Notes under the pieces: model-generated
Told to the model about the DNA's origin: nothing
Seen by the model: the letters and a program-made list of their open reading frames with translations, nothing else
Databases searched by the model: none
Part shown: one piece after another, positions 1-64,000 of the stretch
Layout of the letters: every line of letters begins with the position of its first letter
How positions within the stretch are numbered: the stretch's first letter is position 1
Made by a program: the position numbers and the translations under genes
Origin: Paragordius varius
Taxonomy: Eukaryota; Animalia; Nematomorpha
Length of the DNA: 64,000 nucleotides
Reading direction: 5' to 3'
Assembly (NCBI GenBank): GCA_964247055.1
Contig: OZ176056.1
Coordinates: forward strand, 806,001-870,000

Positions 1-1065
1 CGAAACATTCGAAAATCCGCTTTATCTATCGGTCGGCTATATGAAAAAATAAAAAAATAAATTTTTTTATACTTAAAATAATTTTAACAAAAATAAATGG
101 TTTTACGCTTAAATTTTTTATTTAAACAAATCTTTGTTTTAGCTTTAGAATCCATAAAAATAAGTGTTTTTTTCAAAAAAAACTTAAATATATAAAAAAA
201 TCCGCCTTTTCCCAAAACTCGAAACATTCGAAAATCCGTTTTATCGATCGGTCGGCTATATGTAAAAATAAAAAAATAATTTTAACAAAAATAATTTTAA
301 CAAAAAATAAATAGTTTAATATTTATTAAACATAAATCTTAGCTTTAGAATCCATAAAAATAAGTTTTTTTATAAAAAAATTACTTAAATGGTTAAAAAA
401 ATCTTTTTATTTCCCAAAACTCGAAACATTCGAAAATCCGCTTTATCTATCGGTCGGCTATATGAAAAAATATTTTTATTTAAAATAATTTTAACAAAAA
501 TAATGGTTTTACGCTTAAATTATTTTATTTAAACACATAAATTTTAGCTAAGAATCCATAAAAATAAGTTTTACAATAAAACCTTAAATAATTAAAAAAA
601 TCCGCCTTTTCCCAAAACTCGAAACATTCGGAAATCTGCTTTATCGATCGGTCGGCTATATGTAAAAAAATAAAAAAAAAATTTTTTTATACTTAAAATA
701 ATTTTAACAAAAATAAATGGTTTTGCCTTTTTTTTAACATAATCTTAGCTTTAGAATCCATAAAAAAAAGTTTTTTTCAAAAAAAACCTTAAATAATTAA
801 AAAAAATATTTTTCCCAAAACTCGAAACATTCAAAAATCCGCTTTATCTATCGATCGGCTATATGAAAAAATAAAAAAATAATTTTTTTTACTTAAAACA
901 ATTTTAACAGAAATAAATGGTTTTACGCTTAAATTTTTTATTTAAACACATAAATCTTAGCTAAGAATCCATAAAAATAAGTTTTACAATAAAACCTAAA
1001 ATGGTTACAAAAAATATTTTTTTCCCAAAACTTGAAACATTCGGACGCTTTATCTATCGGTCGGT
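1..1065. repeat. Tandem repeat, ~200-220 bp unit, about 5 copies, intronic in the GRK gene
   Basis: Core cgaaacattcgaaaatccgctttatctatcggtcggctatatg recurs at 1, 220, 422, 620, 823 and 1033 (spacings 219, 202, 198, 203, 210). A degenerate copy lies near 1387. Confidence 0.95.
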
Positions 1066-1748
1066 TACATAAAAAATGCATTTTCATCGTAATGAAAATG
1101 TATGAAATATAAGATAAAATTGCTTAAATAATTTCTAAATGTATAATTAAAAATTTATTATATCTACATGAGTAGTTTATATTCATTTTACGGTATATTG
1201 TGAAATTCGAAACAACAAAGTTTTGTTAGTTAAAAAAAAATCTACGCTTAAATAATTTATTATAAATTAATATAAATTGGAACTAAAAAATCCTTAAAAA
1301 TATGATCAAAAGTTTAAAAACTAAGTTAATTCAAAATAAATTTTCTTAAATCAATTTTTTTTATGCTTAAATAATTTATAAAAGTATCGAAAATCTGTTT
1401 ATATCTATCGGTCGTCTATCTATATAAAATACATTTTATGGTAACAAAATGTTTAAAATTTGAAATAAAAAAAATAATTTTTTTAAAAGTCATAAAAAAA
1501 TAAATTAAAAGTAAAGACAAATATTTTTATTACCAGGCCCTGTTTTTAATCCATATTTTTATTCTCCGATATAAGTATAAAAAGATTACAATTGTAAAGT
1601 ATAAAATAAAGTCTATAAAACCAATTAACATTACTATTCTTTATTCCAAAATTCGTTCTAAATAAAAATCAAATACTGGGAACTGATTTTTATGCTAAGA
1701 AAATCTTAAACAATTTGTTTTAAACAAAAATAACTGAGATTGGAAGCC

Positions 1749-1801
<53 letters not shown>

Positions 1802-1873
1802 ATTTTAAATTACATCTAAAGCTATATTTCTTCAAAATTATAAATATTTAAAATGAATTTATCTATAATATAC

Positions 1874-4154
1874 CGCTCTAGGCCCTTAAATTGAAGGTAT
1901 CGATGGAAATATTTCGATTCAAGGAATATGTCATAGGCTTCACCCGAAAGGACTTGCAGAGCATAACTAAAAAATTGACAAATATTAGAAATTTAAATAA
2001 TGTTGAAAAAAACCCTGTAAAAATTAAAAAACTAATAATATTTAATAAAAAATTTTGTTTTTTAATTTCAATATTGGTTTTTCGATTTAATATAAATAAT
2101 TTTTGAATTCCGAAAAATAGTAATAATGTATTTTGGCTTATATATATGAATATTTGGTATTTTACTATATGTAAATTCAATTTTGATATTTTTATAAATA
2201 CATATATAAAAAGCGAACTGAAAAATTAAAATTATCAATATAAAAACCATTTATTATGTTAAAATATTACACATAAATATTGGGTAAAAACCACCATCCG
2301 AAATCAAAATATTATTGACTCAGTCGGTTCTTATTCCCTATTCATAGTTTACAGTATTTCAAAAATATTGAAAAAAAGAAAAATGAAATTTAAAAAATTA
2401 ATCTTAACTGTTTATACTATAAAAGAAGTATTTTTACTTATTTTTATCAACTATTATTAATCAATCAATCAAATCAAATTACTTGATTACTTAATTTTTC
2501 AAAAACCATTTAAAAAAATAAAAAAATATTAACTTTTCAGTTTCGTGTAGGATGGCATCCATGTCATGTAGTTTATGAATCCTGTGGATAAAATTTGTTG
2601 GATTATGTTCATCAATATTAAAATTATTCTTGGTATTATTTTCGTTAGAAATAAAATCATTTTTTTGTGGTTCGGGGGAATTCGCCCTTAAAGGTTCTGA
2701 TGCCCTTCGAAAAAGTTTAGTCAAATGTGGAAATGTATGGACAAATTTATCGGGCGATTGCAATAGCGTTTTGTTAAATGTGTCGAGTATATAATTTGCG
2801 CCCTATATATATATATATATATTTATATAAAAATAAAAAATATTTTTTGGTTGATTTGTATTGGATAATTTTTAGTTGATTATCTTGCTATTTGTTAACA
2901 TAATTAATTATTTGAAAATTTAAAAAAAATTAAAAATGGAGAATAAGTTTTATAAAATATGGAACTGACATTAAAATATATAGCATTCGCAATTCAAATT
3001 CACCCTTAAACCATTAAAGTTCACCCTTGAACAATTCAAATTCACACTAAAAATAAATTTCATTTTTAAAAATATAAAAAAATATAGGTTATTTTTAATC
3101 TCAAAAACACAAATATTTATTTAAGGGGAATTTGATTTCAAGGGTGAATTTAAAGTCTTATGGTTTATATGTTAATTGAATTAAAAATATTATATACGAT
3201 TAATATATATATATATATATATATATAAATTATCCAGTTTTTTTAATAATTGAAATTATACGTACAAAACGTAAAAATATAAAGACAAATATAATTCACT
3301 CTTATATAATTGTAATTAAATAATTGTATTTAGGAAAAAATTATTTTTTTAAAAAAGTATTGTTGTCTTTAGATGCCTTTTTAACGTTTTGTCTGTATGT
3401 ATAATAAAATTTTTACTGTAAATTAAATAAAAAATTATTTTATTTAAATTAAATTGTAAATAATATATTTACCTGTGGATTTAAATATTTTTGTAGGATT
3501 TCTTGACCAGTGCTAAGTTTATCCTCCATTTCTGCCATTACGTAATCTTTCTAAAAAAACCAAAACCAAAATAAACATTAAATTAATTAAATTTAAAAAA
3601 ATTACTTTAAATTTTTGAGCAAATGACATTTTATGTAAAATGTAAAAAATTAAATTTTTTAATGAAACATAAATGGCAATAAAAATATTTTTTAAAATCA
3701 ACTGCTATTAAATCAATAAATTTTATAATTAAAATTAAGAGGACTCTATCTATATATTTAAGCATCATTCCAACAATTTGATTCCTTTAAATTAACATTT
3801 TTTCACCTTAAAACCTTTATTGGCAAAAAAATGTTTAATCTATTTAAAAATTAACTATTAAATAGTTAATCTTCAAAAAAATTATTTTATTATGGATGAT
3901 TTAAAGAAAAAAACATACTTTGGCATTTAAAAAATGTATATATTTTGCATAAGGTGCTACAGTAGGGGGATTCGAATTTTTAACAGAGGGCGGTGGCAGT
4001 TTTTCGAAGACTTCATCAGAGCTTTGAGTTTTTGTTGAGATTTTTCGATTCTCAGAAGTTACTTGAGGCGAAGATTGTTGATATTCCTGACAGAATTGTT
4101 GAAATAGTTTTTTGCCTATCGGTTGCTCCAGATATATGTAATTGAAGGAAAGTG

Positions 4155-4191
<37 letters not shown>

Positions 4192-6798
4192 CATTTCAAA
4201 TTCACTCTTGAACAATTCAAATTCACCCCTAAATAATTCTAATTCACCCTAAAATAAATTATGCGTTTTCGAAATAATTATATAACTCATTATTATAAAT
4301 ATTAAATATATTTTTATGGCATAGTTAATTATTTTTTCAACATTATATTAATTTTAAACAGAATTTCTTATTTTAAAAATATTATGACATAAAGGTAATT
4401 TTTAATCTTAAAAAACACCTAATTTATAGGATGACTTTGAATTGTTCGAGAGTAAATTTGAATTGTTCATGGGTGAATTTAAACTTGGTATTATAAAATT
4501 ATAAATATATGTATAATTTTTAGTTAATTTTGTGATAAATTATACAATAAAAATTTAAAATTATACAGACAAATATTTTTTCAAAAGACAACCCCATAGG
4601 TTTTTTAAACTCCAATTTTTCCCATATAAACCACCTTATTTAATTACAATTGAAGAATATATAATTGGTCTTATCAATATCTATTTCATACTTTGTATTT
4701 AAAACTTACAATGAGTTATATAAAAAAATCAAGTTAACAAAGTAATGTAGTCTTTTGAAAAAAAAACTTTTGTATTTATATTTTTACGTTTAGTTGATCT
4801 AAGGGGACAAAACATAAAAAGGAAAATATTTTTTAGATATAAAACACCATATTATTTATTGAAAATTAATTTTTTTCATAAATAACTCATCATTTTTAGA
4901 TGCCAAATAAGGAATAAGGAATAAAAAATAGACATGTATATTGGTAACACTTTTAATCATCTAACAAACTATTGTAATTTTGTATGATTTATACAAATAA
5001 ACATAGTTTTAAAAAAATGGTTTTCGTATTGAAATTAATATTGGTCCCTAAGGTTTTTACCTTTCACCCTTAAAATTTCAATAAATAAAGGATTAAACTG
5101 TATTGGGTATTGATTTTATAATATAAAAAAAAATTGAACTTTTTACGAAATTTACACGGAATAGGGATTAAAAAATTAAAAATCTCTAAATTTTGAAAAC
5201 ACTAGAAAAAAACTGGTGGATATAAACCCAAAAAATATTTTTTAGCCCTAAATTATAAAAAAACTGGTCCAACAAACTTTTAAGGTCGTTATAATACTTC
5301 ATAGTTTTACAAAGTCAATATTTAAACAAGCGCATATTAATTTCACATAACAAGTGTGTAATTAATTATGTAACCCAATTATTTATATGGGTTTCACCTT
5401 ATTTTTTGATATACATATAGGGGAAAAAACCACAAAATTTAAACCATTTCAATACTATATAGAGGTCAACCTCATTCAAGTATTGACTATGGACTAAATG
5501 ATTTGAATGACACACCTTATATTTCAAAAAGACTAATATAAATTATGATTTTTTTTTGAAATAAACATTTTTTAAAAAAAAATGTATATTCAGTAAAAAG
5601 AGAAATTATACGGACAAAACGTAAAAATATAAAGACAAATATTTTTTCTAAAATACAGTCACACTATTTAAATTATGATTTTTTTCCAATATAATTCATT
5701 GTTTAAAATGGCAACTAACACAATCAATTCTTTATTTTACAATCTAAATAGCTTATATAATCAAAGATTAAGGTTTTAGAAAGTATGGTTGTCTTTTAAA
5801 TAAAAATATTTGTCTTTATATTTTTACGTTTTGTCCGTAGTATAATTTCATTTTTTACTGTAATTTGTAAAAATAAAATCTTTAATATATAATCCAAATT
5901 TACCTACAAAAGGTAGGTAGGTAGGTAGATTTTAACATAACAAAAGAATATATGGAGAAAAATAAAATCCAATTTACTTAATTAATGATTAGATATATAA
6001 TAAATATATACAGAGAGATTTCTCAATACAAAGCACATAAAGCAAGCAAAATCTTTAATTGAATAATCAATATTATATTTTTTAGGTTTTTTTATAAAGA
6101 AAGGAGAAATTGGGCTAAAAATGTATTTATAATTAATTGTGAATGACAAATATAATGTCGGGACACATCCAAAAAAATATACTTAAAAAGTCCTTAGATG
6201 TGGGAAAAAATCGTTTTTAACACCAATTTGCTAAAATAAAACCTTTGCTAAATTATATAATTTTAAGCTTATATCTATTATTGAAAGCTTTTAAGACCAT
6301 GTCAAAATATTATAATAACCAAATATTTAACAATAAATATTTGATCAATTTTTATAAAAAAATGATATAAATAATTTTATTCACTCAGGTAGCCAAATTA
6401 TAAATTTTCCATGTTTAATAACACATTTTTTCAAAACAATTTGGTACAAAACTAGAAATATATATATGGAATTTGTTTAGGTGGTGATTTTAGATGTTTA
6501 ATATGGTATATATAAAATTTTAGATTATTAACACAAACAATCAAAATAAAGCCTTAAAAAATCTGGCTTACGTAATTCGTTTTTTAAATGCAAGACATCG
6601 ACTACATGAGGCAAGGCTAACATTTCTCGCCATTTCTTACTCCGGCTCCCGGATTTCGTCATCTCACCTAATTTTATAGATGAAAACATGGATTATAAAA
6701 AGTAAAATAATAAAAAAACGTTTTTGTAAAAAAAATAAAATTGTACTTTCACGAGCCTTAAGGTAAATGGTATTGGCAACAATATTTTCTAGTTCCAT
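1874..6798 (-). CDS. G protein-coupled receptor kinase, GRK4/5/6 subfamily; 5' part (N-terminal helix and RH domain), continues off the left end
   Basis: Exons 6798-6747 (MELENIVANTIYLKARE), 6667-6572 (SRSKKWREMLALPHV), 4154-3919 (YLEQPIGKKLFQQFC...YIHFLNA), 3550-3473 (KDYVMAEMEDKLSTGQEILQKYLNPQ), 2802-2534 and 1966-1874 (LSGEAYDIFLESKYFHRYLQFKGLER). All introns are GT-AG with consistent phases. MELENIVAN and QPIG..LF.QFC are GRK4/5/6 hallmarks. Confidence 0.95.
5591..5860. mobile_element. MITE family 2 (CAGT termini, TA flanks; Tc1/mariner-like), representative copy
   Basis: Long imperfect TIRs cagtaaaa..gaaattatacggacaaaacgtaaaaatataaagacaaat / reverse complement. Other copies at ~3247-3420, 9975-10222, ~51947-52320, ~53095-53360, 54986-55259, ~56868-57110 and ~61940-62210, plus many half copies. 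Confidence 0.85.
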
Positions 6799-7469
6799 AA
6801 ATTTAAATTTGAATTTCCAGATGTATGTGTGGCAACATGGAATATTTGATGTTTTATAAAAAAAATAACTTTTTTATCATCAAAAATTAAATGCTTATGG
6901 TTTAATTATGGGATAAGGAAGTTTAACCAAGATTTAACTTATAATTACTTTATATTTAGCTATACAGAAAAAATCACTTTGCTAAAAATACTTATCAAGC
7001 TTTTGTGCAGGTGGATTTTATTATCAGGAATCAAAAAAATATTCACAATTATGTGTCAATCAAGTTATTAAAATTACAGAATTTGCTCGGATTTTAATCT
7101 GAGATAAATGATACTTTATTTCAAAAAATATAATTAAAACTATCAAATTTGAATTACAATATTTTATATTATTATTTTACTGTTGTTGTGGTCCTGAAAC
7201 TCTTTAAATTTTAACCTCACTAAAATGTGCGTATTTTTTAATATAATCGCAAAAATTCCGATATTTACGGTAAAAACTTTGCTATATGCCAGATTATGAA
7301 TTTAATATTTAGATTTGGCAAAATATCTTAGAAGCGTAATTCATACTACCTTGAGGTATAAACTTTTCTATCAATTGAGAATACTAAATTAACACTTCAG
7401 AATGAGTCATTTTATACATCAGGGCCATTTAAAATTTAATTATTTTAAAATATATATAAATTTTAATAT

Positions 7470-7840
7470 TATGATTCCTTTAGCCTTTTAGGCGGATAGA
7501 AAAAAATTTTTTAATTAAAAAACCATTATCTCAAATTTTTCGATAGCCATTTTTAAATTTTTTAATCCTGAATAACGGGCAAACAATGTTTATTACGGCT
7601 AAAAATATATATTAACTTTGGAAAAATTGAAAATCCGTATAATTTATATACATTTTTTATATCAGCTGTTTGTTTCAATCGTGTTTTGGGGGTCATTACA
7701 TTTGTGACTCTAAAAATCAGATTGTGAAACTTAGTTTTTTTAATTTGGAAGGAAGGGGTTTATTAATTTTTGACCAAAACAACTTTCAAAAAAAACTACC
7801 CCAATGTGTAAAGTAAGACAAAAGCTGAAAGGTCATGAAG
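7470..7840. repeat. Dispersed repeat, second copy at ~17455-17895
   Basis: Shared blocks ctttagccttttaggc, atctcaaattttt, gctgtttgtttcaatc and gaaa(a)ggtcat occur in the same order at both loci. Confidence 0.7.
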
Positions 7841-7849
7841 TAAATATAA

Positions 7850-8640
7850 TTTGGTGAAAGCTAAATGCAAAAGGTTATCATTCCAGGTGTAATTAATAAT
7901 AAATTTATTTCTTTCGACACTGGTGCTCAAGTCGGTTTGATAAACAAAGCCATGTTAGATTATTTAGCACTTTAAACTATGTACTCTTAGATATTAGATT
8001 ATAGTAATAACGAAATTGATATCTTGGGAGTTAGGCAACTCGCAATAACTGTCAAATATGTAACCAAAACCTTGGAAGCATGGATAACAGCCGACACTAA
8101 TGCCTGTTCTTTGTTTGGTTTACCGTGAATTGTTTCTTTTACTATGGTACTTCCAGAACAGGTGCGAATCAACAAAGTCGTTAAACAACCATCAGTTGAC
8201 CTGAAGATATTCGATCAATACCCTTCCTTGTTTTATTCCCTTTAAACCGATTAATGTCCAACCGGTAAAGCTGGAAATGGATCTTTTGGCGTCACCGAAA
8301 CGATTCCCAGATGAGTACCCATTCCACTCTTGGGATACTGTGGCAAAGGTGTTCGAGCCTTTATCACTGAGTCATCCGCAAAATCAACCTTTCGACTGAA
8401 TACACCGCTTGGTCTACATTAGTGGTTTATGTGCAGAAAAGGACGGATAAGTCCGTGTTTATTCTATACTATACCATCAATAGATATGATGATTAAGATC
8501 GGTGGAGGTCAGTTCTCAGTGGCAAATCTTCAAGAAGATTATCTCCAATTACCTGTCGACGAAAACATCGGCCGTTTGCTAACGATTGCTGCGCACATTG
8601 GAAATCTACACACATTATCTTTTGATTTATTGACAGCACT
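7850..8640 (+). pseudogene. Degraded Ty3/Gypsy pol fragment (aspartic protease and start of reverse transcriptase)
   Basis: FDTGAQV protease motif at ~7915; KDG*VRV at ~8437; YTIPSIDMMIKIGGGQFSVANLQEDYLQLPVDE resembles Gypsy RT YPIP.ID......G...FS..DL..AY.Q..LDE. Stops and frameshifts throughout; no LTRs seen. Confidence 0.85.
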
Positions 8641-10297
8641 GGCAATTTTTCTAAATCTTGAAAAATATACCGATAACAGCAGTAACTTCGATTCAAATTT
8701 GGGGTATCTATTGATTTCAGATATTTTAAGTTTATACTAAAAAACTTAAGGCGGTTACAATTTATATATACTTCTCTATATAAATAAGCCAAAATATTTA
8801 ATATGATTTAGTTTTGAAAAATAAGTTCCGTATCAAACTAGTTGCCATTTTTATTTTACAACATTTTTGCCGTCCTTATTAGATTTTAAGTTAAAAATAA
8901 TTTTTTATTCAACACATGTAACATTGATAGAAATAGAAAAAGTGGTTTATTTTATTTTTAAAGCACACTTGACTAATTTTTTGGGTTTTATACCTTAAAC
9001 AATGTATTGTGAAGAATTTGTAAATGATTTATTTTTATATTTTGGTTTATTAATATTTATAAGTGCAAACTCTTGTCATGATTTCAATTAATTCCATATT
9101 TTTTGTTGTATTCAATTTTAAACAGGCCTGGGGTTTCCAAAGACCCCAAAAATCTAAGAATTGAAATGAATGTGTTCAAATGTAAGCAATAAGAAACAGA
9201 GTAAATTGCCAATACAGTGAACATATTTTTACAATTAGAATTGAATAATATATAAGAGAAACATTATATTTTAAAAACGTATGGTGTATCTGTAAAATTT
9301 TAATTTTTTGCGCTAAGTATGTAGAAAATGCATTTTCGTTAATTTTTTAGTCCCTTATATGCTTGGAAACATACCCAAATCCTGCCAAATAATAAAACAT
9401 TCGATATTTTGAATTCCATTTTTAGTAATTAACTATTCAGGATTAAGAAAATATTTTGAATTACAATATAAAGAATTTACTTTTTAACCTATTTATTTTA
9501 GATTACTATCTATAGATGTTATGCTTAATCGTTTTTGGCATCTAGAATTCTATAGTTTATAAGTGCCCTTGGTTAACTGATTTAAAACAGCGCCCGAAAT
9601 GAAGCTAATAGCTCCAATTACCAATTTTTGTAATACATTAAAATTTTTGGCCCTTTAATCGATAAAGAAATCTAATAGGATTAAAAATATTCACATCTCT
9701 AAGAGGGGTTTTTAGTGAACAAATGACCTAAGATAAAGTTAAAAATTGAGAAGCGGTATAAATGTTCCTAAATATTGGAATGAAGGCATATTTATTTATA
9801 CATTTAACTATTCTTGTTAGAGGATATATATGACAGCGTCTAAATCAATCCGTTAGATTGATTAATATATATTTATATATATATATATATATATATTATT
9901 AAAATTCATTAAATTTAAAATATTTGCATGATAAAACTATTAAATTAAAATTAAATTTTGATGGAGATAAAATACAGTAAAAATTAAAATTATACAGAAC
10001 AGTAGTATAAACACAAATATTTTTTTTAAGACAACCAACTTTTTTTATAATTACATAAATTTAAAATTGTAAAATTGCAATTGATTTCAATAAATATTTA
10101 TCTTTAACATATTTAGCAATTTAAAATAACAAGTTGTTAAATAAGAACGGCGGCCTTTTGGAAAAAAAACCATTTGTATTTATATTTTTACATTTTGGTC
10201 TGTATAATAATAATGTTTACTGTATGTAACAAAGTCACATTGATAATTTTTATGGGGCATTTTTTTAAACAAAATTATTTAAAAAAAACAAAAATTA

Positions 10298-10531
10298 TTA
10301 GATAATTAATAGCTCTCCCCCATCCCCGTGATGATGGTGTCTATGACGATGGTGATGGTGATGATGTTCACGTCTTTTCTCACGAATTAACTTTAAGGCA
10401 GATGAGCTTAGATCTACAGATTCAGGATATTCCAGGTACTTATCTAAGCTTTCTACATTTTGAGCTGACACTCCATTGTTCCTGGCCGGGGCTAATATGG
10501 CGAAGAGCAAGACACTTGCAAGAGAAACCAG
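10298..10531 (-). CDS. His-rich secreted prepropeptide, paralog B (main coding exon; first coding exon not resolved)
   Basis: Acceptor tttttag, then LVSLASVLLFAILAPARNNGVSAQNVESLDKYLEYPESVDLSSSALKLIREKR-REHHHHHHRHRHHHHGDGGELLII*. Close paralog of the exon at 12053-12301. Confidence 0.8.
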   Translation of the reverse strand: MVSLASVLLFAILAPARNNGVSAQNVESLDKYLEYPESVDLSSSALKLIREKRREHHHHHHRHRHHHHGDGGELLII

Positions 10532-11293
10532 CTAAAAATATGCATGGCAAAGTTAAAAATGTTTATAAAAATTTTGTAAAACAGTACCGGATCTTTTATG
10601 CTATAGAGATATAATAAAAAAGTGGATGTATTTACATGATCGTTACGAAGTATGATTTTTCCTTTTTATTAGTTGCATTTTTGAAAATTTTGAAAAATTC
10701 AGTGTCTAATTTGACCAATAAAATAAAACTCATACATAGCGACTGACACATGTGAATTGACTACCTTTTAGCCATTAGAAATACAGATAAGGCCTATAAA
10801 TAGTGCTTGGGTTTATCTTATACTTTCCAAGTTTTATAATTTGAGCATATTCCTACAAGTTCCTAGAATCTATACAGGCTCTGAATATAATGTAGGCATC
10901 TCAATTGGGTCTGATAAGCTTATATCCACTATAATATTCAATATTATAATCTCTTGAAAAGCTAATCTTTAAAAAATAAAATATGCTTATCTATCGTCAA
11001 ATGATATGACTTATCATTTATAAATAAATTTATACCTTTAGGCAAAACCATTTTTTATTTCATTTGGGTAAAAAATAAGTTGATTTTTATACTAATTCAA
11101 AAATGTATAGAAACCCAAAAGGAATATATTTATCTATAAGAATTGGCATACCAAGAGAGTTTTCATAGATTTACCCAACATTGTTATTTCTATGAATATT
11201 ACGGAATATAATTGATTGAAGATGATGTAAAAAAACAAATTTATGCCGTTTTTAAATTTGATCAAACTTTTTATTATATTTTAATTTAAGCGA

Positions 11294-11311
11294 GTCATTT
11301 GCTAAGTCATT
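11294..11311 (-). promoter_or_regulatory. Candidate ARE/CNC-sMaf site upstream of peptide gene B
   Basis: gtcatttgctaagtcatt reads ATGACTTAGCA on the - strand and fits RTGACnnnGCA. An identical 18-mer lies upstream of paralog A. Confidence 0.45.
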
Positions 11312-12052
11312 CTCATCATAATTGATCATCTTAAATAATTATTAACGTTTAAATAAGCGTTATTTTCCAATGTCAGGGTGGCCGTTAACCTACGGCTAAT
11401 TAACTTATATTCGTATACGGGATTATATATAATATATATTAGAATAATAAAGTAAATATTGTTTATAAGATTATAAGTATCCATTTTTTTAATATAATTT
11501 TAAACGACAATAGTTACAGAAAGTTTTACTATATTTGATATTTTTATTTTGAATGCATATTTATATAGATTGAGGGATCCATTTAAATTTAGTTGCCTAG
11601 TAGTATGGTTTTAATTGCATATTTTTGTTAACGTTTTTGCTTTGATGCCAGTATTTTACCTATTGATAAAAAGTTAATTTTTAATAAATGTCTCAAATTT
11701 ACAAATAAACTATTTACGCTGGGAAAAATCTTTAAATCATTCCTAACCTGTTTCAGTACAAAAATTGTCGCTCTATAACACCCAACAAAACACCGTTTAG
11801 TTTAACATTGGAAAAAACACTAAAAATCTTTGAAATATACGATATAGGAATGAAGGCAATTTATTTTATCCCATATATATATTAAGTGATATATAATTTA
11901 AAGAGCATATGGATCAATATAAGTTTTTATCAATATTTTTAAAATTTAGATGAATCCTTAAATTAAAATGAGATTAGTTTAAATGATTTTGGAAATGTGT
12001 GTAAGTTTCTTGCAATTTAGCGGTATTAAATCATTTATATTGTTGAAAAGAT

Positions 12053-12499
12053 TTATAAAATTAAAAGTTCATCTCCTCCCCCATGATGATGATGGCGATG
12101 ATGATGCCTATTGTGGTGATGATGGTGATGATGATAACGTCTTTTCTCTCGAATTAAATTAGCTGCAGAGCCTCTTTGATCCAGAGATTCAGGATACTCC
12201 AAGGAATTATCTAAGTTTGCCACGTTTTGAGCTGACACTCCATTGTTCCCGGGACCCGGGGCTAGAATGGCAAAAAGTAAGGCACTTGCAAGTGAAACCA
12301 ACTATTTAGAAACACACATATATATATACAGTAAAAGCATAAAATGAATGGTGAAAACTAAAAATGTTTATATAAAAATTGCGATAGGAAACGCAGACGT
12401 GGTGTATGAGTATTTTTACAATGCGATTAATTATCGTCAGATAATATATGCAGTAAAGGGCAATACAATTAGCCTATAGTTATTTTTTTCGCTTTTCAT
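12053..12499 (-). CDS. His-rich secreted prepropeptide, paralog A
   Basis: Exon 12499-12467 (MKSEKNNYRLI, donor gtattg), phase-0 intron, exon 12301-12053 (LVSLASALLFAILAPGPGNNGVSAQ...LEYPES...IREKR-RYHHHHHHHNRHHHRHHHHGGGDELLIL*). Confidence 0.85.
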
Positions 12500-13276
12500 T
12501 GCTATTAGACAAGAGTATTTTTTATGCATATGCTATCTGACAGTATTTACGAAAAAGCTAAAAATTTATTTTATCTTATACTTTACATATGGTTAAAAAT
12601 AAAAAGAAAAATGTTTATAACAAAAGGTTATTTAATGTAATCAAAGGCGCGCAGATTAGGAAATATATTTTTGAAATTGTTTATTCTTAGTTTCTAACCA
12701 ATAAAAAACTTTGCTCAAAGCTGTCATACCGAATAGTAAATTAAAAATGAAATATTTTATATTTTAAGATTATTTATATCGAATAGTGTTACGATTGAGA
12801 AATTATTAGCCTTGGGCAGCAAAAGCCAAAATAATATTTTTCAATCAGCATTATTAGTTAAAAAAATTAAGATTTAAAATTATAGTTGCATAAAATCGAA
12901 GTTTTATAAAAAAATATAAAATATAAATTTAAATTTTAAAATTAACCATATTCATAAATTCTTAATATTATCCTGATAGCTCATAATGACCAAGTCGGAT
13001 AAATATGAACCAGATTTAAAATGTCTGTATTTACAGTCTATATAAAAAAATTAATTAAAGGTAAAAAAAAATTTATCCTAACAAATAGAGAGTAGAGTAT
13101 TAAAATAGATTGTAATGTTACAAATTTGGTATACCAAGATATTTCTGACAGATTTACCCAACATTTTCGGTGTGCGGAATATAATTAGAAATTTGTAAAA
13201 ATAATTGTGAATAAAAACAAATTTTTTAAGGCTTTTATATTCCAATCAGCTTTTATTTCAAAATCAATTTGTCTTT

Positions 13277-13294
13277 GTCATTTGCTAAGTCATT
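13277..13294 (-). promoter_or_regulatory. Candidate ARE/CNC-sMaf site upstream of peptide gene A
   Basis: Same 18-mer gtcatttgctaagtcatt as 11294-11311, conserved while the flanks have diverged. Confidence 0.45.
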
Positions 13295-14110
13295 GTTCAC
13301 AAATTGAATTTTATTTTTAGCCCATAGATTGCAAAAACGCATAAAAAGGGAGAATAGGCCTTTAGGAAACGTGCGTTTTCCCCTATATAGTTTATAATTT
13401 AAATGAACTATATTGTTTTGAAATTCAATCATATAACCTCTGATCAATTTAGTGTTTTGCTATGTTACAGAAAACCTTTTATTAAGGTAGGTCCATAATC
13501 TTTAAAGTTAGCACATTTAAATTTTGTAAAAATCCGGATTGAATTACAAAATTTAATTATCTGATGTCAGCATGATGAGTTTTTTCTTTATTCCATTCAA
13601 ATGTATATTTTTAGAAACAAAATTAGTATTTTTGGATTAAGGCCCAAGGATATTTCCATATTGCGGCTAAAAATAAATTTAATTTTTTTTCATTTTATAT
13701 TACAAATAAATTAAATTGATTAATAAATTAATTTTAGAATTTTTAGGCAAAAAATTTGAAATGGACCTGCTTTTAAAAAATCTATTTTGTCACTAAAATG
13801 GCGAAATTAGAATGGAACATTTGTGAAATAATTCCAAAAATATATTTTTCTAAAAAAATTTCATTCAATCAGGATAAATTTTTTTATTTTAATTTATTCA
13901 CATTTTACCATAAATGATTTGGTCCTCTCTCAAATATTTGTATTGAATTTATAATAACAAAATATCATAAAAAAATTCTTTGTTTGATAAATTATAACTG
14001 GGAAAACACGAAGAAACCACTTTAAATTTCTGAAAACATATAAAAGCGATTTTATATTGAGAAAGTTTCTTACGGGGTCCAGAAATTCCTAAGTTAAGAA
14101 AATTAATATA

Positions 14111-14442
14111 TACCATTTACAATTCAATTTCACCCTTGAACAATTCAAATTCACCCTCGAACAATTCAAATTCACCCTCAAATAAAATATATGTTTTTTA
14201 AGATTAAATATTACCTATATTTTATATATTTTTAAAAAATAAAAATTATGTTTTAAATTAAAATAATACTGAAAAAATAATAAACCATACCATAAACATA
14301 TATTTGATATTAATAATTAGTTATATTAGTTCGAAAAAACATAATTTATTTTTAGGGTGAATTTGAATTGTTCAAAGGTGAATTTGAATTGTTCGAAGGT
14401 GAATTTGAATTGTTCAAGGGTGAATTTGAACTGTAAATGGTA
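14111..14442. mobile_element. MITE family 1 (TA-flanked, TIR taccatttacaattcaaattcacc with ~20-bp internal subrepeats), representative copy
   Basis: Left end taccatttacaattc, right end gaactgtaaatggta, with 3-4 copies of gaacaattcaaattcaccct on each arm. Other copies at ~2985-3165, ~4190-4490, 27448-27747, 29985-30216, ~52445-52712, ~57355-57620 and ~58768-59011. Confidence 0.9.
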
Positions 14443-16517
14443 TATATATCAAAACGGTTTGTAAAATTTAAATTTTAAACAATACAATTTGTTTTCACAT
14501 TTGTCATTTAAATAAATTTGGGTTAAAATTATATATTATTCATAATAACATTTTCAAAGTAAGAGATCTTCTCCTAATTTATTGAGAAATAGTCTAAACT
14601 CTAAATGGAATCGATTACTCAAGCAGAATATCCGTTTTTTATTTTTTGAATTTTTTTAATTTATCAGACCAAATCTAAAAATCCTACATAGCTCTTCATA
14701 AAACTAAGTTTTAATTTTAAATCATTATTAGAAAGAATGATAAAAAAATTACATTCATGTTTTGACCTCTATAAAATTTATCAAATATCCTACTACAGTA
14801 TTCATATATTTATATATGAATCGGTGCTCTTTAAGACATTATGAATTTTCAGAATGGCCTAACTATTTCTCTTATATAGGCAGAGATTATAATTAAACGC
14901 TAAATTTATCATTTGTTTAAGCTCTACCCTGGGTTTAAATATGTCTTCACATAAATATACATAAAGTGCAACATATTATCTAATATATATTTAATAAAGT
15001 AAAAATGCAATTGTCATGGTGCTTTTGGTTCCTTTATTTAAACTTTTCTGCTGATAATTTAGCAACTATCTAGACTTTTTAAGTTTATAAAAACTAAGCC
15101 AAAATCATTTGAGCAAAAAATAAACTCTAACCGGGTTTTTACGGGAAAACTCTTCAGAACCGACCTTATTTGATTTAGAACCGTTTTTATTAAATAATAT
15201 GTCGAATCACACCATTTTATTACTTGAAAAATAACGCTTGATAGAATTTTTTAATATTTTCAACCTGTGTGATCTAATGCAATGTTATTTGCAAGCTATT
15301 ATAAACCATTTTTTTGATTTTGACTAACAAAATTTACAAATCACACAACTATTTATACGATGATTTCTGGGTATTTTGATTGGCTATTTAGAGTAAATAG
15401 CAACCATCAAAAAACCAAAATAGGAAGTTTCATTTACGGGTCTTTATTCGCCTTAAATATATTTTGATTATTAATTTGATTTTATGTAAGATTATTTCAA
15501 TTTTAAGACATCAACAATATGGATTAAATACAGCAAAGAAAATAAAAAACAATTTTCTTCAAAAGACAACCATAATTTTTTACTCATAATTTTTTTTAAA
15601 CGAAATGTCAATTAAATATAATGTTGCCAATTGTATAGCGGTTTCAAAGAAAAATTTCCCTTTTTAAGTTTTGTCTGTACAATTTCAATACTTATTGCTT
15701 TGCTTGACCTTTAAAAAATAGTCATATGAGATGTATGTTCAAACCAAATAACAGATTATTGTTTGATTTAATATGTAATTGAAAATATTTGTTGAATCCT
15801 TGCTTATAAAATGATGTTTAAACCAAATTTATTTAATTTGGAGAAAGGTTTTTGAATCTTATAGATAATGTTTCGCATATGGTCTAGAATTCTTATTTAA
15901 TTTAAATATTAGAAGTATAATAAATAGGGGTTTGTGTGGAGAATACAAGAGATAGAACTTTACAGCGCATTTTTCCATTTTCACTGTCAGCCATGGGCAG
16001 CGAGTGTTTAACTTTCTTATATCCTGATACAATTCTTATCTTTTCAGGAACCAAAGGTGTCCAACACGCGGCCCGCGAAAAATTATAATTTTCCAAAAAA
16101 TGCTCATGAATCTTAGTATAATTAATATTTCAACCTATAGAATTGGCAACGTACCAGAAAATTTGTTATATTGTGCTTGTATTTGACAGTTTTATGTTTC
16201 ATGTCTAATATATTTTATGCATCGCGAGAATCCTTTTGTGTTGAACACCCTTTTAAACTTTATATCTTTTACCCATTTGTCAACTAAAACCTTAATACAA
16301 GACTTTTTAAACAAAGATAATTTTTTGTCTGAGTATTGCCACATTTATTTATTGTTTTTGTTGATGGTTTTTGCATTACTCTATCAAACTAATGAAAATT
16401 ACAATACATATATATTATATAATTAGGGGTATTGACGAGCATGACAGAAAACATATAAAAATGGTTCAATCATAATCAGTGAATGAGTGAATGAATGACT
16501 GCACATCTGAAAGGAAC

Positions 16518-18274
16518 TTATCCATGATGGCGACCTCCATGATGCCGACCGCCATGATGTCGTCTGTGTCTTCTCCTCCTTCGTCTGCGTCCACATCTTC
16601 TTCTCCTTCTTCTGCGACGTCGTCTGCGTCCACCGTGATGGCCCCCACCATATCTGCATAGCAACGATTCAAATTAAATTTCATTTTTACAAAGGGTTTT
16701 TTTCAGCTGACAAAAAAAGATATTCAATATTCTCTATAATATAACCATGAATTAGCTGGTCAGAGCTGATTTGATCATTTGTTTAATATAAATATAACAT
16801 TGAATTTAATATATAATTAAACCCCAACATAAGCATTTAAAGACGCTTATGAATTTATACTTGGATTTAGTATTTAATATTTCAAAAAACCTTTTCTCTC
16901 GTTTTAGAGTTTCTCCAACGGCCCCTGGATATTCTAACAAGGCATCTATTTCATAATCTGCAAGGGAGCGTTTTTGTTGCACTAGTCCCGTTGAATCTTG
17001 ATCACCCAATTTTTGATCAGCTGATAAGCGGGAAAATAGATGGAGACATACGAAACCCAATAACTGCAAAAGTTTAAAAAATTATAGATTTTTAAAAAAA
17101 AAATTCTAGGTTTTTTTTCGATATCTTACTATATTAAATTCAGTGATAAGTGATTATAATTAACCATCTTTTTATATACGCGTGAGATATTTTAATATCT
17201 TTAAATTGATTTTTAAGCGTATATAAAAGGGTTTTACATTGTAATAAATTGCAAAATTTTAAGGGTGGCTACAAGGTTAATTAAATCATATATATTGTTT
17301 TAAAAAAAGTCTAGTCATGATTTGATATCGAATTTTAAACTTGTGTTTATAAGTATAATTTAACGCTCCATGAGCTTTTGCGGTAGTTTTTATCCCAGAG
17401 CGATTTGAAATTTAAATATCTCAAAAGTGTTTAAGGTATTAATCCGAATTTAAAAATATGCTTTCTTTAGCCTTTTAGGCGCATTTTACAAAATTCTTAT
17501 TAAAAAGTTAAATTGTAAAAAAATCATCATCTCAAATTTTTTCACCGCCATTTTTTTTAATTCATTTCAATTGTTAATACAATAGGCAGATAAATGTATA
17601 TTATGGTTAGAAAATGTAAAAATTATTTTTAGTAAGGTTTTAGTTTACATTTAATTAGCAAAAACTTGGTAATATTAAATTTATACGCTGTTTGTTTCAA
17701 TCAAGAGATGTCTTAAATTTAATTTCTAGAAGTCACAAAAGGGTAAAAATATTAGTTTTATTAAGTACAGGACAACTATGTTTGAAAATTAATATTACTA
17801 ATATAATTGTAAAAACAATAGTTTATTTAAGATATTGACCTCTGGAATATAAAACCCCCAACATGTCATCGCGGACAAAAAAGTGAAAAGGTCATTAAGT
17901 GTAAAAGACAAAAATACAAAAACAATCCGCAACTTAAAAAGTTAACTCTCAATTTTGCAATAAATTTAGTATGTTTAAATTTTAACTCTACATGGGGTAT
18001 GATATACAAAACGGGTTTCTCAACCATTGTAAACGGCTCTAAAAGTTTTGACTATTCTGAATAGAAAGAAGCAATTATAAATTTGGTTGTGATTAAAAAT
18101 TGACATACAACCTTTAAGTTGCGACTTTATATAGCTAAATAAACTTCCGAAAGATTGTTTAAAAATATTTATCGGATTCCGATCAACATCATTTAAAACA
18201 TTGCCAAAATAAAATTTATAAAAGCAAAAAATGAATATTACCAGTCCTATCGTCAGCACCGATTTGTATTTCAT
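16518..18274 (-). CDS. Arg/His/Gly-rich secreted prepropeptide, paralog C (113 aa)
   Basis: Exons 18274-18242 (MKYKSVLTIGL, donor gtaata), 17063-16891 (LLGFVCLHLFSRLSADQK...QQKRSLADYEIDALLEYPGAVGETLKREK, donor gttttt) and 16653-16518 (acceptor atgcag; R-YGGGHHGG-R11-CG-R7-HRRHHGGRHHGGRHHG*). Phases match; LEYP and REKR are shared with paralogs A and B. Confidence 0.85.
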
Positions 18275-21200
18275 TTCTGAAAGTTTTTGCCCAGATAACC
18301 GTCGATAATGATATCAAGATCACCAAAAATTTGGAAACAAAAAATTATTTTTAAAAAACTTTCCAAGGGGCGTTAACTATTTATACCAAGGCATGAATTT
18401 ACAAAATTTTATACCGTTTTGACCTTAGACTTAACTTTTAAAACATATTTTATTATTTATGGACTAAATTATTATTTATGGAGCTATTTTTAACCCTTTT
18501 TAAAAACTCCATAAGTGTCAATATTTTGACACTCTCATTGTGTGACTACTTAAATTATAAAATGCTTATCTTGCTTAAATTTTTATATTAATTTTGTCCA
18601 ATCATAATATCGGAATAATATATTTTAAAAATAGGTTTTCAAATATGTTTGTTTTAGGGAAAACGCCTCTAAATATGTCTTTTGTTTGTTTAATAATTAA
18701 AATTCTTATAAAAAAAGGAATTAGGCAGTTTTTTTTTATAAAATCTGCATAAATTAAAAAATTCATTTATCATGATGTGTGCACAATGATTGCGGTTTTT
18801 ACATCAACTCGAGAAAAAACCCCTAAAGTTTAAATTTTTTATATTTATATGATGAAAATTGAAGAGCAATAGCTTATGATTGTCAATTTTTTTGTCAAAG
18901 ACAAAAAAATACCTCAAAATATTAATTTTGATGTACCTTCATCTTTTAAAATCATAAAAGATATAAAAATGATTTTTATAAGATGTAGCGAAACCCTATT
19001 CGATTGCAGTAAAAATTGAAATTTTCGGGACAAAACGTAAAAATAGAAAAGCAAACATTGTTTCTAGAAGGCAAACATACTCTTTAAATCTCGTTTTGAC
19101 ACTGTGAAAAAATGTTTTAATTTTATTTCTTCATAAGATAGCTTCTAACCAGCTAATACGTTTGCCGCAAAAATTTTAATTTGTTAATGATCTATTTTTG
19201 GAATATTTAGCCAAAATCAATTGGGCAAAAAGTGAAAATTAAATATTATGATAATTTATTAAAATAATGATAAACCTTGCGATATTTTATCAGTTATTTA
19301 CATTTAAAAATAGCGTAAATCATATAATCAGGGTTTTTATTAATCAGATCAAAAATCATGTTTTTCCTTATAATACTTACGCACAAGATTTGTATATGAA
19401 AATATAGTAAAATAAATATTTTTATTTACTAGCTAAACTCACTATTAAAATCTTAACATTCATATTTTATACAGTAAAAATAACTTAAAAATAATAAAAT
19501 ATTGATTTTATTTTATTTTATTTTTTGTCATCTGGTTTATGAGTGCGTAATAATTTGGTGTTGGGTTTTGGAATTTTAAAGCTCGAAATACATAGTCTAT
19601 AAGTTAATACAAAATCGGATTTTCAAGTAATGGAATATCAGCCAAAAATCCGTACCAAACCCAAGTAACAGGTTAGACAATTAATATTTTCACTGGATTT
19701 GTATGGATTTTTGGTTAATATTGCACTTGTAGATCCCTAGTTTGTAATTTATATTAAAATTCCCGCTCATGTAAAATTCCAAAAAACAAAAAAGTTATTA
19801 TCTCTTATATATCAGATGACAAAATAATGAAAAATATTTTATTATTTTTATTTTAAATAAGTTTATTTTACTGTATTAAATATGATTGTGTGAGTATAGC
19901 TAGTTAATAACTAAGAAAAATATTTTACTAAAAACAATTTGTGTATTGAGTATTTTAAACCGATTATTTGATCTATGTTTTAATATAAACGACTATCTGG
20001 CTATTTAAGTATCATTATCACATAAAATGATAATTTAATATATGAAGTTTTATAATTCGCTTTATCATCCTTAATTTTTGCCGATTTTCTCTCAATATTT
20101 CAAAAACTAATTAATCATAAAAAAATTTTGTTAAAATAATTGACATATTTTTTGCACACTTGCAGAGTATAAAATTGATATGTAATTAGTAACACAATCA
20201 ATTATGTGTTTTACGATTGACATAAAATAATTATAGGATAAATTAAGTTTTTAATAAACTATGGTAGTTCTTTGAAAAAAAATTGTCTCTAGATATGTAT
20301 TGACGTTTAGTCCTTAATGTATCCCCCCAATATAAATCTCTATACTTTTAAAACCTTAATCAGAGCTTTGCTTCCTTAACTTAAATGGATTAGTCATATG
20401 GTTATTTTTTTGTGACTACATATAAAAAAGTGTAAATAACGCGAGGGATTTATAAAAAACACAATGATTATCATGTTGCTCCATAAATATATAATGGTTT
20501 TTTTAAATTCTAATCAACCTATGGAACCGAGTTCCGGGTTAGGTTCGAAGTATAAAGATTTATCTAACAGTTTCAGAGCTTAGAGTCATCAAAAAACGTT
20601 TGTTAGATATTTGCATATATAAATATTTTCCAAACCAATCGCATATTTTATAAAAACATTTATTTGTATTTTTTAAATTTCTTACATTAAAAAAACTTAA
20701 ATAGTAGTTGTGAAAAATCATAAAATCTAATAATTATAATTAATTCAAAATTTGATTAAATTGTTTTAACAGAATAATACAAAATTGCTATAATCCTTAT
20801 TGAAAAGCATTGATGTATTTAGCTGTTAATCGGTATGTTTTAGAACTTCAAATTTAGTTAAGTTTAACAATTTACTAGATAGCGTACTGTGTTTATGTAT
20901 TTAATATTGGACATTCATAAATTTTCCTTAGAAATGGAAGTTTAATTTACAAAAATAATATCTGGAAGACATTGATCTTAGAGTTACAGTATGCATTTTG
21001 ATGATTGCTTATTTTAATCACACTATAGTAGGGCAATTTGCAACACAATATTATATGGAAAAAAGAAAAGAAATAATTGTTTATTCAACATTTTGTTGCT
21101 TTTTCCATACACTAATGTGTTGCCCCACTATAAAGTGAAATAAGCAATTTAAAATGCATACTATAAAAATATTTTATTTAAGGTTTAACTTTATTGTAAC

Positions 21201-23674
21201 TGTTGATTGAGGGTCATTAAAAACAGGTTTCAGTATTGTCTTTCTTAAATATATAAAGACTTTAATTGTTGCCGATAAATTTAAACTGTTATTAATATGA
21301 TTTTTAAGCTATATATTTTCATAAGCGTTTTGCTTGATATTTTTATTTAAAGGAAATTGTTAGGTTTTGTGGAATTTTTCACAATTCTAGGCTTTTAAAT
21401 TTATTAAGGCACCATTTCATGATTTGCCAATATTTTTTGTAAGCCTTGTCGTTTTCTGTAAACCACTAATCTAATTTATCAACAGTTTTATTTTTCCATA
21501 TATTTTATATCACGAAACAATCATATCCTAGTTGATTATATATATTTCATTTATTTATTTTAGGGCAGTTTAAGTAGAGCATATGTTATACAACTCGGGT
21601 TTTTAATTTTTAAATAGTCCTATATGTATCAACTTATGCCAAAATAATTTTTACATCTTGGACCAAAATTTTTTAAAAATTGTAAATAGAATTTCGATTA
21701 TAATTTGGATACCAAATTCTCGATACACAGTTTGAATTAAAATTATCTTGAAAATAATCTAACATGGAACAAAGAGGACGTTGTTGGTGTTTTTGTCTAA
21801 TTTTCTAAAGTTATCGGAAAAATAATGTAAATATTGACTTTTAAAATAATTTTAATTGTGGGGCAGAGTTGACGCAATAGAATAAAAATAAAAAGTAATA
21901 GCACTAATATATATATATATATTAAAATATAATAAAAAATTGTTCTAACAAAATCTTTTTTAGCCCGTCAAAATGGGAGTTTTTTGAAAATATGAAGAAT
22001 GCCGACTTAGCGCCATAACAAATATTAATATATCTTATCTAACACCAAAGAAAGTGTTGTTTATCGTATACGGATTTAGACCACTCATAAAAATACACTC
22101 TCTTTACAATCGATAGTGCTAAAAAATTCTATAAACTCAGATAAAATTTGTAGATTTTGGGGATTTTTCTTTGGAAAATTAAATTTATATTTGAACTACG
22201 ATAGAGGGGCAATAATATGATGAAATATATGAACAGTATCCACAAAACAACATACTGATGAAATATATTTTCATATAAAAAAATGATCGATTTTGGTATT
22301 TTCGTTTTGGCTCTTATGAGTGTTTTAAAAAGTTATTAACACTTTTGTGTTAAGTGCTATGTGCACATTTTTTTAAATATTTTTTTGTGAAAACTTCTTT
22401 CAAAAAAATATCACTAAAATATATCAGAAGCTACATATAAAGTTAAACAATATATTTAATTATTTAGATGTGGGCTCTGAAACTTCAAAAATTTCTGCCC
22501 GTCGAAATAAGCCAAATCCTCTTTAGATAAAAGAAAGACTGAGATTGCGTGATAACAATTAACTAAATTTTGTATGAAAAAAACACTTATTCCATATAGT
22601 TATATATGATGCTAAACATTTCTAATACCTAAAAATTTGATTGAAATATTTGTTCGTTTTCAAATTTACTTTAATTAATTGTGTTTTTTTATAAGATTCA
22701 TCCAAATATGAGAGCAAAAAACCTTTGAAATAAAATCGGTTAGAGCCGTTTAGAAGTATTGAATGAAAATGTGTCTATCTTAAAGCGTTTTTATAATGTA
22801 TAATATACCTACGCAACAAAATTTGCTAAAAATTAAATTTTAAAACAATTTTAATTTCAGAAAAACGGTCTATTTATATAAAATTATTTCCATGGGAATG
22901 TTTGCGTTTATTTAAAAGAGCTACAGGGGAAAAGGAATAATTAAATTTTATAAAAATTTGGTTTACTTTTTATATGTCGTTTATGAAACATTTTCCTGAT
23001 TTTTTGGGAAGCATTTACTCTAACCAAAAAAATTTATTAGCTTAAATGCCATTTTCTGATATGGAGAAGTTACCAAAAAAACGTAAAAGACTTTCTTAAA
23101 TGTAAGAGCCAAAACTAAAAGCCCTATGATAATCTTCGTTCATTTTTCTATTGAATATATAATATTTCGTCAGTATTTTTATGTAGACAAAACGCTATAA
23201 GTTTTCAACATAAATTTTAGGCGCAGAAAAAAATTTGACATAATATTTAATGTTTTTTAACCGTTCCCCAACGCATTATTTATACTATAAAAAACGTTTT
23301 AAAAAAATTTAAAACTCTTCTCATACATTTATAATATAAAAATTTGCGATATCTCGATGGTTTACGTTTGTTTTAGAATTAATAAATTTACGAGGGGTCC
23401 CAAAATTCAAAATTTATGGGCCTCTTTTTAAAAAATTACCTGGCCATATGTCCGCTAATTTTTATAAACAATTTGTAAGCAGCAAAAATTAAATTAAAAC
23501 ATATTTCCTTAGCTTGAACAAAAAATTTTATTGACTTTTTTTACCAAAAAATATTGTTTATATATACTGAATTTAAATAATAAATGAATAAATATATTAA
23601 GTGGTTAGTTTGTTGCTTTTCAACCCATGCCTTTTTCTCGTTTGAATTTTGGATTTTAAAAAGTACAGCTAAAG

Positions 23675-33276
<9,602 letters not shown>

Positions 33277-33922
33277 TTTTTTAGAATAAATATATTTTAA
33301 AATACTGTGTAAAAATATTTCCTAGTTTTTTCCCCTCAACATTACTCAAAATGTATGCAAATAATCATGATCCAATATATATGTATATATAAATTTGATT
33401 AGTTAATTTTCTGTGGTGATAAATATGTACTTTTCCATTATATATAAATGTTTGGGCGTTTTATTAAATATTTTAGGGTCTGTATAATTTTTAACCTTAA
33501 TAATAAAGAATTTGGTTAATAAATACAATATAATAATTTTAAAGTCATATTGCCGCGTTACTTTTAAAAAATTTTCCAAATAGCAGTATTAACCTATTAT
33601 AATTCTCTAAAGTATTCATTTGCCATATATTATAGCCTAAGTTTAATGCTAAATATAAATCCTTCATTCATGTTGTTTGAAGCAAATTAGGTAATTGGAT
33701 ACAATACGATAGGAGATTTTTTAAAATTACATATAATATAATCAATTTATTTGCCTAGCATACAATCCGATGAACATTATAAAATCATGCAATGTGGATC
33801 ACAAATGAGCAACCATATATGTATAAAAGAAACTTTGATAGTTTCAAAAAAAAAGTTTTATATTACGGCAACATCACACAAATATAAAGAATACATATAA
33901 ATAATTGGAGTATGTCATAAAT

Positions 33923-36900
33923 TCAATTATTAAATGGGCTTGTTTGAGTATCCGAATAATTCAATTTTTGCATTTCCTTTCAGGTTAAATATTTGATATG
34001 GCATAATTTTATCACAAAAACTCAGATTGATACATTTTAAATTTTTCAAATAAATAAATTTAGGTTCCGTATTTTGCTTTGTTGTGAGTTGATGATGTTT
34101 TTCCCTTTATTTTGTCCATTTCCTAAAATATAGCATAACAATAAAAAAAAATATGAAACATAGACAAATATTTTTTCAAAGGACAGCCACCATTTTTAAA
34201 ATTTATTAAACCATTTATTTTTAAAATTAAAATATATAATTACCAATTTACAATTCTAATCTTTTCTATGTTAAAGAAATCGATTAAAAAATATGATAGA
34301 TAGTCTTTTGTTTATGTTTATATTTTTTGTATCTATAATTTCAAGTTTCCTCCAAATAAATAAACCATATAAATTAAACCTTAATATTTTAAATAAGCTA
34401 CTCGTTTTATGAAAAATAGAATATATATATATATATATCTATTCATATTATATTCGCAATTGTTATCTTGTTAGTTTTAAAAATCAAGGATTCAAAATAA
34501 CCTTCATAAGTATCGTTTTTTAATTGTTTTATAATAAAACGCAAAATTTTCAAATTTAATGTTAAAACTTCTTTCATGCATTTCCCTAGAAAAGATGGGT
34601 TTGGAGTGACCACTACTCCGGCAGCTTGTAAGGCTTCAATCTTAGTTTTCGCATTTCCACCGGAACCTATATGTTTCAAAATTAATTATAAAATTTGATA
34701 AAATATTTTTGAAAAATTATTTTTAAAAGTTTAACATAAAATATTTAGATAAGAAATGGATCATCATTAAACTGTAAAGTTAGCGGTTTAAATCCCAAGA
34801 TAATTTGACTTTTTTATGGATTAACCGTGAACTATAAACGATTATCAAATATAAAGCTAATTATACAATTTCTGAACACAAACAATAAAATCAAATTATT
34901 TTAAAAGCTTTATTAGTTTGTGGCTAACAAGATTTTAAATTTATTATTTTTCTTATTTTAAGTGTAGTTAATTAAAGGATTATCTCATTAAAATCCAAAA
35001 ATTGAAAAGTATTAATATAAAAAAGTGAAATTAACTCATTAATGATTTTTATTTATTGAGATACTCTTATTAATAAGAAGGGCTATTTAGTACATATCAA
35101 TTTTTCCATTAATTTAAAACAAATTATCAATCTTTTTGCTTCACCGCAGACCTTTGTAAAAATGTAAGCTAAATGTTATTTCGAATCTTTATTTTTAAAA
35201 TAGAGCTCTCTACAAGGGGTAGGTTACCTCCTTGTTAGGAAAAAAAACCATTAAAGGTTTAATTTTATGATGATTACCATATAATCAAAAAAAAGGTATT
35301 TTAAATTATTTACATATCCTAACCCCTAAACATCTTACCATACTGACACTAAAACTCCTAAAATAAACTAAACAAATATATATAAAATTATTGTAAAAAA
35401 ACCGTATAAATTTGATAAAAAAAGTTTTCCTTACCAGAAGCACTAACTATTGCACCAGCATGTCCCATCCGCCTCCCAGGGGGAGCAGTTAAACCCGCTA
35501 TGAAAGAAACTACGGGTTTTGGGTTATGACCCTATGTAATATAAATATAATCATCATGATATTTTTATACGGTAAAATTGAAATTATACAGATAATGACA
35601 AAGCATTAAAACACAATTTTCGTTTCAAAAGAACTGTGTTCTAATGGCATTTAAATTTAACTGTCAATTTGCCGGCAATGTTTGTACATTATTACGTTTT
35701 TACATGCAGAGCAAAGAATAAAATCATATCCAACATTTAGTCCGCAAACTCCGCATGGTTGGTTATTTAATTTCATTGTGTAGTTCTCGTCTGATATACG
35801 AATTTTACTTTTATTTTCATTAATTTCGAATTCAAATTCGGTCAGCTGTTGTTGACATTGTATAAACATTTTTTCAAGGTCTGATATCGAGGTAATCACT
35901 CTATTATCTACATATAGAATTTCATATGGCAAATTTAACCGAATATCGCGTGCAACCGCGTCTAATATTGTAATAAACAGCAAAGGGCATAAGGCTAATC
36001 CCTGATGGAGTCCTACTTTAACTTCAAGGGAATGTTTTGGGATTTTATTGGAGAAGAAACATATTACATTAAATTAATTGTTCATTAACGTTATTAATTT
36101 GCAAAAACATTACTGGCAATTTTCTTAACAGTTAAGATTCGAATGCGACTTAAGTATTCATCATTCAACGGTTCTACCAATTAAGCACATTGCTCTTAAT
36201 AACTCAAGCATTGAAGTTAGAAACTATGGGTGGAATGAATAAAAAATAGGAAACCCTTTAAGTGTTTCCTATGCTCACTTTTTCAAAGAAAGGGCTTCCT
36301 TATAATTCATATAAAAAACACATCTGATTAACTCTCGAGTTTCCTTAAACCATGCCTAAAACCGATATAAATATAGCTAAAGAAAAACTAATAGCCCTTC
36401 TACTAAAGTAACCTATTTAATATTTTAGATATCCCATAGTTTTAAATAAATCTATGGTGCCGTATGTTGTAATTCAAAAAAAAGCCTATAAAAATCTTCG
36501 AAATTTGTTGACAGAAACAAAGAATTATTATGAGATAGATTAGATAAAAAGCGATAGATATGAAAACTTCAATCAAAAAAATATGATTTAAATATTACAG
36601 GAAACGTTGTCATAAAAGATCGCACGAACTCGAAGGAAATTTTCCTAAATTCTTTATCACAAAAAATCGCACAGAATCGGAAGAATTTTAAATTATTATG
36701 ACAATCTAATCCACATTTTATGATATTAAATAATATATAGATTAAAGTTTATTTAAACATTTTTTTATGATAAAATAATAGTTTTTATACAAATTATCAT
36801 TTGACAAGAATCATATAAGAAACTGATTGACTTTATATTTTTGAAGCTTGCATACAATAAGAAATGAGATTTGTTAAAAAGTTCACCCCAAAAACTAGCT

Positions 36901-39900
36901 TAATAGTAATTTGATCCCCGGGATCTGGGGGGAAATCTGAAAAAAATTCTTATTTTTGTCGCAGACTCAGGGCTCCTCCTCTATTTTCATCAAAATCAGG
37001 GAAAAGTATTTTGTCATAAAGTTTATTGTTTGATTATTAAATCGTAGAATTTGTTTCATTTCAGATAATTGATTCTCATGCATATTTTATATGTTTTTTT
37101 GTTTCTTATCTAAGATCGTAGAGCAAACATTTATACACAGTATTCCAAATATACAAGAAAAATCTAAAATATATAAAAATAACTTTCAAAATTGAAATTT
37201 AAACTTATTGATCGAAACCGTATTAGCTCTAATTGCCTTGTTTGATCCTCTGCTATCGATTGTAATAAAATTTAAAAATATTTAAGGATGGTATTTAACA
37301 TCCTAAAAAATATGTAGGGTTTCCTTTAATAAATTTTTTTATTCACTTGAAATCAAGTGTTTCCTTAAAAATCTAATGTTAATTTTTTTAGGGTTTCCTT
37401 AGCTTTTTATTCACTCCAAATTAAGAAATCTTAAAAAAGCTAAGGAAAGAGTGTTTCCTTTTTTTTATTCACTCCACCCTATAGTTTAAATATCTGGGTG
37501 GTACCTAATAAACACCATCTCCTCAAACAGTTTTATTACCCAGAAAAAATGAAAATCCGGTAATTCTTACTATTTAACCTATATCAGGAAGTGATATCTG
37601 ACATTATTTTATATATATTATATGACTAATTTTTTTGATTTACTTATTGTGTGACATTTAAAATAAGCATTAAATAAACTATTAAATTTTAGATATACTA
37701 ATTAAAATTAAAAATTTAATAAAATTTGGTAAAAATCTATGTTTTGTTGAAGAATGTTAAAACATAAAAATTCGGAATGAAAATGCATTAATAAAACTTA
37801 ATTAAAAATAGGATTAAAAATAAATGTATAAATATTTTAAAATTAATTATTTTTAACTTCATAACTTAGGCCTTAGATTTTCATCTTTTACCTTTATGCT
37901 ATTAAGGATAATCTAATTAATCAGAAATAGTTGATTTTTAAAAAAAAATTTCGAAAAAATTAAAAAATTTATATAAAAAAAAATTTATACCGCATTTCTT
38001 TTAGCTATATATTCGGCGGCAATTTCTTCGGCATTCCCGCCAATTTCTCCAATCATAATTATACCTAAAAAATAAAAATATTTTTTGATTAAATTAATAT
38101 TAGAATAAAAATATATGAAATGAAATTATAAAAATAAATAAAATATAATATCCTATTCAATTTAAAATATTTGAAAAAAAATATATATCTGTTTGACTTA
38201 ATTTTTGCTGCAAAATTCAATATGAAACAAAAAAATTAATAAAATATCATAAAAATTCGATAATCTTAAAATAGTGATATGAAAATATTCGTCTTTTGCC
38301 TAACAAACCTAATTAAACAAGAAATAATTTAAAATATTAAAAAAACCATAAAATTTCTAAAAATATTGAAATTTCATCATAATAAAAATTGTAATTTCGA
38401 TTAAATATTTTAAAAATAACTATCATTTTTTTAAAAAAATTAATTTTTAATGATAAAAAGTAACCTTTAGTGTGTGGATCTGAGAAAAAAACATCCAGAC
38501 AATCAACGAAATCGGTTCCATTAAACGGATCACCCCCAATTCCTAAATAAAATTATAATTAATTTTTTTACTTAAAAATAATTTTTTGAATTTCAAATTT
38601 ATAAAAATAAAAAACTATTTTGCACTAAAAATTAAATTTTACGGACAAAACGTTCATATAAAGACAAATATTTTTTTTAAGACAACCATACTCTTTGAAT
38701 CAAGATTACTTTCAAAATAAAACTCAAATTTGATTTTTATATATTATAATTTAAACATTTTACTTTTATCATTTTTATTGTAAAATTAATTTTCAATCAT
38801 AATTATCAATAATTAATATATTTAAAATATTTGTAAAATAAAATCCATTTTTTTAGAAAAAAAAAATACTCACCTATGCAAAGAGTTTGTCCCAAGCCCG
38901 CCAGTGTTGTTTGTAATACAGCTTCGTAGGTTAGGGTTCCTGAACGACTTACTATTCCTGAAAAATTAAAAAATAAATATTTAAAAAATATTATCAAAAA
39001 ATTATCCATAAATCTTATAATATTGAGCTTATTATTAAAAATAAGTTTAGGGTTTATATTTAAAAATAATTCATATTCTAAGAAATTTTTATCATAAAAA
39101 TCCATAAATAAATAAAAATGGTAAGTTAAAATTAAAATTAATATTCTATAAAATAGGGAGTGTGTTTAAGAAATAAAATATAATTTTATTGCCCCAAAAA
39201 ATTTATAAAATTATAAAATACACTTTTTATATATAAATACATAAAATACTTGATAAAATTTACAAATTTTTCATCCTTCAAAAAATATATTTCTAAAGGA
39301 TTCAAAAAATTAAAATATAAAATTTTTTTTTTAAAAAAAATACCTATACAACCAGGTTGATGGATATGTCCAGGCATGATACCAATCTTACATTCACCAG
39401 GCTAAACCAACCATTATTAACGATAAAAATGTAAAAAATAATATTTTTTTTAATTTGGAAAATATATTATGCGACAAATTTTTCATTAATGCACATTTAA
39501 GCACCTGTTAAAAAATGAAATTAAAAAATTTTAAACTTAAATTAACTATTATTATTAGATTCACATCTGAAACGCATATAAAAAATCAATATTTACCATA
39601 CACCTTTAAAGAATAATACGAAGAGACTTTTACACAGATTTTCGCAAAATTACTAAAAAAAATAGTAAAATCCAATTACTTAAAATCATTTTAATAACTC
39701 AAACCTTATTCTAAAACTATTGAAAGAAGGCCCAAAATCATTTTTTACAAACCTTTTATCGTATTTATTATATATATATCCTACCATAATTTTTTTAGGG
39801 TTTTATCGTTCTTTTTTTACCTCATGTGCACATTTCAAAAATTATTCTCTATTTTGGGACAAAATTTCTAGATAAAAGCTAATTCATATTCCTCAAAAAC

Positions 39901-41543
39901 TTACCAAAAAAATTAATTACTCATGTAAAATTTTTAGCACAACCATTTAAGAAAGTTTGATAAAAAGTTCGAGTAAAATAATTTTTTTTCGAATAAAAAA
40001 CAAAACCGGCAAAATTAATCACTAACGTAAAACTTTTTTTCAATTCCTACCTAAATCATTTCAAAAACGATTCATGTCCAGTATCTATACCATTAGGTGT
40101 AGCGACACCTCCTGCCGTTTTAGTGGCGTTTTTATGAAAGACATAAAAAACCCACAAAACTTGGACTCAATTTTTCTTAAAAACACGAAAATTAACTTAA
40201 TTAATCATTTAAATCACCTCAAATCTGTCCCACATCTCTTACCTAAAAATAATCAAAAAAAAATAATAAACCCCAAATACATTCAAATTTTAACTTTATT
40301 TCAACAAACTTCACCTTTATAATTCCGGGACAGTTTGGACCCAAGAGTCTAGACCATTGCGTCTTTTCTTGAGCTAACTCCTGTCGCCTTAACCGTGTCT
40401 TTATGTGAGCCATATCGCGTTGAGGTATCCCTTCAGTTATACATACAATCAGGGCTAGACCGGCATCAATTGCTTCAAGAATCGCATCAACTGATCCCGC
40501 GGGTGGAACGTATATTACAGTAGCGGTTGCTCCAGTTTTTTCTTTTGCCTATGAAAAATGGTTTTTAAAAGTTTTTTCAATCTTTGGCGTTTATTAAATT
40601 TTAAAAGAGTTTTGATGTATTCTTAAAACGGAAAAAGTATGGTTGGTTGCCTTTTGAACAAAAATATTTTGCCTTTTTTGATATTTTGTTGTGTAAAGAG
40701 TCAATTTTTATTGTAAAAATCGTTTTTTTCCGAGTAAATGCGATATAAGTTATTTTTCTCAAAGGCATTGGTATATAAAACTAAACCGATCGCAACCCTA
40801 TTATTTTTTGTTTTTTAACTTTACAATACCACTTTAAATGAGAATAGAATGGAAAGATAACATTTTTTCCAATTAAATACAATAAGGAATTTTGTAAAAG
40901 GGACAATAGGAAGTAAATAAGACTTGCTGAAAATCATAAAAGTATTTTTTCAAAAAAATCGCTAAGTTAAACCACTAATATAATATGAAAATAGGCTGCT
41001 TAGAAGCCAAAATGTTTGCTTAATAAATACCTTTATAATTATAAAAAACAAATTATGGTTTAATATTGGAAAATTTCGTGATCACTAAAATATAATGTAA
41101 AAAAATAAAAAGCCCGTAAAAATATAACTCCTATTCAAATATTCATATTTGAAATATTGTGTGTATTAACAATTATATTTAAGCATTCGTGCTATATTTT
41201 ATTAGCAAAAAATATTAATTTAAAAACGAATTATCCAAAATAAATTTTTTAACCATTAAAATAAACCTCTAAAACAGTGTCAAAAACGGGAAGATTTAAA
41301 TGACTAGATCCACCTTTCCCGGGTGACACGCCACCAACTAATTTAGTTCCATATTCAAGTGCCTGTTTTGAATGAAATGTAGCTTGCTTTCCTGTAAAAC
41401 CTTGACAAATAACCTTGGTATTTTTGTCGATAGCTAAATGAGACCTGGTCGAGGTGTAATTTGTTCGAATAAAAGAGTTAAAATATTTAGATAGGACATC
41501 TAAATTTTATTTAAATTCAACTTGAGGCAGTCCTTATTGTCAT
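33923..41543 (-). CDS. SUCLG1: Succinyl-CoA ligase alpha subunit, mitochondrial
   Basis: Exons 41543-41522 (tentative), 41499-41267 ([37 protein letters not shown]), 40548-40315 (VIYVPP...CITEGIP...[10 protein letters not shown]), 39401-39344 ([10 protein letters not shown]), 38957-38874 ([11 protein letters not shown]), 38542-38465 ([12 protein letters not shown]), 38064-37991 ([11 protein letters not shown]), 35531-35435 ([14 protein letters not shown] with the phospho-His), 34666-34569 and 33976-33923 (tentative last exon EMQKLNY...). Confidence 0.97.
35650..36220 (-). pseudogene. RTE-type non-LTR retrotransposon RT fragment in a SUCLG1 intron
   Basis: [25 protein letters not shown]...PYEILYVDN (decayed QG...YADD), followed by PCGVCG...ILCSACK, a Cys motif typical after RTE-clade RT. 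Confidence 0.8.
36221..37487. mobile_element. Non-autonomous TIR DNA transposon (mariner-like ends), ~1.27 kb
   Basis: Left end aaactatgggtggaatgaataaaaaataggaaac versus reverse complement of the right end aaactatagggtggagtgaataaaaaaaaggaaac. Subterminal ttttttattcact repeats; no ORF. Confidence 0.7.
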
Positions 41544-42199
41544 ATATAAGGGACCAAGAACCAAACGGTATAATGTCAAATTATGTTTTAAAAATAAAAA
41601 GTGATTTACTAAATTATGATATCAAAAAATTTATTAATGTTATATAATAAATTGTAAAAATTGTTATCACATTTAAGCAGATTTTAAGCTGTGATGTACC
41701 ATCATAGCATTTTAATTGTATACCAAAAGTAATTAATATATTCGGCCGAAAAGTATGCATTCTTTCCCTTTTGAGCGCATTCAATATTAACACAAATTTT
41801 TAGTTAAGCCCTTCTTTTCAAAATTTTTTCAATATTTTTGGATTTATAGCATTAATTTATTGTGTCCCCGATTTTTAGGGTAGGTATTACCCCATATATC
41901 AAGATAATAAACCCTTTCTCTTATGTATTAGATAGATAATAATAAAATTTTTACTTTTTTTCTTTTGTAATCTCGAATCCGGATAGTCCAAAACATAGTA
42001 GGAGCGAGCAGATAATAATAAAATTAAATAATATCAATAATCTGGTAGATTCTAATTTTAAAGCTTTCCAAAGCTAATATATATTTTTTACCAAATATAC
42101 ATTTATTTGCCTGTTTTATTGAGGATATATAATTTAAAAAAATGGCGGCTAAAAAGTTTGAAATAACTTTTAACAATTTATTTTAAAGAACTCTATATA

Positions 42200-43110
42200 T
42201 TATGATTAATCGCACCATAAATTATCCTATCTTTTGACCAGTTCCTTGGAGTAGGGTGTATTTGGGTGAGGGGCATAATCTACCTTTGAAAAATTTGAAG
42301 AATATGTTAGAAGACAATTTGATGGTTACGAAAATTATATCCTTTCCCATCTCGACTGTGTTTTACATCTCAGTCAAATAGCCGTTGGCTTTTTGGCCAT
42401 GATCCAAGTATGTGGACCTCGTTGAATCGGCCAGAAAGCAACTGTGAGATGATGATATTTCTCTAATATCGTGTGCCTCATCTAGTGCATTGGGCCCGTT
42501 TTCGCATGTGACCATAAGAAAGATAAGGCACTTGATATCCACAGCCACCACGAGATCAGGTCGAGCCATACGAATTTATTTTATCATATCTAATATTATT
42601 TTTTAATGCATACTGTATAGACGAGTCAAGCGTTTGATTTTCCGATATTACCCGTACGTTGGATGTTTGGTTTTGTTTAATGTGGCGCATTATATTGACA
42701 TGTCGCAAATCAATCAAGCGACTGCTGTTGGCACAGAACCCAAGAATATGGCCTGTAGATTTGTTGGGCTCGTTTTTTCGCCGGAAGTTGCAATCAAAAT
42801 TAGCAACCTTTGGCTTTTAATGGGTAGGAGGTTCAGCCTCGCCTTGTGTATAAACTTCCATTTCCTGCATCTCATGTTCCGATACAGGAAGAAGTGGATG
42901 TGTTGTGCAACACATTACGTTACTTTTCCTTGGAGGCCGTGTGTTCGAGATCACGATCTATGATATTTCTTTTCCACCTGCGGAGGAGAGATACTGCATT
43001 TGGTCGATTGTTTATGTGGATTTTAATGTTGTTAAACTCCATCGAGAGCGTATCAATACGATTAAAAATATTTACTCTGGGTAATATTGTTGAAAAAAAT
43101 ACCAAAACAA
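42200..43110 (-). mobile_element. 3' fragment of a restriction-like-endonuclease non-LTR retrotransposon (NeSL/R5/Utopia-like), decayed
   Basis: In order on the - strand: KWKFIHKARLNLLP (~42860-42822), zinc-knuckle remnant STGHILGFCANSSRLIDLRH (~42755-42700), RPDLVV...MVTCENGPNALDEAH (PD-(D/E)xK nuclease, ~42566-42470). Frameshifted. Confidence 0.8.
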
Positions 43111-44417
43111 AAATGTTTTTAAATCAATAATGTTAAGTTTGATGCAAATAAACAAAGGTAGTAGAAAACATAATAAAAGATGCGATCACGATTTTACGCC
43201 AACTTAAAAAATATTTGTACCAACTTGAAACACGGACCAACTAGAAGTGTTTAGAACACTTTTTAAGTGCAAATGGTTCATAATAAAATATCATTTCTAG
43301 GATCATCCAATACCTAGCGCTCAATTTGATTCGTAAAAAATACCGATTTTGGGTTTGAAATTCTATTACAAATTCACTGATTTTTTAGTGTTTTTTGGTA
43401 AAACTTCATTTACTTTTGAATTGTAATATCAAGAGGTATTTAGGTAATTCCTTAGCAGATATTTAATAAAAATTTAAATTTTATTAATAAAAATAAAGGT
43501 GTCCTATTTTTAAATGATATTATTAGTAAGCTTTCGATTCTAAATCTTTATTTTTATGCATTTCTTAATTCCGTGTTAGTTTGAGTAATACATTCTTCAA
43601 TGCTTTTGTTTAAAGTTAAATCATTAATTGACATTGAACTTAAATTTGTTTAAAGTTTTAATCAGAGATTTTAAGCGGATTGTAAAAGTTTCATAAGATT
43701 TACATTATAACTTGTTATATTTTTGTACAATTTAACTTCATAATGCCGCTTATAGTAACAGAGAAACAAAATTTGAAAAAATTATTGAATTCAGGTTTTT
43801 TGTCAACTGTTATTGATCAGCATAAAAAGCCAGGTACTTATTCGCTTAAAATTTATATTAGCAGTCATATTTATTAAATAATCCTTCAAAGTGGTTACTT
43901 TTAAATCATTTCAACGTTTAACGAAAAAATGTTAAATAACGAGTTTTAAGATTTAGATATAAATTATTGTATAGCACAAAAAATCAGGTAAAAAGTTTAA
44001 TATACGTAGAGTTGTGTTATAATTTTGCCGAAAATTTATTATCAAAAGAAATTACAGATATAAAAGATATAAAAATCAATGATTTTTTAAGGTTTATAAA
44101 TTTATTTTAATGATATAATTGGTTGCAAAAATTGCTTCAAGAGTGTTAAAACCTTCAAGAGTCCTTAGCATTACAAGGAGAATAAGGTTTTATAAAATAT
44201 GGTTATTATATTTATCCTATAAAAGCTATCTATTTTTATGTCAAATATAATTTAATCAAATTTTACCTAATGATTATAAATATTAATAAATCTGTTTTTT
44301 CAGAATTGTGTTATACACTTGTTATTATACGCCATCTACTTAATACCTTATATATGTGGATATAATTAATTAATTTGTTCTATTGCTTTGTAAAACAAAT
44401 ATATTGGGTTACATGAA

Positions 44418-44448
<31 letters not shown>

Positions 44449-44887
44449 ATATTATTTTAAAAGATTTATAATGATTTACATATAAATATTCCACGTATAC
44501 ATTAATTATGAACCTTTTAAAAACCTGCTAACTTAAAAATTCGAATTAATAATAAAAACCAGTCTAACCGCTTAAGAATACTTTAATTATATATACATAT
44601 ATAATTTTTGATTAATATCTACTTTCTAACATGTATAATTAATTACGGTAAATTATACACAAAGTAAATTGTTCACGTACTACAAAATTTAAAGTGTAAA
44701 ATTATAAAATATTCCTCATATATTAAACTTTTTAACGCAAAACATTCTCCTAGTCAATTATCGGAGTATTTCATATTATCTATTATAATTAACGTTTATA
44801 TTTACAATGGCTCTGTTGTTTAGGTAGATAATTTTAAAAAAATAAAAGCTTCTTAAAATTTATAAACATTTTGATTCAACTCGGGGT

Positions 44888-46401
44888 CAGTGGCGTACCG
44901 AGCATTTGCGGCGCCCTGGGCATAAAACACTTATGGCGCCCCAACCCCCCCCCCCCCCCCCCCTTACTCTTTTTGAAAGCCAATAAAACAATTTAGTAAA
45001 AAAATATAAACGTTCTTGATGCTTCATTAAAATTAAAGGATCTTGCAATCTATGTTGAACCCTATCCATTCTTATAAGTATTTGATGCCCGATAAAAATC
45101 AATGTTAAAAAATTGAAATTTAAAACACTCTGAGGTAAAATGAATGCCTCTCTTCTTGTTTCACTAATATTTAAAGTATTATTGCTTGAATCTTCTAAAA
45201 GCGTTATCAAATCATTCATTCCCTCAATAATGGCATTAACTGCTTGATTTCTAGCATACACGGCTTAAGACTCACGCATAACAGTTTTTTTAGTTTATTT
45301 TTTAATAGGTCCCATCTAATAGAAGAGATTTCCAGGATTTAGTGCTGAGGCATCTAGATATATTAAACCTGCAACATATCCTCGAAAAGGGAGATTTTTT
45401 AGAAATTTCATACAGGCCAATATTCGAGGTAATAAGATCGATCAAAAAGTAGGCAACAAAATCAATACTCAGGTGTGTTCTTTGGTGAATATAAAAACCA
45501 ACTCTCAACTTCAATCCTTCTTTTTACCGACACGTCGAAAAAACGATTGAGGCATTGAACGATGGTTTTTTGTTTCAAAGAGATGACATTTATTTTGATA
45601 TACTTGAGATCCACGAATAATCTCTCTGTGCGAAGCTGGTTAGATATTACGGGAGAAACATTATTATTAGAAACAGGCGACATCATTGAACTCTATAGGT
45701 TAGCGCTTGGAATTACTAATGGTATATTTGTAGTCCCTATATATGGTTTCAGTTGTAAAGTTATTATTAAGGGGTGCCGTTATGTTTGGGTAGCATACAC
45801 TTTTTCAATGTTAGGGTCAGATATTTTCGTTAAATAAGATTTCATACTCATTCGTTTTTTGTTTATTTTATTCTCTTCCTGGATTTTTCGTTTCCTATTT
45901 GCATAACCGCTGAGTTTGGGCATTGATATATGATGAAAATGAAAGTAAATATAAAAAACAAGGCTATATTGGTAAACCTTGTTAGAGATGGTATGATCTT
46001 GTTGATTTTAATAAATAAAATTGGGTTATGAAATTGAATATGCATAAAATAAAAAGGCAATTATAAAATATAAGATTAGATAAGGTTTTGAACAGAGCGA
46101 GAAGTTAAAATAATTTAATTAAAGGCCATAAGAGAATTAATAATATGTGCGAGATAAAGAAACGTTTTTTAAGCGAAAAAATAAGCATGTTGAAGGGAGT
46201 AATTAAAGTTGTTTTTTGCATAATGTTTGATCTTGATCTCATATAAGATTATATTATTTTAGGGATTACCTAAGTTGCTGAAAAATCCTACTTGAAAATT
46301 ATTACTATTTTTGTATAATTTAAATTTAATTTAAAAAAATCATTTAGGCGCCCCTAAATAACGGCGCCCGGGGCATGTGCCCCCCCATCGGTACGCCACT
46401 G
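44888..46401 (-). mobile_element. Internally deleted hAT transposon, copy 1
   Basis: Perfect 14-bp TIR CAGTGGCGTACCGA and exact 8-bp TSD CTCGGGGT (44880-44887 / 46402-46409). The - strand carries remnants of a TTF-type zinc finger (SWFLYSPK..Y.FCCLLF) and hAT catalytic region. Confidence 0.93.
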
Positions 46402-47777
46402 CTCGGGGTGACTTTAAGATATTATATATAATTTAAAAGGATCCCAATAAATTTAATTTTTGCCATTACACATTTTATTTCACAACTTTTTGTCAAAAGT
46501 AGTGCTTCCATAAAAGTTAATTTTTATCAGATAATCAAGATGAAATGATTAACTTAGCAATATTTTTAAAATAAATAGATAAAATACAAATTCGATAAAT
46601 GCATAATCCATCAAGTTTCTCATGTTATTTTCGGTTTTGGACATACGAGTGTTTTATGAAAGCACTTATGTGAGTAAAAAAAAAATTTTTAGTGAATGCT
46701 AAATGTTATTTCAGGAAATATCACTAAAATATATTCCCTATATATGAAAGGAAAAGCGAAAACAATATTTTTATAAAACTTTGCATTTAAGAGACCACCT
46801 CTAATCTCAAATCGGACACGTCGGGTGAGTATCCTTAAACTGAAGTCAAAAAAGCAAATTGAGCGCAATAAAAATTTCTATCTGCTATATCTTAACATCA
46901 TAAAACTTTTTTCAATATAGGGTGCTTAATATTTTATTTATGGCAAAATTTTTGTAAAGCTAATTTTAACTATTTATGATGCTTGAATATATAATTCGAT
47001 GATGTCGAAATCACCTCAAATGTGCTTTTCAAAAATTAACCCAAATTATCTGTTTGTATATAACTTAAATTTGTCGAATTTTATTTTAAATACTAAGGTT
47101 ATTATAATAATTAGTATAATATTTATTCAGCATTATATAAATTTTGAACAGATTTCATATTTTAAAAATATTAAAAAATAAGGGTAATTTTTATTCTTAA
47201 AAGAATGAATTCGAAGTGTAAATGGTATATCAAAAATTGTTAAACATGCATTATAACATTAGCATTTAAGCATGAAATCTAGTGTGTGGACTTTCAAAAT
47301 TAAACAATCAAGCACTGCGCAAAATATGCAATTATTCCATATATCAGACCATCTGACCGGGTCTGACATGACTTTTTTATGAAAATTATAAATGCACAAC
47401 CCTAATTAACGTTAATTAAATTATTATATTATATAATACTCCATCTATTTATTGCATTTACACTACATGTATTAAATAAATTGTGCTATTGCTTTGTAAA
47501 ACAAATAAAATTGGTTTTTTAAATAATATATATAATTAATTATTTTTCTAACTGTATATGAAAATATTTTATACTAAACCTAAATTTTTTATTTTAAATT
47601 TGAACAAATATCGTAAAAATTTTTGAAACAACAAGCATCTAAATATGTTTTTATATCGATAAGGATATTAACCGTTATAACTGCTTATAAATACAGTGCG
47701 CAATTACATGTTTAACACTACACTCCATAAATAAAATAGAGCGAAAAAATTAATATGTGTTTTTAGACTGTTTAAAT

Positions 47778-50039
47778 CAGGGGTGTCCAACACAAATCAG
47801 TGGCGTACCGAGCATTTGCGGCGCCCGGGGCATAAAACTCCAATGGCGCCCCCTCTCTCCTCCTCTTTTTGTAAGCCAATAAAACTATTTAGTAAAAAAA
47901 TATTAAAGTCTTTAAATGCTTCATTAAAATTAATTTTAGGATCTTTATGTTGAACCCTATCGATGATGGCAGAAAAAAATCAATGTTAAAAAACTGTTTA
48001 AAACACTCTGAAGTAAAATGAATGTCTCACTTCTTGTTTCACTAGTATTTAAAGTATTTTTACTTAAATCTTCTAATAGCTCTATCAAATCATCTATTCT
48101 CTCAACAATGGGATTAACCGCTTAAATTCTAGCACTCCATCGGGCTTCAGACTCACGGTTAACAGTTTTTTTTATTTTTCAATAGGCTAATAGTTAAAAA
48201 AGATGAATATTTTCAATTATTCCGAAACAGGTCACAACAAAAACATCTTGTTTTGCTACCGTGACTATTACCAAATTCAAGGAACGAGTGTCACAATTAG
48301 CAATTGCTTATTATTTCCAAAACTTTGTTGAACGCCTGAAATGCGACCCGACATCACACCTACATTATTATAGCATTGAGATCTACAATTTGATAACTAA
48401 ATATTATCCATATTTAAATTTTCTAAAATTCTTTTCAATTGACAGTCCATCTTTGTTGAATAACTGAAAAAACCCAAAAAGGATACCTTTATGACAACTC
48501 TATTTTTCTCATATTTAATAAACACCTACCTGGCAACTTGAGAAATTTGTTCTCGGCGCTATATCTGCGTTAGATCAAATATAAGTCCATAATATTTACT
48601 TTTTTAATGTCATTTATCAATTTAGTTTTAACTCTTGAAGCCAAAAGATGTATAAACTTGTTTTGGATTTTGGATGAAACATAGGTTAAAGTGTTAGGAG
48701 ATTCAATGTTTCTCATGTGTTCTCCCCTTATTGGGTCAAACCGAGCTACAAGTTGTAGTGAAGATAAGATTCCAGGATTTGGTGCTTAGTTATCTAGATA
48801 CATTACTCTTGCAACATGTCCTCGAAAAAGGAAATTTTGGTTGATTAGAAATTTCATGCAAGCCAATATTCGATGTAATAAGATCGATCAAAAAGTAGGC
48901 AACAATAACCATACGCATATCTGTTCTTTGGTGAATATAAAAACCAAGACCCAACTTCAAATCCTTCTTTTTTACCGACCGACACGTCGAAAAAATCAAG
49001 ATTGGGGCATTGAACGATGATTTTTTGTTTCAAAGAGATGGCAATCATTTTGATATACTTGAGGTCCACGAATAATCATTTCTGTGCAAAGATTATGAGA
49101 TTTTACTAGAGGAACATTATTATTAGAAAAAGGCGACATTATTAAACTCTATAGATATATCGCTTGGAATTACTAATGGTATATTTGTCTCATCTCTAAC
49201 ATTGGATCAATAACTAGGGTTTCAGGTGTATTAAGTTATTTTGTAGGGGGTGTTATATTCGGGTCTCATACACTTTTTCAATGTTGGGGTCAGATATTTT
49301 CGTTAAATGAGATTTCATACTCATTCGCATTTTATTTTATTTATTCTCTTCATGGATTTACCGTTTCCTATTTGCATAACCGCTGAGTTTAGGCATTGGT
49401 ATCTGATGAAAAGTATTTATAAAAAATACAAGGCTATTAAGAAGAGATAAGGTTTTGAACAAAGCGAGAAGTTAAGATAATTTAATTAAAGGCAATAAAA
49501 GAATTAACAATATGTGCAGAAACGTTTTTCAAGCGAAATAATAAGTTTGTGTTGGAGGGAATAATGAAAGTTGTTTTTTGCATAATGTTTGATCTTGATC
49601 TCATTTATATAATTTTTATATAGAAATTACCTAAGTTGCTGAAAAATCTTACTTGAAAGTTGTTATTATTTTTGCATAATTTAAATGTAATTTAAAAAAA
49701 CATTTAGGCGCCCCTAAATAACGGCGCCCGGGGCATGATGCAACCCCTTGCCCCCCCATCGGTACGCCTCTGACACAAATGGCTTTGTAGACCACATTTT
49801 AAAAAATCCGACGGGCCGCATAATATGGGAATCAACAAACATTTTATTAGATTTTAAACATAAGACTGTAAAAACTAGTATTATTTTTACAGTTTTTGCT
49901 ATTTCATGCCCGAATGAAATTCGGAGAGATTATGTAGAAAATTTGTCTGAGGAAAATCAATTTTATTTAGATTCTGCAATTTGTATTTGAAACTTCTCGC
50001 GGACTGCAATATCTTGGAGGGCAGAGTGTGAAACACCTG
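47778..50039. mobile_element. Charlie-type hAT element interrupted by hAT copy 2
   Basis: Starts caggggtgtccaac, resumes after 49780 with a gacgggccgca subterminal motif; degenerate end gtgaaacacctg near 50039. Similar ends at ~16043 and ~56682. Confidence 0.5.
47798..49772 (-). mobile_element. Internally deleted hAT transposon, copy 2
   Basis: Same TIR (one mismatch at the right end) and exact 8-bp TSD ACACAAAT (47790-47797 / 49773-49780). Retains extra transposase sequence (LVARFDP...YVSSKIQNKFIHLLA; SEARWSARI*AV). Confidence 0.93.
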
Positions 50040-50177
50040 TTTATAATTAAAAAAATAAAAAACAATTTATTTTCTATATTAATAGGCGCCTAAAATACAT
50101 GTTTCAATATAACTGTTAGTCAATTTATTACAAGAATTTATTTAAAATTAATAATAAATAATGATTCCTGTTTTTTT

Positions 50178-53100
50178 CTAAATTTCTCCAACATCGGTGT
50201 CAGCTAAAAAAATAAATGAAATATATAATTTCGCGTTTAAAGTTAATTTATTTTAAATAAAATTTATATTTTCTACAAAACCTACAGCTTCCAGATCTAT
50301 AGAGAGAAAATATAATTTAATATTTTTTAGAATAAATTATATATTCTTACATTCCTCGGCGTTTACCATATCTGTTTAAAATTGAATTAAAATATAAATC
50401 TTACCATTTAAATCTTCCGATATTTCTAATAAAAAATTTATTCAAGCATATATGTACCCACAATGTTTTGGTCCGTAGCTAAAATATTTTTTATAAAAAA
50501 AATTAGCCAAAATTATATTTAAAAGTTGTCAAGAATTTTTTTTATAAATCCAAACTGAACCTATGACTCCGGTTGCACCTTCTAAAACATAATATAATTT
50601 ACATTAAAATAAAAATAATACCTGTATATCTTTGCTCCAGAACTGTTTATATAAGAACATGTTTTTTTAAAAAAAATTTCAAATATATAAGAGAAATATG
50701 GCTTGGTTTTCGACTGGTATAAAATATGCGGTAAAAAGTTAATTAAATTTGAAAGAATTAAAACTAAGATAAAACATAAAATTGGTTCTTAATTGAATAT
50801 TTTAAATATTTTTAATTTTAGAATAAATAAATTTTACATCATAATTTTACACATGATAAACACATAACAAAAATTAGATTGGCTATTTTCATAAGCTGTT
50901 ACGGTCACAGTATCGTTTATAAGGGCATTTGAAATAAAAAACTGATCAAACCCAATCTTACTTATAATATTAACCTTGGAATTGGTCCTCTACATCTTAA
51001 ATTAAAATAATATTGAAATTTATGTAAAAAATATACCTTCCAACAGTTCTTTTACATCTAAAAAATATATATTATAATAATTTTGATTAAATTAAAGTTT
51101 ATACTTGAAATTTGATCCCTAAAAACTATGAAAGAAATTATTATTTAAATAATAATTGTTTGGGTGTAATGCCAATTATAACATACTTTGTAAGAAATCT
51201 ACAATAAATTATTGCAATTATTAAAATAGAGTATACTTGATTCGCCCAAAGCTGTAAAATATTGAATTATAAAATCAAATTTTTATAAACTCTTACAATT
51301 TAGGAGGCTTTGAGGTTCTGAACCACTCATGCGCATGACTAAAATTTATGCAATGAATATTAATTAATTCTAACTTTCAGATTAAATATAAAGCTATCCA
51401 AATTTATAATTTGTTTATAAGTAAAAAATATGGATTTTAATTAATCTTAACAAAAGTATTTGACTTTTGAAAATGTCAGACGTAACATTTGAAAAAAAGG
51501 CAACTTGTGAAAGCCTTCCTATTGTTGAATACTGGTTACTGAATACAAGACCCTCCTAATTTTATACATTTAATGAATTCGCTTACATTTTTTTTTAAAA
51601 ACCATTGTCAGCAAATAAATGGTGTCTTTAATGAAAGCGATTATCATTAATACGATGATCAAGTTAAATTATATTACATTCTGAAAAACCCCGTTTAAAA
51701 CATATGCATATTAAAAAATAATTTACTTCGATCAAAAAATCTGGCATCTTTATGATAAATAAGAAATATTATAAAAAAATTAAAAGACAAAATAAAAAGT
51801 AGCTAATAAAACAGTACTTGAAACTATGTTTTGCGTTTCTTCCACCAAATTTTCTGCACCTACAATGTTAATTATTTTATTACAAAGTCCTTACCTGTTC
51901 CCAAACTTTGCAGAGCTATATATTTTATAAAAATGTGATACCCAAACAGTAAAAATAGAAATTATATGGACAAAATGTAAAAATATAAAAAATTTCTAAA
52001 AGACAACAACCATACTTGTTTAAACCTTAATTTTTCTATGAAAACATTTAATTACAATCGTAAGATGTATATAGTTGATTGTGTTAAATATTTACATCTC
52101 TATTTCATACTTTAAAGTTTTATATAAAAGTAAGATAAGATTTAAAATGTATGGTTATAAAAATATTGACTATATATAACGTTTTGTTCATATTTTTTAT
52201 TAAAATAATTATACATTAATAATTATTAATGTGCCAAATAATAAAAATATACTGAATTCTCCCTTATCAATTAAAATCTTAAACTTATCATTTGTTTTTA
52301 AACATTCGATTTTTACTGTTAATTATTAAAATGTTATTTTTTAAAAAAAAAATAAATGATACCTGTCCTCATTTGATACGTTGCTACAGTTATAAAAAAT
52401 TTTAATTTATAAAAATAATTAATTATATCATTTATACGTCAAATTGGTACAACTCAAATTCCCCTCAAAAATAAATAATTGTGTGTTTTCTAGCAAAATT
52501 AAATCATAATTAATATGAATTATTTCTCTATAAAATAGTATATGTTATTTTTCAAATATTTTGTTAATTTAAAACGAAATTTCATTTTTGAAATTAAAAA
52601 AAATATATGTATACTTTAAAATTCAATTATACACAATATATTTAAGGTGAATTTGAATCGTTCGAGGGTGAATTTGAATTGTTCGAGGGTGAATTTGATG
52701 TGTAATTGGTATAATTTTATATATTCTTTTTATTGTAATTTATAGAAAAATATGAGTTTTACTCTGTTGACCGACGATTTCTCGAGCTGATAAAATATAA
52801 AAAAAATGGTTTTAAAATGTTCTGAACAAATCCTTAAAAATAATAAAATTAAACATTTACCAGTTTGAATTTCTTGAGGTGTATGTTGTGGTCTACTAGC
52901 TAAGAAATATGGTATCCAGTAAAAAGGGGAATTATACAGACGTGTCAAACAAATATTTTTTTCTAAAGAATGCTATTATACATTTTTAAACCTTAATTAT
53001 TTTACGAAATAAACTATTTAAATACAATTTTAGATGATATAATAATACTTAGTATTAACACTTTACATCTCTAGTCCATATTTTGCAAAGTAAAAAATGA

Positions 53101-56100
53101 AAATATACGGACAAAACGGAAAAATACAAATACCCTTTTTTAATCAAAAGACAACCATACCTATTTAAACCTTAATTTATCTTATAAAATTACAATCGAA
53201 ATATAAATAAATGATTATATTACCAATATACATATCTATTTCGTAAAAACAGTTTAAAACAAGGCGTCACATTTAGAAACACATATTTTAAAAACGATGG
53301 TTGTCTTTAAAATAATATTTGTCCTTAAATTTTTACATCTGTATAATTTCAATTTTTACTCTATTATAATTAATATAAATTTTTAGATAAAATTTAATTA
53401 CCAATATCCTCAGTATCTAATCTAGGTCTCTTTGCAGGTGGGCCAGCTTAAAATATAATTAATTTTATTTAATTTAAATAAATATTCAAGATAAAAATTA
53501 AAAAATATTTATTAAACAAGCATTTCTTACCCTCGCTTTCGGCATCTGTAACGAAAATAATTATAAATTTTTCAAATTTTATAATTTATACAAATTTTAA
53601 ATTATATAGATTTTTTTAAATAGAGATTAATGGATATGTAAATTTAGCAATAATTAACCATGAATTTTTCGATTACTACAAGATATCTTTGTTGTATGTA
53701 ATAATAAAACAGTTGTAACTTTTTGCGGGACTAATTATTTAAAATTTTTTTATGTTCAAAAAATTCGCTTACCAAAATTAATAATTACTTTATGTTTTTA
53801 AATTTCCAAAAAATGTAAATATACCATACCCAAATTTGGATTTGACCGCGAAGGGCCTGCATTTTCCAGAGAATTTTGTTCGCCATTGTTTTCTTGAACT
53901 GATTGGAGGTCGCCATTTTCATTATTTTGCATTTCTTGATTATCGCTATTGGATTGTTGAGGTTCAGTTGGATTTTCATCACCATCATTATTAGTGTTTA
54001 GATTTTCTTCAGAATTACTGAGCCCATTGGCACCTCCTTGTACAATGGAACCACTAATTGCTGTTCCCTGAGAGGCTTCAGCTCCAACAATCCCTTAAAT
54101 AGTTTACAGCATGCAAAGATCCTTTTAGATTTTTAGGTTAATTTTATAAAACTGGGATATGTAATTAATATTTAATTATAGAGTAATTTTCAGTAAAAAA
54201 TTAGAATACTAGTTTAAAATCTAAGCGATTGGGTTACTTATGTTTTGAACTCTTTAGATAAAAAAACATTATCCAAAATGAGTTATCCAGTATAATTTTG
54301 AAAGGTAAAGAATAATAAAATAGAATTATATTTTACGGTTAAAATTTTATGCCTACAAATAAATTAAAAATCGAATTTGGTTTTTCAAAAGATTTTTAAT
54401 TGTAACTATTGTATTAAACTATTAAGCATGAAATAGAGATGTAAATTGATCAATGTAAAATAAAATTTTATAGAAAAAGTGTGTTTGCCTTTTGAAAAAA
54501 ATTTGTCTGTCCGTATAATTTCAATTTTTATAATATATTTTTTTAATTTTTAAACCAATTAGGGTATTTATTTATAAAAATAGGTTTAAATTTTTAAAGC
54601 TTGACAGAATCCATATTAATTTTGCAGGGTTAACTGTCAGAAAGATTGTTGAAATTATACGGACAAAGCAAAAAACATATAATAACAACTTTTTTTGAAA
54701 AAGTATTTTTTTAAACTCGTTTTAATTTTTACAGCCTTTATATTTCAAAAATATATACTTACCGCCAAATACACCTGTAAATTGATGAAAAATTGTTATA
54801 ACATTGTATGTGAAAAAAAAATTAATTTAGAATTCATAAAATTTTCATACCTGTAGATGCTATATATAAAAACATAGGAATGATTTAAATTCTTTCTATG
54901 AACAAAGATTTGATTGTAACTATTATTTTTAAAATAAAACATTTAATAACTACATAATTTTATCTAAAATAAAAAAAAATTATTACAGTAAAAATCGAAA
55001 TCATACGGACAAAACGTAAAAATGTAATGACAAATATTTTGTTTAAAAGACCACTCTATTTTTGTAACTTTTAGTCTTTTATATAAATTATTTAATCACA
55101 ATATAATACTAATTCATTATTATCTATAATTACTACTTTGCAGTTTGATATAATGGGTTATACTCCAAAAATCAAATTTATAAAGGTGCAGAGCGGTTTT
55201 TTTGAAAACAAATATGGGTCTCTTTATTTTTACGTTTTGTCCGTATAATGATACTACTGTATGTTTTAAAATTTATTTATTTTATATTGCATACCTCCAA
55301 GGATAGCAGCGGATGTTCCAATTATCGTTGATATACCATTGTTTAGATTGGTAGATGTTTTATTTAAGTTTTTATGTGTCGCCTTATTACCTATGGCTTT
55401 GGGTCGATTAAATTCAAATCTCACATGGTTTTTATTATTAACGGGCGGTTTTTTCGTTCTTTGAGAAATTTGAGAAGACGAAACATTATTATGTCCCGAG
55501 GTATTTAAATTATTTCTATTATTTTTATTTTCTTCATTGTAAGTATTTAGAGTGGTGGTATTAAAATTTGCGGATAATTCAGCAAGGAATCGATTCAAAG
55601 AAAGCACCACTATGATAAAAAAAAAATCTAACTAATAGGATAGGTTTTAATACTATAAATATGGGTATTTTATAGTGATAGAAATATTGACCAATTTAAT
55701 GTATTTTAGTTTTACTTTACGAATTAAATTACATTTTCTAAATAACGCGTGTCCCCCTCCCTTTTCCTCCTCAGAAAATAGAGATTGAACTCTATTCACA
55801 TAATAAAATATTTTTAGGCCAAAATAATTTAATTTAGTATAATAACATTGATTCTTAAATAAATAAAAATAGCGGATAGCTAGTTTTATCAATACAACTT
55901 AAATGGGTATTTTAATCATAGTATCTCAAATGAAAAAGCAACTTTTTTATCTATTAAATATTCAACACAATGTTCCGCCTCATAAATTGATTTTCCAGTA
56001 ATAAGAAGCCAATATAGGATCAATCTTGTGCATATTATTATTATAACCTTTAATTCAATGTTTAATTCAACAAAATCAATACGAAGTTTTACCTTTTACC

Positions 56101-56534
56101 CCCAATAAAACCGGTCCGACTGCATATATGCCTTAAATAAGGGTATTAAACAGATTTTATACTACTACAGCAAATATTTAACTTAAAAAATTCATATTAA
56201 AAAGGAAACACCAATTTTTCTTTTAAATAGTTGTATAATTTAATGTCTATAGAAAAAGAAGTAGGCTTTATAGTTTTAAAAACCAATATATATTTAAACA
56301 CAACGGGTAATGAATGAATGTTTTATGTTGATTGGTTATCTCTAAAAGCGGTTTTAATTGGGTAAAATTAATATTTGGTTATAACACTCTTAAAAAGGGT
56401 TAAAATCAGTTCAATTTTTGTTTAAATTTTTTTTAATTAAAATCCATCTATTGATCGATATTCTTAATGATAGTATTTTCTTCAACGGATTGGGTTGGAA
56501 TATAAAAAAAATATAAATTTGTTTAAGCTTACAT
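50178..56534 (-). CDS. Uncharacterised putative secreted protein (~377 aa) encoded by a micro-exon gene
   Basis: Exons 56534-56533 (AT), 56131-56100, 55609-55295, 54859-54851, 54774-54763, 54093-53830, 53787-53773, 53545-53531, 53446-53402, 52899-52861, 52786-52763, 52383-52363, 51915-51895, 51859-51818, 51747-51727, 51338-51297, 51251-51237, 51198-51187, 51057-51037, 50995-50975, 50642-50622, 50581-50561, 50478-50458, 50425-50405, 50371-50351, 50296-50282 and 50203-50178 (stop). Every exon from 55609 to 50282 is AG/GT-bounded, a multiple of 3 and phase 1, and the joined frame is open. Confidence 0.8.
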
Positions 56535-59500
56535 GGCGCTCTGTCTGTATTGTTCTGAAAAGATATACATAATATTAGGTAAAATAATTAAAGAAAAACT
56601 ATATATCTTACGATTTTAAAATATTTCAAAAAACATAAAGCAAATTATCTTATTCTTATTGATGGATATCAAGCTTTAAACCAGGGGTCTCCACTGCCCG
56701 CGAAATACATAATTTGTAATGATTTTATCAAAAATTTTACTAAATAGTTCTTAAACAAATTTTTTTAAATTGGTCGATAAGCAATGAGCTAGATAAAATT
56801 GTTATGATATATATCTATTTTACAATCCTATGGTTAAAATCTAAGATATTTTTAAAGCCCATATACAGTTAAAAATACGGACTAAACGTAAAAATATAAA
56901 GACAAATATTTTTTTAAAATACCATACTTTTAAAATATAAATCATTGCTGAGACAAAGTGGGATACAGTTAGATAAACTAAGACAATCAATTCTATATTT
57001 TACAATTGTACTTGAAACAGCTTATGTGGGAAAAATTAAGGTTTAAAAAAGTATGGGGTTGTCTTTTAAAAAAAATATTTGTCTTTATATTTTTACATTT
57101 TGTCCCTATAAGGGCCAGTTATGTGTTTGACTATAAAATGCAGTCTGCTAAACTATTTGTGTTAGAAACTCAATTTAGAAAAAAATATCTCAAGATCAAT
57201 AATTGAAGGCTGATCTTAAAAAATTTGATTCGAAATTAAAATCAAATAAAATTCACGTTTAAACTATTTATATATATAAAACAAAATATATGATATAAAT
57301 TTTCATACCGGATAAGCTGATTTTTATAATAAAAATATCATTACATTAAATATAAACCATTTACAGTTCAAATTCACCCTTAAAGAATTCAAATTCACCT
57401 TAAAATTGATTGTGTGTTTAATATTAAAAATTACCTTTATTTTAAAATATTTTTAAAATATGAAATTCTATTTAAAATTAATATAATAAAGAATAAACTA
57501 TGTCGTAAAAATATATTTAATATTAATGATGAGTTAGTTATATTAGCTGCCCGAAAACACATAATTTATTTTTGGGGTGAATTTGAATTGTTTAAGGGCA
57601 AATATGAATTATAATTGGTATATAATATATAATAGTTTTACCTATTATCACTCTATAATCATTAGGGGCTCCAGTTAAATTGAGACCTTTGGAAAGGACA
57701 TTCCAAATAACTTAAAAACAATTAAAAATCATAAAATTAAAAATGAATTTTTTTTTCAATTTATAAAGATTTCAAACAACCTTGACTATGATTCTGTAAA
57801 GGTGGCGATGAAAAGGCATCTATAAAAAAATTATTAAATATATCACTATAAGTATATAACAAATCATGGTTTATGGAATTTTAAAAAGGATTTATAAACA
57901 ATTTAAAATCGGTTTTAATATTTTAATGGATTTAAGATGGCTAAAAATATTTTTAAGTCTCATGATTGTGGAAATTGAAAAGAAATCGCTTCCCGAGGGC
58001 ATGATTTAATTTTTTTTTAATTTTTTTTCGATAATAACCAATTAAATATTGACTATTATAATTTTTAATAAAGTGTAAAAAAATTGGAAATTAAGATTTT
58101 TCATTATGATATTTAAGTCAAAAATAGATAATAAAAATCTCATTAAAATATTTTTAAAAAATTTAAAATACTTTGGCACAGAATAACTAGAATAAACAAT
58201 TTTTTAAACATTTCGGCAAAAAATCAAATTTTGAATTATTAATATTTTTAGTAATTTAAAATTTTTTATTATTATATAAAGATATTTATAACTGATAGCT
58301 GCTATTTTTAGATTCCAATCACACAAACATAAAATAAAGTTCAAAGTACATTATAAGACCAACAAATACGGAATATATATATTATATATTTTTTTAATCA
58401 TTTTATTTCGATTCACTTTTATAAATATTTTTGATAATAAATATCGCATTTATTTTGTAAAATAAAATAATTTTAATAAAGTGTTACTTTATTTAAGCGG
58501 CGGCATACCATATAATTTTTTTAAAGATGTCATGAAAAATGGCTCTATATGTACTAATTATTTTAATTTTTGTTTCTGTTAGCAAAATTTTCAAAGATAT
58601 ATTAAAAAATTTGTTTTAAAAAAAATTAAAAATTTAGTTTATCTTTAATAAAAAAATCGTATCTATTATCCTTTACGGTTTTCAGCCATAATAAATGACA
58701 ATTTTTACCTTAAAGAACTCACTCATGGCACTTTACGAAATCTAATCAAAGGGTAATAGGTGTCATAAACCATTTTTAATTCAAATTCACCCTTGAACAA
58801 TTCACATTCATCCTAAAAATAAATTATGTGTGTTCGGGCAGCTAATATAACTCATCATTAATAAGAAACATTTTCTTATGGCAGAGTTTATTATTTTTTC
58901 AGTATTATTATTAATTTTAAACGAAATTTCATTTTTTAAACATATATATAATATAGGTAATCTTAAAAAGCACATAATTTATTTTAGGGTGAATTAAAAC
59001 TGTAAATCGTATATAGAAATATTTGACTAAAATAATATTTTTAAGAATTGGTAAAAAACAATATTTTATATTAAATAGATATATTTATAACTTTAATCAG
59101 ATTTTTCTTAAATTATAAAATGTTGTATTTATTATTATGATTTATTTTTTCAATTTCCCGGGCTGTAAAATTTTTGGAGGGGCGCATATAAAAAATAACC
59201 ATATATATATATATATATATTGGGGTAATCACTGAAAAAATATTATAAAAAAATTTGCAAAAAGCATTTGAGGGCATTTTAAATCGAGCCTAGGATTTCT
59301 TTTATTATTAAAAAATAGATATACCATAGACATAGAGTGTTAATATCATAAGTTATTTTCTTTTAAGAATAATGTATTTTTATTCAATAAAATCACCATT
59401 TTCGACTTAAATACTAAATATAACCTGGCAGAACAAATTATTTCATTATTTTCATTTTATATAATAAGAAATAAAATAATTTCTATTCCTAATTTCAACC

Positions 59501-61331
59501 TTGACATCCAACTGTTATTTCCTATTAATCCATTTAAAAATACCATTTGTAACCTTGATTTTTGGGATTTTATTAATATACATTTGTTAATACAGATAGA
59601 AGAGTATATAATTCTATTTATATATATATATCGTTTTATAAAAAATCTTTAATTGTAATACAAAGGTAATATTAGTTTTTTGACAATCTCGCGTGGATTC
59701 GTTTCTATATATGAGATAATACAATATCCTGATGGGTTCTGAACCCCATATAGGAAAATAATTTAAAAATTACAATTTATTAGTTTTTATACTAAAGAAA
59801 AGCGTGATACCTTGACTTTTTAGTCATTTATAAGGAGTTTTTTTGAACACAAAATAGCATAAGTCATCTCTACAAATAATTTTTTATACAAACTTTATAA
59901 TACCAAAATAGCGGGCTGTGTTTTGAGTTTACGATTTTATCGTTTCTTCATATAAAAGCTTTATTTTTAAATGACAGAGCATAATTTGAAAACATTTTAA
60001 TCCCGATATCCAAGTATCCTCAAAAAAATCAGATTTTAAATAAATAAGCCTATTCCTATCAAGATTTTAGATAAATTTCCATGTGAAAATTGATGGCTAG
60101 AATTTTTTGAATAAATTGTCGTTTAGGTATTATGGTGAAGTGCTTAAAATGAAATCCGTTTCTATGTGAGAATGGACGGGATGGAATATATTCCTGTCTT
60201 GATAAAAACTAATATATTCTAGACTTTTTCCCTAATAAATATATATACATATAATATAAATGATTAATTTATTTTTAATGCAAAAAAATGTGTAATTTTG
60301 TGGTTCATTTTTTATTATTCTGTAACAATAGAGCACTGATATAAGAAATATGGATGCATACAAAATAAATAAATTAATATTCATAAAATGACACATTGAC
60401 AAGCCTACTTAATGAGTTGTTTCTTAAAAGCACACCAATCTGAAAAAACCTCTGTATTTAGATTGAGTTTAGGTATTAATAATAATTTTTGAAGAGAGCG
60501 CCATTATAAAAAAAATTAAGTTTTTTACTATGGACACCAAAATCTAAAATACATTTTCTTTACAAAGGAGCTGAAATTTTAAAGGTTATTTTACCATTTC
60601 AAATATATAATTTTAAATTTCAATTTTTATTCAGTTGTAATATATAAAACCATATTTTTTGGTTAATTGCGTTTTTTACTACTTTGTTGCAAACATACAT
60701 TTTAAGGTTGTTTTTGAACAGTGATGACTGAAAAAATTCAATCATAACAAGTGTCAGACCGAATATTTTAGCAAATATTACCAAAAACATACGAATTACA
60801 GTTTATTTGTTTAAGCTGCTGGTTGAATGTTAAAATTTTATTGATCTCAAAAAACTTTTTATATTTAATACTTTCATTTACGTTGCGTTAAATTAATACT
60901 TTTCCTAAAGTGATACGCCCTATTTATACCCCAAAAATTTAAAATATATGTTTTTGGATATAATTAATTATTATAATTTTTATACGATTTTTAAGCGATT
61001 TTTTATTCCCTAACAGTCTACAACCTTCTTATGTGTAAAAAATAATACTTTATATTTATACTATATAGCTAAAAAACACCGCGCATTTCTTATATCTATA
61101 AACGGTGAATACCAATGCCAGATTTATATTATGCACTATTTTATTTGTACAATTGAAAAATTTTTCCCATTTTTTTAACCATTTTTTAATTACTTTTTAA
61201 TTTTTATAGATTTAAATTTTCCCCGATAGATATAAAATTTGTAAAAAAAAATATAAATAGATTTTTTTTGACGAATTGGTTTATTTTTTTAATATTTTAC
61301 GATATTTTTTAAAATTCCAAATTATTTTAAA

Positions 61332-64000
61332 ATGTTTATTCCAATGATATGGCTCCTTACGACAGTATTTGATAATATTAAATAATATTTTTTATATATT
61401 AAGATAATATATACCTTAAAAATTTATATAGATTTTTTTCCGAACTATAATTAATTTATTCCACCGAATTTAATTATAAAAGTTACATTATTAGAGATAT
61501 TTTTGTATTGATTTTTTTAGATATTTTTTGACGGAAATTTCGCTTCTAATTTACACACAGATATTGAGTTTCAAGTAATATGGAATTCACCCACTCAAGT
61601 TTGTTCCGAAAGGTTTGAGAAAAGTTTTATATAATATTAATTAAAACTAAATTTTATATTCGCCACAAAAATTATTTTTAGCATAAATATAGATTTCAAC
61701 AAAGTTTATATCATCGCTTTAGTCGTAAATTTTATAATTGGGTTCAAAATTTTGGGTATTTGAAACCGCATTCCTTTTTAAACAATAAAGACTTTTAAAA
61801 AAGGTTTTTCATAAATCCTAAAACCAAATGATATATAATTGCCATATAATTGCAATGAAATTAAAATCATTGGAGTTTCCGCTCCAAATTTAGGCATTAA
61901 AGCGGGATTCCATTTCTAAACATGTCTTAAAACTTTAAAAGTAGAAATTATACGGACAAAACGTAAAAATATAAAGACAAATATTTTGTTTTAAAAGAAT
62001 CACACTTTTTTGAACCTTAATTTTAAGTTATTAAGTTACAATAAATAAAAATTGTTTTACTAATATACATATCAATTTCATACTTTTCTATTAAAAACAA
62101 CGAATCAATTATAATCAAAATCAAGATTAAAAAGTATGGTTGTCTTTTAAAAAAAATATTTATTTTTATATTTTTAGGTTTTGTTCGTATTCTAATTGCA
62201 ATTTTTACTGTATATTATCAGATATGGGAACGATTTAAACCTTGGCAAATATGGCATCCGAAGTAATGTTAAAGAGTCCTGGAGAGGTCATTTAGTAAAT
62301 TGCTTATACATAACACAATGTGGAATGTGGCCACGTATATTACAAGATAGAAAAAACGATCAAAATAAGCATCAACTAATCAATGGAGGAATCCCACAGT
62401 TAGGAGACTTATCTGCGCATTTACAAACGCTTGAAAAGCATTTAAATCAACACATGCCAGACGCAAATTTTTCGGTATTTCAATCCCTTTTTACTTTGAA
62501 AACCCAAACAACTCTTTTTTTATTCAAGAAAAAACTAAATATTTTTTGAAACAGCAGTATGACTAAGTATACATTGCTAGTTTTTTTTGTTAGATATTGC
62601 CAGATAGTATATTCAGCAAAGAGCAAAATAGTATTGGCTTATATTTTTTTCACTGTTGTATAACATTAGTCAAAAATAATTTATTTGCTGTTGATATTTA
62701 ACGAAAAACTAGCTATATAACTCACTTGAACTGTATAAAAGGACAACATTATAAAACATTCTTTTTACCAAAACAAATCTGTCTTTGTGTTTTTATAAAA
62801 AACATTTAGTAATACAACTCATTTTTTGTAAAGAAATAGAAACTATTGCGTGAAATATAGTGTTTTATAAAAGAAATTGCATTATAATGTTGTTTTTGAA
62901 TAAAAAAATGGCAAATCCGTGTATGTAATTAATTTTGAACATAATCACCTTGAATAATAATTATATTTAAAACATTTTATATTGGCTGCCCCAAGTCAGA
63001 TTTTAATGAAAAGGTATTTAAATTAAATTTATTCTAAAGAATGAAATATTCTTTTATATATCCAATATTCTAACATTTATTGTTAGTCAAAAATATTTTA
63101 ATTTTTTAGATATATTGAGATGATTTGGTCATATTATAAAGCGCATATATAAACAATTTATTTGATCCATATATTGACATTTATAGGGATTGGGTGTTTT
63201 AGATATGGAGGAATATGTCCCATGGTTCAATAATTTAAATTTCGGACCCTATATGAAGTATTGGGTAATATATGTAAAATTATAAATTTATTTTTTAAAT
63301 TAATTTGCTCCTTAACTAATTTATACTTGTAATGCATGATTTTTTAAAAAATTAAAATATTCTTTATATATTTATAGAACCTTTCGATTGAAACCATCAA
63401 AAATGAGTATCCAACAATTCAAGATCGTTATATAATTAAACAATATGCCGCGCGTGAATATGAAAAAAGTATAAAAACCTTCCTGACCCAAACTTTAGAT
63501 AGGGCAAAGGCAGCCCGAAAAAATGCTCACTGGGGATATTGGGGTTATCCTTTTTGTGCACGGTAATATTAGATGTTTATTTTAATTTTTGAATTTACGT
63601 GAACTTTTGTTAATGGCTTACGATGAAATCTATATATTTTTATTTATATTACTAAAGATAATGGAATATTTGCATTTTTGGTTTACTGATTCGTAATATT
63701 TTTATGATATTTCAAACTTTGTACAAAACAAAATTATTTAATACCGTTTCTTATTATTATATGATAATTTTTAAATTTTCATGATTAAAATGAAATAATT
63801 ATAATCTTCTAAAACTGTCATTTATTAAAAAGTGTTTCGTAAAATAATTTTTTTAATATTCTCATTATTTGGTAGAACGTTTATGGATCTCCAATGTGAA
63901 AACAAATTACAAAATCTTAACAATGCAATCTATTGGCTTTGGGCCGAATCAGCTGTTTTATATCCTTCCCTGTATTTAAATCGCCGGGCCATACCTGACA
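61332..64000 (+). CDS. Secreted hyaluronidase (glycoside hydrolase family 56), 5' part, continues off the right end
   Basis: Exons 61332-61364 (MFIPMIWLLTT), 61521-61612 (FQVIWNSPTQVC), 62222-62474 (NGGIPQLGDLSAHL), 63187-63264 (GLGVLDMEEY, catalytic D-x-E), 63378-63562 (TFLTQTLDRAK...WGYWGYPFC) and 63876 to end (WLWAESAVLYPSLYL). Confidence 0.93.

Follow-up and report, generated by a model that had tools for sequence, protein, structure and literature searches.

Two gene models, termed here A and B, lie in tandem on the minus strand of a 64-kb window (i.e., the whole stretch of DNA that was analysed), which is eukaryotic, has a G+C content of 20-32% across its length and contains the spliced exons of a dyskerin gene. 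The two models agree in the architecture of their second exon: the frame starts directly after an AG acceptor, encodes a hydrophobic stretch, a propiece of about 30 residues, the tetrapeptide REKR and a His-rich peptide, in that order, and terminates at TAA. Histidine accounts for 14 of the 28 residues of peptide A and for 11 of the 24 residues of peptide B, and each peptide ends in E-L-L-I-[IL]; both frames lie where a first-pass annotation of the DNA, which reported the same two His counts, had placed them on the minus strand. When a (CAY)5 pattern is searched for with one mismatch allowed, the window yields 14 matches where 0.06 are expected, and 13 of these fall inside the second exons of A and B. 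Because the His codons are a mixture of CAT and CAC (11 and 3, respectively, in A; 7 and 4 in B), the runs are not a pure triplet microsatellite. Coordinates of A and B, and of a neighbouring gene model termed here C, are given in Table 1.

Table 1. Positions of genes A, B and C and of their parts within the window
Feature	Position	Strand	Remarks
Gene A upstream block	13165..13294	-	conserved with gene B; TATAAAAG box about 70 nt before ATG
Gene A exon 1, coding part	13135..13164	-	10 codons, Met-Leu-Gly-Lys-Ser start, phase 0, GTATAC donor
Gene A intron	12302..13134	-	833 nt, AG acceptor at end
Gene A exon 2	12053..12301	-	leader hydrophobic core, propiece with L-E-Y-P-E-S, REKR, His-rich peptide, stop
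Predicted released peptide A	12056..12139	-	28 residues, 14 His (longest run 7), 3 Arg, Gly3, Asp-Glu, four terminal hydrophobics
Gene B upstream block	11182..11311	-	counterpart of A block; TTTAAAAA box about 70 nt before ATG
Gene B exon 1, coding part	11152..11181	-	10 codons, phase 0, GTATGC donor
Gene B intron	10532..11151	-	620 nt
Gene B exon 2	10298..10531	-	architecture as gene A exon 2
Predicted released peptide B	10301..10372	-	24 residues, 11 His (longest run 6), 3 Arg
Gene C	16518..18274	-	three exons: 18242-18274, 16891-17063, 16518-16653

First exons, upstream blocks and the neighbouring gene C

A 40-nt direct repeat (11143-11182 and 13126-13165) pointed to the first exons of A and B. 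Over a collinear block of 170 nt (13126-13294 in A and 11143-11311 in B; 65% identity, E = 1e-14), the two copies exhibit, when read along the minus strand, an 18-mer, a TATA-type box, an ATG with its 10 codons and a GTAT donor, and their similarity ends 9 nt past the GT of that donor. Both first exons encode Met-Leu-Gly-Lys-Ser followed by five variable residues; both are in phase 0 and run in frame onto the AG acceptors of the second exons, yielding precursors of about 90 residues (10 + 82 in A, 10 + 77 in B), the joins of which were checked by exon phase. The introns likewise have two short collinear blocks in common (at 12570-12587 and 12341-12381 in A). The 18-mer, which is identical in the two upstream blocks (13277-13294 in A, 11294-11311 in B) and lies about 115 nt before the ATG, has a core that fits the ARE/MARE-like pattern RTGACnnnGCR; this pattern has four matches in the 64 kb against an expectation of 0.9, and the two 18-mers supply half of them.

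These first exons revise the extent of the locus. The span proposed by the first-pass annotation ended at 12499, which implies a first exon of A at the ATG found there; that ATG is intronic, and the conserved first exon of A lies beyond the span (Table 1). The same annotation had noted that B would be a pseudogene if it lacked any in-frame first exon, and B possesses a conserved one. Other candidates were dropped because they are not conserved between the copies, namely, the ATGs at 12529 and 12499 with a GTATTG donor in A, and those at 10751 and 10733 with a GTCAAA donor in B. A segment of B at 11035-11065 that resembles the first exon of C (E = 0.006) was also rejected: its third codon is a stop, and the next ATG is in the wrong phase.

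The dyskerin gene (23880-26813) provides a view of splice donors in this genome. Its exons were identified by Pfam, with their ends placed where we take those of dyskerin to lie, and its donors within the window read GTATCG, GTAATT, GTTTTT, GTCACT and GTTTTA. Given so loose a consensus after the GT, the GTAT donors of A and B are ordinary for this genome. The same gene has one intron of 22 nt, its five donors vary widely enough after the GT to include GTC and GTT, and an open frame for CHMP5 (24436-25179) is nested in one of its introns on the same strand. More generally, footprinting by comparison of paralogues can recover tiny two-exon genes, including first exons of 30 nt, without RNA.

Gene C resembles A and B in layout, having a first exon of 11 codons that begins M-x-x-K-S-V, an L-E-Y-P motif and an REKR, although the similarity is weak (E = 2-7, even within the window). 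Its Arg/His/Gly cargo is encoded on a separate third exon, the second intron splitting the last Arg codon of REKR (16889-16892 / 16653-16655), whereas in A and B a single exon encodes both scaffold and cargo. This difference in exon layout hints that exon shuffling or the loss of an intron may have swapped the cargo or fused it to the scaffold.

A unit of 21 nt is tandemly repeated in two short arrays, at 14119-14179 and 14356-14434, which are reverse complements of each other and lie 180 nt apart. Because the unit recurs near 27460 (at about 27455-27480), these arrays are probably a dispersed repeat or foldback element.

Selective constraint and independent copies of the DNA

The second exons of A and B are about 80% identical as DNA and 72-75% identical as protein, most of the flanking DNA is unalignable, and the indels between them (3 nt and 12 nt) leave the frame intact in both. 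By the Nei-Gojobori method, the 77 aligned codons comprise 52.3 synonymous sites, with 25.2 differences, and 178.7 non-synonymous sites, with 23.8; that is, dS is 0.77, dN is 0.15 and omega is 0.19 (Fisher p = 4.8e-7), an estimate that derives from two sequences and no outgroup and that is not assignable to either copy by itself. This comparison, suggested as a check by the first-pass annotation, thus returned purifying selection acting on the coding sequence. When the precursor is divided into segments, each with few sites, omega is lowest for the His part (0.09) and the leader (0.11), followed by the tail (0.17) and the propiece (0.30). The annotation had also described the end of the peptide as kept, and had taken this to suggest selection on it. 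E-L-L-I is indeed identical in A and B, but the Gly/Asp portion that precedes it is rearranged and the final residue differs; the nine codons of the tail harbour 4.5 synonymous and 4.5 non-synonymous differences, and their omega is not below that of the His part, on too few sites to single out the tail.

Stop-free stretches of at least 77 codons make up 38 of the 9837 in the six frames of the window, the median being 8. Start codons, donors, acceptors, frames and stop positions are all preserved in both copies. Judged by their sequences, A and B are real coding sequences under purifying selection. A dS of this size combined with so low an omega indicates that the duplication is old and that the coding sequence was kept for most of the time since; one copy, either A or B, could have died recently. 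The duplicated unit, about 1.3 kb in length, consists of the upstream block, exon 1, the intron and exon 2. A and B are best explained as intact two-exon genes descended from an old tandem duplication of this unit; the joint reading, which adds a role in host defence (see below), is held tentatively.

Contigs from four sequencing runs (X5-X8) were aligned to positions 10050-12850. Three of the runs (X5, X6 and X7), each from another study, contain pieces at low depth that match exonic, intronic and intergenic sequence exactly, and one such piece spans the intron/exon boundary of A (12246-12396). Because these pieces include intergenic and intron-spanning sequence, the three runs are DNA, and an artefact of assembly can be rejected as the source of the locus. 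In X5 and X7, a divergent copy of 11100-11254 retains the start codon, the reading frame and the donor GT of exon 1 of B; two substitutions fall within the 30 nt of that exon (one silent, one Leu to Phe), versus six substitutions and three indels in the adjacent 52 nt of intron. Over 12142-12252 of A, a run piece exhibits two differences, one of which is silent while the other changes Gly to Ser within the propiece, Ser being the residue of B at the aligned position. The fourth run, X8, which is a putative RNA run with the same species label, has no match to 10050-12850, which is not proof of absence.

Two further features of these alignments may be recorded. Across 10962-11265 the version in X5 and X7 is about 8% different, with many small indels, while neighbouring stretches from the same run match the window exactly; the variant is a second copy located elsewhere or else a haplotype of high divergence. 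At 10161-10197 and 12455-12496, which are single-copy in the window, many high-depth contigs from three other runs align at 85-90% identity with loose ends on both sides, and these may be low-complexity matches or the ends of a dispersed repeat.

Among known proteins, a word-indexed search of 5.8 billion sequences found no relative, a language-model protein atlas gave no usable match, and an exact-protein look-up of the exon 2 products found no identical protein on record. When 1.84 billion representatives were searched exhaustively with a profile, two matches emerged, P0001 and P0002, both of them artefacts: these are long tandem-repeat proteins with scores summed over 8 and 34 weak repeats. 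Likewise rejected were Pfam matches to the ZrgA zinc uptake protein and to SelP_N (Selenoprotein P N-terminal), which cover the His run only and score 9.7-13.5 bits against cut-offs of 23.2-27.4, and a match to the Fungus-induced family, which is far below its cut-off. Since tiny spliced genes often go unannotated, A and B are to be viewed as orphans within the protein databases, not as truly absent from sister species.

Such an orphan status, together with the lack of RNA support and of a canonical AATAAA within 180 nt past either stop codon, is what would be expected if A and/or B were silent or untranslated, that is, relics of a once-active family or gene-like only through their recent duplication history; this is judged improbable, because dS and omega imply a long history under constraint, because every element of the gene models is preserved in both copies, and because annotation routinely misses small orphan genes, which makes absence from databases weak evidence.

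Predicted processing and possible functions

The leader has its basic start in exon 1 and its 12-residue hydropathy maximum (2.5-2.7) at the start of exon 2; past this hydrophobic core are candidate signal cleavage sites, namely, A-P-A in B, G-P-G in A and V-S-A in both. As sequences, the two leaders are compatible with cleavage of a signal peptide somewhere from residue 26 to residue 34, and such a signal would route the precursor into the secretory pathway. REKR, a furin/convertase site, is invariant in A, B and C and conforms to R-x-K/R-R ahead of the cargo; an enzyme of the furin or prohormone-convertase type would cleave after it, freeing a peptide of 24-28 residues. A cut exactly after REKR would give the N-termini Arg-Tyr-His (A) and Arg-Glu-His (B), both of which are X-X-His, the ATCUN type. 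From end to end, the predicted peptide would then consist of this X-X-His N-terminus, His runs of 6-7 and 4 residues split by Arg, a Gly/acidic hinge and a hydrophobic end of 4-5 residues. The computed net charges of A and B are, respectively, about +1 and 0 at pH 7.4, +12 and +8.5 at pH 5.5, and +15 and +11.5 at pH 4.5. The sequences, the gene structure, the constraint and the lack of relatives are thus observed directly, whereas secretion, cleavage, metal binding and activity of the peptides are inferred.

The most likely reading, held tentatively, is that A and B encode peptides of a host-defence type that are processed, secreted and metal-binding and that become cationic through a pH switch. 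A conserved pre-pro part joined to very different cationic cargo within a tandem cluster is typical of host-defence peptide loci. By this mechanism, a peptide that is near neutral at pH 7.4 would turn polycationic below pH 5.5, with a charge of about +12 to +15; its predicted binding of copper, nickel and zinc could starve or damage microbes; and its greasy end would help it to sit on membranes, as a polar head with a greasy foot. Because the charge is near zero at neutral pH, microbes would be killed only in an acid niche or with the help of metals. Of the three functions that the first-pass annotation had proposed, metal sequestration and pH-gated killing fit the charge switch and the predicted X-X-His, while none of the present results bears on the third, a metal-hardened secretion. 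For secreted His-rich peptides, killing at low pH and metal depletion are established (reviewed in PMC5198042); His runs bind zinc, nickel and copper in the manner of a His-tag (PMC9472272); and X-X-His is the ATCUN motif for copper and nickel, noted in albumins and histatins (PMC9472272). Against the defence reading, the propiece, with a net charge of about -1, is not acidic, unlike that of many antimicrobial-peptide precursors.

Neuropeptide precursors have the same succession of leader, propiece and R-x-K-R, and the peptides might have some other extracellular role, either as signals or as components of a secreted material (cuticle, egg string or adhesive) cross-linked by His-metal bonds. 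Signalling ligands, however, are usually kept across species, whereas the protein searches found no relative, and the difference in His run length between A and B would be unusual in a receptor ligand. As for a structural role, His-rich proteins cross-linked by zinc or copper do harden some invertebrate jaws and threads, but the known hardening proteins are long, unlike peptides of 24-28 residues. An extracellular role of either sort is considered quite unlikely, falling in likelihood between the chelator hypothesis discussed next and the silent-gene hypothesis above.

Comparison with known systems

Long uninterrupted His runs are a rarity among natural peptides, and those of a few viper venoms have received the most study. 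[quoted passage not shown] The enzymes concerned would be metalloproteases that the animal itself secretes or, if it is a parasite living in insect blood, the copper phenoloxidase or zinc proteases of the host. This hypothesis, targets included, is regarded as unlikely, though it stands ahead of the other alternatives. Each viper peptide is part of a multi-peptide venom precursor, whereas A and B are each encoded by a small gene of their own.

Viper pHpG peptides are cut from a larger precursor and consist of acidic residues, 6-12 His and then Gly10; they bind zinc and copper and inhibit both snake and human zinc proteases (PMC9472272, PMC12108757). Their length (24-30 residues) is like that of peptides A and B (28 and 24), and both A and B have at least six consecutive His, with runs of 7 and 6, respectively. 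The order of the parts is alike as well (first an acidic or aromatic residue, next a run of 6-7 His and finally Gly), and the predicted X-X-His start is the motif named ATCUN in PMC9472272. The ARE/MARE-like element that the two upstream blocks have in common would, moreover, suit control by stress or metals, which is a weak lead. What weighs against the chelator hypothesis is that the C-terminus of about 10 Gly is absent, Gly3 or G-D-G-G followed by the hydrophobic E-L-L-I-[IL] standing in its place; that A and B have no sequence relationship to the viper peptides; and that the cargo of the neighbouring gene C is Arg-rich and not chelating. A further difference from the viper peptides is that Arg interrupts the His runs of A and B.

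A more elaborate scenario would place these peptides in the blood of an insect host, into which a parasite would secrete them to strip copper or zinc from phenoloxidase or metalloproteases and so blunt melanisation and encapsulation; the ARE-like upstream element, of a stress/metal type, would tune their expression, and, together with the Arg-rich neighbour C, they would form part of a lineage-specific arsenal invisible to annotation. This is a long shot, rated no higher than the hypothesis of silent genes.

Returning to peptides of the defence type, the histatins of primate saliva are secreted, His-rich and cationic and have an X-X-His N-terminus, as is predicted for A and B, and their killing depends on pH and metals (PMC5198042). 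In contrast to A and B, their His residues, about a quarter of the total, are scattered instead of forming long runs, and the hydrophobic end is missing. Nor do A and B show homology to the histatins or statherin: no Pfam family scored above its cut-off, and two large protein searches found no relatives.

At the level of gene organization, cathelicidins, the dermaseptin-type precursors of frog skin and the arminins of Hydra all have a conserved pre-pro part and a variable cationic cargo. The locus described here is like theirs in its tandem genes, its conserved leader and propiece, its basic site and a cargo that differs greatly between A/B and C; it is unlike them in that the propiece of A and B is not acidic and in that the similarity to C is weak. 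Tenecin 3 and holotricin 3 (antifungal peptides of insects) and the shepherins of plants are secreted, dominated by His and Gly, and built of Gly-His repeats; with no long His runs and no hydrophobic end, they are closer to the end of the gene C cargo than to A or B.

Two such genes under selection in an animal lineage unrelated to vipers would represent an independent origin of the same solution (X-X-His, poly-His and flexible Gly), to which the greasy end adds a feature beyond that plan. By this comparison, A and B constitute a new and unrelated family of a known chemical kind.

Follow-up and report, generated by a model that had tools for sequence, protein, structure and literature searches.

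In frog dermaseptins, cone-snail toxins, cathelicidins and Hydra arminins, a conserved prepro-region precedes a variable mature peptide. [quoted passage not shown] These viper peptides are natural secreted poly-His peptides that are proposed to chelate metal and to keep metalloproteinases inactive (PMC9472272, PMC12108757), and a His-rich class of host-defence peptides has been named (PMC2853521). In C. elegans, the nlp and cnc genes, which are tiny and arranged in tandem clusters, encode low-complexity, glycine-rich defence peptides (PMC2453101). Polyarginine peptides have been reported as furin inhibitors and as membrane-crossing agents (PMC4482483, PMC11394684).

Here, we describe three neighbouring, small genes for predicted secreted precursors (A, B and C) that all lie on the minus strand within positions 10298-18274 of the window, the whole 64-kb stretch of AT-rich invertebrate DNA, probably from a hairworm, that was analysed. 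The evidence supports A, B and C as real, selected coding genes for precursors with a signal peptide, a pro-piece, an R-X-K/R-R site and a basic low-complexity peptide. We put a probability of about 0.5 on the reading that they constitute a lineage-restricted tandem family of three secretory prepropeptide genes, most likely for extracellular peptides of host-defence type, metal-sequestering and cationic; the defence or effector role is deduced only from precursor layout and composition. Like the dermaseptin, cone-snail toxin, cathelicidin and arminin genes, these are orphan or lineage-restricted tandem genes that join a conserved signal and pro-piece, via a basic site, to differing cationic peptides. 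In contrast to those systems, there are only three genes here, two of which keep their cargo under purifying selection, and the pro-piece is nearly neutral instead of strongly anionic. Our searches returned no sequence similarity to any of the four groups.

Mapping of the exons bore out the general description in an earlier note on this DNA, namely three minus-strand genes within 8 kb, each with a phase 0 intron in the signal peptide, LEYP, R-E-K-R and a low-complexity peptide; the motifs are present in all three. The first intron is invariably in phase 0 and separates the charged n-region from the hydrophobic core of an N-terminus that resembles a signal peptide, and all introns are of the GT..AG type. 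Exon 1 comprises 10-11 codons with Met and two basic residues (charge +2, judged exon by exon), and its ATG has an A at position -3 in each gene. Exon 2 begins with a hydrophobic core of 13-15 residues (mean Kyte-Doolittle 1.1-1.2, including the c-region), followed by a predicted small-x-small signal cleavage site that falls between VSA and Q in A and B and between LSA and D in C. The pro-piece contains the invariant LEYP, with R-E-K-R 12-17 residues after it. R-X-K/R-R is the furin/proprotein-convertase motif, and a site of this form stands between pro-piece and predicted product in A, B and C alike. Beyond it, each precursor ends in a His/Arg-rich, glycine-punctuated low-complexity tail (the cargo) without a predicted fold. 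The layout proposed earlier, of signal, propiece, R-X-K/R-R and basic C-terminal peptide, is seen in the exon translations of all three genes. Its pro-region had been called acidic, which is correct in a weak sense but not markedly so: the net charge is -1 in A and B and -2 in C, with the basic site counted in.

Gene A starts with a 30-nt exon (11152..11181, minus strand) that holds the ATG and nine codons, including two Lys, as signal-peptide n-region and ends at the donor GTATGC. Its intron 1 (10532..11151, minus strand; 620 nt, phase 0, GT..AG, 26% GC) is followed by exon 2 with the stop codon (10298..10531, minus strand), which encodes the hydrophobic core, the VSA/Q-type site, the LEYP pro-piece, REKR and the cargo. 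The latter has 24 residues, of which 11 are His and three Arg, with a Gly/Asp linker and a hydrophobic ELLII end. In gene B, exon 1 (13135..13164, minus strand; 30 nt, ATG plus nine codons, donor GTATAC) shares 60% protein identity with exon 1 of gene A. Intron 1 (12302..13134, minus strand; 833 nt, phase 0, 23% GC) precedes an exon 2 that, with the stop codon, spans 12053..12301 on the minus strand and repeats the layout of gene A; half of the 28 cargo residues (14) are His, again with a Gly/Asp linker and a hydrophobic end (ELLIL). Structure prediction for gene B exon 2 gave no confident fold (pLDDT 62.7, pTM 0.26). An 18-nt element on the minus strand is identical in A (11294..11311) and B (13277..13294) and is located exactly 113 nt upstream of each ATG, in flanks that are otherwise unalignable. 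The gene A ATG is preceded by AG plus 8 nt; no AG was found close upstream of the gene B ATG.

Exon 1 of gene C (18242..18274, minus strand; ATG plus ten codons, donor GTAATA) is 33 nt long and preceded by AG plus 2 nt. Both features had been ascribed to A and C; they hold for C but not for A, with its 30-nt exon and AG plus 8 nt. The sequence TATAAATA occurs at 18378..18385, approximately 104 nt upstream of the gene C ATG. After intron 1 (17064..18241, minus strand; 1178 nt, phase 0, 24% GC), exon 2 (16891..17063, minus strand) encodes the hydrophobic core, the LSA/D site, an internal KR, LEYP and R-E-K, and ends with two nucleotides of the last Arg codon at a phase 2 donor (AAG/GTTTTT), so that R-E-K-R is completed by a predicted splice. 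A GTTT-type donor is also present in a Gordionus CHMP5 intron. An alternative in-frame donor, CAA/GTATAA, follows 30 nt further on, between 16861 and 16860. Exon 3 with the stop codon (16518..16653, minus strand; acceptor TATGCAG) is frame-compatible with both donors, and lies 237 nt downstream of exon 2; besides its own segment and those of A and B, the window has no His/Arg-rich open segment. Its cargo of 44 residues includes 22 Arg and nine His (net charge about +23). It opens with a Gly/His head, continues with 11 consecutive Arg, Cys-Gly and seven consecutive Arg, and closes with three R-H-H-G(-G) units and a terminal Gly. This cargo occupies an exon of its own that is reached only via the predicted second intron at the cleavage site; the claimed succession of R-E-K-R and mature peptide is therefore direct in A and B, and in C depends on this putative splice. 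Without it, read-through from exon 2 stops at 16806 and could yield a 27-residue hydrophobic-cationic tail as an alternative product. We assign gene C to the same family as A and B because intron position and phase are identical and 15 alignment columns, including LEYP and R-E-K, are invariant, and because of the motif statistics given below and the nearby His/Arg-rich segment in a compatible frame.

In a six-frame translation of the 64-kb window, LEYP and REKR occur three times each, always in A, B and C. The succession of LEYP and R-x-K/R-R was found three times in the window and never in 200 composition-preserving shuffles. Open segments with at least nine His plus Arg in 20 residues likewise number three, all of them in these genes. 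GC content is 41-56% in the exons (33% in two 30-nt exons) as opposed to 23-26% in introns and spacers. Between A and B, the exons align at approximately 85% nucleotide identity, whereas introns and flanks do not align, and splice sites, start and stop are retained in both. The sequences identify A and B as old paralogues on which purifying selection acts (overall dS 0.66, dN/dS 0.23).

The earlier note had regarded the cargo as hypervariable and the family as diversifying by swapping of the mature part. Neither proposal agrees with the comparison of A and B, in which the cargo is the most strongly constrained of all gene parts (dN/dS 0.11 at dS 1.4, against a dN/dS of 0.30 for the LEYP piece), and swapping would have to be read from the single contrast of A/B with C. 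At this dS, the low dN/dS indicates that His is retained while CAT and CAC codons turn over. The cargo runs use both His codons and encode Arg by up to six different codons (six in gene C), and this mixture argues against slippage repeats. Cargos of A/B and C match each other at a tblastn E of about 1e-4, which is composition-driven and reflects their shared His/Arg/Gly make-up; a single low-complexity tail could have diverged into both, with no exchange of modules. What A, B and C have in common is the pro-piece; the tail is not conserved among all of them.

The earlier note recognised no named family, in line with the lack of significant matches in Pfam, PDB, protein and metagenome searches. 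No exon translation scored above a Pfam gathering threshold; the best matches, ZrgA (13.5 bits) and SelP_N (9.7 bits), were to His runs and far under their cut-offs. A word-index search of 5.8 billion indexed proteins returned no candidate for the pre-pro part of gene B, and 13 candidates, none of them significant, for its cleavage site and cargo. A profile search with the pre-pro regions of A, B and C, run exhaustively on 1.84 billion representatives, gave two matches, a 1089-residue TPR-type protein and a 557-residue repeat protein, which we rejected as repeat-summed noise (5-7 matches each over approximately 15 residues). The PDB sequence search retrieved engineered His-tags only, metagenome scans with the back-translated motif and a 25-nt stretch common to A and B gave no match, and Rfam and tRNA scans of the window found nothing. 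The best CHMP5 relative, from Gordionus, had no LEYP/REKR and no His/Arg-rich frame in its 10-kb flanks, which says little about synteny as the CHMP5-like ORF of the window is an intronless copy at a different locus. A literature search for hairworm secreted His-rich peptides or polyhistidine prepropeptides found nothing relevant. As no relatives were found, conservation informs on this locus only.

The cargos of A and B recall viper pHpG peptides, which are also secreted and excised from a precursor and have 6-9 consecutive His followed by Gly, compared with runs of 6-7 His here. However, the viper peptides carry approximately ten Gly and no hydrophobic tail, while A and B have only G-D-G-G or G-G-G-D before theirs, are encoded by a dedicated gene of approximately 90 codons and have a poly-Arg paralogue in gene C; protein searches gave no named match of A/B to a viper venom precursor. 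Predicted secretion, lack of structure, metal binding and low-pH activity would liken A and B to histatins, but they are far denser in His (about 50%, in unbroken runs of 6-7) and no histatin match was obtained in Pfam or protein searches. The runs of 7-11 Arg in gene C resemble protamine-like, cell-penetrating and furin-inhibiting polyarginines; those known are nuclear proteins or synthetic, whereas this genomic run is located behind a signal peptide and a convertase site. The C. elegans nlp/cnc (caenacin) genes likewise come from an ecdysozoan worm, encode a signal peptide with a glycine-punctuated peptide and diversified by duplication (PMC2453101), and the Gly/His head and R-H-H-G-G units of gene C recall their repeat style. 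Yet their composition is Gly/Tyr/Trp and not His/Arg, and they have neither a LEYP pro-piece nor R-E-K-R. Gly-aromatic repeats directly after the signal peptide, a feature of NLP/CNC, are absent from A and B; in gene C, a single Y-G-G-G head and three R-H-H-G-G units come only after a 40-residue pro-piece. Pfam and protein searches gave no nlp/cnc match.

If processed as predicted, the precursors would enter the ER and be cut by signal peptidase after ..SA, then, late in the secretory pathway, by a furin/kexin-type proprotein convertase after R-E-K-R(-R), and the basic residues would be trimmed by a carboxypeptidase. The new N-terminal Gln of the pro-piece in A and B may cyclise, the terminal Gly of gene C may serve amidation, and Glu-Tyr-Pro in LEYP might act as a tyrosine-sulfation or sorting determinant of a shared delivery module, which it resembles. 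Products of A and B would be poly-His peptides of 24 and 28 residues, natural His-tags with a hydrophobic ELLI(I/L) end. Their computed charge is close to zero at pH 7.4 and rises to between +10 and +14 at pH 5.5, on which basis we propose Zn/Cu/Ni binding and activity on membranes or polyanions upon acidification. Gene C would yield a poly-Arg peptide of about +23. Products made in this way would count among the most extreme homopolymer-like peptides secreted in nature, with runs of 6-7 His that account for about half of the peptide in A/B and runs of 11 and seven Arg in C, all behind an ordinary secretory/convertase module. They would offer a compact natural system in which to ask how polycations are routed and processed through the secretory pathway, how low-complexity peptide genes originate and are kept up, here by selection on amino acids while codons turn over, and what small orphan genes contribute in a poorly known phylum. 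Such genes are missed by standard annotation and protein databases, and the 1.84 billion representative proteins contained no comparable entry.

Several points count against the defence reading. The nearly neutral pro-piece is unable to mask a +23 cargo, and peptide-hormone precursors usually conserve their active product, whereas the part conserved here is the pro-piece. Arg runs also qualify as multibasic convertase sites and could be cut up and trimmed by the same enzymes. In gene C, the DNA of exon 3 can moreover be read in an open acidic frame that starts with an ATG of its own (16466..16684), and exon 2 could be read through as described above. An alternative that we consider unlikely, though the most probable of the rivals, is that the genes encode peptide-hormone- or neuropeptide-like precursors with an active LEYP segment, the tails being spacers, sorting or granule-condensing pieces or small amidated fragments. 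Small two- or three-exon genes with an intron-split signal peptide are common among such precursors. Conservation across A, B and C is confined to the LEYP segment, which extends from the signal cleavage site (A, B) or a KR site (C) to R-E-K-R; its predicted mature N-terminus is Gln in A and B, and in gene C alone it has dibasic sites on both sides. Gene C moreover ends in Gly, and its R-H-H-G-G-R units resemble cleavage-plus-amidation units. Outside LEYP, however, A/B and C have little of the segment in common (38% identity with gaps), and between A and B it is less constrained than the tail (0.30 vs 0.11). It lacks a C-terminal amidation signal, the terminal Gly being restricted to C and to the tail, and no neuropeptide family was matched in Pfam or protein searches.

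Next in rank, and also unlikely, is a role in enzyme regulation, with poly-His buffering zinc and holding co-secreted metalloproteinases inactive and poly-Arg competitively inhibiting furin-type convertases, possibly those of the host if the animal is a parasite. The order of poly-His run and Gly-rich stretch in A and B is that of the viper peptides (PMC9472272, PMC12108757), furin inhibition has been reported for polyarginines and for cationic cell-penetrating peptides (PMC4482483, PMC11394684), and the genome resembles that of a hairworm, hairworms being parasites of arthropods. Yet the Gly stretch of A/B has 3-4 residues mixed with Asp, as opposed to approximately ten in vipers, no metalloproteinase or convertase gene is seen nearby, the neighbours being housekeeping genes, and the animal is no more than a probable parasite.

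It is a more doubtful proposal that a delivery module not described before and confined to one taxon, made up of the split signal peptide, the LEYP pro-piece and R-E-K-R, is coupled to near-homopolymeric cargos, in one case with an intron exactly at the cleavage site, and that the animal, probably a parasitic hairworm, secretes His-tag-like metal binders together with R11/R7 polyarginine that enters cells or blocks convertases, possibly acting on its host. If true, this would be the natural counterpart of laboratory His-tags and of cell-penetrating and furin-inhibiting polyarginines.

Structural or packaging peptides, as metal-crosslinking parts of cuticle, egg envelope or adhesive or as polycations that condense polyanions in granules, appear improbable. 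Metal-crosslinked His-rich proteins are known from invertebrate hard tissues, and the extreme His/Arg content without a fold, the hydrophobic C-terminal anchor of A and B and the single Cys of gene C, which could form dimers, would suit such a role. The products are, however, very short (24-44 residues), and convertase sites immediately ahead of the tail are more characteristic of peptides that are released than of proteins in a matrix. That A, B and C are not functional genes but chance open frames or decaying pseudogenes is very improbable: low-complexity DNA is open in several frames and no homologue was found in the searched databases, but dN/dS is 0.23 at dS 0.66, conservation is exon-limited with splice sites, start and stop kept in A and B, GC changes sharply at exon borders, and the motif co-occurrence was absent from all shuffles.

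We also rejected the Asp-rich plus-strand frames that lie opposite the His runs, as their extents differ between A and B and start, splice and stop are not conserved.

Three neighbouring small genes, A, B and C, all on the minus strand between 10298 and 18274 and predicted to encode secreted prepropeptides, are a real, selected gene family of extreme composition. Gene A consists of a 30-nt exon 1 (11181..11152, donor GTATGC), a 620-nt intron and exon 2 (10531..10298, acceptor TTTTTAG), and gene B of a 30-nt exon 1 (13164..13135, donor GTATAC), an 833-nt intron and exon 2 (12301..12053); neither has a third exon. Gene C comprises a 33-nt exon 1 (18274..18242, donor GTAATA), a 1178-nt intron, exon 2 (17063..16891) and exon 3 (16653..16518). 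The first intron is in phase 0 in all three genes and divides a Met-plus-two-basic n-region from a hydrophobic core of 13-15 residues, which terminates in V-S-A before Q in A and B and in L-S-A before D in C. The core is followed by LEYP, within the segment termed the pro-piece, and 12-17 residues further on by R-E-K-R, after which the low-complexity tail, or cargo, begins. Six-frame translation of the 64 kb yielded three LEYP and three REKR, none outside A, B and C, and LEYP with R-x-K/R-R at most 25 residues after it was not obtained in 200 local-composition shuffles. Open segments with at least nine His plus Arg per 20 residues also number three in the window, namely the cargos of A, B and C. 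The earlier note had given both A and C a 33-nt first exon preceded by AG plus 2 nt, which is correct for C only; the exons of A and B measure 30 nt, A being preceded by AG plus 8 nt and B having no AG close to its start. An upstream acceptor for C is unnecessary because TATAAATA lies about 104 nt before its start.

Several lines of evidence agree that A, B and C are real genes. The exons of A and B can be aligned (about 85% nucleotide and 72% protein identity); their introns and flanks gave no alignment between the two genes. Over 87 codons, the Nei-Gojobori method returned a dS of 0.66 and a dN/dS of 0.23, with regional dN/dS values in the signal, pro-piece and cargo of 0.25, 0.30 and 0.11, respectively. 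Cargo dS is 1.4, so His has been retained while CAT and CAC interchange. The cargo of C uses six different Arg codons, and the only repeat reported by a tandem-repeat finder is a 15-nt unit in 2.6 copies at the end of C. The His and Arg runs are not the product of slippage but are maintained as protein sequence. GC content is 41-56% in the exons (33% in the two 30-nt exons) versus 23-26% in introns and spacers.

Gene C shares the intron position and phase of A and B; its gapped alignment with them shows 38% identity and has L-E-Y-P and R-E-K among 15 invariant columns. Its protein similarity to A and B alone is not significant (E 4-7), and family membership is assigned because of motif co-occurrence, layout, strand and proximity. 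The cargo of C is encoded on an exon of its own, exon 3; exon 2 ends in R-E-K plus "AG", and the first base of exon 3, "A", completes the Arg. Splicing may instead use a donor 30 nt beyond the first, also in frame (16861/16860, CAA followed by GTATAA), which would place ten extra residues between site and cargo, but the 30 nt between the two donors are intron-like at about 17% GC. GTTT-type donors are known in a Gordionus gene, and the first donor is slightly favoured. Read-through of exon 2 may also occur, giving a 27-residue hydrophobic-cationic tail that ends at 16806. The DNA of exon 3 may likewise be read in an Asp/Glu-rich frame with its own ATG (16466..16684, minus strand, 72 codons); overlapping open frames are, however, expected in purine-rich low-complexity DNA, and the Arg/His frame is preferred, being compatible with the splice and similar in composition to the cargos of A and B.

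The spliced gene models were searched for relatives one exon at a time. Exon translations gave only sub-threshold matches to His runs in Pfam, the index of 5.8 billion proteins contained no match for the pre-pro part (signal plus pro-piece) or the cargo end, the PDB sequence search returned engineered His-tags only, and two metagenome scans found no match. An exhaustive profile search of 1.84 billion representatives produced two matches to long repeat proteins that were clearly spurious. The CHMP5 locus of the hairworm Gordionus is without a family member. By "orphan" we therefore mean absent from the collections searched, in which small unannotated eukaryotic genes are scarce.

The layout itself is of a known kind, with a conserved prepro module, a basic site and a cationic product. 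The arrangement of A, B and C resembles the C. elegans nlp/cnc clusters of tiny defence-peptide genes (PMC2453101), and the A and B cargos share with viper pHpG peptides the order of poly-His then Gly; tests for membership placed A, B and C in neither group. These genes combine extreme composition and selection with no relative in the searched collections, and their role is a prediction from sequence.

The A cargo (24 residues) contains 11 His and 3 Arg, followed by G-D-G-G and E-L-L-I-I, and that of B (28 residues) 14 His, then G-G-G-D and E-L-L-I-L; their computed charge is +1 to +2.5 at pH 7.4 and +10 to +14 at pH 5.5. The 44-residue cargo of C has a Gly/His head, R11, C-G, R7, three R-H-H-G(-G) units and a final Gly, with a computed charge of about +23. 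The pro-pieces had been described as acidic, but they carry a net charge of only -1 to -2, counting the basic site; they are nearly neutral, and the description is therefore weak. AlphaFold gave no fold for exon 2 of B (pLDDT 62.7, pTM 0.26), the only helices being the hydrophobic core and one spanning the cleavage site.

R-X-K/R-R is a furin-type motif. By general secretory-pathway biology, the precursors would enter the ER and be cut by signal peptidase after S-A, then by a convertase after R-E-K-R, with subsequent carboxypeptidase trimming. The pro-piece of A and B could carry a pyroglutamate, the Tyr of E-Y-P could be sulfated and the terminal Gly of C could serve for amidation. Composition and analogy suggest that the peptides from A and B might bind Zn, Cu or Ni and become more charged at low pH; that from C might bind polyanions and membranes. 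We favour, with a probability of roughly one half, a role of the host-defence type that would combine metal sequestration with cationic attack. A hormone-like precursor with the LEYP piece as its active part is an unlikely alternative. Regulation of enzymes, modelled on viper poly-His-poly-Gly peptides (PMC9472272, PMC12108757) and polyarginine furin inhibitors (PMC4482483, PMC11394684), appears doubtful. The Arg runs are themselves multibasic cleavage sites, which is a difficulty for any reading that requires an intact C peptide. Structural or granule-packing polycations would be improbable products, and that A, B and C are non-genes is hardly credible.

A further sign that A and B are genes is an 18-nt element that precedes both starts in identical form and at the same distance, exactly 113 nt (A, 11294..11311; B, 13277..13294; minus strand), in flanks that are otherwise unalignable. 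Its core fits R-TGAC-NNN-GC-R, whose form we take, as a lead only, to be that of a Maf/CNC-bZIP (stress-response) site. The window holds four such sites versus 0.9 expected, and none occurs within 600 nt upstream of C.

The window is ordinary metazoan chromosome, with 24.7% GC throughout. It contains a dyskerin-like gene (about 24.0-31.2 kb, plus strand; DKCLD, TruB_N, TruB_C_2 and PUA domains), a succinyl-CoA ligase alpha-like gene (about 34.4-41.5 kb, minus strand) and two exons of a GH56 hyaluronidase (62196..62546 and 63378..63563, plus strand) that continues past the window end. A reverse-transcriptase fragment (RVT_1, 35660..36073, minus strand) lies inside the span of the ligase gene and is presumably intronic. 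An intact, intronless Snf7/CHMP5-like ORF of 247 aa (24436..25179, plus strand) sits in an intron of the dyskerin-like gene, between exons 24032..24361 and 25779..25940 and on the same strand. Its closest match is Gordionus CHMP5 (56% identity), followed by cnidarian and vertebrate CHMP5 (about 50%). The Gordionus gene has about eight exons across 8.4 kb, and the ORF looks like a retrocopy with its reading frame retained. The Gordionus locus has a similar GC content (about 25%), and the figures of the Gordionus genome paper (26.93% GC, 63.8% repeats, 10,320 genes) match the composition and sparse genes of the window. The probable source is therefore a hairworm (Nematomorpha) or an animal close to one. 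Three islands (8004..8673, 15926..16115 and 42299..43066) reach 39-41% GC against the 25% background, with no Pfam or Rfam match and no long conserved frame; the second falls between B and C. A 98-codon open segment rich in Asn, Glu, Gln and Ser and with elevated GC (53801..54149, minus strand) may be a low-complexity coding exon. The B-C spacer also holds a foldback-like element (14106..14447), whose two 80-nt inverted arms are 91% complementary, lie 182 nt apart and are made of 21-nt tandem units.

Follow-up and report, generated by a model that had tools for sequence, protein, structure and literature searches.

Exon chain on the minus strand

The window analysed here is a stretch of 64,000 nt from Paragordius varius (GCA_964247055.1, OZ176056.1:806,001-870,000), and all coordinates given below are positions within it. 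On its minus strand, 25 exons bounded by AG and GT, running from 55609 to 50178, were rebuilt from the sequence and splice into a single open frame; with two short 5' exons they make up the full model of a micro-exon gene, which has 27 exons and a predicted product of 379 aa (about 41 kDa, pI 4.6). All introns among the 25 exons lie in phase 1 and all internal exons are divisible by three. The micro-exons, 22 in number and 9-45 nt in length (exactly 21 nt in 11 of them), are arranged as one run of two and one run of 20, and they represent 81% of the exons (22/27) yet hold 44% of the coding bases, while 51% of the coding sequence resides in the two larger exons, one of 315 nt and one of 264 nt.

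At the 5' end, a putative exon of 22 nt (56533..56554), preceded by AG and followed by GTAAGC, ends in GCGCCAT and would supply the A and T of a split start codon, the G being the first base of exon 2 (32 nt, 56100..56131, ending in phase 1). The context of this ATG is Kozak-like and GC-rich, which is conspicuous in a genome of 24% G+C. Exon 2 has an alternative donor 7 nt downstream (56093), with which the exon would be symmetric (39 nt) but would lack a start codon, and we chose the 32-nt form because it alone brings the ATG into frame with exon 3. A search for an upstream coding exon between 56.6 and 64 kb gave none that was convincing. Exon 3 (315 nt, 55295..55609) is followed by the run of two micro-exons, of 9 nt (54851..54859) and 12 nt (54763..54774), and by the 264-nt exon (53830..54093).

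The run of 20 opens with micro-exons of 15 nt (53531..53545), 45 nt (53402..53446; AGPPAKRPRLDTEDI), 39 nt (52861..52899) and 24 nt (52763..52786). It continues with exons of 21 nt (52363..52383, one heptad of the tail discussed below), 21 nt (51895..51915), 42 nt (51818..51859, two heptads), 21 nt (51727..51747), 42 nt (51297..51338, likewise two heptads), 15 nt (51237..51251) and 12 nt (51187..51198), and then with eight consecutive exons of 21 nt (51105..51125, 51037..51057, 50975..50995, 50622..50642, 50561..50581, 50458..50478, 50405..50425 and 50351..50371) and a final one of 15 nt (50282..50296), all of them bounded by AG/GT and in phase 1. The first-pass annotation of this DNA had counted 22 micro-exons, and the rebuilt chain, with its AG/GT borders, shared phase and open frame, upholds that total; its list of sizes is to be corrected to a single 15-nt exon preceding the one of 45 nt, rather than two, and to eight 21-nt exons toward the end, rather than seven. 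The last coding exon (50178..50203) contributes 26 nt, including the stop codon TAG at 50180-50178, and two AATAAA hexamers resembling poly(A) signals are found 36-54 nt 3' of the stop codon (50124..50142).

Among the 26 introns, 14 measure 32-84 nt and 12 measure 284-669 nt. The G+C content is 41% in the micro-exons as compared to 19% in the introns; the donor is GTA in 23 of the 26 introns and a weak GTT in the other three, and every acceptor is TAG, CAG or AAG. Three of the long introns contain TIR-bounded insertions that make up much or most of their length. These MITE-like insertions with inverted ends lie at 51945..52320 (most of a 447-nt intron, of which about 71 nt are left) and, from the same family, at 52918..53360 (most of a 502-nt intron, about 59 nt left) and 55000..55249 (within a 435-nt intron), so that two of the introns would measure 59-71 nt without their insertion. 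Finally, 323 of the 325 conceivable exon-to-exon pairs join without a stop codon at the junction.

Predicted protein, relatives and transcripts

The N-terminus read from the putative split start codon (MHICSRTGFIGVVLSL..) has Arg6 followed by GFIGVVLSL, with a mean Kyte-Doolittle hydropathy of 2.4; it looks like a signal peptide, as far as that start codon is right, and secretion of the 379-aa protein is possible. Downstream of this hydrophobic start, exon 3 encodes a basic part that is rich in Asn and has four N-x-S/T sequons, which Asn-rich proteins gain by chance, and the beginning of a Gly/Ala/Ser-rich segment (aa 103-130) that is weakly hydrophobic (KD about 1.5) and borderline as a membrane helix. 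The 264-nt exon encodes the end of that segment and an acidic Asn/Gln/Glu-rich region. A PPAKRPRLD motif comes after an acidic stretch that is probably disordered. The motif precedes an acidic amphipathic tail of about 135 aa. The model protein contains no tryptophan.

The hydrophobicity of the tail has a period of 3.5 residues, the strongest among the periods tested (permutation p = 0.008). Over 15 heptad units, hydrophobic residues were counted 3, 8, 2, 2, 7, 10 and 2 times at exon positions 1-7, and in the 7-residue exons they are concentrated at positions 2 and 5/6. Based on this pattern we infer that the tail is an acidic amphipathic helix with one heptad per 21-nt exon, in which case every intron of the tail would interrupt the helical repeat at an identical position.

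Comparative support comes from a related species (run X5), for the 264-nt exon and for no micro-exon. The two sequences are about 90% identical over this exon, and the match, confined to 53826-54122, stops 4 nt beyond the donor and 29 nt beyond the acceptor, the flanking introns being unalignable; the exon is conserved in the relative as far as its splice sites. The relative carries an in-frame 3-nt deletion at 53987, and of the 12 substitutions listed, six are synonymous and none creates a stop. In X6, an RNA assembly that bears the same species label, no contig covered the 264-nt exon, and the remaining RNA runs had no words in common with it. Searches for homologues covered the two large exons, of 315 and 264 nt, and found none, and it is within that scope that they agree with the earlier statement that no homologue was recognised. 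The CHMP5 encoded in the window is closest to that of a nematomorph, flatworms being absent among its best 120 matches.

Comparison with known micro-exon and repeat-per-exon genes

Olson et al. 2020 (PMC7653826) define a micro-exon as an exon of less than 70 nt that is divisible by three, and a micro-exon gene (MEG) as one that has seven or more exons, of which half or more are micro-exons, with four or more of these in a row. By the size and divisibility of its exons, their 22/27 share and the run of 20, the present gene belongs to this structural class, and the MEG-like architecture first ascribed to it is borne out by the 27-exon model. The same purely structural definition embraces the tapeworm micro-exon genes of Echinococcus and Hymenolepis (PMC7653826), from which the present gene differs in its host lineage, as the nematomorph-like CHMP5 indicates; the class is set by shape, not by descent.

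The micro-exon genes of Schistosoma were described by DeMarco et al. 2010 (PMC2909574). They have 10-20 exons, mostly of 15 nt, separated by introns of 100-5000 nt (Nedvedova et al. 2023, PMC10526429), and their proteins, the longest of 189 aa, are almost wholly encoded by micro-exons, begin with a constant signal peptide, carry after it a hydrophobic/aromatic motif that ends in a Trp, a polar and a basic residue, and are made in variants by micro-exon skipping (PMC10526429). Like these genes, the present one has long runs of tiny divisible-by-three exons that can be dropped with the frame kept, is difficult for gene finders, encodes a hydrophobic N-terminus and, judging from the searches of its two large exons, lacks homologues outside a narrow lineage. 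Unlike them, it encodes 379 aa, has half of its coding sequence in the 315-nt and 264-nt exons, and specifies a protein without Trp and hence without the post-signal motif. Its micro-exons are most often of 21 nt (one heptad) rather than 15 nt and more than half of its introns (14/26) fall at 32-84 nt, below the schistosome range, while several of the long ones owe their length to MITE-like insertions. Judged by structure and motif, and by sequence searches that covered its two large exons, the gene is probably not a relative of the schistosome MEGs.

Fibrillar collagens, in which 54-nt exons encode whole Gly-X-Y repeats, are repeat-per-exon genes, and exons of whole repeats with a shared intron phase are the classical footprint of exon-with-intron duplication. 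The present gene resembles them in that exon length is an integral multiple of a structural repeat and a single phase is common to all introns; it differs in its unit, a 7-residue heptad of a predicted amphipathic helix, three times smaller, and in that its exons are no longer alike in DNA. When the 21-nt exons were compared with each other at the DNA level, their similarity was not beyond chance (p ~0.1), and an origin by duplication is therefore not demonstrated. The neuronal micro-exons of bilaterians (3-27 nt, regulated by SRRM4-type factors) are also very short and frame-preserving, but they are single alternative exons with long flanking introns in ordinary conserved genes, whereas here 20 consecutive micro-exons form a domain.

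Competing readings, splicing and significance

It is very improbable, in our estimate, that the chain consists of AG..GT segments aligned by chance, or that the gene is dead and no longer expressed. Such a reading would agree with the want of RNA support in the assembly and runs searched, and the region does contain, regardless of quality, 185 phase-1 AG..GT segments that are open, short ones being common in AT-rich DNA. Against it stands the outcome of a filter, applied at one fixed setting, that takes as exon candidates open phase-1 AG..GT segments with G+C contrast, a GTA donor and a pyrimidine-rich upstream sequence: the minus strand at 50-56 kb has 15 strong candidates as compared to about 27 in the other ~120 kb of both strands, a density about 10 times that of the rest of the window (~0.2 per kb). 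By our own arithmetic about 1.4 would be expected there (Poisson tail ~1e-11), and the candidates form one collinear chain on one strand. The base composition is also frame-specific and coding-like; with the CHMP5 ORF of the same window as codon-position reference, the micro-exons score 41-70 log-likelihood units higher in the model frame than in the other two. In addition, the 27 exons (1,140 nt) are intact, no splice site being broken and no stop interrupting the frame in a genome in which stops would make up about 9% of random codons, and one of them is conserved in a relative whose flanking introns cannot be aligned. Alternatively, the exon model might be essentially right and the protein not secreted, either owing to a wrong N-terminus (more 5' exons or another start) or as a cytosolic or nuclear protein, in which KRPR would serve for nuclear localisation and the helical tail would mediate interactions as a coiled coil. 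This we consider unlikely: PPAKRPRLD is similar to basic nuclear localisation signals of the classical type, the tail is acidic with a heptad period, the start codon is a prediction beside which the symmetric 39-nt exon 2 exists, and the h-region is short (9 residues), but the 5' search gave no convincing further coding exon, the ATG has its GC-rich, Kozak-like context, and the four sequons, chance-prone as they are, follow the hydrophobic start.

That the gene is MEG-like in purpose as well as in shape, encoding a secreted protein of which many variants are made by combinatorial micro-exon skipping, strikes us as improbable. In its favour, the structural definition applies, nearly all joins are open, most tail exons are whole heptads so that skipping would preserve helical register, a signal peptide could be present at the N-terminus, three donors are weak, and the animal itself may be a parasite (hairworm-like), as are the MEG-bearing flatworms. 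Weighing more heavily in our view, the RNA assembly of the same species label gave no contig on the gene, the 14 short introns have the geometry of intron-defined, mostly constitutive splicing, two exons of ordinary size account for half of the coding sequence, and the protein, twice as large as any encoded by a MEG, lacks the post-signal motif. The reading that we prefer, with a probability of roughly 0.7, is an intact, lineage-restricted protein-coding gene whose micro-exons are most likely spliced constitutively and whose acidic helical product is most likely secreted or membrane-associated.

Where splicing is intron-defined, short introns favour constitutive removal or intron retention over exon skipping. 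On the preferred reading of an intact gene, the micro-exons would most likely be spliced constitutively through recognition of short introns, which would have measured 32-84 nt before MITE insertions lengthened several of them. The all-phase-1, divisible-by-three design would most likely be a footprint of how the heptad-repeat region arose, this having been built or cut up via old exon-plus-intron duplication or regular intron gain. The design permits skipping with both reading frame and heptad register kept, and need not be an adaptation for it.

Micro-exon genes have so far been regarded as peculiar to parasitic flatworms, in which they are tied to secreted proteins of the host interface. 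We regard it as a speculation of low probability that micro-exon genes have evolved independently outside the flatworms, in what may be a parasitic horsehair worm, that heptad exons provide register-safe combinatorial variation of secreted or surface proteins, and that the gene is one of a wider family in this genome. If this were true, skipped subsets would alter the length and surface of the helix with reading frame and helical register retained. A well-supported case in another animal lineage would show that the gene design arises repeatedly, and would provide a second system for deciding between a design for variants and a by-product of repeat-domain building. Such genes escape ORF scans, most gene finders and read mappers, and annotation of this organism's proteome is therefore likely deficient in this class. 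The layout in which an exon equals a heptad is also a clear natural example of a gene whose structure mirrors the periodicity of its protein and, to our knowledge, none is known at a smaller scale.

Reconstruction of the minus-strand exon chain

The proposed exons were reconstructed by script after a minus-strand reading of 50000-56800, and the chain of tiny coding exons claimed by the first-pass annotation was confirmed: each exon lies between AG and GT, all internal exon lengths are multiples of three, all introns are in phase 1, and the joined exons form a single open frame. We regard the gene as real with high probability. On the minus strand the chain runs from a 315-nt exon (exon 3, 55609-55295) through micro-exons of 9 nt (54859-54851) and 12 nt (54774-54763) to a second large exon of 264 nt (54093-53830), which is followed by micro-exons of 15, 45, 39, 24, 21, 21, 42, 21, 42, 15 and 12 nt, then by eight of 21 nt and one of 15 nt, and lastly by a terminal exon (50203-50178) with the stop codon TAG. 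Two AATAAA hexamers of the poly(A) type lie 36-54 nt 3' of this stop. The total of 22 micro-exons reported previously was right, and two details of that list required correction: one exon of 15 nt, not two, precedes the 45-nt exon, and the terminal series holds eight exons of 21 nt, not seven, so that eleven micro-exons overall are exactly 21 nt long. The full model has 27 exons, with 1,140 nt of coding sequence for a product of 379 aa. Its introns (14 of 32-84 nt and 12 of 284-669 nt) have donors that begin with GTA in 23 of 26 cases and with GTT in 3, and acceptors that are TAG, CAG or AAG.

There is no in-frame ATG at the opening of exon 3, and we infer the 5' part of the model, including a split start codon. 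A 22-nt 5' exon (56554-56533, minus strand), ending in ..GAGCGCCAT ahead of GTAAGC, would be joined to a 32-nt exon 2 (56131-56100, minus strand) whose first base is G; the junction creates an ATG whose surroundings are GC-rich and Kozak-like, and from there the frame continues directly into exon 3. At the end of exon 2 there are tandem donors, GTAAAAG and GTAAAAC, 7 nt apart (56093-56100). The frame set by the split ATG is maintained with the first donor alone; use of the second (56093) would produce a 39-nt exon, symmetric and coding for the hydrophobic stretch IYAVGPVLLGVK, but no start codon.

Departure from chance, and conservation of one exon

The window was filtered throughout for open phase-1 segments of 6-66 nt bounded by AG and GT, whose G+C fraction was 0.33 or more and exceeded that of the flanks by 0.12 or more, and which had a GTA donor and pyrimidine-rich sequence upstream. 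This returned 15 candidates on the minus strand of 50-56 kb as compared to about 1.4 expected, for which the Poisson tail is, by our own arithmetic, near 1e-11; there were none on the plus strand of the same interval, and about 27 in the remaining ~120 kb of both strands together. No rival consistent exon chain was found, and the leftover candidates of acceptable quality nearly all overlap exons of the model. The micro-exons have 41% G+C versus 19% for the introns, in a window whose background is AT-rich (20-32% G+C per 2 kb), and the codon-position composition of CHMP5 (24436-25176), an unquestionable ORF within the window that was used as reference, favours the model frame for the 22 micro-exons by 41-70 log-likelihood units over the other two frames. 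There were no tRNA or Rfam matches in the window.

Four sequencing runs (X1-X4) contain the entire stretch together with its introns, at a depth of 78 in X3, and therefore represent DNA of the same organism. A run under a different species label (X5, a related species) aligns with the 264-nt exon over 53826-54122 only, with about 90% identity; the match ends 4 nt past the donor and 29 nt past the acceptor, and outside it the contigs extend for another 239-255 nt that are unlike the window. Within the exon X5 has a 3-nt deletion at 53987, and among the 12 substitutions with listed positions six are synonymous, the remainder being mostly Ser/Thr or Ala/Gly exchanges, with no stops. The limits of the match and the pattern of substitutions mark the 264-nt exon as conserved and coding, bounded as in the model; the alignment bears on this one exon.

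No RNA contig was found on the 264-nt exon; an RNA assembly under the same species label (X6) gave none, and the other RNA runs had no words in common with it. The missing match is weak evidence, because a transcript built of 21-nt exons has no 31-mer in common with the genome, which hides it from k-mer indexes, and because the RNA assemblies are small. A 151-nt contig from a 2025 run under a third organism label (X11) is identical to the window at 53808-53958 and includes 22 nt of intron, and is therefore DNA-like; it is not an RNA product, and reflects either carry-over DNA or the same species filed under a different name.

The predicted protein and known micro-exon genes

The model protein (~41 kDa, pI 4.6) has no Trp and one Cys. 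Its residues 1-16, with Arg6 followed by GFIGVVLSL (mean Kyte-Doolittle hydropathy 2.4), form a short segment compatible with a signal peptide; secretion, as proposed by the first-pass annotation, is possible. A basic, Asn-rich region with a pI of 10.8 and four N-x-S/T sequons spans residues 17-102 and is followed by a weakly hydrophobic Gly/Ala/Ser/Thr-rich segment (residues 103-130) whose best 19-residue hydropathy of 1.5 is that of a borderline membrane helix. Residues 148-211 are acidic and rich in Asn, Gln and Glu, and then comes PPAKRPRLD. The final ~135 residues, likewise acidic, show a hydrophobic periodicity of 3.5 residues (permutation p = 0.008). When the eleven 21-nt exons and the halves of two 42-nt exons are taken as 15 units of seven residues, strongly hydrophobic residues number 3, 8, 2, 2, 7, 10 and 2 at unit positions 1-7; one exon therefore equals one heptad, with each intron cutting the repeat at a constant point.

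The homology negatives cover the 315-nt and 264-nt exons. For these two exons a word-indexed protein search gave no match, Pfam only a sub-threshold match to DUF6582, HMMER, run exhaustively against 1.84 billion representatives, a single spurious match (an Asn/Thr-rich FN3 repeat protein), and the ESM Atlas nothing exceeding chance. Inside the window, tblastn with the model protein matched the model gene only; weak matches at 61.5-61.8 kb, considered as a paralogue, were put down to chance.

Short introns are recognized across the intron, and this allows tiny exons to be spliced free of the steric constraints that exon definition imposes; such intron-wise recognition tends toward intron retention, not exon skipping. 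Combinatorial diversification by micro-exon skipping, as put forward in the first-pass annotation, is unsupported and, in view of the short introns here, less likely than constitutive splicing. The interpretation of the first-pass annotation stands in part, for the micro-exon gene architecture. Micro-exon genes were defined by structure by Olson et al. 2020 (PMC7653826), and every structural criterion of that definition is found in the model gene. In schistosomes such genes comprise 10-20 exons, which range from 6 to 81 nt and are mostly 15 nt long, separated by introns of 100-5000 nt; their products do not exceed 189 aa and carry a constant signal peptide as well as a motif that closes with Trp and a basic residue (PMC10526429). 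The model gene departs from them in protein size, intron length and motif, and its heptad-sized exons are an added feature of its own as compared to the flatworm families. It is a micro-exon gene by shape, not by demonstrated kinship with those families. We found no papers tying nematomorphs to micro-exon genes in a literature coverage that is incomplete; the gene represents a new variation on an established architecture, in an unexpected lineage.

Insertions, origin of the exon array and neighboring sequence

MITE-like insertions of one family lie in three long introns, at 51945-52320, 52918-53360 and 55000-55249, fragments of the family at 54499-54675, and a copy upstream of the gene at ~61945-61990. 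The family, with inverted ends ..ACAGTAAAAAT.GAAAT.ATACGGACAAAACG.., is present in at least four introns besides this upstream copy, and several "long" introns owe most of their length to such elements. With the insertions subtracted, two long introns shrink to ~59-71 nt, and the gene was therefore probably once near-uniformly short-introned. The element as a creator of introns was rejected, the insertions being inside introns with 45-140 nt of other intron sequence per side. Recent exon duplication was also rejected: the exon units lack linking direct repeats, and the 21-nt exons are no closer to one another than codon-permuted controls (p ~0.1), one adjacent pair reaching 67% identity. If the array did grow by duplication, this would have taken place long ago.

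The 379-nt intron contains, at 52646-52704, about 2.5 copies of a 21-nt tandem unit (CAAATTCACCCTCGAACxATT), a non-exonic island of higher G+C. Downstream of the gene, also on the minus strand, ORF fragments at 45302-45686 and 48790-49069 translate alike (..SLKQK.IVQC.N..FFDVSV...E.. SWFLYSPKN..) and are probably a dispersed repeat or transposon remnant.

CHMP5 is a single unbroken, intronless ORF on the plus strand (24436-25179) that has no database record of its own. Among its best 120 matches the first is from the nematomorph Gordionus (56% identity), the next are from cnidarians and vertebrates (49-53%), and none is from a flatworm, nematode or rotifer; this suggests a nematomorph affinity, as a lead from a single marker with a small margin. 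The Gordionus locus (L001:10001-18462) encodes a 234-aa protein over 8.4 kb, contains introns and is likewise AT-rich (26.6% G+C). A synteny walk from it to an annotated relative was rejected, since its neighbors (Rad1, RPS20 and Tim10) differ from those in the window and DKC1 is absent. The CHMP5 copy in the window could be a retrogene.
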